64,000 nucleotides of DNA from an uncultured virus (IMG/VR IMGVR_UViG_3300031884_000004). Its lineage: Duplodnaviria; Heunggongvirae; Uroviricota; Caudoviricetes. Below, in pieces: positions 1 through 64,000 of the stretch (positions are counted from its first letter, which is position 1; every line of letters begins with the position of its first letter). The translations under genes were made by a program, and so were the position numbers. Location: the IMG/VR virus record IMGVR_UViG_3300031884_000004. One strand, given 5' to 3'. Under the pieces are notes generated by a model. That model searched no databases, was not told the DNA's origin, and saw only the letters and a list, made by a program, of their open reading frames with translations.

Positions 1-215
1 CGTCTGCCTTTTTCATGATCAGATAGGCATCGTGTTTGTCTTCGGCGTATCCAATCAACCGCACAACCTCAGTGTCTACCAGTACTGGTTCGTTGAAATG
101 CTTTTCACACATTTCTCGAATGTGATTCCGCATTTTGTTCCATTATGGAAACTTGAACGTCAACTTCTAAAATTTTGTTCCTAGAAAGCACTTGCTTAGG
201 TGTCATCATTTAGGC

Positions 216-422
216 TCATTCGGGTACACTATACAAAGAAATGATAAGATCAAGAGCATCGACCCTCTTTTGAATTTCTACAGCATCTTCTTCGGGATCA
301 ATAGAGAAGACACGAGTATCACCCCTAGCCAAATCATCAACAAAATTCTGCCGACACAACTTAAGTTCTTTTAAGACAATCGTGTCAACCATTTCATACG
401 TTAGTTCAATTGAATAACTCAT
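216..422 (-). CDS. hypothetical protein
   Basis: 68-aa ORF in the co-oriented minus-strand gene string. Confidence 0.6.
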   Translation of the reverse strand: MSYSIELTYEMVDTIVLKELKLCRQNFVDDLARGDTRVFSIDPEEDAVEIQKRVDALDLIISLYSVPE

Positions 423-706
423 TGCTTTACTGCGTCCTTTTCTAGTGTCTTATAGAAATTCTGTAGGTTAGGAGGAAGAGACGAGATATCATCATCTCGA
501 ACTAGGTTCCATGCCAGAGTGCGGATCATAGCTTTATCTTCCTTGGTAGATACACCGCTATAGACAAGCTGCATACTCTCGATCTCACGTTCGACTTGTG
601 GGTGATAGGTATTATGTATGATATTACTGGTCTTAGGTTGGCTAAATGCCATAGTAAGACCTACGGTACAGAGAACAGCAGTTCCCAACATAATTCGCTT
701 AAACAT
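419..706 (-). CDS. hypothetical exported/membrane protein
   Basis: N-terminal basic plus hydrophobic stretch (MFKRIMLGTAVLCTVGLTMAFS). Confidence 0.55.
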   Translation of the reverse strand: MFKRIMLGTAVLCTVGLTMAFSQPKTSNIIHNTYHPQVEREIESMQLVYSGVSTKEDKAMIRTLAWNLVRDDDISSLPPNLQNFYKTLEKDAVKQ

Positions 707-764
707 TTTTTGTCTCCGACTGTATTGAGGAATATACTAATAATTTATCTAAGATTATTATAAG

Positions 765-1088
765 TTAAAACTTCTTCCAGATATATGTTGAGTTACCGGT
801 ATTAAATCGAACGCATTCGACTTCGTCGCCATCAGCCGCAGTATCTTTCCATTCATCAGTAATTTTGGTGATCAGAGTCGTCTGCCACCAGTCTTGAGCG
901 CCGCATGAGCGAGCGTATAGAGATCCTACTCTCATGGCTACACCCACTCTAGGACGAGCACTATGCTCGTACTCTACACCCGAAATGTGATAGTTCTCAG
1001 CCTCTGTGTTGTCGGATGGCCAAAGAGCCATTGACATAGGACCGGAGTCCCCCATACCATCAGAAACCCTATAAAGAGAATATGTCAT
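765..1088 (-). CDS. hypothetical protein
   Basis: 107-aa ORF, SD-like AGGA upstream. Confidence 0.6.
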   Translation of the reverse strand: MTYSLYRVSDGMGDSGPMSMALWPSDNTEAENYHISGVEYEHSARPRVGVAMRVGSLYARSCGAQDWWQTTLITKITDEWKDTAADGDEVECVRFNTGNSTYIWKKF

Positions 1089-1144
1089 GTTTTACTTTTT
1101 CCTGTTTTAAAGAATATATTACATCAACCATTTAACAGCATAAC

Positions 1145-1471
1145 TTAGAGTAATGACCTTGCAGTTTCTTCTTTTCTAGCTACTGCTTCCGGTCTTTGCC
1201 AGTGTTCTTTAATTCTTTCGGAATGTTTCTCTAAATAACCCGGACAGTGTTGTGATATTTTAGAGCAGGAATAAGTTCCTTTGGTATTCCTAAATCTTGC
1301 GGTATTCCCACAGCCAAACTGACACCTAGTTCCATCAGGTATCATTTGGTGTGTCTTGTCGTGATAATGCCACATCTGTGGATTATTAGATACATAATCG
1401 CAATGATTGCATTTTCGAGGATAAGCAATACCTGATTGAATCTTGTTCTTTGAACCTTTTGGTCTTCCCAT
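1145..1471 (-). pseudogene. Zn-finger/AT-hook DNA-binding protein, probably a truncated homing-endonuclease remnant
   Basis: MGRPKGSKNK, CxxC...HxxxH, CQFGCG and HSERIKEHW motifs; no nuclease domain before the stop; endonuclease-style promoter/hairpin upstream. Confidence 0.45.
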
Positions 1472-1500
1472 ATAAATACTCCATTGTATGTAGTATTTAT
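1472..1500 (-). promoter_or_regulatory. late promoter (ATAAATA) in the 5' arm of an RBS-sequestering hairpin
   Basis: minus strand reads ATAAATACT-ACATACAATGG-AGTATTTAT-ATG: perfect 9-bp inverted repeat overlapping the GGAG SD. Confidence 0.65.
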
Positions 1501-2082
1501 TTAAACTTTCTCACTGTTTTCTTTTAGTAAATTCATGTGTACCACCACTAAGTGACTGTAACTAATCGCGTGGCTACGTTTATAAGCATAACCAGTCTGA
1601 TCCTTTTCCCAAACAGTCTCGTTTATTTCTTTCCAGGTCTTATTAAGCAAGTGTCGCTTCGCAGGTCTAATTGCTGCAAGAAACATGGCCAGCCTAGGAA
1701 TAGAGTTTATAGGCTCCGGCATTCGTCTAACTGCTTCAAATTGGCTATTCAAGTGAATCAGTTGCTCAACGATATTTTTATCATTGAGCATTGACCAATC
1801 CGGTTCTTGCATTAACCTAATTAGATGTTCTTCATCTTTGACCATATTATATACGTAAACATTCAGTAAATCAATCTTAAAATAGCCACGGGCTTCTGCT
1901 TCTGCATAATCGATTGCAGCCATGTCATACACGGGATCATAAGGAATATCTGTGGGATATATACCAGACGGGTGCTTTCTGATAGGATTGACTTTTCGCA
2001 TTGCAGCATGGACATGCTTAATCAGTGACAACACTGCGTCACGATTTCCCAAATCAATGTCAATGTCTGAATCTATTCTCAT
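1501..2082 (-). CDS. dnaE: minimal DNA polymerase III alpha (DnaE/family C)-like protein
   Basis: DIDID, KHPSG, FKIDLL, LAAIRP and YAYKRSHA motifs in DnaE order within 193 aa. Confidence 0.8.
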   Translation of the reverse strand: MRIDSDIDIDLGNRDAVLSLIKHVHAAMRKVNPIRKHPSGIYPTDIPYDPVYDMAAIDYAEAEARGYFKIDLLNVYVYNMVKDEEHLIRLMQEPDWSMLNDKNIVEQLIHLNSQFEAVRRMPEPINSIPRLAMFLAAIRPAKRHLLNKTWKEINETVWEKDQTGYAYKRSHAISYSHLVVVHMNLLKENSEKV

Positions 2083-2627
2083 TTGATATGAGTAAAGCCA
2101 GCCTTAATTAACTTTTGGTAAGCACGTTGAACCACGATAGCCTGGCGTTCGGCATCTTCTACTGCTTTGTGAGTAGTGACGTGCCCGTCATCTTTCAACG
2201 ACACACCTGCAAGATCGTAGATTGTACGACAGTCACGAATAGTCCAAAAGGGCCAGGGAATACGCATGTCTAATTCACGGAATGCATTCTCTGCTACCAC
2301 CACATCGAACCCTGCGCCGTTGGACCAGATAGCCTGTTGATTCCAACAAAACTTGTACAGCTTTTCCATACATTCTTTGTAAGAGATTCTGTCCTGGTCT
2401 CCCATAGATTCGTTGATCGCTTCTGCGCTCTGAGTACTCCACCAACGAAGGGTGTCGTCACTGATGCTTCGACCAAAAGTATCTGTTTGTTCGTCAATGG
2501 TTGGACGAAGTTCTAGTTTCTCGATTACGCCTGACCCGCGCGGATCAAACTTAACGAGTCCGATAGTTAGAATGACAGTGGTTGGCGCTGTGTCCAGCGT
2601 CTCCATGTCAAGCATAATATGTGCCAT
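2079..2627 (-). CDS. DEDDh 3'-5' exonuclease (RNase T/DnaQ-like)
   Basis: MLDMETL, WSNGAGFD, RDCRT and HKAVEDA motifs. Confidence 0.85.
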   Translation of the reverse strand: MAHIMLDMETLDTAPTTVILTIGLVKFDPRGSGVIEKLELRPTIDEQTDTFGRSISDDTLRWWSTQSAEAINESMGDQDRISYKECMEKLYKFCWNQQAIWSNGAGFDVVVAENAFRELDMRIPWPFWTIRDCRTIYDLAGVSLKDDGHVTTHKAVEDAERQAIVVQRAYQKLIKAGFTHIK

Positions 2628-2690
2628 AGTTAGTACCTTTCAAATTTAAACATACTTTACATTATGGTGTGATTCAAGTAATTCGGATAA

Positions 2691-2903
2691 CTATTCACAT
2701 AGCTTCCAATGGACATAAGTTTTCTCGTCCATGACAATATGTGAATGTGTTTTAAACCATGCACCTAAGTATTCTCGTTTGGTTCGATAATACTGGTTGC
2801 ACCAGTCTTCTAATTCCTTAGTTTGTGGCAACAGAATGAATGTCATATCATGCCATTCACCGTATAACCATATCTTTTTCCGTATTTTTCGTTGTTCTAC
2901 CAT
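2691..2903 (-). CDS. small paralogous-family protein
   Basis: LEDWC and C-terminal DEKTYVHWKL. Confidence 0.6.
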   Translation of the reverse strand: MVEQRKIRKKIWLYGEWHDMTFILLPQTKELEDWCNQYYRTKREYLGAWFKTHSHIVMDEKTYVHWKLCE

Positions 2904-3199
2904 CGCAACTTAAACCACATATAATCTTTCTCATATCTAAACTTAACTCTAGTAGCATTAGGATTGTTACTAGGATCCACAGCCCATCTGCAATGCCGCT
3001 CGCACATGTCTATGTTATCATATAACCATTGTACTACTTCGTCGTGCTTTCGATGCTGTGCTTGATAGGTTGTTCCGTTATGTATGACTACTGCCTCATA
3101 CCAACCCGGTTTGGTTTCTTGCCAATTCATTTGTTCTTTAATAGATGAATCATAATCTACTACTCTAACCTGCTGATTATAATGTTCTCTATAAATCAT
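2897..3199 (-). CDS. small paralogous-family protein
   Basis: C-terminal FRYEKDYMWFKLRW. Confidence 0.65.
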   Translation of the reverse strand: MIYREHYNQQVRVVDYDSSIKEQMNWQETKPGWYEAVVIHNGTTYQAQHRKHDEVVQWLYDNIDMCERHCRWAVDPSNNPNATRVKFRYEKDYMWFKLRW

Positions 3200-3417
3200 T
3201 GATACTTAAGCATAAACCAAGCTAAAATAGCTTCATCGTGTATTACCAGTCGGACACTCATATTGTAATCTGAGTCAACTGTTATGATAACATCATCTAG
3301 TTCCGGATAAATTTGCATTATCTCATCTTTTATTTGTTCTATCAAAGCAGGAGTATATTCAGCAAAGGCGTACATATCAAATAGGCGGCGCTCAAGATCA
3401 GCAGTGTTCATAACCAC
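3196..3417 (-). CDS. small paralogous-family protein
   Basis: C-terminal DEAILAWFMLKY. Confidence 0.6.
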   Translation of the reverse strand: MVMNTADLERRLFDMYAFAEYTPALIEQIKDEIMQIYPELDDVIITVDSDYNMSVRLVIHDEAILAWFMLKYQ

Positions 3418-3608
3418 CTCAATGAAAACATAACCGCATCTTTGTCGGTTTCAAAATAAAACTCAGTGTAGGTAAAACCATATAACCCGCAATCCAGTTC
3501 CAATCCTAAAAATGTAGGACAATTGCTAATTGCCCAATTTTCTACTTCTCGCAGATTATCGGTATTTTCGGTATTTAACTTTACAACAGTTATCTCCGTC
3601 ATGACCAT
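3408..3608 (-). CDS. small paralogous-family protein
   Basis: C-terminal FETDKDAVMFSLRW. Confidence 0.65.
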   Translation of the reverse strand: MVMTEITVVKLNTENTDNLREVENWAISNCPTFLGLELDCGLYGFTYTEFYFETDKDAVMFSLRWL

Positions 3609-3877
3609 CTCATGTTAAACCATAACAGGTCTTTTTCATCTCTTAGGTAGAACGCATTGGGTATCTTGTACCGAGCACCAGTGCCACTTACTAATTCTGG
3701 ATCATACCATCTAGCTGAAATGGTTTGATCATTACCTGATTCTCCAAACATTCGCGTACACCATTCTTTACATTCTGCAATATTAAATGTATATACTATG
3801 TAATATGTCTTACCGTATATATACGCAAAACTTGGTGGTTCACTGAACGGATTTATATCCTGTTGATAGTACATCAT
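3599..3877 (-). CDS. small paralogous-family protein
   Basis: CKEWC and C-terminal LRDEKDLLWFNMRW. Confidence 0.65.
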   Translation of the reverse strand: MMYYQQDINPFSEPPSFAYIYGKTYYIVYTFNIAECKEWCTRMFGESGNDQTISARWYDPELVSGTGARYKIPNAFYLRDEKDLLWFNMRWS

Positions 3878-4608
3878 TAAAATCCGGCCGAAGTTAACAG
3901 AGATTTTACTTGAGGTACTCTATCAGCGCTTCGTCTAAATTTAATTGCCCATTGTTCTGGATTAATGTAATCTAGAACCATCTTCTGTTGTAGTTCGTCA
4001 AAACTTTCTAGTAAATCGATGCCACTAGGGCATTGATATAACATCCATGGACTGATTTTACCCGTAGTTATAATGTGACATAGCTTGTTACGATTGCCGT
4101 AGCGAAGATAGTCTTTGCTTTGAATACCTTCTTCGTTGGCCTTAGCAATACAGGTTTCTATGCTGCGAGCAATCGCGTCTAGGGGGTCTTCGGTTTTTAG
4201 ATAATCAATGATGAATTTAGTATAATTCGTATCGCTGCACCAACTGTCAATCTTAACATCGTTCTTTAGCAACCAATCCGCATAAGCGTTGACATTAAGT
4301 ACGTTAACGTTCACGCAATAGTGACCGAACTTAACGAAAGCAAGGTAATATGCACTTTTTGTAAAGTCCAAATATGTTTTTGTCTTTTTGGAAGCCGTGT
4401 TCTTTTTGTAGAAGCGTAACCAAGAATGAAAGCCAATTCTGTTTCCAGCTAAGTCCTTATCTTGCCATCTGCGTTTATTTTCGCATAGGTGATTCATCAT
4501 GGTCGTTTCTTTCTGAAACCCACGATTGCAAAACTCACAACTAAATTCTGGTTTAGTTTCCCCAGGCTTTTTCGTAGTGTTCAATGTCGTCGTCTGTAAT
4601 AAGGTCAC
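3877..4608 (-). CDS. phage protein with N-terminal Zn-finger (true start probably downstream of 4608)
   Basis: CEFCNRGF...HLC motif; annotated 5' end overlaps the upstream gene. Confidence 0.65.
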   Translation of the reverse strand: MTLLQTTTLNTTKKPGETKPEFSCEFCNRGFQKETTMMNHLCENKRRWQDKDLAGNRIGFHSWLRFYKKNTASKKTKTYLDFTKSAYYLAFVKFGHYCVNVNVLNVNAYADWLLKNDVKIDSWCSDTNYTKFIIDYLKTEDPLDAIARSIETCIAKANEEGIQSKDYLRYGNRNKLCHIITTGKISPWMLYQCPSGIDLLESFDELQQKMVLDYINPEQWAIKFRRSADRVPQVKSLLTSAGF

Positions 4609-5140
4609 TTAACAACTCAATCTCGTCGTACTTTAATGTAGGGAACTTATCAGCAAGATACATCTTTTTCTTGTGATTTTCAATGTAAACCTCAGTGATT
4701 AGGGCAACGTCTGCATCACTTGATTTAGGATAAATCTTCTTGAAATATTCCTTAATTTCTTTAGGCTTTGCGTTTTCGCGTAATTTAACTACACGTTCTT
4801 TGATTTGGGGTACCCACTGATGGAATTGTTTGCCTATACCCGGACTAGATGCACACAGCATCATCCAAAGCAATTTAGGATGCTCTTGTACATTCTCGTT
4901 AAAGAAATGTTTATTGGCATGATAGTCGGTACTTTGAACGTAATAGCGCTGGATATCTCTGTTAGCTTTTACTGCACTGACCCAATGCATTAAAACAAAT
5001 GGAACAATTTTCTTTTGTTGTGCGGCTGTTAATCTATCATAGTACCCATAGTCTTTTCTGTCTATAGCAGCCAAAACGTCAAATAGAACTAGGTCCTGAT
5101 CGGGCAACGTTTCGTCTACGGGAACCTGCTCCTTTGCCAT
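4553..5140 (-). CDS. putative clamp-loader small subunit (T4 gp62-like)
   Basis: LFDVLAAID...PFVLMHW...HPKLLW...FHQW pattern and replication context. Confidence 0.5.
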   Translation of the reverse strand: MAKEQVPVDETLPDQDLVLFDVLAAIDRKDYGYYDRLTAAQQKKIVPFVLMHWVSAVKANRDIQRYYVQSTDYHANKHFFNENVQEHPKLLWMMLCASSPGIGKQFHQWVPQIKERVVKLRENAKPKEIKEYFKKIYPKSSDADVALITEVYIENHKKKMYLADKFPTLKYDEIELLSDLITDDDIEHYEKAWGN

Positions 5141-5466
5141 TAGTTCTTTAGCGCTTCCAGAGTTATGATATGTGCAACAGTCTGACCCAAATCTGTTCCA
5201 TGCGGGACTATAGTTAGTTTGGGCATATGATTTGCAGACGTGACATTAGCGTATGATGCGTCTGACATGTATTGTACAATGAATCCTCCGTCAGCCTTAA
5301 AGACAGTGAAATTGATGCAATTTCCTTCCGGAGTACGTCCCGGAGTACGTCTACTGTTAGAAACTAACCGTGCTTTGGGAGAAGATATAAATTCATCTTG
5401 TGGCTCGTCCCAGACCCGGCGACACATTTTAGCAAACCATCGATCAAACCACTTCATACGTATCAT
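5140..5466 (-). CDS. hypothetical protein
   Basis: 108-aa ORF in gene string. Confidence 0.6.
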   Translation of the reverse strand: MIRMKWFDRWFAKMCRRVWDEPQDEFISSPKARLVSNSRRTPGRTPEGNCINFTVFKADGGFIVQYMSDASYANVTSANHMPKLTIVPHGTDLGQTVAHIITLEALKN

Positions 5467-5599
5467 CCTTTGCAGTTAAGTCTAGCAAGACCTTTATTTC
5501 TATCTTCGGATAAAGTGTTCTAATAACACCTACGATATCGAAATCCTTGTTGTTGTCCTGAAACTTTTCAAGTTCGTCTGTCTTAATCATTTTCTCTCC

Positions 5600-6103
5600 T
5601 TAAAATGCTTGGCTATAGTCTACAGTCTCACAGTTCCTGCTGATTTCCTTGACAAAGTAAACACACCTTGGTTTAGGTCCATCATCGATTGGTACTGCTA
5701 AAAATTGTCCATTACGTAATCTCGGTGCATACCATGTCACGTCTGTATAGATATCAACAATTTCAATTGGTAAAAATGTCGGGGAATGAGAAGTCAACGG
5801 ATTAAATTGAAATGCATGAAATCCACGATCATTCAAGCTTGATAAGGGTAGAGTCTCTAGGTCACCGTGTTCTTGTTCACCTATCAAGACTTGCCAGTCG
5901 ACCGGCATCTTGATTGTTCTCTCACCAATTTTTAAAACCAGTGCCGGTGAATTAAATGATTCTAGAAAAATAAGAGGAATAAAATGATAGTCTACGTTTG
6001 TGGGAGTAGAGTTGTCTAATATTGCAAATCGCAAATCATCAATTTCTTCCGGTAGATGTTCTAGATTATATGCCTCGTTGGTGTCCAGTGATAAAATTCT
6101 CAT
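5600..6103 (-). CDS. hypothetical phage protein
   Basis: 167-aa ORF directly after a sigma70-like promoter. Confidence 0.7.
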   Translation of the reverse strand: MRILSLDTNEAYNLEHLPEEIDDLRFAILDNSTPTNVDYHFIPLIFLESFNSPALVLKIGERTIKMPVDWQVLIGEQEHGDLETLPLSSLNDRGFHAFQFNPLTSHSPTFLPIEIVDIYTDVTWYAPRLRNGQFLAVPIDDGPKPRCVYFVKEISRNCETVDYSQAF

Positions 6104-6109
6104 AGTGTT

Positions 6110-6138
6110 ATTCTAGCAACAATGTGTGTAAAAGTCAA
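6110..6138 (-). promoter_or_regulatory. sigma70-type promoter
   Basis: TTGACT-17 nt-TAGAAT; ATG follows 6 nt later. Confidence 0.6.
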
Positions 6139-6142
6139 CATT

Positions 6143-6979
6143 TTAGTAATCCAGTTTCTCTATAGTAAAGGGATATTTAGCCTCTTTATAAAAAGCCTTA
6201 CGCTGGGTTAAATGCCTCTTTGCAAACTTACACGTACTAGTAACGTCCCAAATCTGCACGTGGTCTTTGTCTTCTGCTTTTCTTATGCCACGACCAATGC
6301 TCTGTATAACTCGTACAAATGATTTGCCTGGTTCGATGAGAACCAAATTAAAGATTCGAGGAATGTTGATGCCCACAGCCGCAACACCATATGTAGCTAC
6401 AATTATCTTATCATCACTGATCGCAACCTCATCGTATTCTTCTTTGCGTTCTGTTAGTTTTGTTCCACCATTAACAAACACTGAATTTTGTAGTCTGCTG
6501 ACTAGTTCTTTACCTGCATTTACTCTATCAACCAAAACCAATGTGTTGCCTGTTTTATTGACGGCTCGTACAAGATCAGCGATTTTGTCTAAACGATGGC
6601 CGTCCTCTAGTAGAAACTTTAACTCGCTTTGATAGTTTGTAAACTCCGAAGTATCTTTAAGCTGCACTATGTTAACGTGACAACTTGCAAGAACACCTCG
6701 ATCTTGTAGCTCACTTGCTGCTAACTTCCCGATGACTGGCCCAAGAGATACTAGAATCGAAGCGCGATCCATTTCGGCTTTAGGTATGGTACCGGTTAAT
6801 CCCCAGCGAATAGGAACATCAGCGAATACCCCAGTAAGCATTTGCTTGAGAACATCAGCTTTTGCCATGTGACAGTTGGATACTACTGCACCGTCAACTA
6901 TGTAATTATGATCATTTTCAATGTGGAGATTGAACACTTCGTCAGGTTTATCAATTTCGGTTTTTCTTATTAGCTTCAT
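6143..6979 (-). CDS. uvsW: split-intein C-fragment (35 aa, 6875-6979) fused to the C-terminal half of a UvsW-like SF2 helicase
   Basis: MKLIRK...VFNLHIENDHNYIVDGAVVSN|CH, then GLTGT, GINIP and QSIGRGIR helicase motifs III-VI. Confidence 0.9.
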   Translation of the reverse strand: MKLIRKTEIDKPDEVFNLHIENDHNYIVDGAVVSNCHMAKADVLKQMLTGVFADVPIRWGLTGTIPKAEMDRASILVSLGPVIGKLAASELQDRGVLASCHVNIVQLKDTSEFTNYQSELKFLLEDGHRLDKIADLVRAVNKTGNTLVLVDRVNAGKELVSRLQNSVFVNGGTKLTERKEEYDEVAISDDKIIVATYGVAAVGINIPRIFNLVLIEPGKSFVRVIQSIGRGIRKAEDKDHVQIWDVTSTCKFAKRHLTQRKAFYKEAKYPFTIEKLDY

Positions 6980-7892
6980 ATAACTTCCTTATCTTTGTTG
7001 CGGTTTTTTCATCAAATCCAGAGAGGTCGGAAGGGCAGCTATTATTCAATAGCCATTCCCGTGTTGCGACAATGACACTAAACCCATTTTGATCTGCCCA
7101 CTCTTTAAGGGCAACCATTTTTGCGTCAAATATCTTACCTCGGCATAACTCCGTCGGCTTCACTTCTACTACCTGTTTGGTTTTATAATCAACAAAATCA
7201 ACTATGTATATTTTTCGATTACCGTTGATAATGTATTCTAATCTCAATGTTTCATACGCTGCATCCTGATACATATACTGAAACAACGCTTCCCAACTCG
7301 ATCTATATTTCTTTCTGTTAAACGTTGCTTCCCAGTGCGTGTTTCTATTGTTGGAATTTGGGGTAAAGTCTCCATATAAAATTTTATCCTTCATTATATC
7401 CGATCGGAATTTTTTATCCTGGTCAGACATTTTTACACCATACATACCGTTTGCTTCCCCGCTATTTACTCTAGCAGCAACCCGACTGTCGGTTTGTTTA
7501 GTCAAACCCTTCGCCCAAGAAGTTTGTAGTCCTGTTTTCCCTTTATTCCACGGCACACCTGTATTTAAATTGCGACTACTAAGTTCAGGATGTAATTTAT
7601 GAACGGCTTCGCCACCAATTGCAGCAAGCTTAGCCTTGACTTCCCGATCAGATATTAATCCGGATAGAAGCAAATCCATATTCTTCACCCAAAGATCAGT
7701 CTTGGAATTCATTACCCTCTTTTTAAAATTATTAAACTCGGGCTGTATTAATATCTCGCCGGTTGATAATTCTAGTGTTGATTTTCCAAAAGTAACGACC
7801 CTTACCTGTTGGTTATGTTCTGCTAGTCGCTTGTTTAACCGATCTTTCCATTGTTCATATGTAATTTTCATGAATACTCCTGCCTTAGCCAT
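6951..7892 (-). CDS. free-standing homing endonuclease (NUMOD-like repeats plus TnsA-like PD-(D/E)xK domain); likely start at 7871
   Basis: PWNKGK, WAKGLTK and GEANGMYG motifs; YRSSWE...YIVDF...VEVKP; located between the split-intein halves. Confidence 0.75.
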   Translation of the reverse strand: MAKAGVFMKITYEQWKDRLNKRLAEHNQQVRVVTFGKSTLELSTGEILIQPEFNNFKKRVMNSKTDLWVKNMDLLLSGLISDREVKAKLAAIGGEAVHKLHPELSSRNLNTGVPWNKGKTGLQTSWAKGLTKQTDSRVAARVNSGEANGMYGVKMSDQDKKFRSDIMKDKILYGDFTPNSNNRNTHWEATFNRKKYRSSWEALFQYMYQDAAYETLRLEYIINGNRKIYIVDFVDYKTKQVVEVKPTELCRGKIFDAKMVALKEWADQNGFSVIVATREWLLNNSCPSDLSGFDEKTATKIRKLYEANKKNRN

Positions 7893-7898
7893 ATGTAT

Positions 7899-8924
7899 TT
7901 ATGTTTTATTTACTATTTCGTGATTTTCAGTAAGTTCGTCAGCCCGGCACCAGCCTAGATTTGTTAGAAATTGATGATTTCCAGTAACCCTAATTACACG
8001 TCCGTTATCAAATTCCATCTCATACATTTTTTCAGTGGACGACACAGTAAGATTGTGCTGTTGTTTTACCACTGTATCTTCCTTGAAGGTTCCGGACTGT
8101 TCACAATAATTGATTACTTTATCTCCGGCTTTAATGTCCTTGATGGGTACATATCCAACCGGGGTTAGCACCACTGATTCTCCGTGAAAACATTCATCAA
8201 CCATGACACAAACAACATCATCAAAGAAAAAGTCTTCCATATCAGGATCCTTGTTAGGATCTTGTTCAGCTTTAACCTTGAGCAAATTGTTCAGTGATTG
8301 CCATGTACAGATGGTATGTGTTTTACCGTAATCCTTTCGATCACCAAAGTACACGCCTACCTCAAGTTGAAGATTTTTGTAATCTGCTTCGGTTTGTACT
8401 ACCAACGACTTGTTGGGAACAACTACGATAGATCGACCATATGGCTCAATACTTTTAGACAATGCGGCTGTCATTAATGTCTTGCCAGCGCCTGTTGCTA
8501 TTTCTTGAAGTGACTGTGGATTGGCTAAAAAGTTATTGACGATTTCCACTTGATAATCACGCAGAATTATAGGTTGACCTTCACGTTCATGTCCGGCGGG
8601 CCAGCATATGTTAGCAAAAGTATTCTCGTTTATCAGGTCAAACTTTAGGTCTAAGTGATTTTTTCTCTTGTCGTCTAGTACTATGTCATAGCCGTAATCG
8701 ATTAGTATCGGAATGATTTCATCCAGTAGATTTAGATAGGTACTCCCTGCTAAAGAAAAATAGCTGATCTTACCATTCCATCTACCCAATCGAACTGCTG
8801 GTTGATATCTGGCACCGGGCTTCTCGTACTCAAATTTTTTCATGAGAGCGCGCCTTACATCTAACTCAAGTCCTAAAATTTTAACGTTTACTTCGTCCTT
8901 AATTTCTATTGTTGCTGTTTTCAA
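7899..8924 (-). CDS. uvsW: N-terminal half of a UvsW-like helicase fused to a split-intein N-fragment (97 aa, 7902-8192)
   Basis: LRDYQ, ATGAGKT (Walker A), VMVDE|CFHGES (intein block A), TGNHQF (block B TxxH). Confidence 0.9.
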   Translation of the reverse strand: MKTATIEIKDEVNVKILGLELDVRRALMKKFEYEKPGARYQPAVRLGRWNGKISYFSLAGSTYLNLLDEIIPILIDYGYDIVLDDKRKNHLDLKFDLINENTFANICWPAGHEREGQPIILRDYQVEIVNNFLANPQSLQEIATGAGKTLMTAALSKSIEPYGRSIVVVPNKSLVVQTEADYKNLQLEVGVYFGDRKDYGKTHTICTWQSLNNLLKVKAEQDPNKDPDMEDFFFDDVVCVMVDECFHGESVVLTPVGYVPIKDIKAGDKVINYCEQSGTFKEDTVVKQQHNLTVSSTEKMYEMEFDNGRVIRVTGNHQFLTNLGWCRADELTENHEIVNKT

Positions 8925-8977
8925 TGTTTATTCCTTGGGTCTTTCCTTCTCCATAGCCTGTTGATAATGAGATTTCG

Positions 8978-9970
8978 TTATTTAACTACTACTGGATTTG
9001 AATTTGATAGGGTTACTATTTTACCTAAATCTCTAAAGCCGCGATCTATCGTTAATGTTGAGGTTGGTTGAATTAGCACGTCTGCTTTGGTTAAGGTTGC
9101 ACCTTGCAAGGACCTATAGTAGATGTTTGCCTCATTTAACTTGAGTGTCAACTCATTATATACCTGCTTATTTAATGTGATTCCTCTACCCAAAATTACA
9201 TTTTTACAATCTAACTCTTGTAACCAAGATATGAGCGACGTAAGATCACATAAGTCCACTTGCGTAGAATATTCATGTGCAAACTTCAATTTTGGTTCTG
9301 TAAGCAAGGCAGGATCAACCTTAACACCCGCATTAGATAGCGTATACAGAGTTTTAGGTTCAGTATTTAATTCCACATCAGAGAGTACATCAGCTATGAT
9401 CGGATTGCACGCTGCAATAAAATATGAATTCCCCACTTTTACCAAAGTCGGGTCCCAAACTGTGGCGGCCTCATACTGCTTAAGTTGATCTAGTATGGCT
9501 TGTAAGGTATCACAAAACCTAACTACAGAAAAATATTTCTGTAACTTAGTAGCAGCAACATGCAATGCAGTCGTGCTGAATGGTGCAGTGTACACTTTTC
9601 GATCTTTGTTCCATTCGAATGTGTTGTACTTTATATCTCTGAATTCTGAAATGAACGTTTTGTTGAAGGGTAGCTTAATAGTTAATTCATTGCCTACCAA
9701 ACTGACTTTGGCGCTGGTATACTCTTCGGTGCTTTGTACAACTGAAGTTTTCCATGGCAACGACTTCAGTGTATCTACATTAAATTCGGTCTTAATCAAC
9801 TGTTTACGATATTTACTGACCAGTTTATCGAACAGTTCAACCTGATTAGTCGTAATCCTATGGTTCGCGTGAATCATCTGTTGAAGATTCGACATGAACT
9901 TATAGTCGTATTGACTTAAGCTTATTTTACCTTGAAGGAAAAAATGCAGGAGGTGTTCTTTATAGTTCAT
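8978..9970 (-). CDS. hypothetical phage protein
   Basis: 330-aa ORF next to the helicase. Confidence 0.7.
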   Translation of the reverse strand: MNYKEHLLHFFLQGKISLSQYDYKFMSNLQQMIHANHRITTNQVELFDKLVSKYRKQLIKTEFNVDTLKSLPWKTSVVQSTEEYTSAKVSLVGNELTIKLPFNKTFISEFRDIKYNTFEWNKDRKVYTAPFSTTALHVAATKLQKYFSVVRFCDTLQAILDQLKQYEAATVWDPTLVKVGNSYFIAACNPIIADVLSDVELNTEPKTLYTLSNAGVKVDPALLTEPKLKFAHEYSTQVDLCDLTSLISWLQELDCKNVILGRGITLNKQVYNELTLKLNEANIYYRSLQGATLTKADVLIQPTSTLTIDRGFRDLGKIVTLSNSNPVVVK

Positions 9971-10020
9971 CTTAGCATTATGACATACTTGCGATAAAAA
10001 GCAATAGTTAAGGTTACCTA

Positions 10021-10354
10021 TTATGTTTGATAATAGACAATTTCGCCAGTAGTCGGATCATAGTATAGCTGGAACATTCCCGTTGCGTACAATTGTCGGG
10101 TTACCTGAAGTTATCGTATTAATAGTGACATTGCTGGCCGTTAGGTTACCGAAGGATCCGCCACCTCCGCCGCCGGTTACTAAATTTAGAACACCGTTTG
10201 AATTACCTATGTACAAAGAATAATCACTAGTATCGACTACTAGTTGGCCTGGACGCGCATTTCCGTCGTAGTTTGCTTTAGTGTCATCAACGTGCTTATC
10301 AATCTGTACATATAAGCCATTAATACCGCTGTATGGCGGAGGAGGTATAGCCAT
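10021..10354 (-). pseudogene. short fibre/structural-like gene whose C-terminus continues in a shifted frame
   Basis: ORF 10058-10354 is Gly/Thr/Asn-rich; the +1 frame reads QLYYDPTTGEIVYYQT* to 10021. Confidence 0.45.
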
Positions 10355-10358
10355 TTAA

Positions 10359-10403
10359 AAAATCCCTTTGTCATGCATAAATAATGTAAGGCAAAGGGAT
10401 TTT
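10359..10403. terminator. hairpin, possible intrinsic terminator overlapping the downstream RBS
   Basis: AAAATCCCTTTG...CAAAGGGATTTT inverted repeat. Confidence 0.5.
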
Positions 10404-10426
10404 AATTCACTAAAATTCAGTTTTTG

Positions 10427-11437
10427 TTAATTACGCTTAGTACAAGTGCTCAGCGCAAGAGATTTCCAGTTGTTGGGAGAAATCTTAACTAGATCAGCGA
10501 TTTTGAGCGCCATTCGAATGGACAGTTCTCTTAGCTTCAACTCGTTATCTTCCATAAACTTGAAAATCTCGGCGCCTTGATCATCAGCAAAGTTGTAGCT
10601 ACCAAACAGACCATTTTCAACATCACGATCCACTTGCCGAATGCGCAACATTTTGTCACGCTGAGAATCGATAGTCAGATCCAAGAAGTGACAACGAGAT
10701 TCCAGCGCTTCAAGGTGATCTTGCATACGCTTAGACTTCACGCTGTCAAACTTAAGGTTAGTGATAAAGATAGCAGACCCGTTGAAGTTAAAGGAATTCG
10801 GAATGCCTTCATCACGAAGCAGACGAGAATCCGAATTCCAACAAATCTTTCGATGACGTCCAGAATCCAGCGCCGCCTTCAGAATGTTCAGTGACAATTC
10901 ATCACCGAACACGCTGTCGCAGTCATCAAATACTAGCACATTTTTCTTGTCACTGTACTTGTATAGCTGGGCGTAAAGACCCAGCGCAGTCATAGCACCC
11001 TTAACCACAGTATGCTTAATGCGATTTCCAGCGATCTTGTCGAACATAGAAGCCCGCTCAAGTTGCATTTCAACACCGTGTGACTTGCCTACGCCAGGTG
11101 GACCAGACACGATCATCGCACGAATGTCACCGTTAATACACGCAGCAGACATTTCGTCAAGGATCTTAAATCGAGCAGCAATGCGATCCATCGCCTGTTC
11201 GTCGGTCTCGATTTCCGCCGGAGCGGCTTCTACTGGTTCACCATCAACAAACTCAATGTCAGAGATATAATTTACCTTAATTTTGATGGTGTCGATAGCA
11301 ACAGAGAAGTGCCCGTCATTCTTTACGGTGACGTAGCTGCCCTTTTTTCCGATTTGAAAACCCTTCACCAAAGTGAAATGAGTGTTGACGACCGGCTGGT
11401 TACGGTATTCACCTCTCTTGATCAAAATTCGAGACAT
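10427..11437 (-). CDS. P-loop AAA-type ATPase
   Basis: GPPGVGKS (Walker A), LVFDDCD (Walker B). Confidence 0.8.
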   Translation of the reverse strand: MSRILIKRGEYRNQPVVNTHFTLVKGFQIGKKGSYVTVKNDGHFSVAIDTIKIKVNYISDIEFVDGEPVEAAPAEIETDEQAMDRIAARFKILDEMSAACINGDIRAMIVSGPPGVGKSHGVEMQLERASMFDKIAGNRIKHTVVKGAMTALGLYAQLYKYSDKKNVLVFDDCDSVFGDELSLNILKAALDSGRHRKICWNSDSRLLRDEGIPNSFNFNGSAIFITNLKFDSVKSKRMQDHLEALESRCHFLDLTIDSQRDKMLRIRQVDRDVENGLFGSYNFADDQGAEIFKFMEDNELKLRELSIRMALKIADLVKISPNNWKSLALSTCTKRN

Positions 11438-11468
11438 GCGTTATCCTTTGTCGATTGTTTTATATTTC

Positions 11469-11497
11469 AATATAACAGAACATTTTGCTGCTGTCAA
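11469..11497 (-). promoter_or_regulatory. sigma70-type early promoter
   Basis: TTGACA-17 nt-TATATT. Confidence 0.7.
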
Positions 11498-12015
11498 CTC
11501 GCAGCGTACACTCGAATCTCAGAAAATCCTTCGGCCTCAGTGGGCATGACAAAATTCTGTTCCATAAGAGTCAGAACGTGTTTCGGAATAGTCTTACCGA
11601 TACGAGAATTCAGGCGGCGATTCCATTCAGCGTCGTCGGGCTTCTCAAACACGATAGCGTCGATAGTGTAGCCATAGGGCTTGAGAATGTCAATGATGCG
11701 CTTACGGCTCTTGACCGACATGTTAGTACGATCAACATCAAAGTCCTCACCGGCTTCGCAGTACGCTTTGATTTGCTTCCAAAACTGGGCATCAGCGATG
11801 CTCATAGCGTCAGCAAAGACCTCGTTGTACGTGGAACCTCGTTCCTTAGCAATTTGGTCGATGATATTGTCCGAAGACGCGACATTACGAGCCTGCACCT
11901 TTTCCAAAAAGGTGCTCTTGCCACTAGCGGGAAGACCGACGAGAATGTTACACTTAGGCATGTATTTATCCTTCATTACAAAGTGCATTATGCACTGAAT
12001 GACGCAAGGTATCAA
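11494..12015 (-). CDS. polynucleotide kinase-like P-loop kinase (start probably at MPKC)
   Basis: GLPASGKST, DRTN and RLNSR motifs; near the RNA ligase. Confidence 0.75.
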   Translation of the reverse strand: MIPCVIQCIMHFVMKDKYMPKCNILVGLPASGKSTFLEKVQARNVASSDNIIDQIAKERGSTYNEVFADAMSIADAQFWKQIKAYCEAGEDFDVDRTNMSVKSRKRIIDILKPYGYTIDAIVFEKPDDAEWNRRLNSRIGKTIPKHVLTLMEQNFVMPTEAEGFSEIRVYAAS

Positions 12016-12021
12016 CCAAAA

Positions 12022-12219
12022 TTATTCCGGTTCCTTGTCCGGTAGAGGCGGAGTCAGAATACGAGGCTTAAATGCCTTATACCGGTTACTGGCTTCTTCG
12101 TCTAGTGCTGCTTGTTCGATACAATTTTCTAGCCTTTGTTTGGCTTCATCATACGGAAAGGAATCGCGGCCACAATACAGATAAAGAACAAGCGTCACCA
12201 TATACATTCTTCCAGACAA
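12022..12219 (-). CDS. hypothetical protein
   Basis: 65-aa ORF. Confidence 0.4.
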   Translation of the reverse strand: MSGRMYMVTLVLYLYCGRDSFPYDEAKQRLENCIEQAALDEEASNRYKAFKPRILTPPLPDKEPE

Positions 12220-12296
12220 AAAGCTTCTTTTCTTCTACAACAAAGTATGTAGGTCCAGTGGTATTGTAATTGAATATTTCTCTTAGTCGATATTGC

Positions 12297-13502
12297 TTAG
12301 TCATTATGTTTAATTCCTTTAAACCAAACGTCCTTAATCAGGTCATAGCTCTTGTTGCTCGACAGTTTGATAGCCACAGTTTTAGTAATATGTTCCTGGG
12401 CAGACTCAATAGTACAACAGTCAAACAGCGAGAAGATCGCTGCTTTCATGAGCGAATCAAAATTTTGAGATTCGTTCAGCGCAAAGTTCTTACGATCAAC
12501 GTTTCGGGCACGAATATGAGCCACATTGTCATGCAGTTCACGAGCCAGATACTTGATGCGAGTGACAACCTTATCCTCAAATTCTTCCAGGCGAACTCGA
12601 TCTTCAGTAAGAAGATGAGCCTTAACATCATCGAGGGTGTTGCTCAGGATCATTTCCACGATATTACGATCTTGCAGAATGGCTTCCTTAGCCTTATGAA
12701 TTTGAACGTACCAGTCACACTTAGCCTTAACCATGTGACCGTCATCGAAACGAATCACAAAGCCTTCCATATCTTTCAGACCAGCAACATAAGCCATAAA
12801 TTCATTCATATCCGTAGCAGGCTCGAAAGCCTTTACGACTGGGAGATTCCAGTTCTTAGCAATAAAGGTCATTTTATCATACTTAACATACTCACCTGTG
12901 TCATTAAAACGGAGAGCGATAAGGACTAAGTGATCTTTGCTCCCGTAATCGATGACGATGCGTTGCTTACGCGAACACCATTCAAAGATAGGGGTGATGA
13001 AAGATTGAGTTAGATAAACGCGAGCGAATTCCTCGTACTTAGGATTATTTTTAACGAATTCCTCAACAGGAGCAGCAACGTCAGTCAGACCCATCTTAGT
13101 ACCCCAACGAACTTCGTCGTTGAGCATGAAAGGAACTAGCATAGAGCCGTCAAGCTTTTCAAGAATAACGTGCGGACGAGACAGATCCAAAACATGGTCT
13201 TGGGTTTCTTCTCTTTCGTTGACATTGAAAAATTTATGCAGGGGACGCCGCAGAAGGTCTCCGGTCTTCGAACAGAAGATGATACCGCGACACTCACGCC
13301 GCAGCATATTGTGCAAAGAGCGTTCTGCACGCATCTTAGCAGAACCGCCAGCGACGTTAATGGTGGGAAAGGTATCTGACATCATTACGTTGTAGTTGAT
13401 GACGGTATAGCCGTCACGCTCAGCCACAACGAACTCAGGAGCATCCTTAATCGCAGGAAGCACCTCTGAGATATTCTTAATTACAGGGAATTCGTAATTC
13501 AC
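12297..13502 (-). CDS. rnlA: T4 Rnl1-like RNA ligase
   Basis: RECRG, KFFN, EKLDGS (adenylated Lys), FEW, EGFV and KAK motifs. Confidence 0.9.
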   Translation of the reverse strand: MNYEFPVIKNISEVLPAIKDAPEFVVAERDGYTVINYNVMMSDTFPTINVAGGSAKMRAERSLHNMLRRECRGIIFCSKTGDLLRRPLHKFFNVNEREETQDHVLDLSRPHVILEKLDGSMLVPFMLNDEVRWGTKMGLTDVAAPVEEFVKNNPKYEEFARVYLTQSFITPIFEWCSRKQRIVIDYGSKDHLVLIALRFNDTGEYVKYDKMTFIAKNWNLPVVKAFEPATDMNEFMAYVAGLKDMEGFVIRFDDGHMVKAKCDWYVQIHKAKEAILQDRNIVEMILSNTLDDVKAHLLTEDRVRLEEFEDKVVTRIKYLARELHDNVAHIRARNVDRKNFALNESQNFDSLMKAAIFSLFDCCTIESAQEHITKTVAIKLSSNKSYDLIKDVWFKGIKHND

Positions 13503-13694
13503 TTTAAATCAACCCTTTCATGCACCATTGATCGTGCTCAATTATTTATTCGGCCTTGATCATAACCAAAATCATATGCGGCTTCCCATGCAGATCGTGC
13601 TGCCGATTGCGCAGCATCTAATTCTTCATCGGTAATGTTTGAATACGCATAACTCGGCAGGTGTACCTGTTGCCACCATTCTTCGAACGTCATT

Positions 13695-13901
13695 TTATTT
13701 TCCACGAATAATGTCAAAGACAGAATTTTGTAGCGAGGACGATTCCTCATATGACAGATAAAAATCAGTCGTCGGATCCCAATAAGCACCTTCCTTAGGA
13801 TCGTAGTAGATCACCCGACCATTAGGATACACGAACGGACCTTCAAGGCCCTTACGCGGTTGCCATTTAGCATCACGTTCAGGAAGATTCTTGTAGCCCA
13901 T
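13695..13901 (-). CDS. small phage protein
   Basis: GLEGPF...YYDPKEGAYWDP; AAGGAG SD and promoter upstream. Confidence 0.7.
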   Translation of the reverse strand: MGYKNLPERDAKWQPRKGLEGPFVYPNGRVIYYDPKEGAYWDPTTDFYLSYEESSSLQNSVFDIIRGK

Positions 13902-13926
13902 GTCGTAGCTCCTTTGCTATCTTTAA

Positions 13927-13955
13927 ATCATAGCAACAGAGTTATGCGGTGTCAA
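13927..13955 (-). promoter_or_regulatory. sigma70-type early promoter
   Basis: TTGACA-17 nt-TATGAT. Confidence 0.7.
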
Positions 13956-13961
13956 CCAAAA

Positions 13962-14717
13962 TTAATCGACCGAAACGAATTTCCAAGAGTTAGCTTGATA
14001 AAAATTGAGGGTGTCCTTATGACGAGGATCATAATTTGCCTCAATCTTGACCTTATGATTAAGAACAGTTTCGAACAATGGAGTGAGTGGATTCTTCTTG
14101 TCAATCGTTAGCAATATTCGGTTACCGTGTTCGTCCGAAAACCAAAAATCTTCAACCGCAAGCAGTCTACGATGAGGATCCAATCGCTTGATAAATGTCA
14201 GAGTTTTGTTGCCACTTAATCGATTACCAGGTCCACGAAGATTGTAATAGTCGCCGCCAAATACTTCATACAAACCCTGATCATATTCATGAAAGTAAGG
14301 AAGCTTGTATATCAATCCGGCAAAGTTAATAGGATACATGTATCCGTCAGCGATAGAATAAGCTGTATTTAAAAATTTAGATAGATCAGTTCTGTACTTA
14401 GATAGAGATTCACCTCGTATTCTAGCCAATACTAACTTACTATTAAAATAAGAACGAACGTGGTCTGCTAGTATTCTATCGTCTTGTGTAATTTTGTCTG
14501 TGGGTACAGAAAGTAGACCAAATGCGTTCCAATAATTTTTGTCTTCTTCAGTGGTAGCGGTTGTTTTTAATCTATACAATACACAACTAAGAACCAAAAC
14601 GTCTTCTTTTGTAGTAAACATTTCCGCAGATTGCTTTGCTTGTGTAGTTGCGGTTAACGAAGCGAAGAAGTCATCATCTTCGTTAGTATCATCTAGAGAA
14701 GTGAATGCTGGGTGCAT
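13962..14717 (-). CDS. hypothetical protein
   Basis: 251-aa ORF with AAGGA SD. Confidence 0.7.
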   Translation of the reverse strand: MHPAFTSLDDTNEDDDFFASLTATTQAKQSAEMFTTKEDVLVLSCVLYRLKTTATTEEDKNYWNAFGLLSVPTDKITQDDRILADHVRSYFNSKLVLARIRGESLSKYRTDLSKFLNTAYSIADGYMYPINFAGLIYKLPYFHEYDQGLYEVFGGDYYNLRGPGNRLSGNKTLTFIKRLDPHRRLLAVEDFWFSDEHGNRILLTIDKKNPLTPLFETVLNHKVKIEANYDPRHKDTLNFYQANSWKFVSVD

Positions 14718-14778
14718 CTTTTTGATTTCCTTATTATTCTTATAATAGAATACTTGTTACATTAATACAATAAACTTG

Positions 14779-15237
14779 TTACCCAATGCTAATGTCTTCC
14801 ATGCCTGCGGTACGTAGACGCACCACATGACCCAGCATGAAGTTTTTAGATTCGATTGCTTTAAGCACGCCCAACCATTTGTTGCGAAGTAGTGCAACTT
14901 CATTTATGAGAACTTCAAAATCGATGACTTCTTGTTCACCGTCAACATACTTCTCTGCGTCCCGTGACGTTAACGCACGAGCATAACCTTCAAGATATTT
15001 TTGAAAGTGTTTTCTACGAATCTTGCGAAGCTGGATGTTTAGAAAATTGAGTACCGCTTCGATTTCTTGGAGTTGGTTGAAACGGTACTCAGTTATTCCA
15101 GGAAGTGCGGCAATGTTTTTCTCTACATTGCCATACACCTTAACATCTTGTTTGGCAGAGACTAGCTCATTCTCGTAATGAGAGATGAAGTCAGGGAGAA
15201 CGGATAGATCGCCGGTAATTCGGCTATACCAGGACAT
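14779..15237 (-). CDS. uvsY: UvsY-like recombination mediator
   Basis: helical protein (YLEGY.RAL..RDAEKYVDGE) downstream of RecA/UvsX. Confidence 0.7.
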   Translation of the reverse strand: MSWYSRITGDLSVLPDFISHYENELVSAKQDVKVYGNVEKNIAALPGITEYRFNQLQEIEAVLNFLNIQLRKIRRKHFQKYLEGYARALTSRDAEKYVDGEQEVIDFEVLINEVALLRNKWLGVLKAIESKNFMLGHVVRLRTAGMEDISIG

Positions 15238-15518
15238 CAGTAGTCCTCGTCATACCCATCTTCATCGTCATAGTACTCATCGTAAAATAATTCTTCTTTA
15301 ACTTGATGATATAAGCCATCTTCTGGGGTTTCTAGATAGAAAGACAGTGCATCCTTAATGTCCGAGTCTCCTCGAAATGCTTGCTTAATTTCATTAGGAG
15401 AGTAGTCTTCATCAACTAGATAATTGACCAACACTTCTGCGGCAGTACTAATGTCACCTGCTTCAATATTAGGTCTAAGTACCTTCCAAATTTCATTAAC
15501 CAAACTTAAGTTGCTCAT
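15237..15518 (-). CDS. hypothetical acidic protein
   Basis: 93-aa ORF with acidic tail. Confidence 0.65.
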   Translation of the reverse strand: MSNLSLVNEIWKVLRPNIEAGDISTAAEVLVNYLVDEDYSPNEIKQAFRGDSDIKDALSFYLETPEDGLYHQVKEELFYDEYYDDEDGYDEDY

Positions 15519-16588
15519 TCTGCTACTTCCTCTTCCTCGCTAGCGACAGTACTTAGTGCAGTATCTGCCCTTTTGTGGAATTCTTCCATAACAGTATCTA
15601 GGCAACCGTCATCATTTCGTTCCCATCCCTTTCGGAACTTCTTAATGATAGACCCGTCAAGCTTAGTGTAGACGAGAGAGTTTCCTTCTTTCTTGAAAAT
15701 CTCCATACCTTCAAACATCTCAGTTAATCCCGAATACGGACTCATTCCTGTGTCATACGGAATCTTAACTTGTACGTTTTCAAAAGGCTTTGCATAACGA
15801 GTTTTCATGACCTTACAAGCTGCACGAATGCCACGCACTTGTGAAATCTTGTTTCCGTCCTCGTCCTCTTTAAGCTTTAGCTTCTTCATCGCAACTACGA
15901 TAGAAGACGCATAGATAAAGCCTTGTCCACCTGAAATCTTGTCATCAGGATCAAACATATCTTGTGATGCATATGTGTGATTTGTGGCCACTAATCCTAC
16001 ATTACATGAACCGAACATGTTAACACAATTACGTACCAAAGATGTAAGAGCCTTAGGCTTACGACCCATATCACCCTTCATATCGCCTGCCTCAAACTGA
16101 TTTACATCAGTAGGAGTAAGCAACATACCAAGTGAGTCGATAACGAAAAGAACCTTAGGGCGATCCGTTTCGCTCATTCCCTTATAGCCCTTCATGAACT
16201 CGCTGATCGTCTTTGCAACATCATCAATCATTGCCATATTAAGCTTTAGTAGCTTTTCTGCACTAGTGTCTACACCAAGTGCCTGTAGCCATGATTCGTC
16301 TAGTGCGTTTTCGCTATCAATTAGAACTACGTAAATGCCCTGTTCTTGGGCATGTCGTACAATATTTCCGGAACAAATATATGATTTGCCGGCTCCTGAT
16401 TCACCAGCAAATACGGTTACTTTTCCAAGAGGAATTCCCTTGTCAAATTCGCTGCTGATGCGGTAGTTAAGTGCATAGTTTCCTGTGCTGATCCAATCAG
16501 TGGGATCATTAAATCCAATGCTGAGACCATCGATGGCCTTAGTAATGTCTTTACGGAACTTGCTGAGGTCGAAAGGTTTAGTTGTCAA
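15515..16588 (-). CDS. uvsX: RecA/UvsX recombinase
   Basis: GESGAGKS, IDSENA, VIDSLG and SGGQGFIYASS motifs. Confidence 0.92.
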   Translation of the reverse strand: MTTKPFDLSKFRKDITKAIDGLSIGFNDPTDWISTGNYALNYRISSEFDKGIPLGKVTVFAGESGAGKSYICSGNIVRHAQEQGIYVVLIDSENALDESWLQALGVDTSAEKLLKLNMAMIDDVAKTISEFMKGYKGMSETDRPKVLFVIDSLGMLLTPTDVNQFEAGDMKGDMGRKPKALTSLVRNCVNMFGSCNVGLVATNHTYASQDMFDPDDKISGGQGFIYASSIVVAMKKLKLKEDEDGNKISQVRGIRAACKVMKTRYAKPFENVQVKIPYDTGMSPYSGLTEMFEGMEIFKKEGNSLVYTKLDGSIIKKFRKGWERNDDGCLDTVMEEFHKRADTALSTVASEEEEVAE

Positions 16589-16597
16589 GTATATATC

Positions 16598-16828
16598 CTA
16601 TCTTACAATCTGTTTCATCTTATCATTAACTGATAATTTTTCGAGTAATTCGGGACTATTCACTGCGATTTGGTCTAATTCATAGTCATTCGGAAAATGT
16701 CTTAGTACGCTCCGCGCCCGGTCTCTTACTATACTCGGAACTCTTGGAGTTTTGCCTGGATCACACAGTTCCTCCAACAGTTTTTTACCTTGCTTTATTG
16801 CACGGTATCTATCATCTGAATTGGTCAT
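16598..16828 (-). CDS. small protein (BPSL0761-like)
   Basis: DPGKTPRVPS.VR.RAR..LRHFP motif. Confidence 0.6.
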   Translation of the reverse strand: MTNSDDRYRAIKQGKKLLEELCDPGKTPRVPSIVRDRARSVLRHFPNDYELDQIAVNSPELLEKLSVNDKMKQIVR

Positions 16829-16849
16829 GGTATTCTCCTTAGCCAGAAT

Positions 16850-16875
16850 TTTGGGGAGGATTTCTCCTCCCCAAA
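16850..16875. terminator. strong hairpin after the SSB gene
   Basis: TTTGGGGAGGA-tttc-TCCTCCCCAAA. Confidence 0.65.
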
Positions 16876-16880
16876 CCTAA

Positions 16881-17861
16881 TTAGGCCTTATTCTGTCTTT
16901 CGCGGATCATCTTTAGAATGTCCTGTGCCTTATCGCTCGTTGGTGCAGTAGGAACAACGATTGGTTGATCTACTTCGAAAGGAGGCTCATCGATTGGCGC
17001 AGATGCTACCGTAGTCGGTGCACTAGGTGCAGCAGAAGCAGTTTGTGCTTGTGCGGTGCTGGACGGAGCTTCAATGCCATACGGACGATAATATGCGCCC
17101 CACTTATCAGTGTCATACGGGCGTCCATCAACTGATGCTTCAAACATCTCCTTAATGACCCGAAGTTCGGCTTCGCTTGGCTTCTTTGGCAAGAAGTCAG
17201 CGAGATTGTACAACCCAAACGAATCAATCGCTGCTTGCTCGGCTTCCGTAAGCGGTGACTCCTTACGAGACCAAGTGGAAGTTGAATAGTCTGCATAACC
17301 GCCCTTAGAAGTCTTCTTGATGTTGAAGTCAAGACCGTGAACGTAGTCGGTTGGCAATTCATCAAGTTCCGGATCCATCAAAGATGCCTTGATAATAGTC
17401 TGAATTTGCGGGGAGATGATGAAGCGACGAATTGGGTTCGCTGGAGTTTGATCATCACCTAGTGGATTTTGGCGAACAAAGCCTTGATAAAGATATGAAC
17501 GCTTCTTCCAATACTTGTTAGCAAGGTCCTTAAGAGTGTCGTCTTTGTACCACGGACGAACTTCTGCGAGAACCGGGCAATTATCGCCATACATCTCGAC
17601 GCAAGGAACTTGTACAGTAACTTGCTTCATGTTGGAATCACCCTTAACGCCATTGAACGGAAGCTTGATAACTTGACGTTCTACCCAAAAGAATTCGTTA
17701 GTAGGATTGCCGTCTGGCAACAGACGAATAGAAGCAGTTGCTCCTTCGTCAATATTCCAGAAAGGATAGATTGCGTTATCTGATTGAGTGCCAGAAGCCT
17801 TGGTCTGACTGCGATTTTCTTGTGCCGTTAACCGCGCACGGATTTCTGCTAGACTAGCCAT
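16881..17861 (-). CDS. gp32-like single-stranded DNA-binding protein
   Basis: IRLLPD, CPV, YWKKRSY, DFNIKK and GYADYSTS motifs; next to UvsX/UvsY. Confidence 0.85.
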   Translation of the reverse strand: MASLAEIRARLTAQENRSQTKASGTQSDNAIYPFWNIDEGATASIRLLPDGNPTNEFFWVERQVIKLPFNGVKGDSNMKQVTVQVPCVEMYGDNCPVLAEVRPWYKDDTLKDLANKYWKKRSYLYQGFVRQNPLGDDQTPANPIRRFIISPQIQTIIKASLMDPELDELPTDYVHGLDFNIKKTSKGGYADYSTSTWSRKESPLTEAEQAAIDSFGLYNLADFLPKKPSEAELRVIKEMFEASVDGRPYDTDKWGAYYRPYGIEAPSSTAQAQTASAAPSAPTTVASAPIDEPPFEVDQPIVVPTAPTSDKAQDILKMIRERQNKA

Positions 17862-17939
17862 TTTTATTTTCTCCTTTTAAATGTGCCTAAGTTGAGCCTG
17901 AGTATGTTTTAATGTCGTTGTTTGGAGACAACTAACATA

Positions 17940-17982
17940 TGATGAAATATAACGTATACTTCATCAGATGTCAATGTATTTA
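17940..17982 (-). promoter_or_regulatory. tandem late (TAAATA) and sigma70 promoters with an inverted repeat around the -10 box
   Basis: TTGACA 17969-17974, TATATT 17946-17951, TGATGAA/TTCATCA arms, TAAATA 17977-17982. Confidence 0.6.
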
Positions 17983-18019
17983 CCCCAGTAATGGGTAAGT
18001 AATATAATAGTTTATTGCG

Positions 18020-19879
18020 TTATAGTCTAAAACGGGCAATGTCCATAATACGCTGTAATTCTTCTGGGAATTCAGTCGATTCATTTGCGCCTACTAGTTT
18101 GCCAATATTATTATTCTTGACCTTTTCTGTAGGTCCAAGTTGTCCGGCGCGCTTTTGATTTGCATCTAAGTCTTCTTCAACCGTTTCATCTACTTTGGAC
18201 ACGTAGTGGATTTCGTAGTTGCCCTCGTTATCTGGATGATCAAAAAACTTGTCTTGTGCCGCTTGATTTTTAAACTTCTTGTTAAAGGACTTAGACTTTG
18301 CACCATAAACTCCAGAAACCTTTCTAGGTTCGTGATCTGCTAGATCCTTTTCGTAAGCAGTTTCTTTTACTTCTTCTGGATTGTCCTTAACTCTACGAAG
18401 TTTTGGTCCGCCCAATTCTGCGTCCTTCTTTGCATCGTCATACTTCTTCTTACGAAGGTAAGCAGGCGTATCAAGGTCCTTACCCATCCAAGGTTCTAAA
18501 GCTTCTTCTACTTCTTCATTACTGAATGGCTTTTTACCTTTAGCGATTTTGTCAAATCTTTGTGCCGCACGGGCCGCAGACTTACCTAAATTAATGTCCT
18601 TAGGATCAGTCGCAGAATCACCTTCTATTTCTCCGTGTAACATTAAATTAGCAAGAGTTTTATTGTCTTTAGACTTTTCACCAGCTTGATATCTCTTGAA
18701 TCCTGGTATCTTTCTTAACATCTTTTCAGTACCAGTAGCTTCTTCAATATCATCCAAATCCTCTACATTTTTGAGATCCGGATTGGTTGATTTTAATCCT
18801 TGACGCTGTTGGGTCTTGAAATCTTTCATTTCGTCTTTCTTGTACGGATCAGAAACTTCTTCCAGATGCTCGTTAGCGATTCCATCAGCCCACTCTGCTA
18901 GTTCGTTGACTTCGCTCATTTCATTTACCTTCTTCTGAAGGCGAGCAAGGATAGGCATTACTGATTCGATGCGAGGGTCAGTAGTTTCTTGTACGAAAAG
19001 TTCATTTATAGAAGACGAATCGTTTTCGTTTTCCATAAGAGTAGGAGTCCATGATTCGAAATATGCAGTGTATCCGCGATGACCAGTCATTTTGTTTAGG
19101 TTTTCGCGCAACTTATTATAATGATTTAAGCCCTCATTAACTAAAGCTTGTGCTGATTCGTTAAATTGCTTATTACGGGTAGCTCTCACAAAGCCTGCCA
19201 TCTTGTTGTATTCTTCGCATAGTCCCTTGATGTGGTTCCAGCGCTCATCATTAGGCAGACCACCTTCAGCAATATGACGTGCATACACTCGTGCGACACC
19301 TGGCTTGTTTGTAGGTGCTAAGAATCTTTCGCCATCGACGTTTTCTAGATAGATGCGAGCGACGTTGCGATAGCGCTGTTCACCTTCTTCGATATTGCGA
19401 TTGTGCTGTAGGATGATCTTTACGTTTGGTACTGCGTCATTGTAGCTGGCCTTCTTACCCATCGGGTAGTAGCCTTCTGAAACTTTTTCTTTCATCTTGT
19501 AATATTCCCGTTGTCTCATGTCGTCGCCCAAGCGATCTTTGTTTGATAATTCGAAGCTAAGCTGTCTACGTTGTGCCCATGTCTTAAGGTTCTTTAAGAA
19601 CCCTGTCCAGGTATCATCGTATTCGACTCCCGGTGTTATATTATTGGGACTATCTTGTTGTTCACTATCATAATACACAATGACATTTTGTACATCATCG
19701 ATACTTACCCAAGCTTTACCATACTCTTTGTCATCCTTGACAAACGTAAATTCCATAACATCTGCACTTTGCGATGCAGGAACACGTTGGTTTTTTGAAT
19801 CGAGCGGTACAGGTTTATACCCTCTCACTTTAAGTAAGTCGTACAAATCGCGGTTAAAGGATTCTGAATCTGTGGCCAT
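18020..19879 (-). CDS. putative head/prohead-associated protein
   Basis: late promoter; adjacent to terL; charged C-terminal half with many I/V/L-x-E sites. Confidence 0.5.
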   Translation of the reverse strand: MATDSESFNRDLYDLLKVRGYKPVPLDSKNQRVPASQSADVMEFTFVKDDKEYGKAWVSIDDVQNVIVYYDSEQQDSPNNITPGVEYDDTWTGFLKNLKTWAQRRQLSFELSNKDRLGDDMRQREYYKMKEKVSEGYYPMGKKASYNDAVPNVKIILQHNRNIEEGEQRYRNVARIYLENVDGERFLAPTNKPGVARVYARHIAEGGLPNDERWNHIKGLCEEYNKMAGFVRATRNKQFNESAQALVNEGLNHYNKLRENLNKMTGHRGYTAYFESWTPTLMENENDSSSINELFVQETTDPRIESVMPILARLQKKVNEMSEVNELAEWADGIANEHLEEVSDPYKKDEMKDFKTQQRQGLKSTNPDLKNVEDLDDIEEATGTEKMLRKIPGFKRYQAGEKSKDNKTLANLMLHGEIEGDSATDPKDINLGKSAARAAQRFDKIAKGKKPFSNEEVEEALEPWMGKDLDTPAYLRKKKYDDAKKDAELGGPKLRRVKDNPEEVKETAYEKDLADHEPRKVSGVYGAKSKSFNKKFKNQAAQDKFFDHPDNEGNYEIHYVSKVDETVEEDLDANQKRAGQLGPTEKVKNNNIGKLVGANESTEFPEELQRIMDIARFRL

Positions 19880-19897
19880 AATGATATTTATGCCAAC

Positions 19898-21445
19898 TTA
19901 GCCAAAGATTGCAAAGAATGGAAGCGGAGCAACAAACTCGTCATGGTCACGAATTTGAGATTCCAGATCACCATGAAAATCCGCTAGTTGTTGCATCATT
20001 CTAACTGCTAACAGGGATGACATAACTAAATCATCGGTATCGCCGATCTTAGCAGCATAACTGCCCCCGTTTGCGACAAAAGCCTTAAGTTCGCTGATCA
20101 GCGATCGGCTATATATTGTCATCTTTTTTGATTCTAACAGTGTCTTGAATTTTGCACACGCTGCTAATTTGGGCTTTTGGCTAGTGTTGAATCCTTTACG
20201 TTTCTTACCTGGTTCACTGATAAACGTACCCTGAATGTTGGCTTCTCCGTATTCTGCCAGTGAGATCAATGACGCTTCACCAATAGAGTTATTTTCCACA
20301 GAATAATAAATGTTGTTGGGCTCACCAGTGCATTCAGCTATGTATTTGGTGATCTGTGCCATTAGCTTAATCTGACTGGGAATATCAGTTTTGTTATGCT
20401 TCCACTCACCTATTTGAGTAGTCGTACTGGCTTCAAATATTTGCATAGCAGCCGGATCTCCACCAGTACCCAATGAGGGGTCCAATGCAACTACATACAA
20501 CTTTCCCTTTTCTGGTGTCTTATACCAGCGAACTTGTCCCATTCTAGTTATAGGTTCTATGCCATCTAACATCAACAGTGTATTTGGATTTATTAAGGTT
20601 TCATCCGCAATGATGAAGTTACAATCTATTTCTCGACCAAAACGATCATCACCTAACTGGGCGCGGATCTCGTTTGCCCATTTCTCATCTCTTCCTGGCT
20701 GCTCTTTCCAATAAGCTCGATATGCTCTGAATCCGTTTACACCTAACTCAGTCGTATTACCGAACTCATCTTCCGTTTTATTTGCACCCTTCCAAATCAA
20801 CGCGAATTGGTCTTCGTCTGAGTTTGGCGTTGACGTGATGATTGCCTTACCACCAGTTGCTAGCGTAGGAGTAATGGATGTCCAAAATTCTTTAGCAATG
20901 CTAGGTCTAACGAACGCAAATTCGTCAAGATATAGCAGCGTGATAGACATACCACGACCGGTGTTTTCAGTAGTAGTGGCGGATACAATACGAGAACCGT
21001 TTTCAAAATCTAAAGAGCCCTTATTGTATGTAGTGACTCCTGCCTTTATGTGATCTGGACAGTTTTCATACGCATACCTTATTCTCTGCATGATTTCTTG
21101 TGCACCAGTATATTTGTGTGCTGCAATAAGAATCGTAGAGTCAGGAACGAACATTGCATACCAAAGTAGGTAACCAGCAGCGGATGTTGACTTACCTGAC
21201 TGTCTAGGCATTAGCGATATAGAGAATCTATACTTGTGGTATGTTTCTATCAATCTTTCTTGATAAGGCCACGGGTGATATAACATACTACCTTTAGTAG
21301 GATGTTGAATGTAGAAAAAGTTATCCATAAAGTATAGATATCCGGTTTCAGGATCACAACACTTCATGAAGTCCTCAAGTTCTTTTTTATTCTTGAAGAC
21401 CGTCTTCTTATATGGATCTTTTATTAGTGTTGGTTGATTGCTCAT
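19898..21445 (-). CDS. terL: terminase large subunit (T4 gp17-like)
   Basis: PRQSGKS, LYLDEFAF, ITSTPN, LDPSLG and DDLVMS motifs. Confidence 0.95.
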   Translation of the reverse strand: MSNQPTLIKDPYKKTVFKNKKELEDFMKCCDPETGYLYFMDNFFYIQHPTKGSMLYHPWPYQERLIETYHKYRFSISLMPRQSGKSTSAAGYLLWYAMFVPDSTILIAAHKYTGAQEIMQRIRYAYENCPDHIKAGVTTYNKGSLDFENGSRIVSATTTENTGRGMSITLLYLDEFAFVRPSIAKEFWTSITPTLATGGKAIITSTPNSDEDQFALIWKGANKTEDEFGNTTELGVNGFRAYRAYWKEQPGRDEKWANEIRAQLGDDRFGREIDCNFIIADETLINPNTLLMLDGIEPITRMGQVRWYKTPEKGKLYVVALDPSLGTGGDPAAMQIFEASTTTQIGEWKHNKTDIPSQIKLMAQITKYIAECTGEPNNIYYSVENNSIGEASLISLAEYGEANIQGTFISEPGKKRKGFNTSQKPKLAACAKFKTLLESKKMTIYSRSLISELKAFVANGGSYAAKIGDTDDLVMSSLLAVRMMQQLADFHGDLESQIRDHDEFVAPLPFFAIFG

Positions 21446-21466
21446 GATATTATTTAGTATAATATA

Positions 21467-21745
21467 CTACTTTTTTGAGAAGGGATCCTCACCAGTAAGA
21501 TGTGGTTTAGCAAACATTACTTTAAACCATTCCGGAGCTCCGGGCCTAATATTGTTGTCCCGGATATATTGATGCTTTTTGGTGTTTAGGGCAGGGTCTA
21601 CTGGTTCTACTTCACCATTTACCCTGCCGTTTCCACTGAGACGTTTTAGTTCTTCAATCGTCGTTTCTTTTTCCGGCGGCAATTGATAGTTGCGCATAGT
21701 CTGATATGCATTTTGTAGTTTTGCTTGTTTAAATGCATCAAACAT
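21467..21745 (-). CDS. hypothetical protein
   Basis: ELKRLSG and IRPGAPEWF motifs. Confidence 0.65.
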   Translation of the reverse strand: MFDAFKQAKLQNAYQTMRNYQLPPEKETTIEELKRLSGNGRVNGEVEPVDPALNTKKHQYIRDNNIRPGAPEWFKVMFAKPHLTGEDPFSKK

Positions 21746-21746
21746 G

Positions 21747-22019
21747 TTAACTTACCTTTATAACAGCAAAATTGATTACCAATGTATCTGCGGCATTAGA
21801 GCCCGAGCCTGTACCATCACAGTTATCAATTACTATTACAAAACTACCTGCGGCATTTACAGAATTGACACTGACTGAATAATTTACAGATGCACCGCTA
21901 GCGATGTTTACAATGACCATATCTTTTGCACTAGTAATATATGAATTATTAACAGTAAAAGCTGCTGTCGTGCCCTTGTTTATAGTAGTGTTTGCGGTTG
22001 TAATTTGGCCGGTGCGTCC
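21747..22019 (-). pseudogene. start-less C-terminal domain of a virion structural protein
   Basis: open frame GRTGQITTAN...VINFAVIKVS* with no start codon at its 5' end; absent from the ORF track. Confidence 0.55.
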
Positions 22020-22020
22020 A

Positions 22021-22308
22021 TTATTCAGATCCTGTGTTTACATGAGGGGCTCCCAATTCCGTTATCGAGAACGGTGCAGCGGTGCCATTAACATTAATAT
22101 AGGCAATATAATTGCCTTGTCCTACCAGGAAGCTGCGCTCTACTGTATTTGCAGGAATTACTTCACATGCAGTAACATTTGCGGTGACACTAGAATTACC
22201 TACGTTCACCGCAATTGCCGATGAAGTAGTAGCAATTCTCACTTTGTCTGTTAATATGGGACCAACTCTTGCGGTTGAACCCGACGGTGTTTGAATATAT
22301 GATGCCAT
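22021..22308 (-). CDS. small virion structural protein (putative)
   Basis: beta-rich Ser/Thr/Ala/Val composition; late promoter upstream. Confidence 0.6.
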   Translation of the reverse strand: MASYIQTPSGSTARVGPILTDKVRIATTSSAIAVNVGNSSVTANVTACEVIPANTVERSFLVGQGNYIAYINVNGTAAPFSITELGAPHVNTGSE

Positions 22309-22364
22309 TGATATCTAACCCTTTAATGTATTTATCATGGCTTGTAGAAAATTCATTTCCTACA

Positions 22365-23069
22365 TTACTTGATATCCAGAGGTCTAGCTTTAGTAGCTAC
22401 TATGCAGAAGTACTTTTCTTTAACAGTTTTAGTTTTAGTAGGATCTTCCGCATCTGGTACATTCAAGTCAAACTCTAGATTATTAAACTGATCAATGTTG
22501 AATCCACATCTAATCAGAAGGGCACCCAATTGGTTAGAACCTAAAATGCTATAGTGATTGAGATTAAACTCATGCTGACGCTCGCAGTCAGGTGCAGGAA
22601 CTTCGATATAAATCTTTGATCCTTGCTTCAAAACTCTATTGTACTCCATAAGAGAGAAAATAGGATAGGGTGAATGTTCCAATGCATGGCGCAAGAAAAT
22701 AAAGTCTACTGATTCATCATAGTAACCGTCAGTTTGAGGCAGAAATGATAAATCATACTTCTTGATCGTATGACCCTTATTTTCACAAACTTGGATATCT
22801 CCAGGACTTAGTGTCACTCCGACCAGATTAGTATAGTTGCGTTCCTTCATTTCATCTAGAAAATATCCGGTGCCGCATCCCAAATCTAAGATGTGTGCAT
22901 CCTTAGGCAGGTTAAGCGGATCGATGTACGTTTCCACAACTTGTTTAGTAAGTTGAGCGTGAAATTGGCTTTCACCTTCATCATAGATATGAGCATGGTA
23001 TAGCCAATCGTTATAAAAACGTAGCTTAACTAGGTCTAGAGTTTGATTGATGTCTGCTGATGTTGTCAT
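22365..23069 (-). CDS. class I SAM-dependent methyltransferase
   Basis: ILDLGCGTG, HALEH and RVLKQG motifs. Confidence 0.88.
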   Translation of the reverse strand: MTTSADINQTLDLVKLRFYNDWLYHAHIYDEGESQFHAQLTKQVVETYIDPLNLPKDAHILDLGCGTGYFLDEMKERNYTNLVGVTLSPGDIQVCENKGHTIKKYDLSFLPQTDGYYDESVDFIFLRHALEHSPYPIFSLMEYNRVLKQGSKIYIEVPAPDCERQHEFNLNHYSILGSNQLGALLIRCGFNIDQFNNLEFDLNVPDAEDPTKTKTVKEKYFCIVATKARPLDIK

Positions 23070-23098
23070 GAAATTACTTATTCATGAAAACAACTCAG

Positions 23099-23482
23099 TT
23101 ATTTTTTCTTATAGCCCTTAAATGCTTTAATTGGGCTATTCTTTTGAGTGTTAGATAGCTCTGTACTACGATTATCACTCAGTTTCTTTACTCTGCCCGC
23201 ACCAACTGTTTTAGCAGCAACATTGATTATTTCTAGTTCAACATCAGTGTAGGTAGAAAGTAGAGGGTCGCCTGCCATCGGACCAACCGGCGGAGTTGGA
23301 TAATCCGGAGCTCCGGCCATCGCAATACCAAAACGCCAAGCCAGATAAGGATTACCGTTTGACTTATTGATGCTTATATCCGGCATGCTGATCGCGCCCT
23401 TGATAGCATCCATTTGACCATCAGCAAATGCCTTAGGGTTTGCAGGTGTGTCAGATTCAGTAATAAATTCGTGCGCTCTCAT
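23099..23482 (-). CDS. putative internal head protein (paralog of 23479-23904)
   Basis: N-terminal MRAHEFITE; shared RFG.A.AGA and SP.KAFKGYK. Confidence 0.6.
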   Translation of the reverse strand: MRAHEFITESDTPANPKAFADGQMDAIKGAISMPDISINKSNGNPYLAWRFGIAMAGAPDYPTPPVGPMAGDPLLSTYTDVELEIINVAAKTVGAGRVKKLSDNRSTELSNTQKNSPIKAFKGYKKK

Positions 23483-23904
23483 CTCTTGTATCCTTTAAAT
23501 GCCTTCAATGGACTGCTTTTATCAACATCCTTAGTTTCAATACTAGTAGGGCTGCTAATCATCTTTTTGCCTCGCAGTCCCATTTGTTTTAGTGCGTCAT
23601 CAATGTATGGTCCAGCATCATGACCATAACTAACTACTATCTCACCCTCGCCGAAAGGACTTTCACGAGTCATGCTGCTTACTCCGTCATCCCTGCGGGC
23701 AGAAGCACCTTTGGCTCCAGCAATAGCTACACCAAATCTATACTGTAGATAGGGATCCTGATTAGGTAATCCTGGTATAGTATACGTTGCAGGTAAAGCA
23801 TCAAATTGGTCTGGTAAAAGTTTAGTTTCCGGTGGTGTAGGAGAGCCTGGTTGTTCCGGAAGTAACGGCTGTGCGCTTTCTACTATAAACTCCCAAGCTC
23901 TCAT
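23479..23904 (-). CDS. putative internal head protein (paralog of 23099-23482)
   Basis: N-terminal MRAWEFIVE; shared motifs. Confidence 0.6.
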   Translation of the reverse strand: MRAWEFIVESAQPLLPEQPGSPTPPETKLLPDQFDALPATYTIPGLPNQDPYLQYRFGVAIAGAKGASARRDDGVSSMTRESPFGEGEIVVSYGHDAGPYIDDALKQMGLRGKKMISSPTSIETKDVDKSSPLKAFKGYKR

Positions 23905-24461
23905 TACGGTTGCTCTGTGGTGATGTCTACTACTGTTTCAGTAGCCAGAGACGAATTTAAGGAGTTTTCTGTGGAGATATATGCACCCGGAACATTTGGA
24001 CCAACCCACATAATTTGAGAAGAAATGAAGTGTGTTAAGTCCGCTGACAGTAGAGGATTGGACAGTATTTGTACATTTCCGCTACCCGAATCAACAATCA
24101 TGTCATAGAGTGATACGCTGTTTCCAAAAAAGGTCGATCCATATCCAGTAAATTTTACTGCATTACCGCCATCGTTAACTTGTGCATATAGCTGAATTGT
24201 CTGGCTGTCTGGTGTTCCGTCATTGTATGACTTGATGTAGAATTGTCCCTCAGTAAACGTAGAGACCGGTGTCTCAAATATTACTTGTCCTGGAACATTA
24301 CCGGATGTATATGATATAGTTGAATTTACAAAGGTCTGAAACAGAGTTGAGAAATTATTGTTGATCTTACTGAATGCAACACGTAACGGATCACCTTGTT
24401 GGTCATTAGGTGCTGCGCCAATATTAATAATTTCTTGACTGTATTGAGGTGTCGTACTCAT
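23904..24461 (-). CDS. virion protein with a T4 gp9/gp10-like N-terminus
   Basis: INIGAAPNDQQGDPLRVAFSKINNNF motif. Confidence 0.7.
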   Translation of the reverse strand: MSTTPQYSQEIINIGAAPNDQQGDPLRVAFSKINNNFSTLFQTFVNSTISYTSGNVPGQVIFETPVSTFTEGQFYIKSYNDGTPDSQTIQLYAQVNDGGNAVKFTGYGSTFFGNSVSLYDMIVDSGSGNVQILSNPLLSADLTHFISSQIMWVGPNVPGAYISTENSLNSSLATETVVDITTEQP

Positions 24462-24513
24462 AGAGACCTTCCGTTGTTATTAAGTATTTATCTAACGGAA
24501 GTTACAATTCTAC

Positions 24514-24780
24514 TTACTTGATAGCAGATTGATATATCTTTTTTTGTTCGTCATACCAGCTATTCCAAGCCTTGTTTTGGTTTTTACAGATATGATACTT
24601 GACATAATTTTCAGTTACCACTTTTAAAAGATCACTAAGTTTAGCGTTTTCCGCTAACAATGATAGTTCTTCGCAATCTTTAGAAAGCGCAGGTGGCCTA
24701 TCTGGAAATTTAGGTGCAGCAACTACGGTTGCACATCCAGTTAACATTACTGCGAGCAATGTTATTATTAGTGGTTTCAT
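24514..24780 (-). CDS. o-spanin (Rz1-like lipoprotein)
   Basis: lipobox LTGC, Pro-rich, overlaps the end of the upstream membrane gene. Confidence 0.7.
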   Translation of the reverse strand: MKPLIITLLAVMLTGCATVVAAPKFPDRPPALSKDCEELSLLAENAKLSDLLKVVTENYVKYHICKNQNKAWNSWYDEQKKIYQSAIK

Positions 24781-25244
24781 TGCGGTGCTCCAGAAGATGG
24801 TGCTTCGGTCGCCTCAGCATTGATAGTTGCTGCTATATTGTGTGCTTTAATTACCTCTTGCGGAATTACACATGCATTATCATACTTCACAACTTCTCTG
24901 TCGATATATTTAATGATATCATCACCCTTTTCGTGAATGATCTTTTCGGCGGCGTCCACTTTATTTTGAATTTGAGTGTTTGTGCTGGCGCTTTTTTCAG
25001 CAGCCACTGCAATCTTAGTTTCTACTTTTGCTGTACGTAAATCTAAGTCTTTTTTGTATGACAGTCCACCTTCGTAGTACAAACCAAAACACACTAGAAC
25101 GTATCCTAAAACACGAATTGGAATAGTATATTGCTTTACAAAAGGTATAGGTCCGAGAAAATAGGAAACCAAAAGGGCAAGGCCTCCTGCTAACAAGAGC
25201 AGGTGAATCAAAAGACCCGGAAAAAAAGAAAGCAACCAAAGCAT
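24777..25244 (-). CDS. i-spanin (Rz-like)
   Basis: N-terminal TM segments, coiled-coil, C-terminal CVIP...HN.AA. Confidence 0.65.
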   Translation of the reverse strand: MLWLLSFFPGLLIHLLLLAGGLALLVSYFLGPIPFVKQYTIPIRVLGYVLVCFGLYYEGGLSYKKDLDLRTAKVETKIAVAAEKSASTNTQIQNKVDAAEKIIHEKGDDIIKYIDREVVKYDNACVIPQEVIKAHNIAATINAEATEAPSSGAPQ

Positions 25245-25274
25245 AACAACTTTATTTATACTTTGTTGAATAAA

Positions 25275-26351
25275 TTACATACTGTAAAAAGTAATTACCG
25301 TATTAGCAATATATTCAATTTCATTGTCCGTAAGCTCGGGATATATAGGTAAACTTAATACACCTCTAGTAAGCATCACGCCGGTACTAATGAAATCTGG
25401 CTTGACTAAGTTCTTTGCAATAGGAAGTTCACTTAGAGCATAAGGATAATGAACTTTCGTTTCTATACCATTTGTATTAAGGTAAGCTGCTAATTCATTC
25501 CGACGGTCGGTTTCAATAACAAATTTTTGATCCATATGAAACATGAAGTCTCTACTTAGACAGCGCAGGGGCAAATCCTTAAATGCATTCAAGTAATATT
25601 GTCTAATTTTCTTTCGACGGATTTGCCATCCGTCTATATATTTGGATCTGACTAATAGGTGCGAGCAATCTATTTCGCTCATCTTACTATTAGTACCTGC
25701 GCATTCATGTCTCTTTCCGCCATTAGACACATAATCTTTAGCAAACTTATAAATTTCTATGTCATTAGTGACGATGGCACCACCATTACCAGAGGCATTT
25801 AGATTTTTAGTAGGATCAAAACTAATTGCCATAGCGATACCTATGTTACTAGGATCTGCTAACCAATGCTGGGCGCCATCTACTATTATATGAGTATCTG
25901 CAACTTGCTCAAATTTAGCTAAGCTTCTACTGCCGGCGGCGCCGTATAATCCTACGTAACAAGTATGTATGTTGTGCGGGAATTCTGTTATCAATCCGTT
26001 TTTATCAACATCGACTAATTCCACATTCCATCCTGCAGTCAAAAAAGCGTTGAGAGTTGCAGGATATGTCAGATTAGGAATGCGAATAGTATCTGATACT
26101 GGATAGTGATATTCTTTTTCTACATTCAATTCGGCTCGGGCAATAATCTCTAGTGCTTGTGTTCCGGAATGAGTTACCAACGCGAATTCGGCACAGCATC
26201 GGTCCCGCAACCAAGCTTCAAACATTTCAGTTTGCGGCCCGGAAACAAGGATTCCTTCCTTAAGGGCATCGTGAGTTGCTGATGCTAACTCATCCTTAAG
26301 ATTGTTGTACTGTCTTGCTAGACCAGTAAAGGGAACTTGTAAGATACTCAT
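25275..26351 (-). CDS. DegT/DnrJ/EryC1/StrS sugar aminotransferase
   Basis: SGTQAL, DGAQ, SFDPTKNL (PLP Lys), GNGGA and LSLPIYP motifs. Confidence 0.9.
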   Translation of the reverse strand: MSILQVPFTGLARQYNNLKDELASATHDALKEGILVSGPQTEMFEAWLRDRCCAEFALVTHSGTQALEIIARAELNVEKEYHYPVSDTIRIPNLTYPATLNAFLTAGWNVELVDVDKNGLITEFPHNIHTCYVGLYGAAGSRSLAKFEQVADTHIIVDGAQHWLADPSNIGIAMAISFDPTKNLNASGNGGAIVTNDIEIYKFAKDYVSNGGKRHECAGTNSKMSEIDCSHLLVRSKYIDGWQIRRKKIRQYYLNAFKDLPLRCLSRDFMFHMDQKFVIETDRRNELAAYLNTNGIETKVHYPYALSELPIAKNLVKPDFISTGVMLTRGVLSLPIYPELTDNEIEYIANTVITFYSM

Positions 26352-27270
26352 AGTATCGTTGGAATCCTTCTTCGATATCTATTTTTGGATTAAAACCAAA
26401 ATCTCTTTGCGCCGCAAAGGTGTTGAGAGACCCTCTACTAGGATAATTTTGATTTTTGGGATTGATGACAATATTGCCTTTACCTGCAATTTTTATAGCT
26501 AACTCAGCAGCTTCCAGTAGACTACGGCTTTGGCTTCGTGTTATATTGTAAGTTTTATTAGCAGTGTTTTCACTTAATGCTGCTCCCACTATGCCGGCGG
26601 CAGCATCTTCTACATAAGTAAAATCCAAATGTTCTTTTGAGCCGTTAACATTTAAAGTCTCACCCCTGATGGCAGCTAACATGAACTTAGCAACCACTCT
26701 ATCTTCAACGTCACGAGGGCCATATACTGCACTAGGGCGAACAATCGTGTGATCAAAGTACCCGTGTGCAGTGCAATCTTGTACTATTTTTTCCCCTGCG
26801 TGTTTTAGAATACCGTATTGACCTTGCGGGTTACATAGCGCTGTTTCTGGTACATTTTCAACAAAATCTCCATATACCATACTGCTGCTGACGTTTACGA
26901 ATCGGGTTACTTTATGCTCTCGACTAAGTTCGCACAGATTCACTAATCCTTCTATCATCGTTCTTGCACCCATAATAGGATCAGCGCTTACCGTCTTTTG
27001 TCTAGGAAAGCTGGCTAAGTGAATTACTATGGTGGGACAATGTGTTTGAAAAACCTTATTAAGTACTTTAGATTCTATATCTAAACGATAGTTTGCATTA
27101 GTTTTTATAAACTGACTGCGTTCTTTCTGAAGTGAGAACAGTTCTTTCCATGGAATGCTATCATAATTTGTACAGTTATCAACTATGACAACTGAATGAC
27201 CCAGATGTTCTAACTGTTGAACAACGTTATGGCCTATAAAACCATATCCGCCAGTTACTAAGACTTTCAA
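26296..27270 (-). CDS. NAD-dependent epimerase/dehydratase
   Basis: VTGGYGFIG, SSSMVYG, YGILK (YxxxK) and DFTYVED motifs. Confidence 0.9.
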   Translation of the reverse strand: MKVLVTGGYGFIGHNVVQQLEHLGHSVVIVDNCTNYDSIPWKELFSLQKERSQFIKTNANYRLDIESKVLNKVFQTHCPTIVIHLASFPRQKTVSADPIMGARTMIEGLVNLCELSREHKVTRFVNVSSSMVYGDFVENVPETALCNPQGQYGILKHAGEKIVQDCTAHGYFDHTIVRPSAVYGPRDVEDRVVAKFMLAAIRGETLNVNGSKEHLDFTYVEDAAAGIVGAALSENTANKTYNITRSQSRSLLEAAELAIKIAGKGNIVINPKNQNYPSRGSLNTFAAQRDFGFNPKIDIEEGFQRYYEYLTSSLYWSSKTVQQS

Positions 27271-27468
27271 CTATTCTTCCTCAACCTTATCCCAATGAAG
27301 CGGGCCAATTGCGCTACCGACGTAAACTTCATCAGTTTCCATGTCTATTAGCAACCACTTCTCTGGACACTTTGTCTTTACGTGCAAAGTGACTGGCTTG
27401 TCCAATTCTGGCACTTCACTGCCGTCTTTAAGTTTTCTCGTCTTCATTATCTTCGACTCCGCAGGCAT
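27271..27468 (-). CDS. small hypothetical protein
   Basis: TKCPEKWLLIDMET motif. Confidence 0.6.
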   Translation of the reverse strand: MPAESKIMKTRKLKDGSEVPELDKPVTLHVKTKCPEKWLLIDMETDEVYVGSAIGPLHWDKVEEE

Positions 27469-27754
27469 CTAATTCTTCCCCGTAATTGTACCAACGTTGT
27501 TCATCGTAATTCCAATGCCGATTATCGTAGATTTGGAAGGCAATACGGTGGCCCACAAGTCCCAATTCTAAAGTAATACCAGCATGATCTTCTCTAGATG
27601 TGATTCTAAAATCAACCGCTAGGATACTATCGTCTCTCATACCTTGAATCTCCCAACATTTATGTTCGGAGATTTTGCCGTGCTTCTCGTAGACAGAAGC
27701 AAAGTAGTCTGAATTCCAAAATGGATTAGTGATGCTAAATGTCAAGTTAATCAT
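27428..27754 (-). CDS. hypothetical protein
   Basis: 108-aa ORF in gene string. Confidence 0.6.
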   Translation of the reverse strand: MINLTFSITNPFWNSDYFASVYEKHGKISEHKCWEIQGMRDDSILAVDFRITSREDHAGITLELGLVGHRIAFQIYDNRHWNYDEQRWYNYGEELDACGVEDNEDEKT

Positions 27755-27981
27755 TCGAATTTAAGCTTCCAAAAAGTTAAAAGTTCAGGGGTAAAAATTC
27801 CATATATTCTATGTATTGTTAGGTCTCGCTGCGCGTCCCGTAATTGCTCATGATTTATCGCAATTCTATTACGGTCTAAGAAATCTGATTTATCTTGCGG
27901 CAAACACCACTGCAACGACGCCGGAAGTTCATAGGCAGTAGAATAATACTCATATATGAGATACTTATAATTCGTTTTCAT
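27751..27981 (-). CDS. small protein, possible distant member of the F-x-L-(R/K)-W family
   Basis: C-terminal ELLTFWKLKF. Confidence 0.5.
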   Translation of the reverse strand: MKTNYKYLIYEYYSTAYELPASLQWCLPQDKSDFLDRNRIAINHEQLRDAQRDLTIHRIYGIFTPELLTFWKLKFE

Positions 27982-28871
27982 ACAGCCATAACGGCCTTTA
28001 TGGTACTGTGGCTGATGTAGTCATCTAACACTATATCATCCATTGTAAATTTGTCAATATCTTTTACATCTGGATTCAGATAAAGAATGGGAGAAGCATA
28101 CGGTTCTCTTAACAACTGCTCCTTAACTTGTTCCACATGATTTTGATAGATATGAGTATCACCAGTAGAGATTATCAACTCTCCTACTTCCAGATCACAT
28201 ACATGCGCAATCATGCTAGTTAGTAGAGCGTAACTTGCGATGTTAAAGGGAAGGCCTAAAAAGACATCCACACTCCTTTGGTACATATGACAGCTTAGCT
28301 TTCTGCCCGTACTGACATAGTACTGGCTCATAACGTGACACGGAGGAAGTGCCATTTGATCTAATTCACCTACGTTCCACGCCGATAGGATGTGGCGACG
28401 ACCATTGGGGTCTTTCTTGATGCCTTCGATTAGATTCTTTATTTGGTCAACTTCTGCAATTGGACCACTTGAGACATGCAAGTCTCCGTGTTCGTAGATG
28501 TAATCCGGCGGTGTTCTCCAGTGCCGCCACTGGACTCCGTATACTCGTCCAAGGTCTCCGACGTGTCTCTTTTTATCTGCCCAGTAAGTTGCTTGAGCAT
28601 TTCCTGTCCAGATCGTGTTATACCCTGACTCTCTGGTATCGTGTAGAATCTCACATAACCTTCGTTCATCATTACTTCCTTCTAAAAACCAAAGTAATTC
28701 AGACTTACATGCGTTCCACGCAAGTTTCTTTGTCGTTACTGCCGGAAATCCTTTTGACAAGTCAAAGCGAAGTTGGCGCCCGAAAACACTGATCGTGCCT
28801 ACACCAGTGCGGTCATTTCGTAATTCACCATTATCTAAAATGTCCTGTAATAGGTTTAAGTATTCTTTCAT
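27978..28871 (-). CDS. thyA: thymidylate synthase
   Basis: DRTGVGT, ELLWF, LPPCH, YQRSVDVFLGLPFN and DTHIY motifs. Confidence 0.96.
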   Translation of the reverse strand: MKEYLNLLQDILDNGELRNDRTGVGTISVFGRQLRFDLSKGFPAVTTKKLAWNACKSELLWFLEGSNDERRLCEILHDTRESGYNTIWTGNAQATYWADKKRHVGDLGRVYGVQWRHWRTPPDYIYEHGDLHVSSGPIAEVDQIKNLIEGIKKDPNGRRHILSAWNVGELDQMALPPCHVMSQYYVSTGRKLSCHMYQRSVDVFLGLPFNIASYALLTSMIAHVCDLEVGELIISTGDTHIYQNHVEQVKEQLLREPYASPILYLNPDVKDIDKFTMDDIVLDDYISHSTIKAVMAV

Positions 28872-29332
28872 TTACGCTTCCAAATTTGATACTCATGGTC
28901 AGGAAATACATCGCTGTCTAATATATAATAATGATCTGTTAAGTATAACAAATCAATGAATTTATCACAATCGTATTGGGCAAAGGTCTTAGACAAATAA
29001 ACTTCGGTTACGTAATCCCAACATGCATTTACAAGCTGAGCACCTCCGATGAGCCATGCGTCATCAAATGATGACATGTTTTTTATTAGGGCAGCGTATG
29101 TAATGCATTCCGATTTTTCAGGCATGGTAAACGTTTGACTTGAAACTACTATATTGTGCCTATTGTACAACGGTTTTATAGGAAGACTATCCCAGGTGTT
29201 TCTTCCCATAATTACGGTTTGGTTATCGGTTAAATACTTAAATCTTGGCAAATCGCCCTGAAGTTTAATCCAGGGCAATCTGTTTTTATATCCTATTCCA
29301 CCGTTGGGGTCCGCTGCAATACTGAGTTTCAT
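28868..29332 (-). CDS. folA: dihydrofolate reductase
   Basis: IG...LPW, DLPRFK, VIMGRNTW and IGGAQ motifs. Confidence 0.92.
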   Translation of the reverse strand: MKLSIAADPNGGIGYKNRLPWIKLQGDLPRFKYLTDNQTVIMGRNTWDSLPIKPLYNRHNIVVSSQTFTMPEKSECITYAALIKNMSSFDDAWLIGGAQLVNACWDYVTEVYLSKTFAQYDCDKFIDLLYLTDHYYILDSDVFPDHEYQIWKRK

Positions 29333-29625
29333 AATCCATTCAATAGTTTATCTGTTTCAGGCTGAACAGTTTCTGCTATGCTTTGTATATCTAACATAAA
29401 CTCAATACTAAGCACATCATCGCCAAGTTCGATAAGTTTTCTGCTTATCACTTCTTCGATTTCCTCAGGAGCAACTCCTTGACCCAATAGCTTAGCAATA
29501 TTAATTGTCTGTTGCTTTTTACCGCGTAAACGTAATATTAGCTTCTTGACAAACTGTAACGGAAAGGTCTGCTTGTCAACACCTTCAATTAACCGCTCCC
29601 ATTTTTGAATAAATTCAGGGGACAT
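29329..29625 (-). CDS. hypothetical protein
   Basis: 98-aa ORF. Confidence 0.65.
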   Translation of the reverse strand: MSPEFIQKWERLIEGVDKQTFPLQFVKKLILRLRGKKQQTINIAKLLGQGVAPEEIEEVISRKLIELGDDVLSIEFMLDIQSIAETVQPETDKLLNGL

Positions 29626-29639
29626 TTATTTACTAGCCT

Positions 29640-30344
29640 TTATGCGGTAATGGTGACCTTCTTTGGTCTACCTCGTGTCTTCTTATCTTCGGATGTTTTT
29701 ACCGAAACCGTAGTTGCTTGTGGCACTACAGTTGGATCTAACGACCGGGCTTCATTGAGTAACCGATCTGCTTCGGTTAGTAGCCCCTTAGCTTCTGCAC
29801 TCATGCGTTCTGCTTGTTGACGAAGATTGTTAGCTAATACCGAATCACCTAAAGCATCACCGCTTGCTTGAAGCCCCACTGGTGCTGTGGGCTTTGGTTC
29901 ACTATCGCCGCGCATTCTCTTAGCGACTTGCATTGGGTCTTGCATACCCATCTGCTTGTCCATTTCAGCTAGCTTCTTTACTGCTTGCTCACCTTGCTTC
30001 ATTTCGTCTAGAATCTTATTAAGCTCATTGAGCTTGATTCTTGTGTTTGGTGCAGGTGTCATAACGATATGTTCAGTCTGAACCTTCTTCAACATACCTT
30101 CAGCATGTAACTTCTGTAGAATAAGTTGTCCATCTTTGGTGTAAGACCGGTTAAGTGCGTTAGCTAGGTCTTCACTGCTTTGACCAATATCGCTTTCGAT
30201 GCATTGAATCATCGGATCGTGAATATTCTGATTGAGTAGTTCCGTATACACTACTAGACACATATGGGGTTCACCGGGCACTTCCCGAAATACAATTGCT
30301 ACCTTACGGTCTCCGTGCTTCCCTACATGGCGGATAAATGACAT
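29640..30344 (-). CDS. hypothetical phage protein
   Basis: 234-aa ORF with AGGAG SD and C-terminal RGRPKK. Confidence 0.7.
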   Translation of the reverse strand: MSFIRHVGKHGDRKVAIVFREVPGEPHMCLVVYTELLNQNIHDPMIQCIESDIGQSSEDLANALNRSYTKDGQLILQKLHAEGMLKKVQTEHIVMTPAPNTRIKLNELNKILDEMKQGEQAVKKLAEMDKQMGMQDPMQVAKRMRGDSEPKPTAPVGLQASGDALGDSVLANNLRQQAERMSAEAKGLLTEADRLLNEARSLDPTVVPQATTVSVKTSEDKKTRGRPKKVTITA

Positions 30345-30401
30345 TATTAATTCTCCTTTGCTAAAAGTATTTAGTGAGTAGGGTGTGTTGGTATAAAAAA
30401 G

Positions 30402-30469
30402 ATAAATAAGTGTGAGTCGCAGTATTACTAGTACCCACTCACTCTAACAGCTTATAAGTAGCAATCAGC
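30402..30469 (+). promoter_or_regulatory. conserved structured leader of HNH gene, copy 1
   Basis: ATAAATA-NN-TGTGAGTCGC-[hairpin]-CACTCACTCTAA...ATCAGC-ATG, shared with 41229-41293. Confidence 0.75.
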
Positions 30470-31114
30470 ATGTGTATTTATTGTGGTACAAACAAGTACC
30501 GTAATATCTATGAACATCACTACGGTCCAATTCCTAAGGAAGAGTCGGGTCGGTCATATGAAATACATCATATAGACGGAAATCATTCCAATAATAATCC
30601 TGCTAACTTGAAATGTGTATCTATACAAGAACATTACAACATTCATTATTCACAGGGTGATTGGGCAGCTTGTGTAAAAATGTCAAGTAGGATCAACTTA
30701 CTTCCCGATGAGCTAGTAGCCCTCGCAACAAAAAATGCTAACAAGCTAGTTAAAACGGGCAAGCATCCTTGGGTTGGGCCCAACAAGCACCAAGCGCAAC
30801 TAAACAGAGACCGCATTCTTAATGGAACACATAATTGGTTGGACAGGGAAGCTGCCAGTAAACGACAATTAAACAGACTTGCTGCCGGGACTCATCATTT
30901 TGTTAATGACCCCAAGAAAAAAGAAAAACATCCGCAGTATGACCATACTGTTAGAACTTGGAAAAATCGTATGACCGGGGAGGTAGTATCAATGACGAAT
31001 TATCAATTAAGGACATGTTATAATCTCAAGTCCGGTGCAATTAGTCGTATTGTAAATAACAAAGGACTTAACGCTACTGGAGGGTGGGAACTAGTAAGAC
31101 CTAGCCCCACTTGA
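30470..31114 (+). CDS. HNH homing endonuclease with GTH-x-F repeats (the only credible plus-strand gene)
   Basis: EIHHIDGNHSNNNPANL...EHYNIH; GKHPW, GTHNW and GTHHF repeats. Confidence 0.85.
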   Translation: MCIYCGTNKYRNIYEHHYGPIPKEESGRSYEIHHIDGNHSNNNPANLKCVSIQEHYNIHYSQGDWAACVKMSSRINLLPDELVALATKNANKLVKTGKHPWVGPNKHQAQLNRDRILNGTHNWLDREAASKRQLNRLAAGTHHFVNDPKKKEKHPQYDHTVRTWKNRMTGEVVSMTNYQLRTCYNLKSGAISRIVNNKGLNATGGWELVRPSPT

Positions 31115-31397
31115 GTTCGTAAAACACTGCTTCTTGTGGATCTTCAAACGATGGACAAAGTGCTATTCTATTCATAATATAGGTCGATGTGTTGGGGTAA
31201 TGTGTAGAAAATCTGCCTTGAAGGCTTTCCAAAATCCACATGCGCGACTCGATAGTAAAAGGAGTGCTTGATCTTATAAAATGTTCAGGGGTATGACTTA
31301 ATTCTCGGTCCATGAACCACTGATTTATGTTAATGTCGTCAATTGTTTTCACGGTTTTCTGCCTTAACAAGTGCGTATAACATTTCCAGCTTTTCAA
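31101..31397 (-). CDS. small protein of the F-x-L-(R/K)-W family (start probably at the GTG encoding VKTID)
   Basis: C-terminal SFEDPQEAVFYELKW. Confidence 0.6.
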   Translation of the reverse strand: MKSWKCYTHLLRQKTVKTIDDININQWFMDRELSHTPEHFIRSSTPFTIESRMWILESLQGRFSTHYPNTSTYIMNRIALCPSFEDPQEAVFYELKWG

Positions 31398-31602
31398 GTT
31401 GGTCGTTTAGTGCAACGTTGTTTTCTGCTAGCCTTACTATGTCATACATGATATCGCAACGTTTTTTACGCGCTCTATAATCGGATTCTGCTGTCCTAAT
31501 TCAGATTTTAAATCTTGTACTAGAATGCGATCAGACGACCCACGCTTTCTGGCGTAGATCGTCTTTCCGCTATCTGGGGATTCATAGATTACTTCCCCGA
31601 TG
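31339..31602 (-). pseudogene. small phage gene split by a -1 frameshift
   Basis: IYESPDSGKTIYAR in one frame; DIVRLAENNVALNDQLEKLEMLYALVK in the -1 frame after GTA AAA AAC. Confidence 0.5.
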
Positions 31603-31620
31603 CTTAGTATGCCCTTGAAG

Positions 31621-32910
31621 TTAGGACTTGCGATGGTCATCATAAATGGCCCATTGACCGAAGGGCGGGTGAGGATCGGGGTCACCGTGAATGATCCAAG
31701 TCGTATCACAGTAATTTTGATCGCCCCAGCTGCCGCAAGGATACCCGTCCGTGAAGACGATCAGACGAGCCGGAACTCGTCCTGCTTCCTTAAGGTCATC
31801 GAATACGCAGTCAAAGTCAGTGCCACCGCCACCGAACAGTTGATACTCCTCAATGTTTTCCATGTTTTCAGAAGAAAATTCTTGAGTGTTATAGACCTTA
31901 GTGTCGAATGTCGAGACCCGAAGGCTGTAGCCATCGAACGCATCCATCATGCCGGCAACTTCCGAAAGAAACTGCATACCTTGCTTCTGCGAGATAGAAC
32001 CTGACATGTCGATATAAATGTCAACGTCAATTTCTTCGCCAGGATTCATGCCGGGCATGACAGCGTCCATGTGCCAGCTGCGACGAGAAGGACGCATCCA
32101 AGTATAATCAGACTTGATAGCAGAGGTCAGATTAGTTTGGATCAATTCGCGCCAGGGCATGATCGGGCTAGTCAGTTGCTTGATCATGCGTTCAACGCCC
32201 TTCGGAACAGTGCCAGCCTCAGCCGTAGAAGCAGCGTTGATTACCGCTTGACGGACCTCTTGACGAATGCGGTCCTTTTCTTCCTGAGAAAGCTTGGGGC
32301 GGCCCTTGCCAGGTTTGTCGCCGCCTGCGCGGCCGTCGCCGTCGTCGTCACCGTCAACGTGATCGTCCAACATCTTGTCGAGGAGATCCTCAATATTGAT
32401 GTACTTGACATTCTTCATGAGGTCATCGTAGATGGCTTCTGCGGCCCAGTTTTCGTACTTAGACTCATACAAGCAAGGCACAGTAGTAATAAATTCGCCC
32501 ACGCGGTGACGCTTCAAGTCTGCGTTGACTGCATAGTCATCAGCGATGTTCCAGATTTCCGGATCACGATTGTCACGACGACCCATGTGATCGTAGACCA
32601 CGTGCAGAACTTCGTGACCAACGAGGAATTCAACTTCCTTCGTCTTGAGCATCATGATGAAGCGAGAGTTATAGTAAAATCTCAGACCGTCGGTCGCAGC
32701 AGTCGGACACCATTCGTCCGCATTAGTAAGAGCAAGACGAGTAGCAAGGTTGCCGAAAAACGCATGACGCAGAAGGAGACCGATGCGTGCCGTAACAAGA
32801 CGTTCGCGGGCTTGAGCATCAATCTTAGGATCCATAGGACCGATAAGATTTTCGTACTTCTTGCTGCGAGTACGCTTGCTCTTTTTAGTAGGGGTAATTA
32901 CGGCGCTCAT
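31621..32910 (-). CDS. VWA-like/putative metallopeptidase (DUF2201-like), partner of the MoxR-like ATPase
   Basis: TAATDG, HEVLH (HExxH), IDMSGS (MIDAS), GGGGTDF and FTDG motifs. Confidence 0.88.
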   Translation of the reverse strand: MSAVITPTKKSKRTRSKKYENLIGPMDPKIDAQARERLVTARIGLLLRHAFFGNLATRLALTNADEWCPTAATDGLRFYYNSRFIMMLKTKEVEFLVGHEVLHVVYDHMGRRDNRDPEIWNIADDYAVNADLKRHRVGEFITTVPCLYESKYENWAAEAIYDDLMKNVKYINIEDLLDKMLDDHVDGDDDGDGRAGGDKPGKGRPKLSQEEKDRIRQEVRQAVINAASTAEAGTVPKGVERMIKQLTSPIMPWRELIQTNLTSAIKSDYTWMRPSRRSWHMDAVMPGMNPGEEIDVDIYIDMSGSISQKQGMQFLSEVAGMMDAFDGYSLRVSTFDTKVYNTQEFSSENMENIEEYQLFGGGGTDFDCVFDDLKEAGRVPARLIVFTDGYPCGSWGDQNYCDTTWIIHGDPDPHPPFGQWAIYDDHRKS

Positions 32911-32939
32911 GAATGTGTCCTTTGATTAAGTTATAAGAC

Positions 32940-32968
32940 AATATAACAGAATGCGGCATGATATGCAA
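32940..32968 (-). promoter_or_regulatory. sigma70-type promoter
   Basis: TTGCAT-17 nt-TATATT; shares TTCTGTTATATT with the 11469 promoter. Confidence 0.55.
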
Positions 32969-32978
32969 TAGATAATAG

Positions 32979-33012
32979 AAAAAAGGGGAGGGACTGTCTC
33001 TAATCCCTCCCC
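32979..33012 (-). terminator. intrinsic terminator
   Basis: GGGGAGGGA...TCCCTCCCC stem followed by a T-run on the minus strand. Confidence 0.75.
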
Positions 33013-33025
33013 AGGAGCCGCTGAC

Positions 33026-34126
33026 TTAGTTGCCAGCTTCTACAATGTACTTGCCGTACTTCTTGTAGAATTCATCAAAGTTACGCAGTTGCGAGGGCTC
33101 AAGCGGCAGCTTGTAAGTCTTGAGGGCGATCTTAGCGCCCATGACCACCAGTTCCGTCTCGAAATTATTCATGATGTATTCGATGAAGTTGCTGCCCATT
33201 TCATGGAACTTCTTGTTGTCCACACGCTTGTTTTCGAGAGCGTCCTTCAGTTCATAGCACATGGAGATCGTCAACGAGTACATAGCCGAGATTTCCTTGA
33301 CCTTAAGATCCTTGACCCTACCTTCAAGAATGTCAGCCGGGTCAGGCATCTGACCAGCAACTCGACGGTGAGCCATGAACTTCGTTGCGAGACCATCACC
33401 GATCGCGCCGGCAACGAGATTGAACAGAGTATCGTTATCCACGTTTTGTTCGTCAACGAGCAGATCGCTCACGAAAGTCCAAGAACGAGGAGTAGCGAAG
33501 GCTCGACTGGAGCTCTTAGCGTCGAAGTCATAACCGTCTTGCTTAGAGAAAGACAGATAGCCGACAACGTCCTTGTGAATGTTCTTGTTGACCGCCCAAA
33601 TCTGCCAAGAAGCGAAATCATACTTCATTTCGAGGTGAACGAAGCGATTAGCAAGGGGCATGGGCATACGATACGTGACACCCTTGTCACTGTCACGGTT
33701 GCCAGCAGCAACGATGACGACGTTATCGGGGAGGACGTACTTACCGACTCGACGGTTCAGAACCAGCTGATAGCCAGCAGCTTGCACCGAAGGGGGAGCA
33801 GAGTTCATTTCATCGAGGAACAGAACGACGATCGGATATTGATCGGCGACTTCTTGACTGGGCAGATCGACGGGCTCAGCCCAATCCATCTTGCCGATGT
33901 ACTTATTGTAGAAGGGAATACCGCGAATGTCAGTAGGTTCCATCTGCGCCATACGCAGATCAAACATGATACCACCGAGTTCGTCAGTGATTTCCTGAAC
34001 GACTTCCGACTTGCCGATGCCCGGAGGACCCCAGAGGAAGACAGGACGCTTTGCCTTGAAAGCAGTGAGGATGGCCTTTCGGGCCTGAGTAGAAGTAATC
34101 GTGTGAGTGTCAATATCACGAGACAT
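33026..34126 (-). CDS. MoxR-like AAA+ ATPase
   Basis: GPPGIGKS, LFLDEMN, AAGN, NRF and TPRSW motifs. Confidence 0.9.
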   Translation of the reverse strand: MSRDIDTHTITSTQARKAILTAFKAKRPVFLWGPPGIGKSEVVQEITDELGGIMFDLRMAQMEPTDIRGIPFYNKYIGKMDWAEPVDLPSQEVADQYPIVVLFLDEMNSAPPSVQAAGYQLVLNRRVGKYVLPDNVVIVAAGNRDSDKGVTYRMPMPLANRFVHLEMKYDFASWQIWAVNKNIHKDVVGYLSFSKQDGYDFDAKSSSRAFATPRSWTFVSDLLVDEQNVDNDTLFNLVAGAIGDGLATKFMAHRRVAGQMPDPADILEGRVKDLKVKEISAMYSLTISMCYELKDALENKRVDNKKFHEMGSNFIEYIMNNFETELVVMGAKIALKTYKLPLEPSQLRNFDEFYKKYGKYIVEAGN

Positions 34127-34249
34127 GTTTATATAGCTCCTTAAGTTTGTTAAAAAACGAGATTGAGATTTGTTTCCTGTTGGTCAATCTATGATTAAAA
34201 ATAACGCAGCTAGAAAGCTAAGTCAACCGCTTTTTTGTTTCTGAATGTT

Positions 34250-34519
34250 TCAAGCCATCAACTGCGCAATGAGTAGCAATTGAGCTAAGTAGGACATGGC
34301 AGTTTGGATCTCCGCCTTCTTCTTATTACGTGCGATAGTCCAACGAGAGCGGGGGCCGGTTCTCCTTGCATACACCTCAAGTTTGCTTAGTTCTGAAATC
34401 AGACCATACAGATTAATATGTAACCTGTGCAAGTCGGAATTATAAGGAAGTCGGTTGAGTTGTTTAGTTAGATCGACTAGGACAGTCTGCGCTTCGATGG
34501 AGTCTAGAAATGTAATCAT
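34250..34519 (-). CDS. hypothetical protein
   Basis: 89-aa ORF after a TTGACA promoter-like site. Confidence 0.55.
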   Translation of the reverse strand: MITFLDSIEAQTVLVDLTKQLNRLPYNSDLHRLHINLYGLISELSKLEVYARRTGPRSRWTIARNKKKAEIQTAMSYLAQLLLIAQLMA

Positions 34520-34550
34520 GTCCGCACATTAATAAGCATTTGGGTAAATG

Positions 34551-35129
34551 TCAACCCCAGCCCAAACTCGCATTGTTTTTTTGTGCGAATTGAATAATCT
34601 GAATGAGTCTGTCCACGTACTTATTAATCTGATCTTGACTGAGGCCATAGTCGTGCATCGTTGGGCCGCGACCTATATGTGTGATTCCATGGTCATCTGT
34701 CCATTGATGTGTCGGGCCACGTTCTTGTTTAGGCTCTCTGGTGTACTGCTGAGCACCTTTGTTTTTAAGCAGTATCAATCGACGCATTATGTTAGATAAG
34801 TCTTTATTATGAATGACACCTGAATAATCCGGATCCAAACCTAACATTTCTTGAATAATTTTACCATTGGCGTTACTGACCGAAAGCTCCGGCGCATCTG
34901 AAAAAGTTTCCTCTTCGTACCCTTTGCCGCCGCAGAATACGCAAGGAAATTCGCCGTTTGAATATGTTCCCTTGCCTGTACCTTTGCAGTCAGGACATTC
35001 GTGTTTCTCTTTGCGTTCCCAATCAGAACCAGTCCAATACGTTTCGCCGGCATGTTCCCCTTTAGTAAAAGATTTTTCTACTACAGGATTAAACGTCATT
35101 CCTTCGTTCAGTACATCTTTGATTTTCAT
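34551..35129 (-). CDS. putative virion internal protein with DnaJ-type CxxCxGxG motifs
   Basis: MKIKDVLNE leader; CPDCKGTG and CVFCGGKG. Confidence 0.6.
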   Translation of the reverse strand: MKIKDVLNEGMTFNPVVEKSFTKGEHAGETYWTGSDWERKEKHECPDCKGTGKGTYSNGEFPCVFCGGKGYEEETFSDAPELSVSNANGKIIQEMLGLDPDYSGVIHNKDLSNIMRRLILLKNKGAQQYTREPKQERGPTHQWTDDHGITHIGRGPTMHDYGLSQDQINKYVDRLIQIIQFAQKNNASLGWG

Positions 35130-35130
35130 G

Positions 35131-37164
35131 TTAAATCTTTCCGTTAGGATTGGCTTGTGGAGGTATACCTGCCCGTGATGTTAGCCATCCGAATGCCTTA
35201 GCATTTTTCTTTATTGCGTTCGGTTTCACGTCTACCGTAAGCGCGGTTTTAAAACGAGGATCGTTCTTTTGGGAATTGCTTGGAATGTACCCTGAGGCTT
35301 CGGTTAGCGCTTGATAGAAAGTAGACGCAGGCTTGTTCCAGTTTGTTTCACTACGAATTACTCGCTGTACGCTCGGATCAAACGGATCAGCATCAGTAAA
35401 CCATCCCGGGTTGTCATCACCGTACTGGTCTTTGGCGATATCTAACAGCGTGTTAGGTGTCACGACCCCTGTGCCATCATAATATTTGCCGTTATATTCA
35501 ACTACAACATGATACAAGTCAGCTTCGTTGGCTACAATATCAGAAGGGGTTCCTAAATTATTAGCATCATTAAACAGCAAACCCAGCGTGACCGGGATTC
35601 CATCCTCTTTCAATTTTTTTGCTAAAGCCAACGAGAACATTCCACAGTTTCCACCGTATAATGCATCTTCGCCCATTCTTTCTCTTGCTTTATCGACAAG
35701 AGATAATACAGGATCATTCTTTTGGGCACTGTTTGGAATGTATCCTGAGTCTTTGTTTACGTTACCTGATTGTTGTTTTTTTTTGGTCAATCTGAATCCC
35801 ACAGAATTACCGTATGTAGGATCTCTATACGAATATGGTCCACCAACTTCATATGGAAACTCTTTTGACAGACGTTTTGCCATACTAGTGTACAGCTTAA
35901 CCTTTGTGGGTTCGTCTGCATAACATCCAAATGAGATTGAAGACGGTGAATTTTCTTTTATGTATGAACGAAGAATTGTAGCGATAGTAGACATTACCTT
36001 AATAGAGTCGCCGGTTTTAGTGATGCGAAATCTATCATCATTGCTAGACTGTCCCGCAGCATGAAATCGCAAACTAACTCCACCGTACATAACTTTAAGT
36101 TCAACTATATATTTTATATTATTTGCTGCTGTAAATTGGTACTCTAGCATGTGAGGTCCGCTAGAAGTTAGAGTATACGGATAAGGAGCATCTGCTAGTT
36201 CAGTTAAAGTCTGTTCCTCCAAAGAAGCCTTAGCTAACTTGTCATAATACTTCGGATCCTCGCTGATATGATCCAATGCAATCTCTCGCGCAATGTCTTT
36301 ATGACTAGTATGTTCTAGTTCGACCTTTATACCTTTGTCCAGTTGCTTTGCTATGGACATTCGGTCTACACCGTGTTTTCTAGCCAGTTCATCTACGGTG
36401 AGGGTTGGTTTATCTAGTAGCTGGTCATCTTCTTCGATGCTTAGCTTTTTACTGTGTAGAGAATCACGCACTGCATATAGGTCATCGATTCCGCCTTGCG
36501 CACGAATTGCTTTATATGCAAGATTTTCTGGACTAAATTCGCCACCTGTGTCAAGACCTGCCTGGCGATATCTCTTAATTAGCTTAATAGCTTTGTTGAC
36601 ACGATCTTCATCTTTAGTCTTTACTGCTAGACTGATTAGGTCGGTTAATTGATCGTACTTTGCTTTGGTAGCATTTTGATCTAGATTGGCTGTTTTTCTT
36701 TTAGGAATCTTGATCCACTTGTCATGAAGCAGGCTGTATTCACCTAATGATACGACCGGCTCTGCGGCATTCTGCGCATATAGTTCGACTGGAATGCCAT
36801 GCACTGTGATATCGTGCGAATCGTTATATAGAGTTTTCTTTGCTCTGAACAATTCCTGATAGACTTCATCGTCGTGTAGCTTGCTCATATTCACAACAAC
36901 GTGAAGGTCTAAGTCAGAATGAGGAGTATATGAGAAAGCTGCGTTAGATCCAGATATAGTTACGTCAACCACATCAAGATCACCTACGCCCAATTGGCTC
37001 ACAAAATCTTTTGCTATGACTAATAATTGGTCTCTGACCAATGGATCAAGCTGGTCATTCTTCCAAAGCTTTGGGTTTAGTTTGGTGTGGAATTTGACCG
37101 CATCTGATAATTTAAAAGAATGAAGTTCGTTGATGTCCATACTGTATTTAGTAATGAACATCAA
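35131..37164 (-). CDS. multidomain protein: Pol-beta-type nucleotidyltransferase, DUF5661-like domain, unknown domain and Cys-His-Asp domain (likely start 37140)
   Basis: GSNA...SDLDLH; KGIKVELEH...ALDHISEDPKYY; GNCGMF...HVVV...YYDGTG. Confidence 0.7.
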   Translation of the reverse strand: MMFITKYSMDINELHSFKLSDAVKFHTKLNPKLWKNDQLDPLVRDQLLVIAKDFVSQLGVGDLDVVDVTISGSNAAFSYTPHSDLDLHVVVNMSKLHDDEVYQELFRAKKTLYNDSHDITVHGIPVELYAQNAAEPVVSLGEYSLLHDKWIKIPKRKTANLDQNATKAKYDQLTDLISLAVKTKDEDRVNKAIKLIKRYRQAGLDTGGEFSPENLAYKAIRAQGGIDDLYAVRDSLHSKKLSIEEDDQLLDKPTLTVDELARKHGVDRMSIAKQLDKGIKVELEHTSHKDIAREIALDHISEDPKYYDKLAKASLEEQTLTELADAPYPYTLTSSGPHMLEYQFTAANNIKYIVELKVMYGGVSLRFHAAGQSSNDDRFRITKTGDSIKVMSTIATILRSYIKENSPSSISFGCYADEPTKVKLYTSMAKRLSKEFPYEVGGPYSYRDPTYGNSVGFRLTKKKQQSGNVNKDSGYIPNSAQKNDPVLSLVDKARERMGEDALYGGNCGMFSLALAKKLKEDGIPVTLGLLFNDANNLGTPSDIVANEADLYHVVVEYNGKYYDGTGVVTPNTLLDIAKDQYGDDNPGWFTDADPFDPSVQRVIRSETNWNKPASTFYQALTEASGYIPSNSQKNDPRFKTALTVDVKPNAIKKNAKAFGWLTSRAGIPPQANPNGKI
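35258..35749. repeat. 39-nt imperfect direct repeat (35258-35296 and 35711-35749)
   Basis: 34/39 identity by manual alignment; both copies encode SGYIPxxxQKNDP. Confidence 0.85.
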
Positions 37165-37186
37165 CTAACTTCACTTATATAAAGAA

Positions 37187-37576
37187 TTAACGACTGCCGA
37201 TTGGTTGTCCATTAACCGCAACAGATACGAGCGAGCCACCGTTCGTGCCATCCTTAAGAGGATGTACAACTACGACAGCCTTATCGCCGGACTTCAATGA
37301 AGTGCGCTTCCAACCGGAACGTGATAGACCATTTGGGCTACCGCCTTCGATTGACCATTCAACTGGCTTACCAGAGGAATCAGTCACAATTAGTTGAATC
37401 CAAGAATGCGGATTAGTCCATTGAAATTCTTTTACTGTTCCTTCCAATGTCACCGACTTTTGGTTGTCGAACATTGCGAACGAGTGGTGTGCGGATGCAG
37501 GTGCAGCCAAACTTAGTGCTACCAATGCAGCGATTGCAATAATTGACTTGTTTTTCATGATTTGTTCTCCTAACAT
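37187..37576 (-). CDS. host-like exported protein (DUF6152-like)
   Basis: signal peptide ending ASA|HHSFAMFD; WTNPHSW motif. Confidence 0.75.
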   Translation of the reverse strand: MLGEQIMKNKSIIAIAALVALSLAAPASAHHSFAMFDNQKSVTLEGTVKEFQWTNPHSWIQLIVTDSSGKPVEWSIEGGSPNGLSRSGWKRTSLKSGDKAVVVVHPLKDGTNGGSLVSVAVNGQPIGSR

Positions 37577-37631
37577 GTCAAAATTATTTATGACCTATAG
37601 GACGATATATCATATTTAAAGGTTTTATAGG

Positions 37632-37960
37632 TGCTAGTTGATTCTGTTTCGAGGCTCAACTAGCAAAGCCCAAAAGACTTATGCGGCTAACGCAAGGCCT
37701 TCATATGCATCATTTTCGTTTGCATTTAGTAATTTGAACTGATTGACGGTCGTTTCTTACCGTGTTCTCCACTTTCCTACTAGCCGTGAATCGATACTAT
37801 ACGCCCCCATAAGAAAACACACGATGCTCTCCCCGTCTTCTCGGCAGCTACCCCGATATCCCGCTTCACAGAGCCAGCGTCCTGTTATCGTGTGTTTACT
37901 GGTGGAGGCGAGGGGAATCGCACCCCTGTCTTCCCCGGTTTTAAGTCCGTATCAACGAAC
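37632..37960 (-). ncRNA. ssrA: circularly permuted (two-piece) tmRNA
   Basis: T-arm plus CGCCTCCACCA (ends 37900) lies upstream of 5' GGGGGCG (37808); G3:U70 pair; tag frame 37679-37723 ANENDAYEGLALAA*; 3' hairpin 37632-37665. Confidence 0.9.
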
Positions 37961-37992
37961 AAATACTATTTAATCATATATGACATTGCATG

Positions 37993-40533
37993 TCAACCGT
38001 ATTTTTGCACGAAGCGTGATTTTAACCATTCCCACTCGTAGCTCAATCGCAGTGCATCAAAATCGCCATCAACTTCATCGTAATAGGCTTCTGCGTCTTT
38101 TGCACCCTTGATGCTATATTCTGCAAAATCACCTTCAGCTTTAGTAAGCCAAGCTTCTAATCGCTCTCGGGCAATGTCGGTATCTTCGGCCTTCAATTTG
38201 ACCACTTCACGGAATGCGGTACGCCAAGTAGAGAACGGATCAGTGTTATAGTTTGCAGTACCGGACATGAGTGGAACAACTTCGTGCAGGTCATCCAACG
38301 TAAAGTCTAGTCCATAACCGTCATTCTCTAGCACTAATTGCTTATTATACGCGATCATCGCTTGGTGACCGTAGATCAATCCATTGACCGGATTCTTCGC
38401 ATGAAAGATATAATGCTTAGGTGCTTGCATTCGATCTGGTTGCCATGACCAATCAAAATTAGAATTGATGTGTAACTTAGCGAATACCGTAAATAACCAT
38501 GGTGTCTCGCTGGCTTCGGCAGCAGCATGATATGCAGCAACTCGACCATTAACTCCATCCACTCTGACTACCCTATTTGGTATGTTTTTAGTAATTTGAA
38601 GTAGATGCTCCCAGTTTTTTTCGGCCCCGGCTTCACCGTTACTGAGATACACTATGTCCATCGGTTTAGATTTGGTTAGTTTTTTTGCTCGCTTTATATA
38701 CGGGTAATCATACAGTTCACTTTTGACATAGTTTTTAGCCTCGCGAGGAATCGTAACTCTAGTTGCACCTGTACTAGAAATAATGATTGCTTTCTGTTCG
38801 GGTGACCAAAGACACATAGGTTCGGGATCAATTTCAGGATCCATATCCCAGTTTTCTTCAGTTACTAGAGTTACATAAGGAAAATCCCATTCATAATTTC
38901 TAGCATAATCCATATGTGTTTCATTTGGAAAATATGCACCTTCGATAGTTGTGGGTGTCATCAATCTTGAGACAACTTGATGTTGATTATAATTAATCTT
39001 TTCATAGTCTTCTAGACGATGCATATCTGCTATCAATTTGCGCAGCTTGTTGACGTTTACTAGAAACGTGTCTCCTAATTTTTGATTACCGCTCGGGAAG
39101 ACGTGGAGTTGTTCTTTGGTGTACGGATCGCAGATATAGCTAAAATCAAATCTGCTATAATCACACACGCTACTACAAATCCATACATAATGTTCACGAT
39201 TGACATCTAATTTACTGAGTACCTCCTTGAATGTTTTTAGATAATTGGTATCATATTTCACAGCAATGATGTTTCTTTCGCTCAGATTTTTACTGAGTAG
39301 ATCATCTTTTACTGTATCAACACCGTTACCATGGTCGATGATTACTATAGCATAAAGACAATCAACTGCCTTAGCAGGTGATCGTTTTACAAAATTTATA
39401 TTAGGCAAATGCTCAATGACTTTTATATATTTGGTATCATCAGCAAATGTATTTTTGTTAACCATAAAGGTTGTTCCCCAGTGTGACCACTGAGTTCCAA
39501 ACACATGAACTAAGTTCATCTGCCATGGGCTAGGATAGAAATCAAACTCAAATGACGAATAGTCTAATTCACTATTGAGAATCCAACATAGATTGGTAGT
39601 TGATTTAGTCACACAACGATTGATCGTGTCAACCCAGCTGTTCAGATATCTAGTTTTAGTTACGTTGCCCATACGCTCAGATAATTGCTGAAAGCGTTCT
39701 TGTGCCTGAGGATTTCCTTTATCGACAAAGAAAATATCGATCTTGGTTCGTACATCTAGTACCTTATCCTCAATGTAGTTAATGTCCCGATAACCACGTG
39801 CCCACATCTTACCATTAACAAAGTAAGTCTGGGAGTTTATATTGTCTTTCGTACCAAATGCATTTATGTGATATACGTTCTTACTGTCAGGGACCCATTT
39901 AAAGTCAAACCCAGAATAATCAATTTCAGGATTCAATGCCCAAAAGATTTCATTAGTGTGGTCGTTGATTAAATCTTCCAATGTAGTAGTGATGTAGTAC
40001 TTCGAAAACTCTAGGTCTTCTAGTATGACCTCCTTGCGTTCTAGATGTACTATGGTTCCGTCATTATAGGGAGTGACGTATCTGGGTCCGTCGTTTTCAT
40101 CGAGCAGAGTACCGAATTGATATATGTATGGAGGAGACGTAGGATCTGGGTGCCAAGAAAAGTCAAACCTAGATTTATCCAGGGCCGGATCTATAATCCA
40201 AAAATCATTGATTTCATTCTTGCGTTGAATTGGGGGAACATCGGTTCGATAGATAGTATAATCACCGGCTACCTTAGGACACAGCCATGTACCACTATCT
40301 TTTTGATGTTGGCTAGGCCATACATTGTCGTGTGCCTCTGCCCAAATATCTTCGTCAGGTAATAGCTCGAAATCAAAGTCCCAATCAAATTTACGGTAGT
40401 CACAAAACTCGTTGATAATCCAAAAATGCTCAGTCGTACACTGATTCCTAGCATCTTCTAGTGATTCAGCAAATTTTTCTCTTGGATGGACATTGGGTTT
40501 GGAACCGGAGTAGAATACTTCTCTAATTGCCAT
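37993..40533 (-). CDS. large glycosyltransferase-like protein with repeated domains
   Basis: repeated FDFxW.P...Y...FG units; C-terminal domain paralogous to 53446-54387 (RVDGV.G..AA..AAAEAS, WR..FRE.VK). Confidence 0.6.
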   Translation of the reverse strand: MAIREVFYSGSKPNVHPREKFAESLEDARNQCTTEHFWIINEFCDYRKFDWDFDFELLPDEDIWAEAHDNVWPSQHQKDSGTWLCPKVAGDYTIYRTDVPPIQRKNEINDFWIIDPALDKSRFDFSWHPDPTSPPYIYQFGTLLDENDGPRYVTPYNDGTIVHLERKEVILEDLEFSKYYITTTLEDLINDHTNEIFWALNPEIDYSGFDFKWVPDSKNVYHINAFGTKDNINSQTYFVNGKMWARGYRDINYIEDKVLDVRTKIDIFFVDKGNPQAQERFQQLSERMGNVTKTRYLNSWVDTINRCVTKSTTNLCWILNSELDYSSFEFDFYPSPWQMNLVHVFGTQWSHWGTTFMVNKNTFADDTKYIKVIEHLPNINFVKRSPAKAVDCLYAIVIIDHGNGVDTVKDDLLSKNLSERNIIAVKYDTNYLKTFKEVLSKLDVNREHYVWICSSVCDYSRFDFSYICDPYTKEQLHVFPSGNQKLGDTFLVNVNKLRKLIADMHRLEDYEKINYNQHQVVSRLMTPTTIEGAYFPNETHMDYARNYEWDFPYVTLVTEENWDMDPEIDPEPMCLWSPEQKAIIISSTGATRVTIPREAKNYVKSELYDYPYIKRAKKLTKSKPMDIVYLSNGEAGAEKNWEHLLQITKNIPNRVVRVDGVNGRVAAYHAAAEASETPWLFTVFAKLHINSNFDWSWQPDRMQAPKHYIFHAKNPVNGLIYGHQAMIAYNKQLVLENDGYGLDFTLDDLHEVVPLMSGTANYNTDPFSTWRTAFREVVKLKAEDTDIARERLEAWLTKAEGDFAEYSIKGAKDAEAYYDEVDGDFDALRLSYEWEWLKSRFVQKYG

Positions 40534-40565
40534 AACAATATTTACACTAATTACAGTATGTCATA

Positions 40566-41228
40566 TTATTTTAAGACCCTACACTTATCGAAATGGTATC
40601 GATGCATGTTAGTTTTTCCGCCAGTTTTGTTGCAATGCGGACAAGTTACCTGAATTTTATTTGGATGATTCGTAAGAAAGTGGTGAGTTCCATTCTCTAA
40701 CAATGTTTTCTGAACATTTCGTTGAAATTCTCCGTTCCCCATTAAATGATGAGTCCCGTTCTCCACCAACCTTTGTTGAGTTCTTCTTTGTATATCACCA
40801 CTAAGAAAATGGTGAGTTCCTTCCCTCACTCGCTTAGCGTTAGATTTTCTTTGAACTTCTCCTCCAGAGAAAGCATTCGTCCCGTTTTCAGTTTGTCTGA
40901 GTACACTGTCTTTTCCTAACGATGACCCATCTGGCCTTTTTAAAAAGTGATGTGTGCCGTTTGCGATGCGGTTGGCGCCGGTTAATTTGGCGAGGTCTGA
41001 TAGTTCCTCTGGCGTCAACCGTAGCTTTCTTGAAATGAGCCAACATGCACCATAATCTCCTTGCTGATAATGAATATCGTAATGATCTTGTATAGACAAT
41101 GCGATTAAATTTTCCGGTACATTATTATTGCGGTTACCATCTATATGATGAACATCGCAACTTCTTCCGTCACCGTCTTTGGGTATGGGACCAAAATTCT
41201 GTTCGTAAATTTTACGATAAATAGACAT
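40566..41228 (-). CDS. HNH homing endonuclease with five GTHHF-type repeats and C-terminal CPHC Zn motif
   Basis: DVHHIDGNRNNNVPENL...DHYDIH; start at MSIY inferred from the AGGAG SD and alignment with its paralog. Confidence 0.85.
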   Translation of the reverse strand: MSIYRKIYEQNFGPIPKDGDGRSCDVHHIDGNRNNNVPENLIALSIQDHYDIHYQQGDYGACWLISRKLRLTPEELSDLAKLTGANRIANGTHHFLKRPDGSSLGKDSVLRQTENGTNAFSGGEVQRKSNAKRVREGTHHFLSGDIQRRTQQRLVENGTHHLMGNGEFQRNVQKTLLENGTHHFLTNHPNKIQVTCPHCNKTGGKTNMHRYHFDKCRVLK

Positions 41229-41293
41229 GCTGATAGCTCCTTCTAGCATTAGAGTGAGTGGGGATTGCAGTCCCGCGACTCACATCTATTTAT
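41229..41293 (-). promoter_or_regulatory. conserved structured leader of HNH gene, copy 2
   Basis: ATAAATA-GA-TGTGAGTCGC-GGGACTGCAATCCC-CACTCACTCTAA-TGCTAGAAGGAGCT-ATCAGC-ATG. Confidence 0.75.
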
Positions 41294-41296
41294 GCT

Positions 41297-42778
41297 TTAA
41301 GAGCAGACTTTTACCCCATATAGTAGCTGGAACCGATCAGCATCTGCCCGGTCATTTACCATAGGCTCACCTCTAATATTTAGGGATGTATTAAGTAGCA
41401 TTGGACAGCGTGTCTCATTATACCAACGTTCTAAGAGTCTTCTGATTCCCGAACCGTCTTTCGGTACTGTCTGTACACGAGAAGTCCCGTCAGCGTGAAC
41501 GATAGCAGGAAATAAGTCAGGAGCCCTACAAGGAGCGATGACTTGCATATACCTACTGTTGTTCCAACCGCAAGGCATATTAAAATAATCGCCACATAGT
41601 TCCTCCAGAATGACCGGCGCAAAGGGTCTGAACTGCTGTCTTCGCTTGATTTCATTTACTGTATCCTTTATATCAGGGCCGCGTGGATCTGCTAATAGTG
41701 AACGATTGCCTAATGCTCTAGGACCGAATTCGGCTCGTCCGCTAGCAACACCAACCATCTTCTTAGTATACAATTGGTTAATTACATTGTTAATAGGATA
41801 TTTGCCTTTTATATTATATCCTAAAAAGGCATCGACCCAATTTACTCGTTTTCCATAACCTAATGCAGCAGCACCCAATGAGTTTCCTGCATCACCCGGA
41901 TTAGGCATGATCCAGATGTTATCGAAGTATCCGCCTAGATTACGATTTGCTGCACAGTTGAGTGCGACTCCTCCACCAAAAACAAGATTATGACTTTTAC
42001 CGATATTAATAGCTTTTGCTATGACATGGTGTATCAAACTTTCAGTAAGTTCTTGAGTAGATGAAGCTATATCCATATTATCAGCATCTTTGAGGAAATC
42101 ATCTCTCACCCCGGTATGTAGATTTTCTTTGAAAGATAATGTACCACTATTATGAATCAACGCTTTTTGAATCGTATTAACATGAATAGGTTTACCGTAA
42201 GCAGCCATTCCCATAAGAATATATTCTTCATCTAATGGCTTCAGTCCTACTTTCGCAGTCATAGCAGAATAGAATAAACCGATAGAATCTGGATATTGCT
42301 TTCCCCAAAGCCTCTTATATACGGCTCTACCGTTATCATCATAATACGCATCCCAGATAGTAATCGTATCTAACTCGCCGATAGCATCAATAATGACTAC
42401 AGTAGCATGGTCAAATGGACTAGTTTGAAAACCAGCAGCAGCATGAGATAAGTGATGATTGTGTGTTTTCACTTCTCCGTCATGGCTAAAACGAACCATC
42501 ATGTTTTTACCGATGACATCCTTTGCAGAGAAAGGTCCTAACTTCTGTCCAGCTCTGAGCTGGCGGATTACCTTTAACCAAGGCTTCTCATAATAATGAA
42601 GCTCATAATGCCCATCTATATATTTGTGGGCATCTTTTAATAAGCCTAAACAAAGATCAGCGTCATGCTTCTTCTTACTGTATCGTTCACTGTGGCCGGC
42701 GTATAGGATATTGCCAGCATCATCAATGACACTCAATCCAGCGTCGTGAAACCCGCAACTGACACCTACATAATTCAT
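41297..42778 (-). CDS. carbamoyltransferase (NodU/CmcH family)
   Basis: HDAG, HHLSHAA, GGVALN, EFGPRALGNRS, FRPFAP and LNTSLN motifs. Confidence 0.93.
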   Translation of the reverse strand: MNYVGVSCGFHDAGLSVIDDAGNILYAGHSERYSKKKHDADLCLGLLKDAHKYIDGHYELHYYEKPWLKVIRQLRAGQKLGPFSAKDVIGKNMMVRFSHDGEVKTHNHHLSHAAAGFQTSPFDHATVVIIDAIGELDTITIWDAYYDDNGRAVYKRLWGKQYPDSIGLFYSAMTAKVGLKPLDEEYILMGMAAYGKPIHVNTIQKALIHNSGTLSFKENLHTGVRDDFLKDADNMDIASSTQELTESLIHHVIAKAINIGKSHNLVFGGGVALNCAANRNLGGYFDNIWIMPNPGDAGNSLGAAALGYGKRVNWVDAFLGYNIKGKYPINNVINQLYTKKMVGVASGRAEFGPRALGNRSLLADPRGPDIKDTVNEIKRRQQFRPFAPVILEELCGDYFNMPCGWNNSRYMQVIAPCRAPDLFPAIVHADGTSRVQTVPKDGSGIRRLLERWYNETRCPMLLNTSLNIRGEPMVNDRADADRFQLLYGVKVCS

Positions 42779-42782
42779 GCTA

Positions 42783-42884
42783 TTATTTGTATATAAAGGG
42801 ATCTCTTTTTCTTAGTTCTTTAATCCTTTTTCTATATAGAATCTCACGTTTAATCTTATTGATTAATGTTCTTATAAAATGCAT
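42783..42884 (-). CDS. 33-aa basic peptide (ends KELRKRDPFIYK)
   Basis: manually translated; AAGGG SD; fills the gap before the carbamoyltransferase. Confidence 0.55.
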   Translation of the reverse strand: MHFIRTLINKIKREILYRKRIKELRKRDPFIYK

Positions 42885-42909
42885 TGTTATTCCCTTATCA
42901 TTAAATCTA

Positions 42910-43914
42910 TTAATGGTATCCTAATCTATATTCATCTAAAATAGAAAACAATCGGTCTTGTAATAGTGCTTTATATTCTCGCATATCTATTACTTGTTTT
43001 AATTCTTTACAACATGGATGTTCGAATAGATAGTGTGCTGAACTGATAAAGCGGTCTTTGTCATTATCTACATCAACCGTACACCATTTTTTATAATATC
43101 CTGATTCTATCACAACATCAATGAACTTAGTTAATTCTTTTGTACCCAAACCCAATGTATATAACACACTACTAGCTACAGTACCGAGTTGCGGAGCAAT
43201 ATTTAATGCATCCACTCCTGTATTTTTACGTAACTTTACTTGGTCAACTGTAAGGTAGTCAGCGTTGTGTTCTTTGAACATGTAACCATTCTGATGTATT
43301 ACATTTATCAGTTTTTGTGTTTGTTCTACATTGAACGTACCTACTTGAGTTTGTTTAGTCAAGCTTCCAGTCTGGGAAACAATATAACATATATTATTTT
43401 GCCAAGGCTTGACATACTCTAGTTGCATATTCAACATGTTCAAGGTTTCTGTCGTATTACCAGTGTTGTCTTCGGTACCGAATTCAAACATAATTTTCGG
43501 ATTCAATGCCATAGCATAAGAAAACAACTTTTCTGCAACAGCACGTTGTTTGTCAGTCTCGACTCTGCTCACGTCAATATGAATTAGGTAGAATTTTGCA
43601 TCGACATCAGCTTTGATCGTATTCATGCATCGTTCTATTACCGTTTCGAGGTCTAGATTTTTGTCTGCATCACTAAAGTAAGGTCCGCAGTGGTCTCTAC
43701 ACAGCAATATTCTATCTCGGTCATAATACTCACTATTGAATACTAGGTCAGATAGTTCTTTAGTGTTCATAGCATAGCCACTATCATAGTCTACTTGATT
43801 GCGACTAGCAATAATCATTAGTGGATAGTCGTTCTGATGACTATAGCTGAGACATAGCTCAACTATTTCTTTGCTCATCGGACCTATACCTAAATTAAAT
43901 CGTTTCAAGTCCAT
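42910..43914 (-). CDS. GatZ/KbaZ-like (tagatose-bisphosphate aldolase accessory/epimerase) protein
   Basis: IASRNQVD..GY, CRDHCGP, IHID, EFGTE, KEHNADY and NIAPQLG motifs. Confidence 0.7.
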   Translation of the reverse strand: MDLKRFNLGIGPMSKEIVELCLSYSHQNDYPLMIIASRNQVDYDSGYAMNTKELSDLVFNSEYYDRDRILLCRDHCGPYFSDADKNLDLETVIERCMNTIKADVDAKFYLIHIDVSRVETDKQRAVAEKLFSYAMALNPKIMFEFGTEDNTGNTTETLNMLNMQLEYVKPWQNNICYIVSQTGSLTKQTQVGTFNVEQTQKLINVIHQNGYMFKEHNADYLTVDQVKLRKNTGVDALNIAPQLGTVASSVLYTLGLGTKELTKFIDVVIESGYYKKWCTVDVDNDKDRFISSAHYLFEHPCCKELKQVIDMREYKALLQDRLFSILDEYRLGYH

Positions 43915-43934
43915 CGATCATTCTTTCATATAGA

Positions 43935-44483
43935 TTATAGTTGGCGCCACCACCAACCTTTGATCATCTTTTCAATATATAAACATGCATCAAGAACTGC
44001 GCCGCTAGCAGCATCACTCGGTGTCACATACTTAGCACTAGTTCTCGCTTCAATTCTAGCACTCTTAGGTGCGATGCCTAGAGCTACTTTTTTTAATATA
44101 ACAGCATCATGATATCCATCTGCGATATATGCGGTTGTGTTGAAATTACAATTTTCTATAAACCATTCTAGTCTAGATTCTTCCGGAACTAAGACTAACT
44201 GATCATCCCGATACTTCCAATCAGTGACAATTCTTGCGTAAGTGATGTCAAATCCAGTCTTATCCGCAGTAATAAAAGTGATATCATTTATATACTTACT
44301 GATCAGCTTGAGACCATCTCTGTCATGCGGTCCGAAAACTTTAAAAGTTTTGCCTAAATTGTTGTACAGCATGTGTCCGGATGTTAATACACCATCAACA
44401 TCGATAATGAGTTTATCTATAATCATTTCCTGTAGCCTCGTTAAATTGATCAATCGTGATATGCATACCAGTATATATCTCAA
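43935..44483 (-). CDS. KdsC-like HAD phosphatase (start likely 44426)
   Basis: IDVDGVLTSG...FKVF..HD; YIADGYHD. Confidence 0.8.
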   Translation of the reverse strand: MRYILVCISRLINLTRLQEMIIDKLIIDVDGVLTSGHMLYNNLGKTFKVFGPHDRDGLKLISKYINDITFITADKTGFDITYARIVTDWKYRDDQLVLVPEESRLEWFIENCNFNTTAYIADGYHDAVILKKVALGIAPKSARIEARTSAKYVTPSDAASGAVLDACLYIEKMIKGWWWRQL

Positions 44484-45171
44484 ACTGCTTTAGAAATTGA
44501 TGGGCATAAAAACTCAGACCACTTATATACTTTACTTGACTCTGCAAACTTTGTTCATATAAAATAGTTTTACGTAGTGCTAGATCAATTACGCATCTTG
44601 TTTTATCAGGAACTGATAGCAATGGTGATGCCTCTTCACTCGTCCCTAAACTAGTACAATTGATTATAATGTCAGCCGGTTCATGTCTGTCATGCCAGTT
44701 GTTGTTTTTTCTGCTATACATATTGACATTCATATAATCGTTTTCGATGAGATAATGATAGAACATCTGTCCTATCGATCCGTCACCTAGTATCAAAATC
44801 TTATCATCGATTGAAATCTCAGATATGATACCCATCAATCCGTATATGTCACAATTGTAGCCAACGGTATGTCCATTATTCACAGCTATGGTATTGCAAA
44901 TACCATACTTATGTGCTAGACTATCTAGATTATCACACAGATAAGTTACAGTGTTCTTATATGGCATACTCACGCTAATACCATATGTAGTATGATCGCT
45001 TGTTAAGTGCTTGAAAGTATCTTCGAACTCGTTTGGATTACAAGCTAAAGCCGTATAGGTTGCGTCAATGCCAAACTTATCAAAAAACAAATTGTAGTAA
45101 TAAGTTCCGGTTTTGCCAGGATATTGACTTAGACTATAAAACTGCTTCATTGCTAGAGTATTTAGTTTCAT
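44413..45171 (-). CDS. shikimate-dehydrogenase-like oxidoreductase (start likely 45150)
   Basis: SVSMPYK, CNTI, GYNCDIYG, ILGDGSIG and INCTSLG motifs. Confidence 0.8.
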   Translation of the reverse strand: MKLNTLAMKQFYSLSQYPGKTGTYYYNLFFDKFGIDATYTALACNPNEFEDTFKHLTSDHTTYGISVSMPYKNTVTYLCDNLDSLAHKYGICNTIAVNNGHTVGYNCDIYGLMGIISEISIDDKILILGDGSIGQMFYHYLIENDYMNVNMYSRKNNNWHDRHEPADIIINCTSLGTSEEASPLLSVPDKTRCVIDLALRKTILYEQSLQSQVKYISGLSFYAHQFLKQFEIYTGMHITIDQFNEATGNDYR

Positions 45172-46726
45172 ACTCTTGGAACAATTTTATACCTAAGTAC
45201 CAGAGAAATTTGTCGAAGGGACTAGTATGTAATGGAGACATATTCCAAAATATAATAGGAATCAATAATTCCACTTTCTTCCACTCTAACTGTTTTTCAT
45301 TCACAAACTTTTTTAATAGGGTGAAATACTGTTCGTGGTTATCTATATAAGGAATCTCTAAAGTAACATGATTGTTTTTAATATCAACCTTGAAGTTGTT
45401 CTCTTTGATCTTACTATAATTTATGATGAATCCGCCGGCGAGTTTTGCTAAGTCATAATATATGTCGCCGGTGTTGGTATTACCTGCAAAATCAGGGCGC
45501 CAATCGATGAGCTTGAAGTCTTTACCTATTACGATATTATCAAACTGCAAATCACCGTGTATATAAGATGCTTGCACTGTCTCAGTAAGATAAGAATAGT
45601 CGATGTTGTTTAGGTAATATGCATAGTCCTTTACGTCAACACCGTTAATACTGCTAACCTTTTCTTGTGTGTTATACTTGGTCAAGTATTTTTCGATCCT
45701 ACCTAATGTCTTATTTTTATAAAATTCTATGCATTCATCTTTGATGTCAACATCAGCCCGGTGCCAGACATTATTGTCTAACCAATTCAATAGACTATTG
45801 AAATGCTCAACATCATTGTGTTGGTATAATGTTTTTCCTGAATACCAATCGTATGCTAGATAGTTGCCAACAATCTTGCAATTGTCGGGATATATTCCAT
45901 CATGATCTAGCGTTCGTTTATATTTGTTCTCAGTGATAGTTTTATTCGCCCACCATTTGATAACTTTAGAATCGGTTATGTAGGTGATCTCATCTTCTTT
46001 ACTAAAGTCAAATTTTTGGCTGCTATTAACTGCATTCGCATAACTCTCTATATTGCCAAAATCGATCCAACTGTCTAGGTTAACAATAGACTCACCTTTT
46101 TCTATAACAAAGATAAACTCATTATTGTTTAGTTCGGTTAACCGGGTGATGAAATCTACATGATCACCTAGATACATCACGCCAGTAAAAGCAACATAAT
46201 CAGCAGGGCAGTGTTCTTTAAACACCATATCAGTGATCGTCAAGTTGTCTAATTTGAACATAGTGTATAGGTCAGATAAATCTTCACTTACCTGTTTAGT
46301 GAAATAGTAGTTTTTACTTGTATCTTTGATCTCTGATATCAAGTCTGTATCGAAATAAGTGTCACACGGTATGTACCAGAATGGTTTATCTAATAGGTTA
46401 GTACATTTTTTCAGTGTGTAGGCAGTACCACTCCGACTAGAGGTATAGTCATCGATATCAACAAATGTGATATTTACATCATCATGTGCTACTGTGCAAT
46501 AGTCTTTAACCTGCTGGCTCAGATAACCAACAGGAATGATGAAGTGCGTGTCTTTGGGAAACTGATCTATTATGTGTGATAGAAACGGTTTATTCTTGTA
46601 GGGCAACAGTGCTTTGTTTAGATTCTTAGTCAGATTGCCCATCCTAGAGCCTATACCGGCTGTAGGTATAACTACTGTGTTAACGGTGCTCATGCTGTAT
46701 TCTACCGTGCGTTCTATTTTGATCAT
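45134..46726 (-). CDS. sugar nucleotidyltransferase fused to an APH/choline-kinase-like domain (start likely 46693)
   Basis: IPTAGIGSRM...NKALLP; HGDLQFDN, IDWR and YDLAKL motifs. Confidence 0.85.
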   Translation of the reverse strand: MIKIERTVEYSMSTVNTVVIPTAGIGSRMGNLTKNLNKALLPYKNKPFLSHIIDQFPKDTHFIIPVGYLSQQVKDYCTVAHDDVNITFVDIDDYTSSRSGTAYTLKKCTNLLDKPFWYIPCDTYFDTDLISEIKDTSKNYYFTKQVSEDLSDLYTMFKLDNLTITDMVFKEHCPADYVAFTGVMYLGDHVDFITRLTELNNNEFIFVIEKGESIVNLDSWIDFGNIESYANAVNSSQKFDFSKEDEITYITDSKVIKWWANKTITENKYKRTLDHDGIYPDNCKIVGNYLAYDWYSGKTLYQHNDVEHFNSLLNWLDNNVWHRADVDIKDECIEFYKNKTLGRIEKYLTKYNTQEKVSSINGVDVKDYAYYLNNIDYSYLTETVQASYIHGDLQFDNIVIGKDFKLIDWRPDFAGNTNTGDIYYDLAKLAGGFIINYSKIKENNFKVDIKNNHVTLEIPYIDNHEQYFTLLKKFVNEKQLEWKKVELLIPIIFWNMSPLHTSPFDKFLWYLGIKLFQEYETKYSSNEAVL

Positions 46727-47129
46727 CCTGAAGCCTTATCACATCATCAAGTTCTGTTGTACTTGCTTCAAAGAATTCAAGGTCTGTAATAGCAACGACA
46801 CGGTGAACATAGCCCGGATGAACGTCGAATGATACTCCAGGTTCAAGTCGAATGATATCAAACGTTGATTCGTATTCAGAAACTTCTTCTGCGGTCATCG
46901 GGTTAGATAGAAAATGTTCTACATCAAATTTTTCTTTGCTTATGTACAATGTTCCTGTACCGGAAAAAACATAGTTGGTTTCGAATTTTTGTTGATGTAC
47001 TTGCAAGCTTGTTCTATTGCCAGCCTTGAAGAATATACGCTTTAGTGCATATGGTGTCCTGACACCATCTGCTATCCAGACTTCATGACCCCAGTGCTTG
47101 ACTACAGTTTTGATTTCATTTATACTCAT
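46680..47129 (-). CDS. cupin (mannose-6-phosphate-isomerase-like)
   Basis: KHWGHE, SLQVH..K.ET, HRV and DDVIRLQDD motifs. Confidence 0.8.
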   Translation of the reverse strand: MSINEIKTVVKHWGHEVWIADGVRTPYALKRIFFKAGNRTSLQVHQQKFETNYVFSGTGTLYISKEKFDVEHFLSNPMTAEEVSEYESTFDIIRLEPGVSFDVHPGYVHRVVAITDLEFFEASTTELDDVIRLQDDQNRTHGRIQHEHR

Positions 47130-47130
47130 G

Positions 47131-48012
47131 TCAAATATTTAGTAACTCATGATCTTGTATGTATTTTAATAATTCATCAGCCCAAACAGTATGACCTAGT
47201 TCATTTGGATGCCAGCCAGTATATCCAGCTTCTCCGCAGTTTTCATCTACATATGTCTTGAATGAATTATTAGTGATGTCTTTGTTATAGTACCTAATAC
47301 TATCTATCGTTTTCCATATAGTGTTATAGTTTATTTTATGAATGATACGGACATCATCATCTGATATACTGATATTACCTAAACCTAAAGAGTTTATCTG
47401 TTCTTCAACATTGATGTCTTGCCACTGATCGATATTAATCTGATTCAATCTATAAAAAGCATTGAAGTTTAAGAATCTGATTTTATTCGTTAGGCAAAAA
47501 TTCTGGAAGTTCAATATTGTAGTAATATACCTAGTAATGTATTCTTCAGGATTCCAAAAATTCAATACATATGTTTTAGTAAGATTGGCTAATGGTTTTT
47601 GTTTATGATCAGTCATGTGCGGATTGAGCCTAAACTTGTAGCTTTCTTTGTCATCATCACTCTTGTACCAAAAATCTCTGCGTTCCGGCGTAGTCCAACC
47701 TACTATGATAAACAGACGATCCGGGTTTATACCTTGGTTTAGTAGGTGCAAAACATATTCTTGCGTCCTAGCTAAGATACTAGCATTATCATCTCCGGGT
47801 TCAGCTAGGTTTATCACACGACATCTCAATAGTTCTGCTAGCTTAGTTGGCCATATCCGCGGTAATCTATAACTATCATTCTTAGGAAGATAGTCGATAG
47901 TAGTCAGATGATTACCTGGATGTTTTTGTACTAAAGCAGGATCTACTATCTCACACCCGAACGTCCAGCTATCACCGTTCGTTATCAAAATCAATTCATC
48001 AGGTGTAGCCAT
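47131..48012 (-). CDS. SGNH-like hydrolase
   Basis: NGDSWTFG, NLAEPG and HPNELGH motifs. Confidence 0.7.
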   Translation of the reverse strand: MATPDELILITNGDSWTFGCEIVDPALVQKHPGNHLTTIDYLPKNDSYRLPRIWPTKLAELLRCRVINLAEPGDDNASILARTQEYVLHLLNQGINPDRLFIIVGWTTPERRDFWYKSDDDKESYKFRLNPHMTDHKQKPLANLTKTYVLNFWNPEEYITRYITTILNFQNFCLTNKIRFLNFNAFYRLNQINIDQWQDINVEEQINSLGLGNISISDDDVRIIHKINYNTIWKTIDSIRYYNKDITNNSFKTYVDENCGEAGYTGWHPNELGHTVWADELLKYIQDHELLNI

Positions 48013-48802
48013 TCTCTAATAACCTTTCAATTATCAACTGTGCAGTATATTCATGTGCTGGATAATCTGCATGCTGACTTCCTATAGTATCAGGATATTG
48101 TAGAGTCAGCTCTCCCCAATTATGATGTATCAAATCTTTTTTAGGTATCAGATCATCGAACTTATCGTCACTTGCAAGCACTAAGCAATGTATATCACTG
48201 TTTGTTATTCTAGTGTATGCAGACAGTATCAACCCTCTATCATAATCAGATTTGATATTATTGTTAGACCAAACAGTTAGATAATGTTCTAATAACATTT
48301 TTAGTTTTTCAGGTGATTGTGAATGTAGACGTTGGTAATAATCGCTAGGCATTTTCTTTTGTTTTTCTAATGTCTGTAGATAATCAGGTATCGCCCCGAC
48401 CTGCTCAGTGAGCAACTTTGGATTATAGCTTGCATCATCTTTTAGATAAAAATCTAACGGTCGATCATGATGCGGTTGTGCATGATGATGCGGCGGATAC
48501 TGATGGTAGTTCAAATGTGATAGGTCTAATGTTATATGCTTTTGAAATTCGTCTTCTAACCATTCGATCCTATCATAACTAGTTACACATAAAATAACGC
48601 ACTTTGGTTTGGACAGCATCTTACTAGCATATACACCTTGGAGGAATACTGCATAATTAGACGCACTGCCCCTAGCTAATACGACCAAATCATATTCTAA
48701 CTTATCTGCGACAAGTTGACCATACCGTTGTTTTTCCATATCAACTAGTCCAATGCCGACATTGAAACTATCACCGCACACCACGATCTTTTCTTTATTC
48801 AT
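47999..48802 (-). CDS. SGNH-like hydrolase
   Basis: CGDSFNVG, ARGSASN and HADYPAH motifs. Confidence 0.65.
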   Translation of the reverse strand: MNKEKIVVCGDSFNVGIGLVDMEKQRYGQLVADKLEYDLVVLARGSASNYAVFLQGVYASKMLSKPKCVILCVTSYDRIEWLEDEFQKHITLDLSHLNYHQYPPHHHAQPHHDRPLDFYLKDDASYNPKLLTEQVGAIPDYLQTLEKQKKMPSDYYQRLHSQSPEKLKMLLEHYLTVWSNNNIKSDYDRGLILSAYTRITNSDIHCLVLASDDKFDDLIPKKDLIHHNWGELTLQYPDTIGSQHADYPAHEYTAQLIIERLLENGYT

Positions 48803-49589
48803 AGATGTTATTAAACTCCTGATATAAATGCTCTGCCCATCTTCTGTGACCTTCTATCATAGTATGATGATCAGCAGCCATTGGAATTTGATTAGCTACG
48901 CAAAAAAGACTCATCACATTTAATGATTCATCACATGAACGTGTATTCAGAATGCATGGTTTCTGCAATACTGAAATTTCTTGTTCAAATTGTTTTGATA
49001 TATTAATTTTTTTATATTCCGGTAACCATACTGTTCGCCACGGCAGACTACTAAAAAACAAGTACTTTACACCTAAGTTTTCTAATAGATTTTTCATAAT
49101 ATACATTTCTTGAAAAAATCTGATGTAATTGGCACGAAGTGAATATACATTCAAAATATAGTCTTTCTGCCAGTCATCAATAAGTTTTAAATAATCATTA
49201 CTAAAGTCAGGTCTAAAGAGTACATCATGCGAACTTACCGGCTGCGTAGCATTAAACATACACCACCCCTCTTTCTGTCCTTCGTGTAAATAGACTTCAC
49301 TCCTATCTACAGTTGTCCAGCCTAACATAACTACTAATGAACTATATTTTTCTTTAGGATACTTTCGTAGAAAGTCACATGTAGTTCTAACCATACGTGC
49401 ATTGCTTCCTGCACCAAGAGCTTCATTTATATGATCAACTCCAAACTTTTCTGCGACTACCGACGGCCAGGCACATTTCAAAAAATAGTTCCATCTTTCT
49501 ATTAATGGTATGTTTGATAAGCTCGGATCATCATCGATACCGTTTCCTGCTGTCCAGCTACATCCGTTAGCATATAAAAAATCAATCAT
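48795..49589 (-). CDS. SGNH-like hydrolase
   Basis: NGCSWTAG, GAGSN and HTMIEGH motifs. Confidence 0.7.
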   Translation of the reverse strand: MIDFLYANGCSWTAGNGIDDDPSLSNIPLIERWNYFLKCAWPSVVAEKFGVDHINEALGAGSNARMVRTTCDFLRKYPKEKYSSLVVMLGWTTVDRSEVYLHEGQKEGWCMFNATQPVSSHDVLFRPDFSNDYLKLIDDWQKDYILNVYSLRANYIRFFQEMYIMKNLLENLGVKYLFFSSLPWRTVWLPEYKKINISKQFEQEISVLQKPCILNTRSCDESLNVMSLFCVANQIPMAADHHTMIEGHRRWAEHLYQEFNNIYE

Positions 49590-50410
49590 CTTATTGTTCC
49601 GTATAATTTATTCTCATTGTTATCCCGAAAAACCTTATATATTTCTTCTTCTGATATAGAACTATAATGTATTAAATCATTCATAAAACACTCACGAAAA
49701 TTTGTCATAGGATCAAACATATAAGACTCATAACGATATATCGTGTAACAAACTAAATTAGTTTTGCTCAATGGTTGATTTATAATTCCCCTATTTTGTA
49801 AAAATCTGTTTAATGCAGCAGATGAATCATGCACTGAGTGTCCAGGCTCTTTGACCAGATCAATCATAATATCAGCAACATTGCTGTTTGTAACCCAAAA
49901 AACATCAGCTAATATATTATCACAGTGCGGGTCACTATAAATCGTCGATTTGGATAAGTCTATGTTAGATAGCTCACTTCCAAAGTTTTTAGCTGTAGGA
50001 AATATAACATCAGGACGGATCTTTATGACTACATCATATTTAAAATTGTTCTCTATCTCGTACTGCCTTTAAAGCTCAAAGCTTCTACAAAGAGTATGCC
50101 ATACTATAGGAAATTGGTTATTAGTCATATGACTATTCATGAACTCTGAATAACTATCTACTTTGTATCTTATCGGATTATATAATTCGATAAATTTCTG
50201 TAATTTTTCTTGAGATAAGGCTTCATCCGGGCGTTGAATAAATCGAATATTATTCCAATGTGTTCTAGCAAACGGTTTATTAGTTTCATAATCCCAGGTG
50301 TGCAGGAAAAAATCACAATCCGGCAGCATATCTCCTAAGTAACGGGTGATGTTAACATAACAGTTTATCCCTGTTCTGATCAATCCACTGAAACACACAG
50401 CAATCTTCAT
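49586..50410 (-). pseudogene. glycosyltransferase-like gene with an in-frame TAA at 50069-50071
   Basis: MKIAVCFSG..R; frame continues *RQYEIENNFKYDVVIKIRPD into ORF 49586-49867; paralog reads LKRQYEIEHNFEYDVV. Confidence 0.75.
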
Positions 50411-51273
50411 CTGAATAGATTTCTTTCTACTTGTAGTATTGCATCTGCGTCTTGCGGTAAACTATACAATTCTGCTGCCTTTTTCCTAAATATATAAGTG
50501 TTAAATATTAGGTTTGTTTCTTGTACTCTTATATTCTTTAGCATAAGCCATTTATATAAGCAGACATTATATCCGCATATTTTTATATAAGGATCATTCC
50601 AGTTAGCATCTAATAATTCCCAGAATTTACCTGTACTATAGTATCTATAAAAATCACAAACAGTATTCATCACCCTACTTGAACCGAAGAATAACACATC
50701 AGTAAAATGATTCTGCCAATATTCCATCGGGAATGTATTTGTCGAACCATATATTGCAGTTGGTTCTATTCTACCTGGTAAGTAATCCTCAAACTTTGTA
50801 CCCGGTGTATAATAACTATCATGCCTTGCTCTGACAACTAGATCAAAACGCATGTCATTTTCTATTTCATACATAGTTTTGAGCCAGTTAGCCTGCATGA
50901 TACTGTAGCTCATGTGAACGTATACTGTAGGTTTAGCTAGGTTAGCTGCTACTTTCATACCAAAAGTACATTCATCAAAACTTAATACGCTTGGTATCGG
51001 AGTGACATCGATTACAGTTTTATCTTCGATCAATAATTTTTCGTAGTTTATAGCTGATATCATATTCTGGTATAGCTCGTCCTTAGGATAAGATTCACAT
51101 TTCTCTATACCATAAAATCTATGTTCTTTCGTGTATTCACTGTCTGTCCACGTGTGTCCAAAAAACTTTATGTCATGGATATCACTCTTGAAAAATTCAA
51201 GTATATTCTCGCTACAATGGTTCCATGTGCGAGGCTCTCCGCTCAGACACACTGCTATTTTATATGACTTCAT
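50407..51273 (-). CDS. putative glycosyltransferase (IAVCLSG..R family)
   Basis: KIAVCLSGEPR, HTW and FDLVVRARHD motifs. Confidence 0.65.
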   Translation of the reverse strand: MKSYKIAVCLSGEPRTWNHCSENILEFFKSDIHDIKFFGHTWTDSEYTKEHRFYGIEKCESYPKDELYQNMISAINYEKLLIEDKTVIDVTPIPSVLSFDECTFGMKVAANLAKPTVYVHMSYSIMQANWLKTMYEIENDMRFDLVVRARHDSYYTPGTKFEDYLPGRIEPTAIYGSTNTFPMEYWQNHFTDVLFFGSSRVMNTVCDFYRYYSTGKFWELLDANWNDPYIKICGYNVCLYKWLMLKNIRVQETNLIFNTYIFRKKAAELYSLPQDADAILQVERNLFR

Positions 51274-52060
51274 ATGATGCTAACTCTTTCTTGATATCAA
51301 GATATTCTTGGCTTCTCAATATCTTTATACTCTGAGGACAACTGACGTTTTTTATTCCACTAGCACATAAAAAAGGATATAGTGCAACTTCCGGCGCCGG
51401 CGGGGGACATTGTATGTGCGGGGGCACCACATGATTACTATCGATAAACTGCAATGAATGAATAAATTCTGCTGCTTGGTCATACGTATAGCTATCAGCA
51501 AAATGAAACGTGTCACCGATCATAAATGATTCTACATTATCCACGTATCCGTTGCTCTTAGAATATAAACAGTTGGGACGAACTTCACGGGGCATGTTTA
51601 GATTTTCCATGAAGTATAGATCAGTCCGCATCCTAAACACAACATCATATTCGAAGTTGTGTTCGATCTCATATTGTCGTTTTAGATTAGCAGCATAATA
51701 TATACTATAATACTGGCTTCTACACCACCATCCTATCGGATTATTCACATACTCAGTTAGTATACTAGGATCTTTGTCGAACAGTGTTGGATTGACATTT
51801 CTATTATCAAACTTGTATTTCTTTGGCTGATATGTATCTATGATATCTTGTTTTTCTTCTTCAGTGATATGTACGTCTTTGAGGGAACGGACACCAGACT
51901 GTAATACTATCGTAGGTAAAGTATTATAATCCCATAGATGAAAGAAAATATCTTTCTCTACATTAGGTAACAAATGTTCTATCCAATTTGAATATGTCTT
52001 TTTCCATGTCCTCGGCTGACCACTTATGCATAGTGCTACACGCATCACATATTCTTCCAC
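51260..52060 (-). CDS. putative glycosyltransferase (VALCISG..R family)
   Basis: RVALCISGQPR, HLW and YDVVFRMRTD motifs. Confidence 0.65.
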   Translation of the reverse strand: MEEYVMRVALCISGQPRTWKKTYSNWIEHLLPNVEKDIFFHLWDYNTLPTIVLQSGVRSLKDVHITEEEKQDIIDTYQPKKYKFDNRNVNPTLFDKDPSILTEYVNNPIGWWCRSQYYSIYYAANLKRQYEIEHNFEYDVVFRMRTDLYFMENLNMPREVRPNCLYSKSNGYVDNVESFMIGDTFHFADSYTYDQAAEFIHSLQFIDSNHVVPPHIQCPPPAPEVALYPFLCASGIKNVSCPQSIKILRSQEYLDIKKELASYEVI

Positions 52061-53442
52061 TTATAATAAACATTCTCATATTCAGGGAATGTTTCTAAGA
52101 AATTCGTACCACGGCGCGTGTCATGCTCATCAACGAAAGTGATGAAGTTCTTGCGATTCGTGTTTGTCCATTCATTAACCACATCATCTTTAGTGAGGTT
52201 ATAGATTCGTTTTAACTTGTCAGCCTCATGTTCAAAAAAGCCGCGATTTGCAGTACCGTACCAGTTTTTGTTTTCTATGTTTTGATAAATGAATGTCACC
52301 TGATCGTAGATCATCTGAAGTTGTTCAGGCTCTATGATGAATACTGCCTGATGAGTTGGAAATCTAAGATAAGGAATATCTAATAGCATAGGAGTTCTTA
52401 CATCATCCCAACGATGATATTCTTTCTTGATATCTAAGATATCCTTGAGGAATGGAATATATGAAGTTATACTTAGAAAGTTATAGGTACTCATGATAGT
52501 AAACTGTATACCCGGAACTTCTCTATAAGTCTTATGAATATTAGTTAGCCAACGCTCATAGTTCATGCCAAACCTGATATACTCACTCTGTTTACCGTGT
52601 GCTTCAGCACTTGTGAATATCTTGATGTTTTTCAGTTTTTTTTCTTCAGATATTATCTTGATCTTTTCTAAGAACCTATTGAAAATATCATCAGGAACAT
52701 TCATGTTCGTATTGATGGCAACTTCTAGATTTGGATTAGGGTTATCGATGATATAATCCAGCACCTTGAAGGTGTTCTTGTTTAGTAGCGGCTCGCCTCC
52801 GGTAATTCTGAAGTGCTGTAGACTATTATACATCTTTGGCCACCACTTCCAGAAAGCCTCTACATATGGATTTTCTTCTCTATTGAGAATAGGCATCATA
52901 TTTTGGCTTTTCAACCAATCTAGATTATTGAACCTATCTGTGGTAGGATAAGGTCCGAACCGTTCGATCTCTTCCATCCATTGACTACTGATATGAGGTG
53001 CACAATAACTGCATTTGAAATTGCATACATTACCAAAGCTTACTTCTACATAGCTTGGATCAACATCATCATCCCATGGCTTATTGGCGATATCCTGTAT
53101 AAAAGGATTAGCCCATTTATCTGCACTCTTGTATATTCTGTCACTATGGCTATCACCTTGATCCTCTACTCGCCAGCAATAATCACATTCTGCTGGACGC
53201 TCACCTTCAAGCATCATCTTCCTTTGTAATTTTTTATAATTACTATTGTGCAGTGCAGTAGGATTTATTTGAATTTCTTGTACAGGAACATGATGCGTTT
53301 TAGGATGGTGGCAACTATGCGTGTGTCCATTTTGTAGATGCATAGTTACTTGTTTCCACTTAGCAGCACAGAATGTTTTGCTAACAGAATCTAGTTCATT
53401 TTTAACATTTTCTAAATGTTGTTGATAACCATTATTTGACAT
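52045..53442 (-). CDS. radical SAM protein with an N-terminal auxiliary Cys cluster (twitch-like)
   Basis: CNFKCSYC (CxxxCxxC), TGGEP; N-terminal CAAKW, SCHH and CDYCW. Confidence 0.88.
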   Translation of the reverse strand: MSNNGYQQHLENVKNELDSVSKTFCAAKWKQVTMHLQNGHTHSCHHPKTHHVPVQEIQINPTALHNSNYKKLQRKMMLEGERPAECDYCWRVEDQGDSHSDRIYKSADKWANPFIQDIANKPWDDDVDPSYVEVSFGNVCNFKCSYCAPHISSQWMEEIERFGPYPTTDRFNNLDWLKSQNMMPILNREENPYVEAFWKWWPKMYNSLQHFRITGGEPLLNKNTFKVLDYIIDNPNPNLEVAINTNMNVPDDIFNRFLEKIKIISEEKKLKNIKIFTSAEAHGKQSEYIRFGMNYERWLTNIHKTYREVPGIQFTIMSTYNFLSITSYIPFLKDILDIKKEYHRWDDVRTPMLLDIPYLRFPTHQAVFIIEPEQLQMIYDQVTFIYQNIENKNWYGTANRGFFEHEADKLKRIYNLTKDDVVNEWTNTNRKNFITFVDEHDTRRGTNFLETFPEYENVYYKWKNM

Positions 53443-53445
53443 ATT

Positions 53446-54387
53446 TTACCATCCTTCAATTTTACGAATCACGTCCATCTCTTTAACTAAAGGACCTAAA
53501 TTATACTTATCTGCATTATAATGTCTCTTGAAGAACTTACTTTGGTCTGCACTTAGCGTACAGATTGGCAAATCCAACTTGTCTTGAAGTTCTTCTCCGA
53601 TAACTTCTGCGTAATGATGCGGATTATTCTTGTGCTTGTCCCATAACTCAGGAAAGTTGTCGAACCACATGACATTGGTGTGATCCCAGTCAGTCAGCAT
53701 CGTCATCTGCGTTCCGAGCCGAGCACCGTATATTGCCCAATAACCATTCTCTACGTCCGCACCTACGTTGTGCCAGATTGTCAGATTGTTTAGATTGCGA
53801 CTTGACACTCTAGCTTTAAAATCATCAATGCTGGGCTTTGCACCCTTATCGAGAACCATCTTTACGCCCTCCCTAAATCCGGCTCTCCAGGCTTGGAAAG
53901 GGGTATAGTTTGGGTAAGTTACTGAATAACAGTCGTGCATTGCCCAATACAGATTGTTACTGGAATCCATGCAGAAATCTACCGTAGTGGTTGGATCACC
54001 GTCTGAACTTTCATGTGTGTGCATGTTCGCTACATATGTCTTAGTCCAGCTAGAGATACCACCGTTACCGTAACGAAGACCGTTAATAGCATTAATAGCT
54101 CGCCAACGATATTGTGCTAACTTGTAGCTAGGATCCTTATCTGTAAAATCTAACTGAATGTTGAAGAAGTCTTCGTTAGGAAGATTGTCACCGTCAATTA
54201 GAATGAAGCGTTCAGTGTCGGAAGCTTCTGCTGCTGCCTTGTGTGCCGCATCGCTGCCCTTTACTCCATCGACTCTCTTGGCCCACGGAACCATGTTCTT
54301 AATCTTGAGCCAGAATTCCTCTTTCTGGGGTTCATCGTAACTTAAGTAGATTACGTCTAAGTCGGCAATGTCTACTATGTCACTCAT
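53446..54387 (-). CDS. glycosyltransferase-like protein
   Basis: IYLSYDEP, RVDGVKGSDAAH and IDGDN (DxD) motifs. Confidence 0.65.
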   Translation of the reverse strand: MSDIVDIADLDVIYLSYDEPQKEEFWLKIKNMVPWAKRVDGVKGSDAAHKAAAEASDTERFILIDGDNLPNEDFFNIQLDFTDKDPSYKLAQYRWRAINAINGLRYGNGGISSWTKTYVANMHTHESSDGDPTTTVDFCMDSSNNLYWAMHDCYSVTYPNYTPFQAWRAGFREGVKMVLDKGAKPSIDDFKARVSSRNLNNLTIWHNVGADVENGYWAIYGARLGTQMTMLTDWDHTNVMWFDNFPELWDKHKNNPHHYAEVIGEELQDKLDLPICTLSADQSKFFKRHYNADKYNLGPLVKEMDVIRKIEGW

Positions 54388-54584
54388 ACAATCTTTATAC
54401 CGTTTCTAGAAACAACTGTAATATGATCAATTTCCTCAAGCTTGAGTTGTACTGCGGTAGATTCCTTTTCTTTGTTATACCAGGATGCTTCTACTACAGT
54501 ATAGTGTATATCTTTATTATTCCACCATGGTCCATCAAATTTAATCTTCATTCCAGGTTTGATGTCTAATTCTTTAGAGTTCAT
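54384..54584 (-). CDS. hypothetical protein
   Basis: 66-aa ORF. Confidence 0.5.
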   Translation of the reverse strand: MNSKELDIKPGMKIKFDGPWWNNKDIHYTVVEASWYNKEKESTAVQLKLEEIDHITVVSRNGIKIV

Positions 54585-54897
54585 ATGTTTCTAATTCCCA
54601 ATATTGTCCGTCATTGTCAGTCGTAATAATACTCATATCTTCTTGCTCGCACAGCGTTCCTTTGTCACTCTTGCGCAATCGTGAAACTGTAGTAGCACCT
54701 TGTCTAACTAACTTACCATCGATTACTCTTAAATCATGTCGGCATTCTGCATACGTTTGAGCATCGATTTCTATGAAGTTACCTTCAGGCTTTTCACATG
54801 TATAGAACAGTACCTTTCCCCTATCATCATAGTATAATCTAAACGTAGGAGGAACTATTACCGGCGGCTCCCAGATGATTATATGTTCTTCGTTCAT
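54574..54897 (-). CDS. hypothetical protein
   Basis: 107-aa ORF. Confidence 0.6.
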   Translation of the reverse strand: MNEEHIIIWEPPVIVPPTFRLYYDDRGKVLFYTCEKPEGNFIEIDAQTYAECRHDLRVIDGKLVRQGATTVSRLRKSDKGTLCEQEDMSIITTDNDGQYWELETYEL

Positions 54898-55649
54898 TTT
54901 ATATTCTCTAATATAGTATTAGCGAATTCTTTATTATAATAGTGAACTGGATACATCTGTGCGATAGTGTTGATTCTAAATGTATGTGGTAGAATCTCAT
55001 ATATTAGAGTATCTGTCCAGTTGTCTGTAAATAGTCCGTTGATGAACTGCTTCATGTGCACCATCCCATAAGGCTTGAACTGAGGCAAAGTAGTTTTCTC
55101 CGCGCCTATCACATGACATGCAATCGCATATACCCAGTCTGTGGTAGCAGGTTCATCAACGTTGCACTTTAAAGTGCCACGAATTTCGTCCCAATTTTCA
55201 AAGACTTTTCGTACTATATCAAAAAACTGTTTAGCCAAATCCGATTTTCTAAAATATGTGATCGCATTGTAACAGTCAGGAAGATTGTTGTCAACGATAA
55301 ACTTACGATAGTAAGTAACATCAGATATTTCTTGCTTGAAATTTCTGACATGAGTAGATACTACAACATCACGTTCCTTAAGAACGTCCCACCAGTAATC
55401 AATCGATTGCGGAATGTACATATCAGCTTCCAACTTGATGGTGTACTCATACGGAGAGGCGTCGTATACTTGCCAATCGTTTTGCAGTTTCCAATTCGTA
55501 TTTGGTGCCTGATCTCCATATGGCAACATGTCAGTTGTGATTATGGTCACGTTGGTATCGGGCATCGTTAGTTTAATGCTTGCTTCCAATGCTTTAGCAC
55601 ATGTGACATATTTGTCACCCTGTGCCATAATCACAAATCCTCTATTCAT
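54894..55649 (-). CDS. GT-A-like glycosyltransferase
   Basis: SPYEYTIKLEADM; paralog of 55884-56702. Confidence 0.65.
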   Translation of the reverse strand: MNRGFVIMAQGDKYVTCAKALEASIKLTMPDTNVTIITTDMLPYGDQAPNTNWKLQNDWQVYDASPYEYTIKLEADMYIPQSIDYWWDVLKERDVVVSTHVRNFKQEISDVTYYRKFIVDNNLPDCYNAITYFRKSDLAKQFFDIVRKVFENWDEIRGTLKCNVDEPATTDWVYAIACHVIGAEKTTLPQFKPYGMVHMKQFINGLFTDNWTDTLIYEILPHTFRINTIAQMYPVHYYNKEFANTILENIK

Positions 55650-55891
55650 TAGAAAGAAATTCCGAATTTTTCAAATACTCTAGTTTGATCGTCTAGTTCA
55701 TCTTCTTGATCCTTAATACATTCTTGCACTTTCATGATCAATAATTCATGATATTTTTCTACTAAGGCTCTACGGGTGGCTACTTCTATCGTTTTATCTC
55801 GGGACTGTTCTACTAAATGTAAGTTGGCTACAGCCACACCATACTGTTTGGCCACTTCATATGTGGCAGCGTCAATGATTGGTTTACTCAT
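55649..55891 (-). CDS. hypothetical protein
   Basis: 80-aa ORF. Confidence 0.5.
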   Translation of the reverse strand: MSKPIIDAATYEVAKQYGVAVANLHLVEQSRDKTIEVATRRALVEKYHELLIMKVQECIKDQEDELDDQTRVFEKFGISF

Positions 55892-56702
55892 GATCTTTTC
55901 CTTTTATCATATCGATGTATATTTCTTTAACAAGAATGTGAAAATCCATATCCTTAATAAGCATGTATTCTTTTTTATTCTTACCGTTTTTAGTGCTGTC
56001 AAACATTACTGTGTATTCAGTGTTTAACGAAGTATCGTTGTTAGCATATATCTGTGTGTTATTTCCAATATGAACTAAGTTCCATGGAAGATAATCAGTG
56101 ATTGGATTAGAATGTCCATTAACTATTCTTAATGCCAGCGTTAATGCAAAGTCATTACGATATGTTCCACCGACGAATCGATGGATATTTTCATAGTGTT
56201 GGTAGTTATTCTGTATCATTTTAATAGTATTAAAGATTTGATTTGCTCTATCGGTCTTTTTAAAAGCAATAACCGTAGCCCATAGTATTGGATAGCTATA
56301 ATCAGAGAGATAATCTTGCGGTGCAGCTGGCTGCATTAAAAATTTAGTAGTATTGTGACAACAAAAGTCATCGTATACTTCAAAAGTTTTTAGTAGCTTG
56401 TCAGAATTAACCACGTAGTCTACATCAAGTAGTATTGTTTCATCATATGGACTCAACTCATATGCTTGATACCTGCCTTTGTTGATCCACTGGCCCCATG
56501 TACGAAAATTATCTTTATTTGGAGTTACTGTAATTACCTTATCCCAAACATAGGTTGTTTTAGTTGGCAATGATTCTTCGTCAGTAACTAGTGTAACTGG
56601 CAATCCTAAAAAATGATTTACTCTTTTAGCTGTGAACTCTGCCATTTCATAGTAGTTGTATTTGATAGAATTGAAGGCAAAGAGTATTATACCTCGCGTC
56701 AT
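55884..56702 (-). CDS. GT-A-like glycosyltransferase
   Basis: SPYDETILLDVDY (DxD) and RNDFA motifs. Confidence 0.7.
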   Translation of the reverse strand: MTRGIILFAFNSIKYNYYEMAEFTAKRVNHFLGLPVTLVTDEESLPTKTTYVWDKVITVTPNKDNFRTWGQWINKGRYQAYELSPYDETILLDVDYVVNSDKLLKTFEVYDDFCCHNTTKFLMQPAAPQDYLSDYSYPILWATVIAFKKTDRANQIFNTIKMIQNNYQHYENIHRFVGGTYRNDFALTLALRIVNGHSNPITDYLPWNLVHIGNNTQIYANNDTSLNTEYTVMFDSTKNGKNKKEYMLIKDMDFHILVKEIYIDMIKGKDHE

Positions 56703-57004
56703 CTGTTACTTTCTAGAGCTTTCCATTCAGCATACCATTGCATAGTGGCTTCTATATATGCGAGACGCAATGTTTTCAGCAATTCAGCACGATTTACTTC
56801 TACTGGATTATTAAAGGTATCTATTAAAACCAGGGTTTCGGTATCAAATGAACTCAGAAAACTAATAGTTTCTGCATCTGCCTTCCAGAGGCCACCTTGC
56901 GCAGCTACAATAAGTTTAGCTGTGTACTTTTCTTCTAGATATGCTTTGGCTGAATTGTGGTTAAATCTTGCTTTAGCATCAGCAAGTAGTGTCTTAGTGT
57001 CCAT
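56699..57004 (-). CDS. hypothetical phage protein
   Basis: 101-aa ORF with AGGAG SD and CTAAATA promoter. Confidence 0.65.
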   Translation of the reverse strand: MDTKTLLADAKARFNHNSAKAYLEEKYTAKLIVAAQGGLWKADAETISFLSSFDTETLVLIDTFNNPVEVNRAELLKTLRLAYIEATMQWYAEWKALESNR

Positions 57005-57050
57005 CTTATACTCCTAAAGTATTTAGATAGACGCCATAGATGCAAAATAA

Positions 57051-58004
57051 TTATGAACCGGTTACGGTGCCCGAAAGAGTAATAGCGCCCCATGTATTGG
57101 CTATATAAGTTGTTTCTGGTGCCACTGCCGTACAACTGACAGCTGAACCAGAAGAAACAGTAAGTCCGGTATTCGCTAATTCGCCCCATGTTGAATAGAT
57201 AGTTATAATGTTGCCGACATCACCATTTGATCCTTGCGTACCGTTTGACTTGATATTTACTACTATATCAGTATTTGTATAGTGAGTAGGTGCACCTGTT
57301 GCAACTTGAGTGAACACTGCTGCGTTAGACGTAGTAAGTGCATAATATCCGGTGTTGGCTAGAAGGGTTGGAGAATTGCCTCCACCACCTATTTTAGTAA
57401 TGCCGTTATAACTAACACCTACGATTGTCACAGTGCCGGAAGTGGGGGATGACATTACAATAGTGCCCACATTTGATGCTAGATTGTGAAATACCGTATC
57501 CATAGTAGTTGTGGTAGGAGAATGACTCATTGTCAATTTAATTTGTCCACCGGAGTTAAAGAAGTACCGAGCAGCGTCACCATTAGCAAATGAAACTGTA
57601 TGTGCAAAAGTAATGGCATGTGACCAAGATGATCCATACGTTGCAGTATTGGCTGACGTGCTACCTTGCGATGCGGCGTTAAATCTGTTGCTAAATATTG
57701 AAGTTATGTTCGTGGGAATACCAGATAGGTATGTTACTATACCACCAGTAGATGGTGCCGTTACTGCCGAAATTGATGTTCCTTGGTGACTTGCTGAGTT
57801 AGATGTTTTGTTGACTAAGTTTGCCCAATCTGATGCTGCTACAGTTGCACCTACAGCAACATTAGCGAGAGCAGTTTGTCCATACCCCGCTGAACCTGAT
57901 CCGGTCGCCCAAACAGCATTTAATGACGAGTTTCCAGTAGGATTGCCCCCTACAAAGGTATTATAGTCAGAAGCCTGTATAGTTCCATACTGTGAGTAAG
58001 TCAT
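57051..58004 (-). CDS. virion structural (tail/baseplate) protein
   Basis: Ser/Thr/Gly-rich; ARYFFNSGG motif; lies in the tail cluster. Confidence 0.7.
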   Translation of the reverse strand: MTYSQYGTIQASDYNTFVGGNPTGNSSLNAVWATGSGSAGYGQTALANVAVGATVAASDWANLVNKTSNSASHQGTSISAVTAPSTGGIVTYLSGIPTNITSIFSNRFNAASQGSTSANTATYGSSWSHAITFAHTVSFANGDAARYFFNSGGQIKLTMSHSPTTTTMDTVFHNLASNVGTIVMSSPTSGTVTIVGVSYNGITKIGGGGNSPTLLANTGYYALTTSNAAVFTQVATGAPTHYTNTDIVVNIKSNGTQGSNGDVGNIITIYSTWGELANTGLTVSSGSAVSCTAVAPETTYIANTWGAITLSGTVTGS

Positions 58005-58016
58005 CTCTATTCCTTA

Positions 58017-59240
58017 TTATCGAATCATAACGATAGCTTCTACAACACCTTCGCCATCTGTGGTTTTATCTGCTAATGCTCTTCCTATAGTATTAAATGC
58101 GGTTGCTTCACCGGAGTGAGCAGCACGAGCAATACCGTTACCTGCACTTACTAATCGCTGTCCTTTTAGTACTTTACCAGTAACTTTAACCTCTACTCTA
58201 CCGGAAACTGCAACAGGGGGATGAGTAGTATCATTGCCGGCGCCGGCATTCATTAGATATGCAGCAGTATCGGAAATAACACCGAATACATCTTCAGAAA
58301 GTTCATACTGCACTGCTGTTATTTCTTTGGTTCCGCCTAATTGTACTACTGTACCTGGAGAATATACATCGTCTGCTGCAAATCTTTCGGCCAAGTCAGC
58401 GTAAGTCGCTTGTAGTTGTGAACCCGATGATAGTGTCCAGGTACCTGTAAGCGTTCCGGCGGTTGTGTTTGCTCCAGTAGTTAATGTAGTAGCTTGCGTA
58501 GTTGTAGTTAATATCGCACCGTTATACGTTGGCAAGTATGATGCGACATTAGAATTGCCATATGAGCCGCCGATCGGAATAGATGCACCGTTTGCATAAT
58601 AATAATTATCAGTACGAATACCAATTCCAGATCCGGTAATCACTAGGTTGCCGCCGGTAACCCACATCGATGTTCCCGCAACACCATTTGCAGTTCCGGT
58701 TCCGTTTGCGGTCCAAACACCAGTTAGTGTTCCATTAGTAGATGCGCTACCTGATGTGATTGCAGTTGTCACCAAAGTACTAATGTTTGCAGTAGATGAT
58801 ACGTTTAGATTAGCAACGTTTGCGTTTGCGGTGGCTGTTAGATTGAAGAACGTACCGGTCGTGGCAGTAAGATTGTTTGTAACAGCCATGTTGTTTGCAG
58901 CAGCATTGCCAGTTACTGATATACTGCCAAACGTTGTAGTACCGGCTGAACCTGATTGCGCAAGAGACAGCCAAGCAGCAGCATTAGTAGTTCCGTCGGC
59001 CGGACAGACCAAGAGGGTATTTGATACTGTGTTGAACCAGAGTTGGCCTCTGATGGGATTAGACGGAGGTTGGCTGAATGCAAAATTTTCTAGCTGATGA
59101 ACAAAGTTTGTGTCTAATTGTTGACCATATCCTGCATAGTTTCGGCCCGGCAAACCCAGACTAGTACTAGTCGTGTTGATTGTACCGTCAGCGATAGTAG
59201 TGAGAGTCGTACCATCACTTTTTACGATTGTATATGCCAT
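58017..59240 (-). CDS. tail fibre protein with a C-terminal intramolecular-chaperone/peptidase G2-like domain
   Basis: GRNYAGYGQ..DTN..HQLENFA N-terminus; YADLAERF...GRVEVKV C-terminus. Confidence 0.75.
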   Translation of the reverse strand: MAYTIVKSDGTTLTTIADGTINTTSTSLGLPGRNYAGYGQQLDTNFVHQLENFAFSQPPSNPIRGQLWFNTVSNTLLVCPADGTTNAAAWLSLAQSGSAGTTTFGSISVTGNAAANNMAVTNNLTATTGTFFNLTATANANVANLNVSSTANISTLVTTAITSGSASTNGTLTGVWTANGTGTANGVAGTSMWVTGGNLVITGSGIGIRTDNYYYANGASIPIGGSYGNSNVASYLPTYNGAILTTTTQATTLTTGANTTAGTLTGTWTLSSGSQLQATYADLAERFAADDVYSPGTVVQLGGTKEITAVQYELSEDVFGVISDTAAYLMNAGAGNDTTHPPVAVSGRVEVKVTGKVLKGQRLVSAGNGIARAAHSGEATAFNTIGRALADKTTDGEGVVEAIVMIR

Positions 59241-59291
59241 AGTTAAGTTACTCCGTTATCCTTATTTATCTTAAAATTCGTGTTGCGTCGT

Positions 59292-61073
59292 TTAGGTTTT
59301 CATTATGAATGCTAATGCGTAGTACGGAGGAATACCGGTTGTAGTAGCTGATGCAGTGTGATTGTGAGCGTAGCCTGATCCTGTACTGTTGGTAGTTCCA
59401 CTATGATAGTGTGAAGGGTCAGACGTGCTGATGGCTGCATAACTAACACCAGTAGCTGTGTCTATTATTTCTAGTTGACCATTGTATTGTCCAAAAGCTC
59501 TATTGACTGCCCACGGACCATTATTATCAACTATATTATATAGAGGATGTGCGTGTCCAGAATCGCTAACCGAAATCCCAGTATAACTGCTATTGGTATC
59601 GAAGGTATGCTGGTGACCGGGTATTTCATCTACGGTTAATGTGTGCCCGTTTACCGATACCGAAGTGCTTAGTGTAGTTGAGCCGCCGGCAGAACCCGGA
59701 GAGTAAGAGCCTCCTGCGCCTATCACAAACCTATCTCTAAGATCCGGAGTTCCGTTTTGTCCGTTACAAAGGACCCACCCAGATGGAATAGAAGCAATAG
59801 AACCGGACCACATCGATATGAGACCTGAAGGAACAGATGATCCGGTAACCGAAATAGTTATTCCGCCCGGCGTGTTAGTGATGGTTACTCCAGACCCTGC
59901 TGTAAGCCCACTAAGCGAGAAGCCAGATCCATTACCTATAAGCAACTGACCATTGCTTGGAGTTGCTGCCAACCCTGTACCACCGTAATTTGGTGTGACG
60001 ATATTACCGTTCCAAGACCCGCTAGTGATCGTGCCTAACACAGATAGAGATGATAGTGTACCTACAGAAGTTATATTAGGTTGCGCAGCAGTAGTAACAG
60101 TGCCGGCCGTGATCGCTGACGTAGCAGTTGTCGCTGTACCTGCAGATGTCGCAGACGCTACTGGTCCAACTACGTTTCCACCGGAAACGATCACACCATT
60201 AATATTTGATCCAGCAGAAAGAGTCCAGTTGCCCGTAATTGTACCTGCAATCAAGTTTGATCCCGAATTTAGAGATACACCATTGAAAGTCGTTGCTCCG
60301 CTAGGTGCGCCAACATTACCAGTATATGTAGGTAAATATGAATTAACATTTGAGTTAGAATAGGTTCCCGCAAAAGAAATGGGTACTCCGTTCGCGTAAT
60401 AATAATTATCAGTACTAATGCCCAGCGAGCCCGGGCCGCTGATTACTAAATTTCCACCAGTAACCCACAGTGCAGTTCCAGATACACCGTTAGCAGTTCC
60501 TGTTCCATTTGCAGTCCATGTACCGATTATATTACCATTGGTAGATGTTGATCCTGTAGTAATATTATTTGTCCGCAATGTTACTATATTTGCAGTACCA
60601 GTGAGATTAGAATTTGCTATATTTGCATTTGATATATTTGCATTTGCTATCTGTGCTTGTACATTTACGGTTAAGTAGTTGGTATATATTACATTGGAAT
60701 TAAGATTATTAGTTAATGAGGCGTTGTTTGCATATATGTTGCTAGAAGCGTTCAAATTTCCTGTATTAATATTTCCGCTATTGTTAGCGGTAAGGAGCGC
60801 GATCCAATTGCTTTGATTGGTTTCACCGTCAGTCGGACAAACATACAGCGTGCTATTGGTAGTATTAAACCACAACTGACCTCTCAGAGCGTTTGCAGGT
60901 AAAGTACTATTTGCAAAATTTTCTAGTTGATGTACATAGTTTGTGTCGAATACTTGCCCGTAACCTGCGTAGTTGCGGCCTGGCAGACTTAGCGGCGTGC
61001 TGGTTATGTTGACGACACCATCTGGAATAGTCGTCAATAAAGTTCCGTCCGATTTGTAAATAGTATACGACAC
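59292..61073 (-). CDS. tail fibre protein with a tail-collar domain
   Basis: same N-terminus as 58017; IPSGWVLCNGQNGTPDLRDRF and PPYYALAFIMK. Confidence 0.8.
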   Translation of the reverse strand: MSYTIYKSDGTLLTTIPDGVVNITSTPLSLPGRNYAGYGQVFDTNYVHQLENFANSTLPANALRGQLWFNTTNSTLYVCPTDGETNQSNWIALLTANNSGNINTGNLNASSNIYANNASLTNNLNSNVIYTNYLTVNVQAQIANANISNANIANSNLTGTANIVTLRTNNITTGSTSTNGNIIGTWTANGTGTANGVSGTALWVTGGNLVISGPGSLGISTDNYYYANGVPISFAGTYSNSNVNSYLPTYTGNVGAPSGATTFNGVSLNSGSNLIAGTITGNWTLSAGSNINGVIVSGGNVVGPVASATSAGTATTATSAITAGTVTTAAQPNITSVGTLSSLSVLGTITSGSWNGNIVTPNYGGTGLAATPSNGQLLIGNGSGFSLSGLTAGSGVTITNTPGGITISVTGSSVPSGLISMWSGSIASIPSGWVLCNGQNGTPDLRDRFVIGAGGSYSPGSAGGSTTLSTSVSVNGHTLTVDEIPGHQHTFDTNSSYTGISVSDSGHAHPLYNIVDNNGPWAVNRAFGQYNGQLEIIDTATGVSYAAISTSDPSHYHSGTTNSTGSGYAHNHTASATTTGIPPYYALAFIMKT

Positions 61074-61096
61074 TATTGTCCCCTAATTATACTGTT

Positions 61097-61723
61097 TTAT
61101 ATGGTTATCAAATTAGTTAGGCTCTGAATTCTCACAGTGTAGTCGATCTGAATCTGTCTATTCAGCGACTTTTGTATAGGGTGAAAAATTACGTGAGTTA
61201 GTAGTTTAGTTATTACATTACCGCTACTGTCAGTACCGTAGTTAGCTAGTAAACCTAATTCATCAAAAACATAACTGGATGTAGTTTGAGTGCTGTTGTC
61301 AAATGCAGCTTGTCCAGATGGTTCACCGTAGTCAAGTAAGCATTGAACTAAAATATCAGTGTATAGGTTGCCTGTAGTGTGATACACCGTCATCTTATTT
61401 CTAGTAGGATCAAGGTTGAATACACTAGTATCATCTACTATTTTTGCATAAGTTTGATTGTATAGCGCCGCATTTTGACCGGTAGTATTAGGTGGAAGAT
61501 AGGTAATTACACCAGTCTCATCGACGGACGCTCCCCCGTCACCAAATGCCATTTGGTAGATTTCGCCATAGCCGCGACTGCTTAGCGTGTCTGCAATAGC
61601 TTCTGACATGTTTTCATAATTAATGCTGTTATCTTTGTCAACTAATACAATGTGATTATCCGGTTCTGTGACATCAGTTATTGTAATGTGCCCTTTAACC
61701 GACACCCTCATGTTAAATTCCAC
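61097..61723 (-). CDS. putative baseplate/tail structural protein
   Basis: FDELGL and LLTHVIFHPIQKSLNR motifs; tail context. Confidence 0.65.
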   Translation of the reverse strand: MEFNMRVSVKGHITITDVTEPDNHIVLVDKDNSINYENMSEAIADTLSSRGYGEIYQMAFGDGGASVDETGVITYLPPNTTGQNAALYNQTYAKIVDDTSVFNLDPTRNKMTVYHTTGNLYTDILVQCLLDYGEPSGQAAFDNSTQTTSSYVFDELGLLANYGTDSSGNVITKLLTHVIFHPIQKSLNRQIQIDYTVRIQSLTNLITI

Positions 61724-62381
61724 TGATATGATCCCTTTTCTTTCGGCCGCCTAATCCAACCCCGTGTTTTACTGCGGTCCAACCGTTTTTATTATGATAT
61801 ATATCTCTGTATTTATAGTTGTTGTCCTTTGCCCACTTAGCAAGTCCCTTAACATTGAAGGTTTCACCGGCGGGGGAGGTTATAGTCCAACTCAATGCAT
61901 TCGGGTTGTTTTCACCTGATCGGGCTGCTGACATTAACTGTTTGGTTTGTTTGCTTGCTGTAGTGCCAATTTTTTTCAATGCCATGCTTGCTTTGGCATC
62001 ATCGGTATGCCTGTAGCCTCGTCTACTATCTTTCCATGCTTGTGTTCGTTTAAAAACTTTAGTATGCTTCATGCCCAGTCGTGCGCCGGCCGGCGCATAC
62101 TTATCTGTGTTGTTGTAGTACGTTTCATCCGCGGGGACATTGTTCGGCTGCAAATATTCAATTGACTCGATTCTGCGAAGCTCTTTGTTATCAATGTCAC
62201 CTAAATCGGCTAGTATTATCTTCTTGAAGTTTTCTGCACCTAACGCTGCTATGTCTTTTTTTAGGTCAATACTTGACCCTAAGTAGTTATCATTGTTGTA
62301 TTGCTCACTTCCTATATACCGCCATGGCATAATACCGTGCGCTTTGTTGTATAAATTTTCTGTGATGTAGATAATACCCAC
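61713..62381 (-). CDS. GIY-YIG (Seg-like) homing endonuclease with NUMOD3-like repeats
   Basis: IIY...YIGS...YLGS...ENFKKIIL; HTDDAKASM and SGENNP motifs. Confidence 0.8.
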   Translation of the reverse strand: MGIIYITENLYNKAHGIMPWRYIGSEQYNNDNYLGSSIDLKKDIAALGAENFKKIILADLGDIDNKELRRIESIEYLQPNNVPADETYYNNTDKYAPAGARLGMKHTKVFKRTQAWKDSRRGYRHTDDAKASMALKKIGTTASKQTKQLMSAARSGENNPNALSWTITSPAGETFNVKGLAKWAKDNNYKYRDIYHNKNGWTAVKHGVGLGGRKKRDHISGI

Positions 62382-62531
62382 TTATATATCGCCTCTTTTA
62401 TGTACTATTACTTCCTTCGAATTTGGATCAAAAATCTTTATGCTAGAGGAAAAATAGTAACCACTAACTTCATCAGGCTTGCGTTCAGGGCGGGCCTGAT
62501 TCCCTTCACTATTTGACTTATATTCGTTCAT
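62382..62531 (-). CDS. 49-aa hypothetical protein
   Basis: manually translated MNEYK...IKIFDPNSKEVIVHKRGDI; TAAATA 5 nt upstream of the ATG. Confidence 0.6.
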   Translation of the reverse strand: MNEYKSNSEGNQARPERKPDEVSGYYFSSSIKIFDPNSKEVIVHKRGDI

Positions 62532-62546
62532 CTCATTATTTATCAT

Positions 62547-64000
62547 TTACGTGATGTCCGTTTGTAAGAATAATGCAGGTGTCGTAGTGCTGATTTGTAG
62601 TGGATCCCCGTCTATTGTATTGAAGGTGTAGGAGTTCCAAGTTTGATTATAGTAAACATCGTCTAGCTTGTTGCTAGTCAATAATCCAAATACTTCAGTG
62701 TACGCTGGTATATAAGATTGTTTAGCAGTACCGTTAACCCCGCGTTGAATACCAAGCAACGAATTACTTGCAATATCAACTGCATTAAATCTAATAGCTT
62801 CTCCGTTAACGTAGATGATATCTCCTTCAAGTACATTAATAGTTAAGGTGTTGCCAGTTGAAATGTAGCTTCCTGGAGTGATCTTTAGTGTTGGTGCAGT
62901 ATCTACTAGTACAACCTCATAATCATTGCTGCTGATAGTTTGATTTGGTGTAGTTGAAATATTTACAACAGATACAGCAGTGAGAATTCTCTTGTCCGCC
63001 GGCAATCCAATATAGTAGTAACCGTCGACGGATACAGTAGGTACCGTTGCAGTAAAGACTACATCCTGGATAACGCTGTTTACATCATTAACGTAAATCA
63101 CCGTAGTCAAGTCTTGAATAGATTCAGTTAACCAAGTTCTAGTTAACGTATTTGATCTATAAACCGATGCTACTCCATTCTTGTCTACGAAATTCATATA
63201 AGTCATTTCTTCTGGTGTCCAGTGTGCAATCATACTAGTAATAATTACTTTATCAGTTGATTGAATCTCAGCTAGAATACTGACCTCATTTGCAGGATTT
63301 ATTCTTAACTTAGATGATGGTACTCTCAATCCATTAACTGTTACCCAGATACGATCAGTGTATTGTTGTGACCATTGTGTTACGTTGATAGTGGCGGGAC
63401 CTGATGTCGTTAGCGTCTTAGATGGACCATCATATGTGTCAGACACCACAAATGTGGTGCCGTTAACTATTTCGCTAACATAGTATTCTGTTCCTGATAC
63501 TAGTCCACCGAAACTTAAGTCAGTGCCATTCAATGTGTAGTTTTCGCTAAAGTAAACTGGAGTGTTTACGATCAGATTTGCAGTAGAGGCAACCGTGATC
63601 GTATTGTTTGAGCTTGTTGTTGCAGTAGCAGTCGTAGTTGTGATGTTGAACGAGCCCGTTAACCAAGTATATCCACCAGAAATATAAGTAGATACGCCGA
63701 TTACTGGATAATTAGTTGCCCCCAACGTTGGATTATATCCAGTGTATCCCGAAACATCACTCTGATACAAGTCAAATACAGTATCAGTGATCACTCTAGC
63801 ATAGTAAATATTGTTGTTAAGCTGAATAGACCCAACTGTACCGTCAATTCTAACTAGAGAGTTTTCAGCGAATCCGTGTGGAATAGTAGTAGTCACCCTA
63901 GTAGTAGAAATTCCACCTACCTCAGCGAGCAACGTACCTGATGCATTCGACAGCGGTACTGCAACTCCGTATTGATCTTTTATAGTGAACGTATTACTGA
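62547..64000 (-). CDS. C-terminal part of a large baseplate/tail protein (begins beyond the window)
   Basis: Thr/Ser/Val-rich beta protein; GEAIRF...QRGVNGT; the frame appears open towards the window edge. Confidence 0.7.
   Translation of the reverse strand, partial: SNTFTIKDQYGVAVPLSNASGTLLAEVGGISTTRVTTTIPHGFAENSLVRIDGTVGSIQLNNNIYYARVITDTVFDLYQSDVSGYTGYNPTLGATNYPVIGVSTYISGGYTWLTGSFNITTTTATATTSSNNTITVASTANLIVNTPVYFSENYTLNGTDLSFGGLVSGTEYYVSEIVNGTTFVVSDTYDGPSKTLTTSGPATINVTQWSQQYTDRIWVTVNGLRVPSSKLRINPANEVSILAEIQSTDKVIITSMIAHWTPEEMTYMNFVDKNGVASVYRSNTLTRTWLTESIQDLTTVIYVNDVNSVIQDVVFTATVPTVSVDGYYYIGLPADKRILTAVSVVNISTTPNQTISSNDYEVVLVDTAPTLKITPGSYISTGNTLTINVLEGDIIYVNGEAIRFNAVDIASNSLLGIQRGVNGTAKQSYIPAYTEVFGLLTSNKLDDVYYNQTWNSYTFNTIDGDPLQISTTTPALFLQTDIT

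Follow-up and report, generated by a model that had tools for sequence, protein, structure and literature searches.

The closest described systems to the locus reported here are the fractured genes of Dassa et al. 2009 (PMC2677866; gp41-1, NrdJ-1, IMPDH-1, NrdA-2, DnaE, ligase and terminase). In that set, three ORFs follow one another in the same order on one strand, with spacers of 27–51 nt and overlaps of 6–69 nt; a hairpin with a TATAAATA-type box lies ahead of a GIY-YIG or Vsr-like nuclease, and some alleles carry no nuclease. A further fractured gene, in the cultured jumbo phage MIJ3, pairs a PolB host with a Ser1 intein and an HNH nuclease (PMC6892783). More broadly, a 2025 survey of intein-associated endonucleases names LAGLIDADG, HNH, Vsr-like and EndoVII-like enzymes.

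Here we describe a lake-water giant phage whose sole uvsW gene is fractured at Walker B (DE↓CH; arrows mark splice junctions) into two genes with a nuclease gene between them; no second uvsW was found within the 123-kb assembly. The window, a 64,000-nt stretch of IMG/VR record IMGVR_UViG_3300031884_000004, shares with the Dassa set the three-ORF order, a 27-nt spacer, a 29-nt overlap and nuclease-less alleles in its family, and has a box with an inverted repeat as a candidate counterpart of the hairpin, but its host gene is UvsW (SF2), which is not listed there, and its nuclease is gp4/TnsA-like.

All three ORFs occupy the minus strand. The N gene (7899–8924, 341 aa, TTG start) matches the UvsW_N, ResIII and Hint profiles, and phrog_16259 over its full length in a profile match (E 4e-62). 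It comprises a 244-aa N-extein (8193–8924), with helicase motifs I (TGAGKT), Ia and Ib and the first half of motif II (VMVDE), and a 97-aa IntN (7902–8192). After the 27-nt spacer comes the nuclease, 306 aa from its likely start at the second ATG, 7871 (6951–7871); the first ATG, which would give 313 aa (6951–7892), was rejected as the start, lying 3 nt from the box, not being conserved, and standing upstream of 7871, where the database protein begins. The C gene (6143–6979, 278 aa, phrog_9690) joins a 35-aa IntC (6875–6979) to a 243-aa C-extein (6146–6874) that begins Cys+1-His and holds motifs III–VI (GLTGT, ATYGV/GINIP, QSIGRGIR). Its likely RBS, AAGGAAG (6984–6990), sits within the nuclease's last codons and is retained in nuclease-deleted alleles (L008, L172). 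The initial annotation had given precisely these ORFs and junctions, with the N gene ending VMVDE↓CFHGES...TGNH...EIVNKT-stop and the C gene beginning MKLIRK...VVSN↓CHMAK, and its reading of a nuclease ORF that fills the gap and overlaps the IntC start is borne out by the 29-nt overlap. Assembly error is ruled out by identical copies in other contigs—all 2782 nt recur in four other IMG/VR contigs with 0 mismatches, and 1399 nt in a fifth with 1 mismatch—and by repetition of the same breaks across 43 distinct IntN/IntC pairs. One contig of run X9, whose samples may be the source samples, also spans the stretch unbroken; joints in the X9 assembly were disregarded, their sides being at most 33 letters long and of low likeness.

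Both intein halves exceed curated cut-offs, and the matches are therefore not chance: intein_Nterm (NCBIfam TIGR01445) scores 40.5 bits against 24.5, beginning at residue 245, and intein_Cterm (TIGR01443) 21.6 bits against 15.6, ending at residue 36. Judged by the class 1 residue criteria in PMC4031507, the window contains Cys1, the block B Thr and His (T70-G-N72-H73), a terminal Asn (Asn35) and Cys+1. Across relatives C1, N72 and H73 of IntN (39 sequences) and H24 and N35 of IntC (34 sequences) are invariant, as is the IntC start M1-K2-L3, and all true C junctions recovered with a pattern permitting C, S or T at +1 are N↓C. Block F has its His at the F-late position, while the usual assisting residues are absent: Asn stands at F4 and Ser34 at the penultimate place, both optional positions. 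Asp is the commonest F4 residue and assists splicing steps 1–2 (PMC4031507), so that with Asn splicing could be slow or yield cleavage by-products. A class 3 assignment was rejected, because F4 is Asn rather than Cys and Cys1 is invariant.

Npu DnaE is among the closest known systems. Its split point is likewise the conventional one (about 100 + 35 aa), and it shares Cys+1-type chemistry and an IntC ending Ser-Asn (PDB 4kl6 ends ...GFIASN), and the penultimate Ser previously flagged in the window as a departure from the usual His is accordingly nothing special. The two differ at block F, D-H-N in Npu DnaE with Asn replacing Asp at F4 in the window, and in host, intein family, the net acidic IntC and the nuclease gene between the halves. 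gp41-1 is only distantly similar (phmmer E 0.34), and the best phmmer match to a solved intein has E 1.9e-6, a sequence distance that makes orthogonality to known split inteins plausible. Charge complementarity is weak: the acidic IntN tail suggested at first is present but mild, at net −2 over the last 20 aa and −4 for IntN as a whole, and the first six residues of IntC are basic as claimed, but IntC is net −3 overall. Charge-complementary halves were thus rejected as a special feature (−4 and −3, against −7 and +4 for the Salmonella phage S16 pair).

The IntN-IntC complex is predicted to fold into one HINT domain, with a score of 0.87 against 0.01 for the best of three controls, partner pLDDT of at least 83 and contacts agreeing at least 96% between runs. 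The mark applied is reached by 116 of 157 solved pairs and 2 of 215 mismatched pairs; as split inteins have solved structures, the pass may reflect likeness only. Among the 43 natural variants, IntN is 54–85% identical to the window's copy. A contiguous (cis) form of the uvsW intein was not found, in what is a weak test: one longer match and two 500-aa matches proved to have a second intein, at Walker A.

The identity of the host gene is evident from the UvsW N domain, helicase motifs I–VI and synteny with uvsX/uvsY-like genes, the window's own UvsW_N match (20.9 bits) lying below the Pfam cut-off of 25.3. The C-extein aligns with T4 UvsW (2oca; E 2.6e-15) from the same CH. The proposal that trans-splicing rebuilds a Walker B DE-CH agrees with the sequence layout, and the product would likely be a 487-aa helicase. 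In this phage's clade, however, the motif is natively DEVH; native DECH occurs in Straboviridae, for example in Melville (an empty allele) and T4 UvsW 2oca. The same site is fractured, without annotation as such, in the cultured phages S16, STP4-a, SEA1, CF-SP2 and PM2, and in Lak-B2. For instance, Salmonella phage S16 (HQ331142, gp114/114.1/115) and Proteus phage PM2 (MF001355) read NDE↓C...HN↓CH at this position. Their IntN is 56–61%, IntC 46–49% and nuclease 36% identical to the window's, they have the penultimate His where the window has Ser, and their host is a Straboviridae uvsW only 24–27% identical; in S16 this sets a 61% identical IntN against exteins at 24–26%. Annotated only as helicase or hypothetical, the S16 and PM2 pieces underlie PHROGs 16259, 22417 and 9690.

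Classification of the nuclease drew on its relatives and fold. The "NUMOD/TnsA-like" label attached to it at the outset stands in that sense, but for the window nuclease itself no credible Pfam match appeared at 0.01, and its profile found no match among PDB sequences. Of 118 relatives, 67 carry TnsA-like N and 50 NUMOD3; two distant relatives exceed the cut-off for TnsA-like PF08722. In the fold search TnsA ranked best (Z 7.9, in a range where the tool warns that the likeness may be a common arrangement; rmsd 5.0, 137 aligned), as it did in Foldseek (prob 0.99, but E 0.085), while hhalign against a phrog_218 protein gave 97.6% and E 2.7e-12. Tn7 TnsA and T4 gp4-type head-completion nucleases have the same PD-(D/E)xK fold and share with the window nuclease the motif RSSWE...E.(L/I)RI.Y...Y(I/V).DF...E(V/I)KP. 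E194, D225, E236 and K238 are invariant. The window protein is twice as long as TnsA or gp4, with a variable N-terminal part, a NUMOD3-like region ahead of the catalytic domain and a GEFTPxxNNR motif, and it lies inside a split intein, whereas gp4 lies in a head-gene block and TnsA in a transposon. EDxHD/Vsr-like homing endonucleases such as I-Bth0305I also combine the restriction-enzyme fold with an N-terminal DNA-binding part and a fractured-gene setting, but the window enzyme has an acidic E...D...ExK site and lacks the HD motif, and Z is 5.4–5.8 (Vsr 5.8) against 7.9 for TnsA. The family is therefore gp4/TnsA-like, not GIY-YIG, Vsr or HNH.

All 57 close nuclease relatives reside inside split inteins at Walker B DE↓C, in three unrelated ATPases: UvsW (37), clamp loader (17) and terminase (3). 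Their N-terminal parts differ by host gene and the catalytic part is common (L211: 55%, over 146 aa only), and the DNA around DE differs among the three sites beyond GAY-GAR. The FastTree nuclease tree is weakly supported; RFC rows L211, L214 and L241 fall among UvsW rows, a lead only for host switching.

Signals ahead of the nuclease may resemble those of known fractured genes. A T4-type late-promoter-like box, CATAAATA (7896–7903, minus strand), includes the TAA stop of the N gene, and a 9-bp inverted repeat (CATAAATAC, 17 nt, GTATTCATG; 7869–7903, minus strand), with one mismatch in the window's copy, is predicted to fold over the nuclease RBS and start codon. Such a box occurs in 34 of 38 nuclease-bearing pairs, and seven of eight minus-strand copies in the genome precede an ORF start by no more than 60 nt; YATAAATA overall is not enriched (8 found, 12.3 expected), and the box was not found in the S16 and PM2 elements. 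The spacing of the repeat is conserved among relatives. The hairpin in the window's copy does no better than its shuffles (z −1.45, 19 of 200 as good); three relatives score −4.0, −3.4 and −0.2. A sigma-70 promoter and terminator scan gave chance level.

Allelic comparisons illuminate how the element moves. Among 80 loci fetched using the C gene, with empty alleles sampled only near the window phage, 9 have the intein, 69 read DE↓VH, 1 reads DE↓AH and 1 has a deletion across the site. Related alleles without the element read DEVH, and the +1 Cys codon is therefore likely supplied by the element itself; flank co-conversion beyond that codon was not detectable, and the ends of the transferred unit are the splice junctions. 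Between the window and relative L038 the element is 85–94% identical in nucleotides, against 69% and 74% for the exteins, where dS is saturated; the window's C-extein resembles that of empty alleles (89% aa) more than that of L038 (85%). This contrast indicates recent transfer of the element between lineages. An extein tree, albeit a quick one with uneven sampling, needs nine changes of intein state, at least three forced by strong branches. The element shows the patchy distribution and transfer between host lineages that mark a homing endonuclease. In comparison with L038, three parts show purifying selection (dN/dS values: IntC 0/0.37, IntN 0.087/0.46, nuclease 0.085/0.57), with the catalytic residues of the nuclease intact. 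Alleles without the nuclease still consist of two ORFs, −14 to 186 nt apart, and in L152 read-through has fused N-extein, IntN and nuclease.

Taken together, the profiles, the fold, 43 homologous pairs, the predicted complex and the signs of homing uphold the initial annotation of a uvsW fractured by a natural split intein with an intervening PD-(D/E)xK nuclease. We consider it likely that the uvsW halves are joined by class 1 trans-splicing and that the gp4/TnsA-like nuclease spreads the element by cutting empty uvsW alleles. The layout provides Cys1, Thr-x-Asn-His, terminal Asn, Cys+1 and intact helicase motifs; IntN and IntC are predicted to form one HINT domain; and, by established intein chemistry, an N-S shift at Cys1, transthioesterification to Cys+1 and Asn cyclisation would ligate DE to CH. 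Long early transcripts would fold into the hairpin and mask the nuclease RBS and start codon, while late transcripts from the CATAAATA box would lack the 5' arm, so that the nuclease would be made late. During co-infection, as the divergence pattern suggests, the nuclease would cut in or close to the Walker B codons of an empty allele, whose repair would copy in IntN-nuclease-IntC with the Cys codon, turning DEVH into DECH. Nuclease-bearing and nuclease-less states both exist; in some lineages the nuclease was presumably lost later and the split intein kept.

Of the competing accounts, the one that survives best, though improbable, accepts splicing of the intein but not homing of the nuclease at Walker B: the nuclease would cut elsewhere in rival genomes (marker exclusion or interference competition) or be domesticated, the element hitch-hiking by ordinary recombination. 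It is common for free-standing nucleases of phages to cleave well away from the gene that encodes them, T4 seg nucleases by hundreds to thousands of bases (PMC2988022), the gp4 head-completion nucleases, nearest non-mobile kin, are reported as non-specific DNases (PMC7824862), and the differing DNA flanking DE in the three hosts counts in the same direction. Confinement of 57 of 57 close relatives to Walker B argues against this, as do a transferred unit that stops at the splice junctions and N-terminal parts that vary by host over a common catalytic part, as with swapped target-recognition domains. It is more doubtful still, indeed very unlikely, that the halves merely associate, through the intein or the helicase's own interface, with ligation absent or poor as in the fractured Aeh1 NrdA. 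Fractured phage enzymes are able to work without ligation (PMC2988022), and Asn at F4, the missing penultimate His and weak charge pairing would fit; but all splicing nucleophiles are invariant, every intein allele has Cys at +1 where the native residue is Val, which is sensible only for a nucleophile, and an unspliced HINT domain would separate the motif II catalytic Glu from its His. Least credible of all, and very improbable, is repair at the RNA or ribosome level (intron or bypass), a pseudogene or an artefact: the L152 fusion does show that stop codons here can change, but Rfam found no intron beyond a chance match (E 0.55), a ribozyme could not fit where there is only a 27-nt spacer and a 29-nt overlap, the C gene has an RBS and a conserved start of its own, nuclease-less alleles stay as two ORFs, and identical copies in other assemblies and purifying selection oppose the rest.

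Beyond trans-splicing and homing in uvsW, we lean slightly toward a broader reading: that these nucleases form an undescribed, gp4/TnsA-derived homing endonuclease family specialised for Walker B codons. Such a family would serve three unrelated intein families in UvsW, clamp loader and terminase, always right after DE, fracturing its hosts, swapping its N-terminal recognition part and rewriting DEVH to DECH via the +1 Cys codon; it would bring dozens of new split inteins, among them pairs that are naturally orthogonal within UvsW genes in three pieces.

While the fractured-gene layout is already known (Dassa 2009), there appears to be no earlier account of this host gene, this intein family or this nuclease family. 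No uvsW intein is described in the portions searched of the open literature (PMC3322345, PMC2988022, PMC5259590, PMC7824862), InBase and subscription journals lying outside this scope; the text and searched supplements of Dassa 2009 (PMC2677866) do not mention UvsW, and the main text and six supplements of Pinto 2020 (PMC7090010) mention neither UvsW nor helicase. Comparison extended to parts of PMC4760082, PMC8228797, PMC10448857, PMC11078102 and bioRxiv 546465 and 2025.01.02.630785. The candidacy of this element as a new split intein in UvsW holds within that literature, but it is not unique, given the same site in the five cultured phages and Lak-B2.

The natural split-intein families in use are few, and unrelated new ones are wanted for multi-fragment protein ligation; in the uvsW family 43 natural variants are available, and the halves are small (97 + 35 aa). 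The nuclease adds a gp4/TnsA-like fold to the list of intein-associated endonucleases, and uvsW annotation is corrected in phages such as S16. S16, with the element, and Melville, without it, are a cultured pair identical at 58/60 and 60/60 nt around the site, making possible a direct test of homing by a fractured-gene nuclease. Most stages of the gene-breaking model can be seen at a single site, where the nuclease is intact, joined to IntN, reduced to a remnant or deleted, and the element suggests a route by which inteins may invade sites that lack a +1 nucleophile.

In the window, the gene for the UvsW repair helicase is interrupted at its Walker B motif (DE/CH) by a split intein and a nuclease gene, all on the minus strand. 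The uvsW N gene (7899-8924, 341 aa) encodes a 244-aa N-extein ending VMVDE and then a 97-aa IntN; the nuclease ORF occupies 6951-7892 (313 aa counted from its first ATG); and the uvsW C gene (6143-6979, 278 aa) encodes a 35-aa IntC ending VVSN and then a 243-aa extein beginning CH. The initial annotation had placed all three ORFs correctly. Profile searches put both intein ends above NCBIfam cut-offs, the alignment of T4 UvsW (PDB 2oca) with the C-extein begins at the same CH, and helicase motifs I-VI are all intact across the split genes; no second uvsW was found in the 123-kb assembly. The 2782-nt stretch recurs with 0 mismatches in four other contigs, listed carriers being lake, freshwater and one biocathode metagenome, which may be source samples, and contigs bearing the identical element reach 259-305 kb. 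The closest cultured uvsW genes belong to Phosso, Atu_ph07, PA5oct and the Rak2-like group, all jumbo phages, and are 48-60% identical and unbroken.

Judged by the criteria in the accessible part of PMC4031507, the intein is of class 1 and predicted to splice. Residues C1, N72 and H73 are invariant in IntN (39 sequences), as are M1, N17, H24 and N35 in IntC (34 sequences). Two assisting positions are less usual: Asn at F4, where that same text gives Asp as the commonest residue, and the absent penultimate His. The penultimate Ser had been thought unusual, a view that does not hold: the IntC of Npu DnaE ends ASN, likewise lacking the His, and Ser occupies the position in 27 of 43 distinct pairs (Ala 12, His 2, Thr 1, Lys 1). 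The halves had also been described as an IntN with an acidic tail and an IntC with a basic start; the net charge is -4 for IntN and -3 for IntC. Charge pairing thus appears weak, which is compatible with function because gp41-1 likewise has an acidic IntC region (bioRxiv 546465, accessible part). Modeling predicts that IntN and IntC assemble together, with a complex score of 0.87 vs 0.01 for the best control, partner pLDDT of at least 83 and contact agreement of at least 96%; the mark for this score was attained by 116/157 solved pairs and 2/215 mismatched pairs. Because split inteins already have solved structures, the score speaks to likeness, not binding. No close solved intein was found (best phmmer E 1.9e-6, profile E 1.7e-8), nor, among relatives, a contiguous (cis) form of the Walker B intein.

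The nuclease likely starts at an ATG at 7871, 5 nt downstream of AGGAG, giving 306 aa. The first ATG (7892) was rejected as the start, being unconserved and at odds with the 306-aa database protein. Searches found 511 relatives, and in 118 aligned R190-S-S-W-E194, E207, D225, E236 and K238 are invariant. The NUMOD/TnsA-like label proposed initially fits these relatives, with Pfam matches to TnsA-like N in 67/118 and to NUMOD3 in 50/118, but the window protein itself matches neither at 0.01. Its AlphaFold model (pLDDT 85) is predicted to be TnsA-like in fold: TnsA is the best structural match at a modest score (Z 7.9, rmsd 5.0, 137 aligned), Vsr (Z 5.8) and I-Bth0305I (Z 5.4) score lower, and Foldseek ranks TnsA first, again modestly (prob 0.99, E 0.085). 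The remotest relatives are gp4-type head-completion proteins (hhalign 97.6%; phrog_218 label from three proteins scanned), and we infer that the nuclease descends from gp4.

A late-promoter-like box, CATAAATA (7896-7903, minus strand), includes the stop codon of the uvsW N gene and is found in 34 of 38 nuclease-bearing pairs. The number of YATAAATA copies in the assembly is not enriched; 7 of 8 minus-strand copies have an ORF start no more than 60 nt downstream, which holds for 4.8% of positions, and no ORF follows two copies on the plus strand. The nuclease RBS and ATG are spanned by a 9-bp inverted repeat (17-nt loop) that gives a good fold in two of the three relatives compared and a weak one in the window copy; the layout resembles the box and hairpin before a nuclease in section 14 of Dassa 2009 (PMC2677866). 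As an alternative, the 3' arm of the repeat, itself a late-promoter box on the opposite strand, may serve as an antisense promoter. On the hairpin and late-promoter reading, the nuclease would be expressed late. The likely C-gene RBS sits within the final nuclease codons and survives nuclease deletion.

The divergence pattern points to recent transfer of the element. Between the window and the homologous locus L038, element DNA is 85-94% identical (dS 0.37-0.57), vs 69% and 74% for the exteins, with dS saturated; the window C-extein is 89% identical to empty alleles, lacking the intein, vs 85% to L038. Nuclease dN/dS against L038 is ~0.15, revealing purifying selection. The spread is patchy: a quick C-extein tree of 115 unevenly sampled sequences longer than 225 aa (59 empty, 56 occupied) requires nine changes of intein state, at least three of them forced. 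An allele matching the L038 nuclease occurs in three of four sequencing runs holding the window phage (131 differences; 40/40 listed positions agree), and since both alleles occur in the same runs, the two phage types can meet. Over window 6963-7902, runs X1, X8 and X18 contain this L038-type nuclease allele (86% identical, same ends) beside the window's, so two phages with sister elements share samples.

Among the best 80 of 598 confirmed loci from a C-gene search, nine are occupied, 69 read DE/VH, one reads DE/AH (L072) and one has a deletion across the site (L050); at least one uvsW intein junction was present in every one of the best 80 of 119 loci from a nuclease-alignment search. With DE/VH in 69 of 80, the +1 Cys is not native to this clade and most likely travels with the element, which would have imported its codon; in T4-like phages (T4; Melville, DE/CH) it is native. 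The close empty allele L072:3284-4744 reads DEAH-SIKGNIL vs the conserved DEVH-MAKADVL, an alteration that may have let it evade the nuclease. Nuclease loss has occurred in five of 43 pairs, leaving gaps of 54, 15, -4, -14 and 186 nt. At L152:2421-5223, the N-extein-IntN frame continues through the nuclease as one 661-aa ORF and IntC remains a separate gene, possibly an intermediate or a single stop loss.

The same nuclease family recurs at Walker B of other ATPases. A scan with a broader alignment returned at least 71 loci; among the matches listed, all 57 with E ≤1e-8 have at least one split-intein junction directly after Walker B DE (49 have both by pattern), and 14 weak loci have none. Hosts of these 57, near-duplicates counted and labels verified on five proteins, are UvsW (37), clamp loader (17) and terminase (3). 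The nuclease family occurs in clamp-loader split inteins at L211, L214, L222-L242 and L006 and in terminase split inteins at L003, L219, L226, L258 and L259. The clamp-loader and terminase inteins are only 19-31% identical to the window IntN; therefore, three families of intein at equivalent motifs share a single family of nuclease. Nucleases of L211 and L214 have the catalytic part in common with the window's (55% and 43%), not the N-terminus, and terminase inteins split atypically (IntN 32-53 aa). The L211 C gene bears one more intein. Cultured phages with clamp-loader or terminase examples include Yersinia TG1, phiR1-RT and several coliphages. Intein preference for P-loop and Walker B motifs is already known (PMC4760082, accessible part); no account of one nuclease family linked to Walker B in several different hosts was found in the openly accessible literature searched.

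At L008:469-3900 (also L009, L174), uvsW is in three pieces with two split inteins, the second lying at Walker A (GAGK/C to HN/T), with a short IntN, a long IntC and a Vsr/DUF559-like nuclease between; the Walker B intein is retained and its nuclease deleted. Such an arrangement would need two inteins without cross-reaction. Walker A inteins also occur in contiguous and mini forms (proteins P0121, P0134, P0139). Near 104077 (plus frame) of G000 C1, a contig of the window's assembly, a 1034-aa stop-to-stop segment weakly matches the IntN profile (E 3e-4) and may be another Hint domain. Three other free-standing nuclease-like ORFs in the window (30470-31114, plus; 40566-41249 and 61713-62381, minus) are, as we take them by eye, two HNH-like and one GIY-YIG-like; the CATAAATA box precedes that at 40566-41249. 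Window 25275-27270 and 41297-55649 (minus) hold a large sugar/glycan-modifying and radical-SAM-like block, including, by eye, aminotransferase, epimerase, carbamoyltransferase and nucleotidyltransferase genes.

By its layout, the element belongs to the fractured-gene kind of Dassa 2009, insofar as the accessible text describes it, but differs from known examples in host gene, intein family and nuclease family; InBase and subscription literature may bear on newness. IntN and IntC would trans-splice the UvsW halves, and the nuclease would cut empty uvsW alleles. Ten phage records, some filed twice (S16, STP4-a, SEA1, CF-SP2, AKM_NP4, UTK0003, PM2), have the same intein, site and nuclease family, with IntN 56-61% and exteins 23-27% identical to the window's; neither of two such records examined mentions an intein in its annotation. 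Lak-B2 also carries the element. Melville, STML-198 and CGG4-1 match Salmonella phage S16 in the flanks only, and the whole uvsW of Melville is identical to S16 at 58/60 and 60/60 nt on the two sides of the site. S16, with the element (HQ331142.1, 104626-107352), and Melville, with an empty DECH allele (MF957259.1, 104805-106307), thus offer a ready pair for testing.

Follow-up and report, generated by a model that had tools for sequence, protein, structure and literature searches.

The leader that precedes two HNH endonuclease genes in the phage DNA studied here is probably one form of a portable expression-and-restraint cassette of about 80 bases for free-standing homing endonucleases. In the reading we favor, to which we assign a probability of roughly 0.6, convergent late promoters would give rise to the nuclease mRNA and to an antisense RNA of about 65 nt lying over its ribosome-binding site, in the manner of RNA-OUT of IS10. 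Judged by the genes behind it, the cassette heads HNH, GIY-YIG and PD-(D/E)xK-type nucleases of uncultured aquatic phages.

The window, by which we mean the whole 64,000-nt stretch of DNA analyzed, sits in a 181-kb viral contig that is 52% complete and distantly related to the jumbo phages RaK2, PA5oct and Atu_ph07. The initial annotation had described two matching leaders ahead of HNH genes, and both are present with the letters it gave: copy 1 at 30402-30472 on the plus strand and copy 2 at 41293-41226 on the minus strand, each preceding one HNH_3 open reading frame (ORF). Within the window, CACTCACTCTAA has two exact matches, which are copies 1 and 2. The features of the two copies, predicted unless they are plain sequence motifs, are the following.

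30403..30408, plus strand: copy 1, box of late-promoter type (TAAATA) for the nuclease mRNA, assigned from leaderless-gene spacing and the CBB-like motif
30414, plus strand: copy 1, predicted start of the nuclease mRNA, from the calibrated spacing
30412..30442, both strands, with wobbles fitting the minus strand: copy 1, hairpin 2, from the comparative fold
30444..30468, minus strand: copy 1, hairpin 1 of the antisense strand, from the comparative fold
30403..30469, minus strand: copy 1, predicted antisense RNA of about 65 nt, with its start G at 30469 and a U-rich end near 30403
30475..30480, minus strand: copy 1, facing late-promoter-type box in codons 2-4 (TATTTA on the gene strand), from sequence and spacing
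30470..31114, plus strand: copy 1, putative free-standing HNH endonuclease of 214 aa, inserted opposite to its neighbors
41287..41292, minus strand: copy 2, box of late-promoter type (TAAATA) for the nuclease mRNA, 4 nt past the carbamoyltransferase stop
41254..41283, both strands: copy 2, hairpin 2, with outer stem, bulges, inner GGGA/TCCC stem and 6-nt loop
41230..41252, plus strand: copy 2, hairpin 1 of the antisense strand, whose loop exposes the anti-Shine-Dalgarno CCUU
41229..41292, plus strand: copy 2, predicted antisense RNA of about 64 nt, with its start G at 41229
41218..41223, plus strand: copy 2, facing box of late-promoter type (TAAATA) within nuclease codons 2-4
40566..41228, minus strand: copy 2, putative free-standing HNH endonuclease of 220 aa, co-directional with its neighbors

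Hairpin 2 of copy 1 consists of the outer stem GTGAGT/ACTCAC, two single bulges flanking one pair, an inner stem and a 7-nt loop, and its hairpin 1 of a CUGA/UUAG base with a constant G-U, an upper stem and a loop complementary to the Shine-Dalgarno region. The Shine-Dalgarno sequence of this copy is degenerate (AAGTAG), and the stop of its 214-aa HNH gene overlaps the end of a 98-aa host gene. The conserved unit reaches about 10 nt into the ORF, where TATTTA is the reverse complement of the upstream box.

The leader is conserved better than the genes in the two window copies, as the initial annotation had claimed: 56 of 71 leader nucleotides are identical, whereas the aligned ORF core agrees at 223 of 408 nucleotides and, where residues are identical, at 31 of 60 third codon positions, so that the pair is no recent duplication. 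The two proteins share 43% identity over 141 aa, and their C-termini cannot be aligned, in keeping with the differing C-termini noted before. The copy-2 protein is I-TevIII-like, with 37% identity to T-even proteins over 98% of its own length; a search for a solved relative of this protein found none. Nuclease domain, sporadic intergenic insertion and empty alleles identify both window ORFs as predicted free-standing homing endonucleases. A structure descriptor returned six sites in the genome and none in each of 10 shuffles; the mRNA strand of copy 1, folded alone, did no better than shuffles (z about 0).

Six element copies are found in this genome, ahead of six of its eight nuclease-like loci. 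Exact patterns gave 88, at least 123, at least 122 and at least 126 matches in viral and metagenome contigs; six further matches in GTDB genomes, every one on contigs of MAGs, are probably pieces of phages. Overall, at least 410 distinct copies were parsed. A covariance model recovered 13, 13, 7, 3 and 1 copies in five large contigs, picked for already holding a copy or a related locus, and none in four complete related phages, which are nearly devoid of such nucleases (one GIY-YIG match, no HNH match); among the related phages compared, element copy number tracks nuclease number. The element is present at 26 of 43 loci that were found via the protein alone. There was no match to it by blastn in 50,697 cultured-phage records, and the element model found none in Atu_ph07, 2.275.O, PA5oct, RaK2 and ph0011, a weak result with 0-3 candidates in each and no positive control. 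Searches of Rfam 15 returned a tmRNA only for the window, three sub-threshold chance matches only for copy 1 (E up to 10), no match for 20 element loci, and tRNAs plus two sub-threshold matches outside the element for 17 divergent loci (E up to 0.5). The element is a common structured RNA candidate that is missing from Rfam, as the initial annotation had supposed. Hammerhead, HDV-like and other ribozymes were rejected, with no Rfam match and no core visible by eye.

By motif, the 102 complete ORFs behind the element divide into 78 GIY-YIG-like, 23 HNH and one other. Pfam models assigned to 30 element-headed proteins were HNH, HNH_3, GIY-YIG, SegE, NUMOD3 and DUF7487/TnsA-like, with no domain common to the 30 and nine of them without any match; 178 of 196 further ORFs match these nucleases, and most of the remaining ones look nuclease-like by eye. 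The proposed tie to mobile nucleases is upheld by sporadic insertion, empty sites and the nuclease ORFs behind the element, but linkage to HNH genes in particular is not, as most carriers are GIY-YIG genes and one is a gene of PD-(D/E)xK type. This range of carriers argues against an operator or a nuclease-associated RNA, both of which had been suggested earlier and are now disfavored. RNAs of the OMEGA/HEARO type are bound by one nuclease family with an RNA-binding architecture, and such an RNA was rejected for HNH_3, HNH, GIY-YIG, SegE and DUF7487/TnsA-like nucleases without a shared domain. I-TevI represses its own late promoter by binding an operator (PMC2988022), yet an autoregulatory operator bound by each nuclease is extremely improbable here, since the same core stands ahead of nucleases with unrelated DNA-binding parts and the stem sequence is free to change as pairs.

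Read along the antisense strand, the element consists of a G, hairpin 1, a single A, hairpin 2 and a U-rich tail. Hairpin 1 has the CUGA/UUAG base with its constant G-U and a loop that exposes the anti-Shine-Dalgarno; hairpin 2 has a 6-bp stem, a bulged G, one pair, a second bulged G, a 4-bp stem and a loop of 6-7 nt. In an alignment of 64 antisense sequences 98.9% of the cells pair and 168 cells are changed on both sides, against 48 in shuffles, and RNAalifold unaided recovers the same two-hairpin fold, which bears out the structured, covarying element proposed at the outset. The three outcomes that the initial annotation had listed as speaking against it, namely no covariation, a recent duplication or a match in Rfam, did not appear.

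The stem positions of 187 elements (L301 was left out as a false descriptor match) comprise 2999 Watson-Crick pairs, 324 mRNA-strand A-C, one mRNA-strand G-U and 18 others, and the 324 mRNA-strand A-C are G-U on the strand opposite the gene. Two columns give 274 of the 324, and the remainder stands at 50 versus 0. In 108 elements chosen for divergent outer stems (49 stem variants, with slight overlap with the first set) G-U occurs 70 times on the antisense strand and once on the mRNA strand, and in a metagenome set of 106 the counts are 50 and 0; unpaired pattern matches had been removed from both sets (2 of 110 and 18 of 124, respectively). A downstream CAG anchor, absent from the search pattern, was found in 100 of the 108 divergent-stem elements. 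It is the strand opposite the gene, not the mRNA leader, that the predicted conserved fold suits. The earlier proposal of a cis-regulatory 5′ leader, in which the mRNA strand would gate translation via a mini-stem at the ribosome site, is for this reason highly unlikely. In its favor, the predicted mRNA start falls at the foot of hairpin 2, Watson-Crick pairs, usable on both strands, are in the majority, and hairpin 1 reaches the Shine-Dalgarno with its upper stem; but variation breaks mRNA-strand pairs while keeping antisense ones, in 161 of 184 cases the antisense strand has the more stable fold, and a leader on the mRNA would leave the facing box unexplained.

Two TAAATA boxes face each other across a core of about 58 bp. 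Late boxes of the form ATAAATA are reported for phage CBB (PMC5259590), and boxes resembling TAAATA for cyanophages (PMC2984593) and T4 (PMC2988020); in this genome TAAATA clusters upstream of genes. The facing box (TATTTA or TACTTA) lies past the core in 150 of 152 elements scanned, at 5 nt from it in 123, and it occupies all three reading frames (110/20/17). Exact TATTTA is absent in 26 of 100 divergent-stem copies, several of which carry TACTTA, and the box is lost in both of two orphan copies without a nuclease (L094 and L121), which are too few to weigh. At nuclease starts the Ile codon is ATT in 130 of 130 cases (757 of 1911 elsewhere) and the base before it is T in 130 of 130 (24 of 90 elsewhere), a bias which points to a nucleotide signal and rules out an amino-acid constraint on an M-x-I-Y start.

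Leaderless host genes, with an ATG close behind TAAATA (n = 258), show a spacer peak at 5 nt (27 genes, with 15 at 4 nt, 12 at 3 and 9 at 6), which suggests that transcription starts at the sixth base after the box. A pyrimidine-purine step occupies the predicted start in 176 of 187 and 145 of 177 cases for the element's two boxes. The predicted starts coincide with the ends of the fold, or lie two bases inside the stem where the spacer measures 3 nt, as in both window copies. Both hairpins lie 3′ of the outer box, so that the initial annotation was right to place the structure downstream of a late-type promoter, unlike the I-TevI hairpin. No late sigma factor was found with Pfam Sigma70_r2 in the 52%-complete genome, and the label “late promoter” therefore rests on motif likeness and spacing. 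A simple terminator scan flagged hairpin 2 in neither window copy; the U-rich tail is present, and partly it is just the complement of the outer promoter box. Taken together, predicted facing promoters flank the translation start region, as IS10-type control requires. The facing box in the first codons, the fold on the opposite strand and the carriers other than HNH genes had all been missed by the initial annotation. An I-TevI-like mask, in which a read-through mRNA would pair its upstream TAAATA with the distant TATTTA downstream, appeared in one fold and was rejected because both ends fit promoter geometry and the flanking bases show no covariation by eye.

The facing box might instead be an outward promoter, with the fold as a 5′ stabilizer or insulator, that restores or protects transcription of a host gene cut off by an inverted insertion. 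Most cassettes are indeed inverted in host operons (of 95, 48 are opposite to both flanks, 21 run the same way as both and 26 are mixed), T4 seg and mob genes carry promoters for their neighbors (PMC2988022), and 45 of 74 inverted cases lack a TAAATA in the stretch separating the cassette from the host gene. We nevertheless consider this unlikely. In co-directional insertions any read-through would run antisense to the host gene, yet the box is kept in 45 of 48 of them, as it is in 68 of 74 inverted ones, and the G-U is kept in 48 of those 48; the host gene at the site of copy 1 has its own TAAATA in empty and filled alleles alike, and many inverted neighbors show, by eye, TTGAC...TATAAT-like promoters of their own.

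At the site of copy 1 (site 1), 37 of 80 orthologous loci are empty, joining both host genes directly with a gap of 54-78 nt; five loci are identical to the window, L229 and L230 hold the other stem subtype ahead of a GIY-YIG gene at the same spot, and the remaining loci are without the element there. In the closest relative a gap of 8 nt takes the place of the cassette at site 2, and no other compared locus has the element after the carbamoyltransferase stop. Three pairs of identical 55-64-nt cores (among 356) head proteins without detectable similarity, two of these pairs being HNH versus GIY-YIG, and stem type barely follows protein identity below 80%. Empty sites, together with identical cores before dissimilar proteins, indicate that cassette and gene insert together and that genes are exchanged behind the cassette. 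Of the self-mobilizing cassette proposed originally, the mobility is in part supported by empty sites and swaps, while its role as an end signal is not.

G-T pairs within a hairpin of single-stranded DNA would yield the same strand bias as G-U pairs in an RNA. An attC- or REP-like hairpin of this kind, marking the cassette end and driving insertion or exchange of nuclease genes, would suit the identical cores, the loose link between stem type and protein and the different cassettes carried at site 1 in different phages, and its extrahelical bases, variable terminal loop and one-strand bias recall attC. It is nonetheless highly improbable, in our view: the element has no conserved AAC/GTT core, the equivalent column varying as a pair, the cassette carries no recombinase gene, no arrays were seen, both ends are promoter boxes with start-site geometry, and ordinary recombination in shared sequence can account for the exchange. 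Integron attC proper has an invariant AAC/GTT core, lies downstream of a promoterless gene and forms arrays; it was rejected here on the varying core column, the upstream position with promoters and the dispersed copies.

The 137 distinct apical loops include 18 exact reverse-complement pairs (null 0.8). YUNR is present on one or other strand in 79 of the 137 (null 47) and is not universal. Of 47 seven-base loops, 21 resemble an anticodon loop (CUNNN[A/C]A; null 0.9), in 16 cases on the mRNA strand and in 5 on the antisense one. In kissing RNAs the U-turn may sit in the sense or the antisense partner (PMC4485353). Loops that flip suit two complementary RNAs that kiss, and not a binding site on a single strand; because the loops invert, we rejected a T-loop or tRNA-like RNA conserved on one of the strands.

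About a dozen bases are near-invariant, namely CUG/UAG with its G-U, the single-A linker and the two bulged G, which is more than control by base pairing needs and counts against the antisense reading. A stable RNA of the antisense strand that binds a protein or acts on a target in trans, its overlap with the leader being incidental, would account for the persistence of these bases and bulges over 49 outer-stem variants, as well as for the many anticodon-like loops. It might serve as an RNase shield or as a scaffold for the nuclease, or be bound by an RNA-binding protein of phage or host. We regard such an RNA as quite unlikely, given that its loops invert freely, that the nucleases belong to three folds without a common domain, and that four complete related phages lack a copy while copy number follows nuclease number.

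Under the preferred antisense reading, the outer box would drive the nuclease mRNA, with hairpin 2 as its 5′ end, and the box in codons 2-4 would drive the antisense RNA of about 65 nt, which would start at the G just before the start codon and end at hairpin 2 and the U-rich tail. The two RNAs would meet loop-to-loop at hairpin 2, and the duplex then spreading across the ribosome-binding site would block translation. The A-C mismatches would keep the ribosome-site hairpin of the mRNA weak, the same positions being G-U in the antisense RNA. Nuclease output is proposed to be damped during late replication because the antisense level would climb with genome copy number, comparable to multicopy inhibition in IS10. 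By computation, cognate partners pair at about -82 kcal/mol net, other copies of the same genome at -25 to -44 and shuffles at -5 to -6; cross-talk is thus possible, and related copies within one genome could partly cross-repress. Identical loops or hairpins are no rarer within genomes (2 of 171) than between them (9 of 649), which gives no sign of specificity groups defined by the loops.

An extension of the antisense reading, possible though we hold it doubtful, is a lineage-wide socket: up to a dozen nucleases of three fold types would stand under a shared antisense RNA, a dedicated protein would read the invariant bases, and repression in trans would confer homing immunity. If so, resident copies would restrain one another and also weaken the nucleases that co-infecting phages bring in. 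Already on the antisense reading itself, one 80-base module for three nuclease types would explain how some phages tolerate 13 of them, and the cassette would be a compact natural riboregulator whose loops can be swapped. Late transcription of the T4 type is amenable to reconstitution, which makes promoters, duplex and cross-repression assayable without culturing the phage.

Our literature search turned up no account of the element, which may stand under another name in the alignments of Weinberg 2017 (PMC5737381) or Fremin 2023. Near it by description, which is how they were compared, are for example DNAVirus_8080, 8282, 8377 and 227 of Fremin et al. 2023, candidate structured RNAs of 67-105 nt from IMG/VR that like the cassette lie within 25 bp of GIY-YIG and/or HNH genes, with 29-88 sequences each and no function given in their entries (PMC10690425). 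Control of phage homing endonucleases, in the review passages considered, comprises mRNA hairpins, promoter choice and operators, with no dedicated antisense RNA among them. The genes of I-TevI, I-TevII, I-TevIII, segB and Aeh1 mobE resemble the cassette in that a late promoter and RNA structure restrain the nuclease, by mRNA-strand hairpins that late starts bypass (PMC2988022). The cassette differs in a fold wholly downstream of the box that favors the other strand and in its second promoter; an I-TevI-type bypass hairpin was rejected, both hairpins being downstream of the box with the predicted start at the stem base. CfrI of cyanophage S-PM2 is likewise a phage antisense RNA overlapping a homing endonuclease gene, but it is about 225 nt long, links psbA with one nuclease and, in the parts of its description considered, is not presented as a portable conserved module (PMC2984593). 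Within the literature covered, in part as excerpts, CfrI was the sole other phage antisense RNA found at a homing endonuclease.

Plasmid antisense RNAs of the CopA/RNAI type have a bulged stem, a 6-7-nt loop and a U-rich end, as the cassette does. Plasmid copy-control RNAs also share with it a YUNR that sits in the sense or the antisense loop (PMC4485353), whereas the target in the cassette would be a nuclease mRNA and not a replication initiator or primer. The art200 RNA of IS200 is a small RNA opposite the structured 5′ leader of a mobility gene, as proposed here, but is tied to one transposase family, Hfq-linked and 90 nt long (PMC4513863); the cassette, unlike art200, has no Rfam match. 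RNA-OUT/RNA-IN of IS10/Tn10 is a close parallel in layout, with an enzyme of a mobile element and facing promoters, and there ribosomes are kept off by an antisense RNA of about 69 nt that pairs across the translation start region, with control growing as copy number rises (PMC5006887). The cassette, known here from sequence alone, departs from IS10 in its phage late-type boxes, an overlap of about 55 nt over the whole leader, two hairpins, one module for three nuclease folds, and no sequence or Rfam match. By analogy, then, the cassette would work like RNA-OUT of IS10 and like art200 while being a member of neither family.

Domains appear to have been exchanged among the nucleases encoded behind the cassette, the ~80-base element with two facing TAAATA boxes and a two-hairpin core. 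A GIY-YIG protein from a viral or metagenomic contig (L229, 1693-2367, minus strand) and an HNH protein of the window (40566-41228, minus strand) both carry GTHHFL-type C-terminal repeats and a zinc-finger-like end; because these C-terminal parts are common to the two, they point to domains having been shuffled behind the cassette.

The cassettes themselves also vary. In six variants (L497, L501, L514, L527, L539 and L553) the CAGC anchor, conserved at the downstream end of the core, lies within the ORF, which starts M-T-S or M-S-S, so that the predicted antisense RNA would span the start codon too. Orphan cassettes with no nuclease are found in L094 and in L121 (131-330, plus strand), where the remnant is followed by a gene which we take, from its likeness, to be a large terminase. 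The element in L714 combines an outer-stem left arm of one type with a right arm of another, and is either a recombinant or an assembly chimera.

In copy 1, the plus-strand cassette of the window, the Shine-Dalgarno is degenerate (AAGTAG in place of AAGGAG, window 30455-30462) and the HNH ORF is intact; given this ribosome-binding sequence, the ORF may be poorly translated. Elsewhere in the genome containing the window (G000:C1), the nuclease genes near 106935 (minus strand) and 142184 (plus strand), two of the six led by a cassette, are apparently broken into a short ORF and then a separate ORF, and the cassette ahead of each remains intact. The copy at 106935 forms a tandem with that at 107960.

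Across this genome and the IMG/VR loci, a substantial group of genes, 63 of the 258 with an ATG shortly after TAAATA, have it 3-6 nt downstream of the box, a spacing suggesting that leaderless late mRNAs are frequent in this phage group. Outside its cassettes the window encodes, among other things:

37588-37993, minus strand: permuted tmRNA gene of alphaproteobacterial type, with the tag ANENDAYEGLALAA, directly adjoining the stop of an 846-aa gene
31621-34126, minus strand: MoxR-like AAA ATPase gene adjacent to a DUF2201 vWA/metallopeptidase gene

The type of the tmRNA gene hints at an alphaproteobacterial host.

Other leaders also precede HNH genes. That of L751 (G001:C1 near 318400, minus strand) looks conserved, follows TAAATA and gave no match to the cassette covariance model. 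In L437 (about 735-830, plus strand) a different leader has TAAATA and a long hairpin, with a TATTTA inside the start of the ORF; its fold is more stable on the antisense strand (-35 versus -20 kcal/mol), and it possibly represents a sister family of the cassette.
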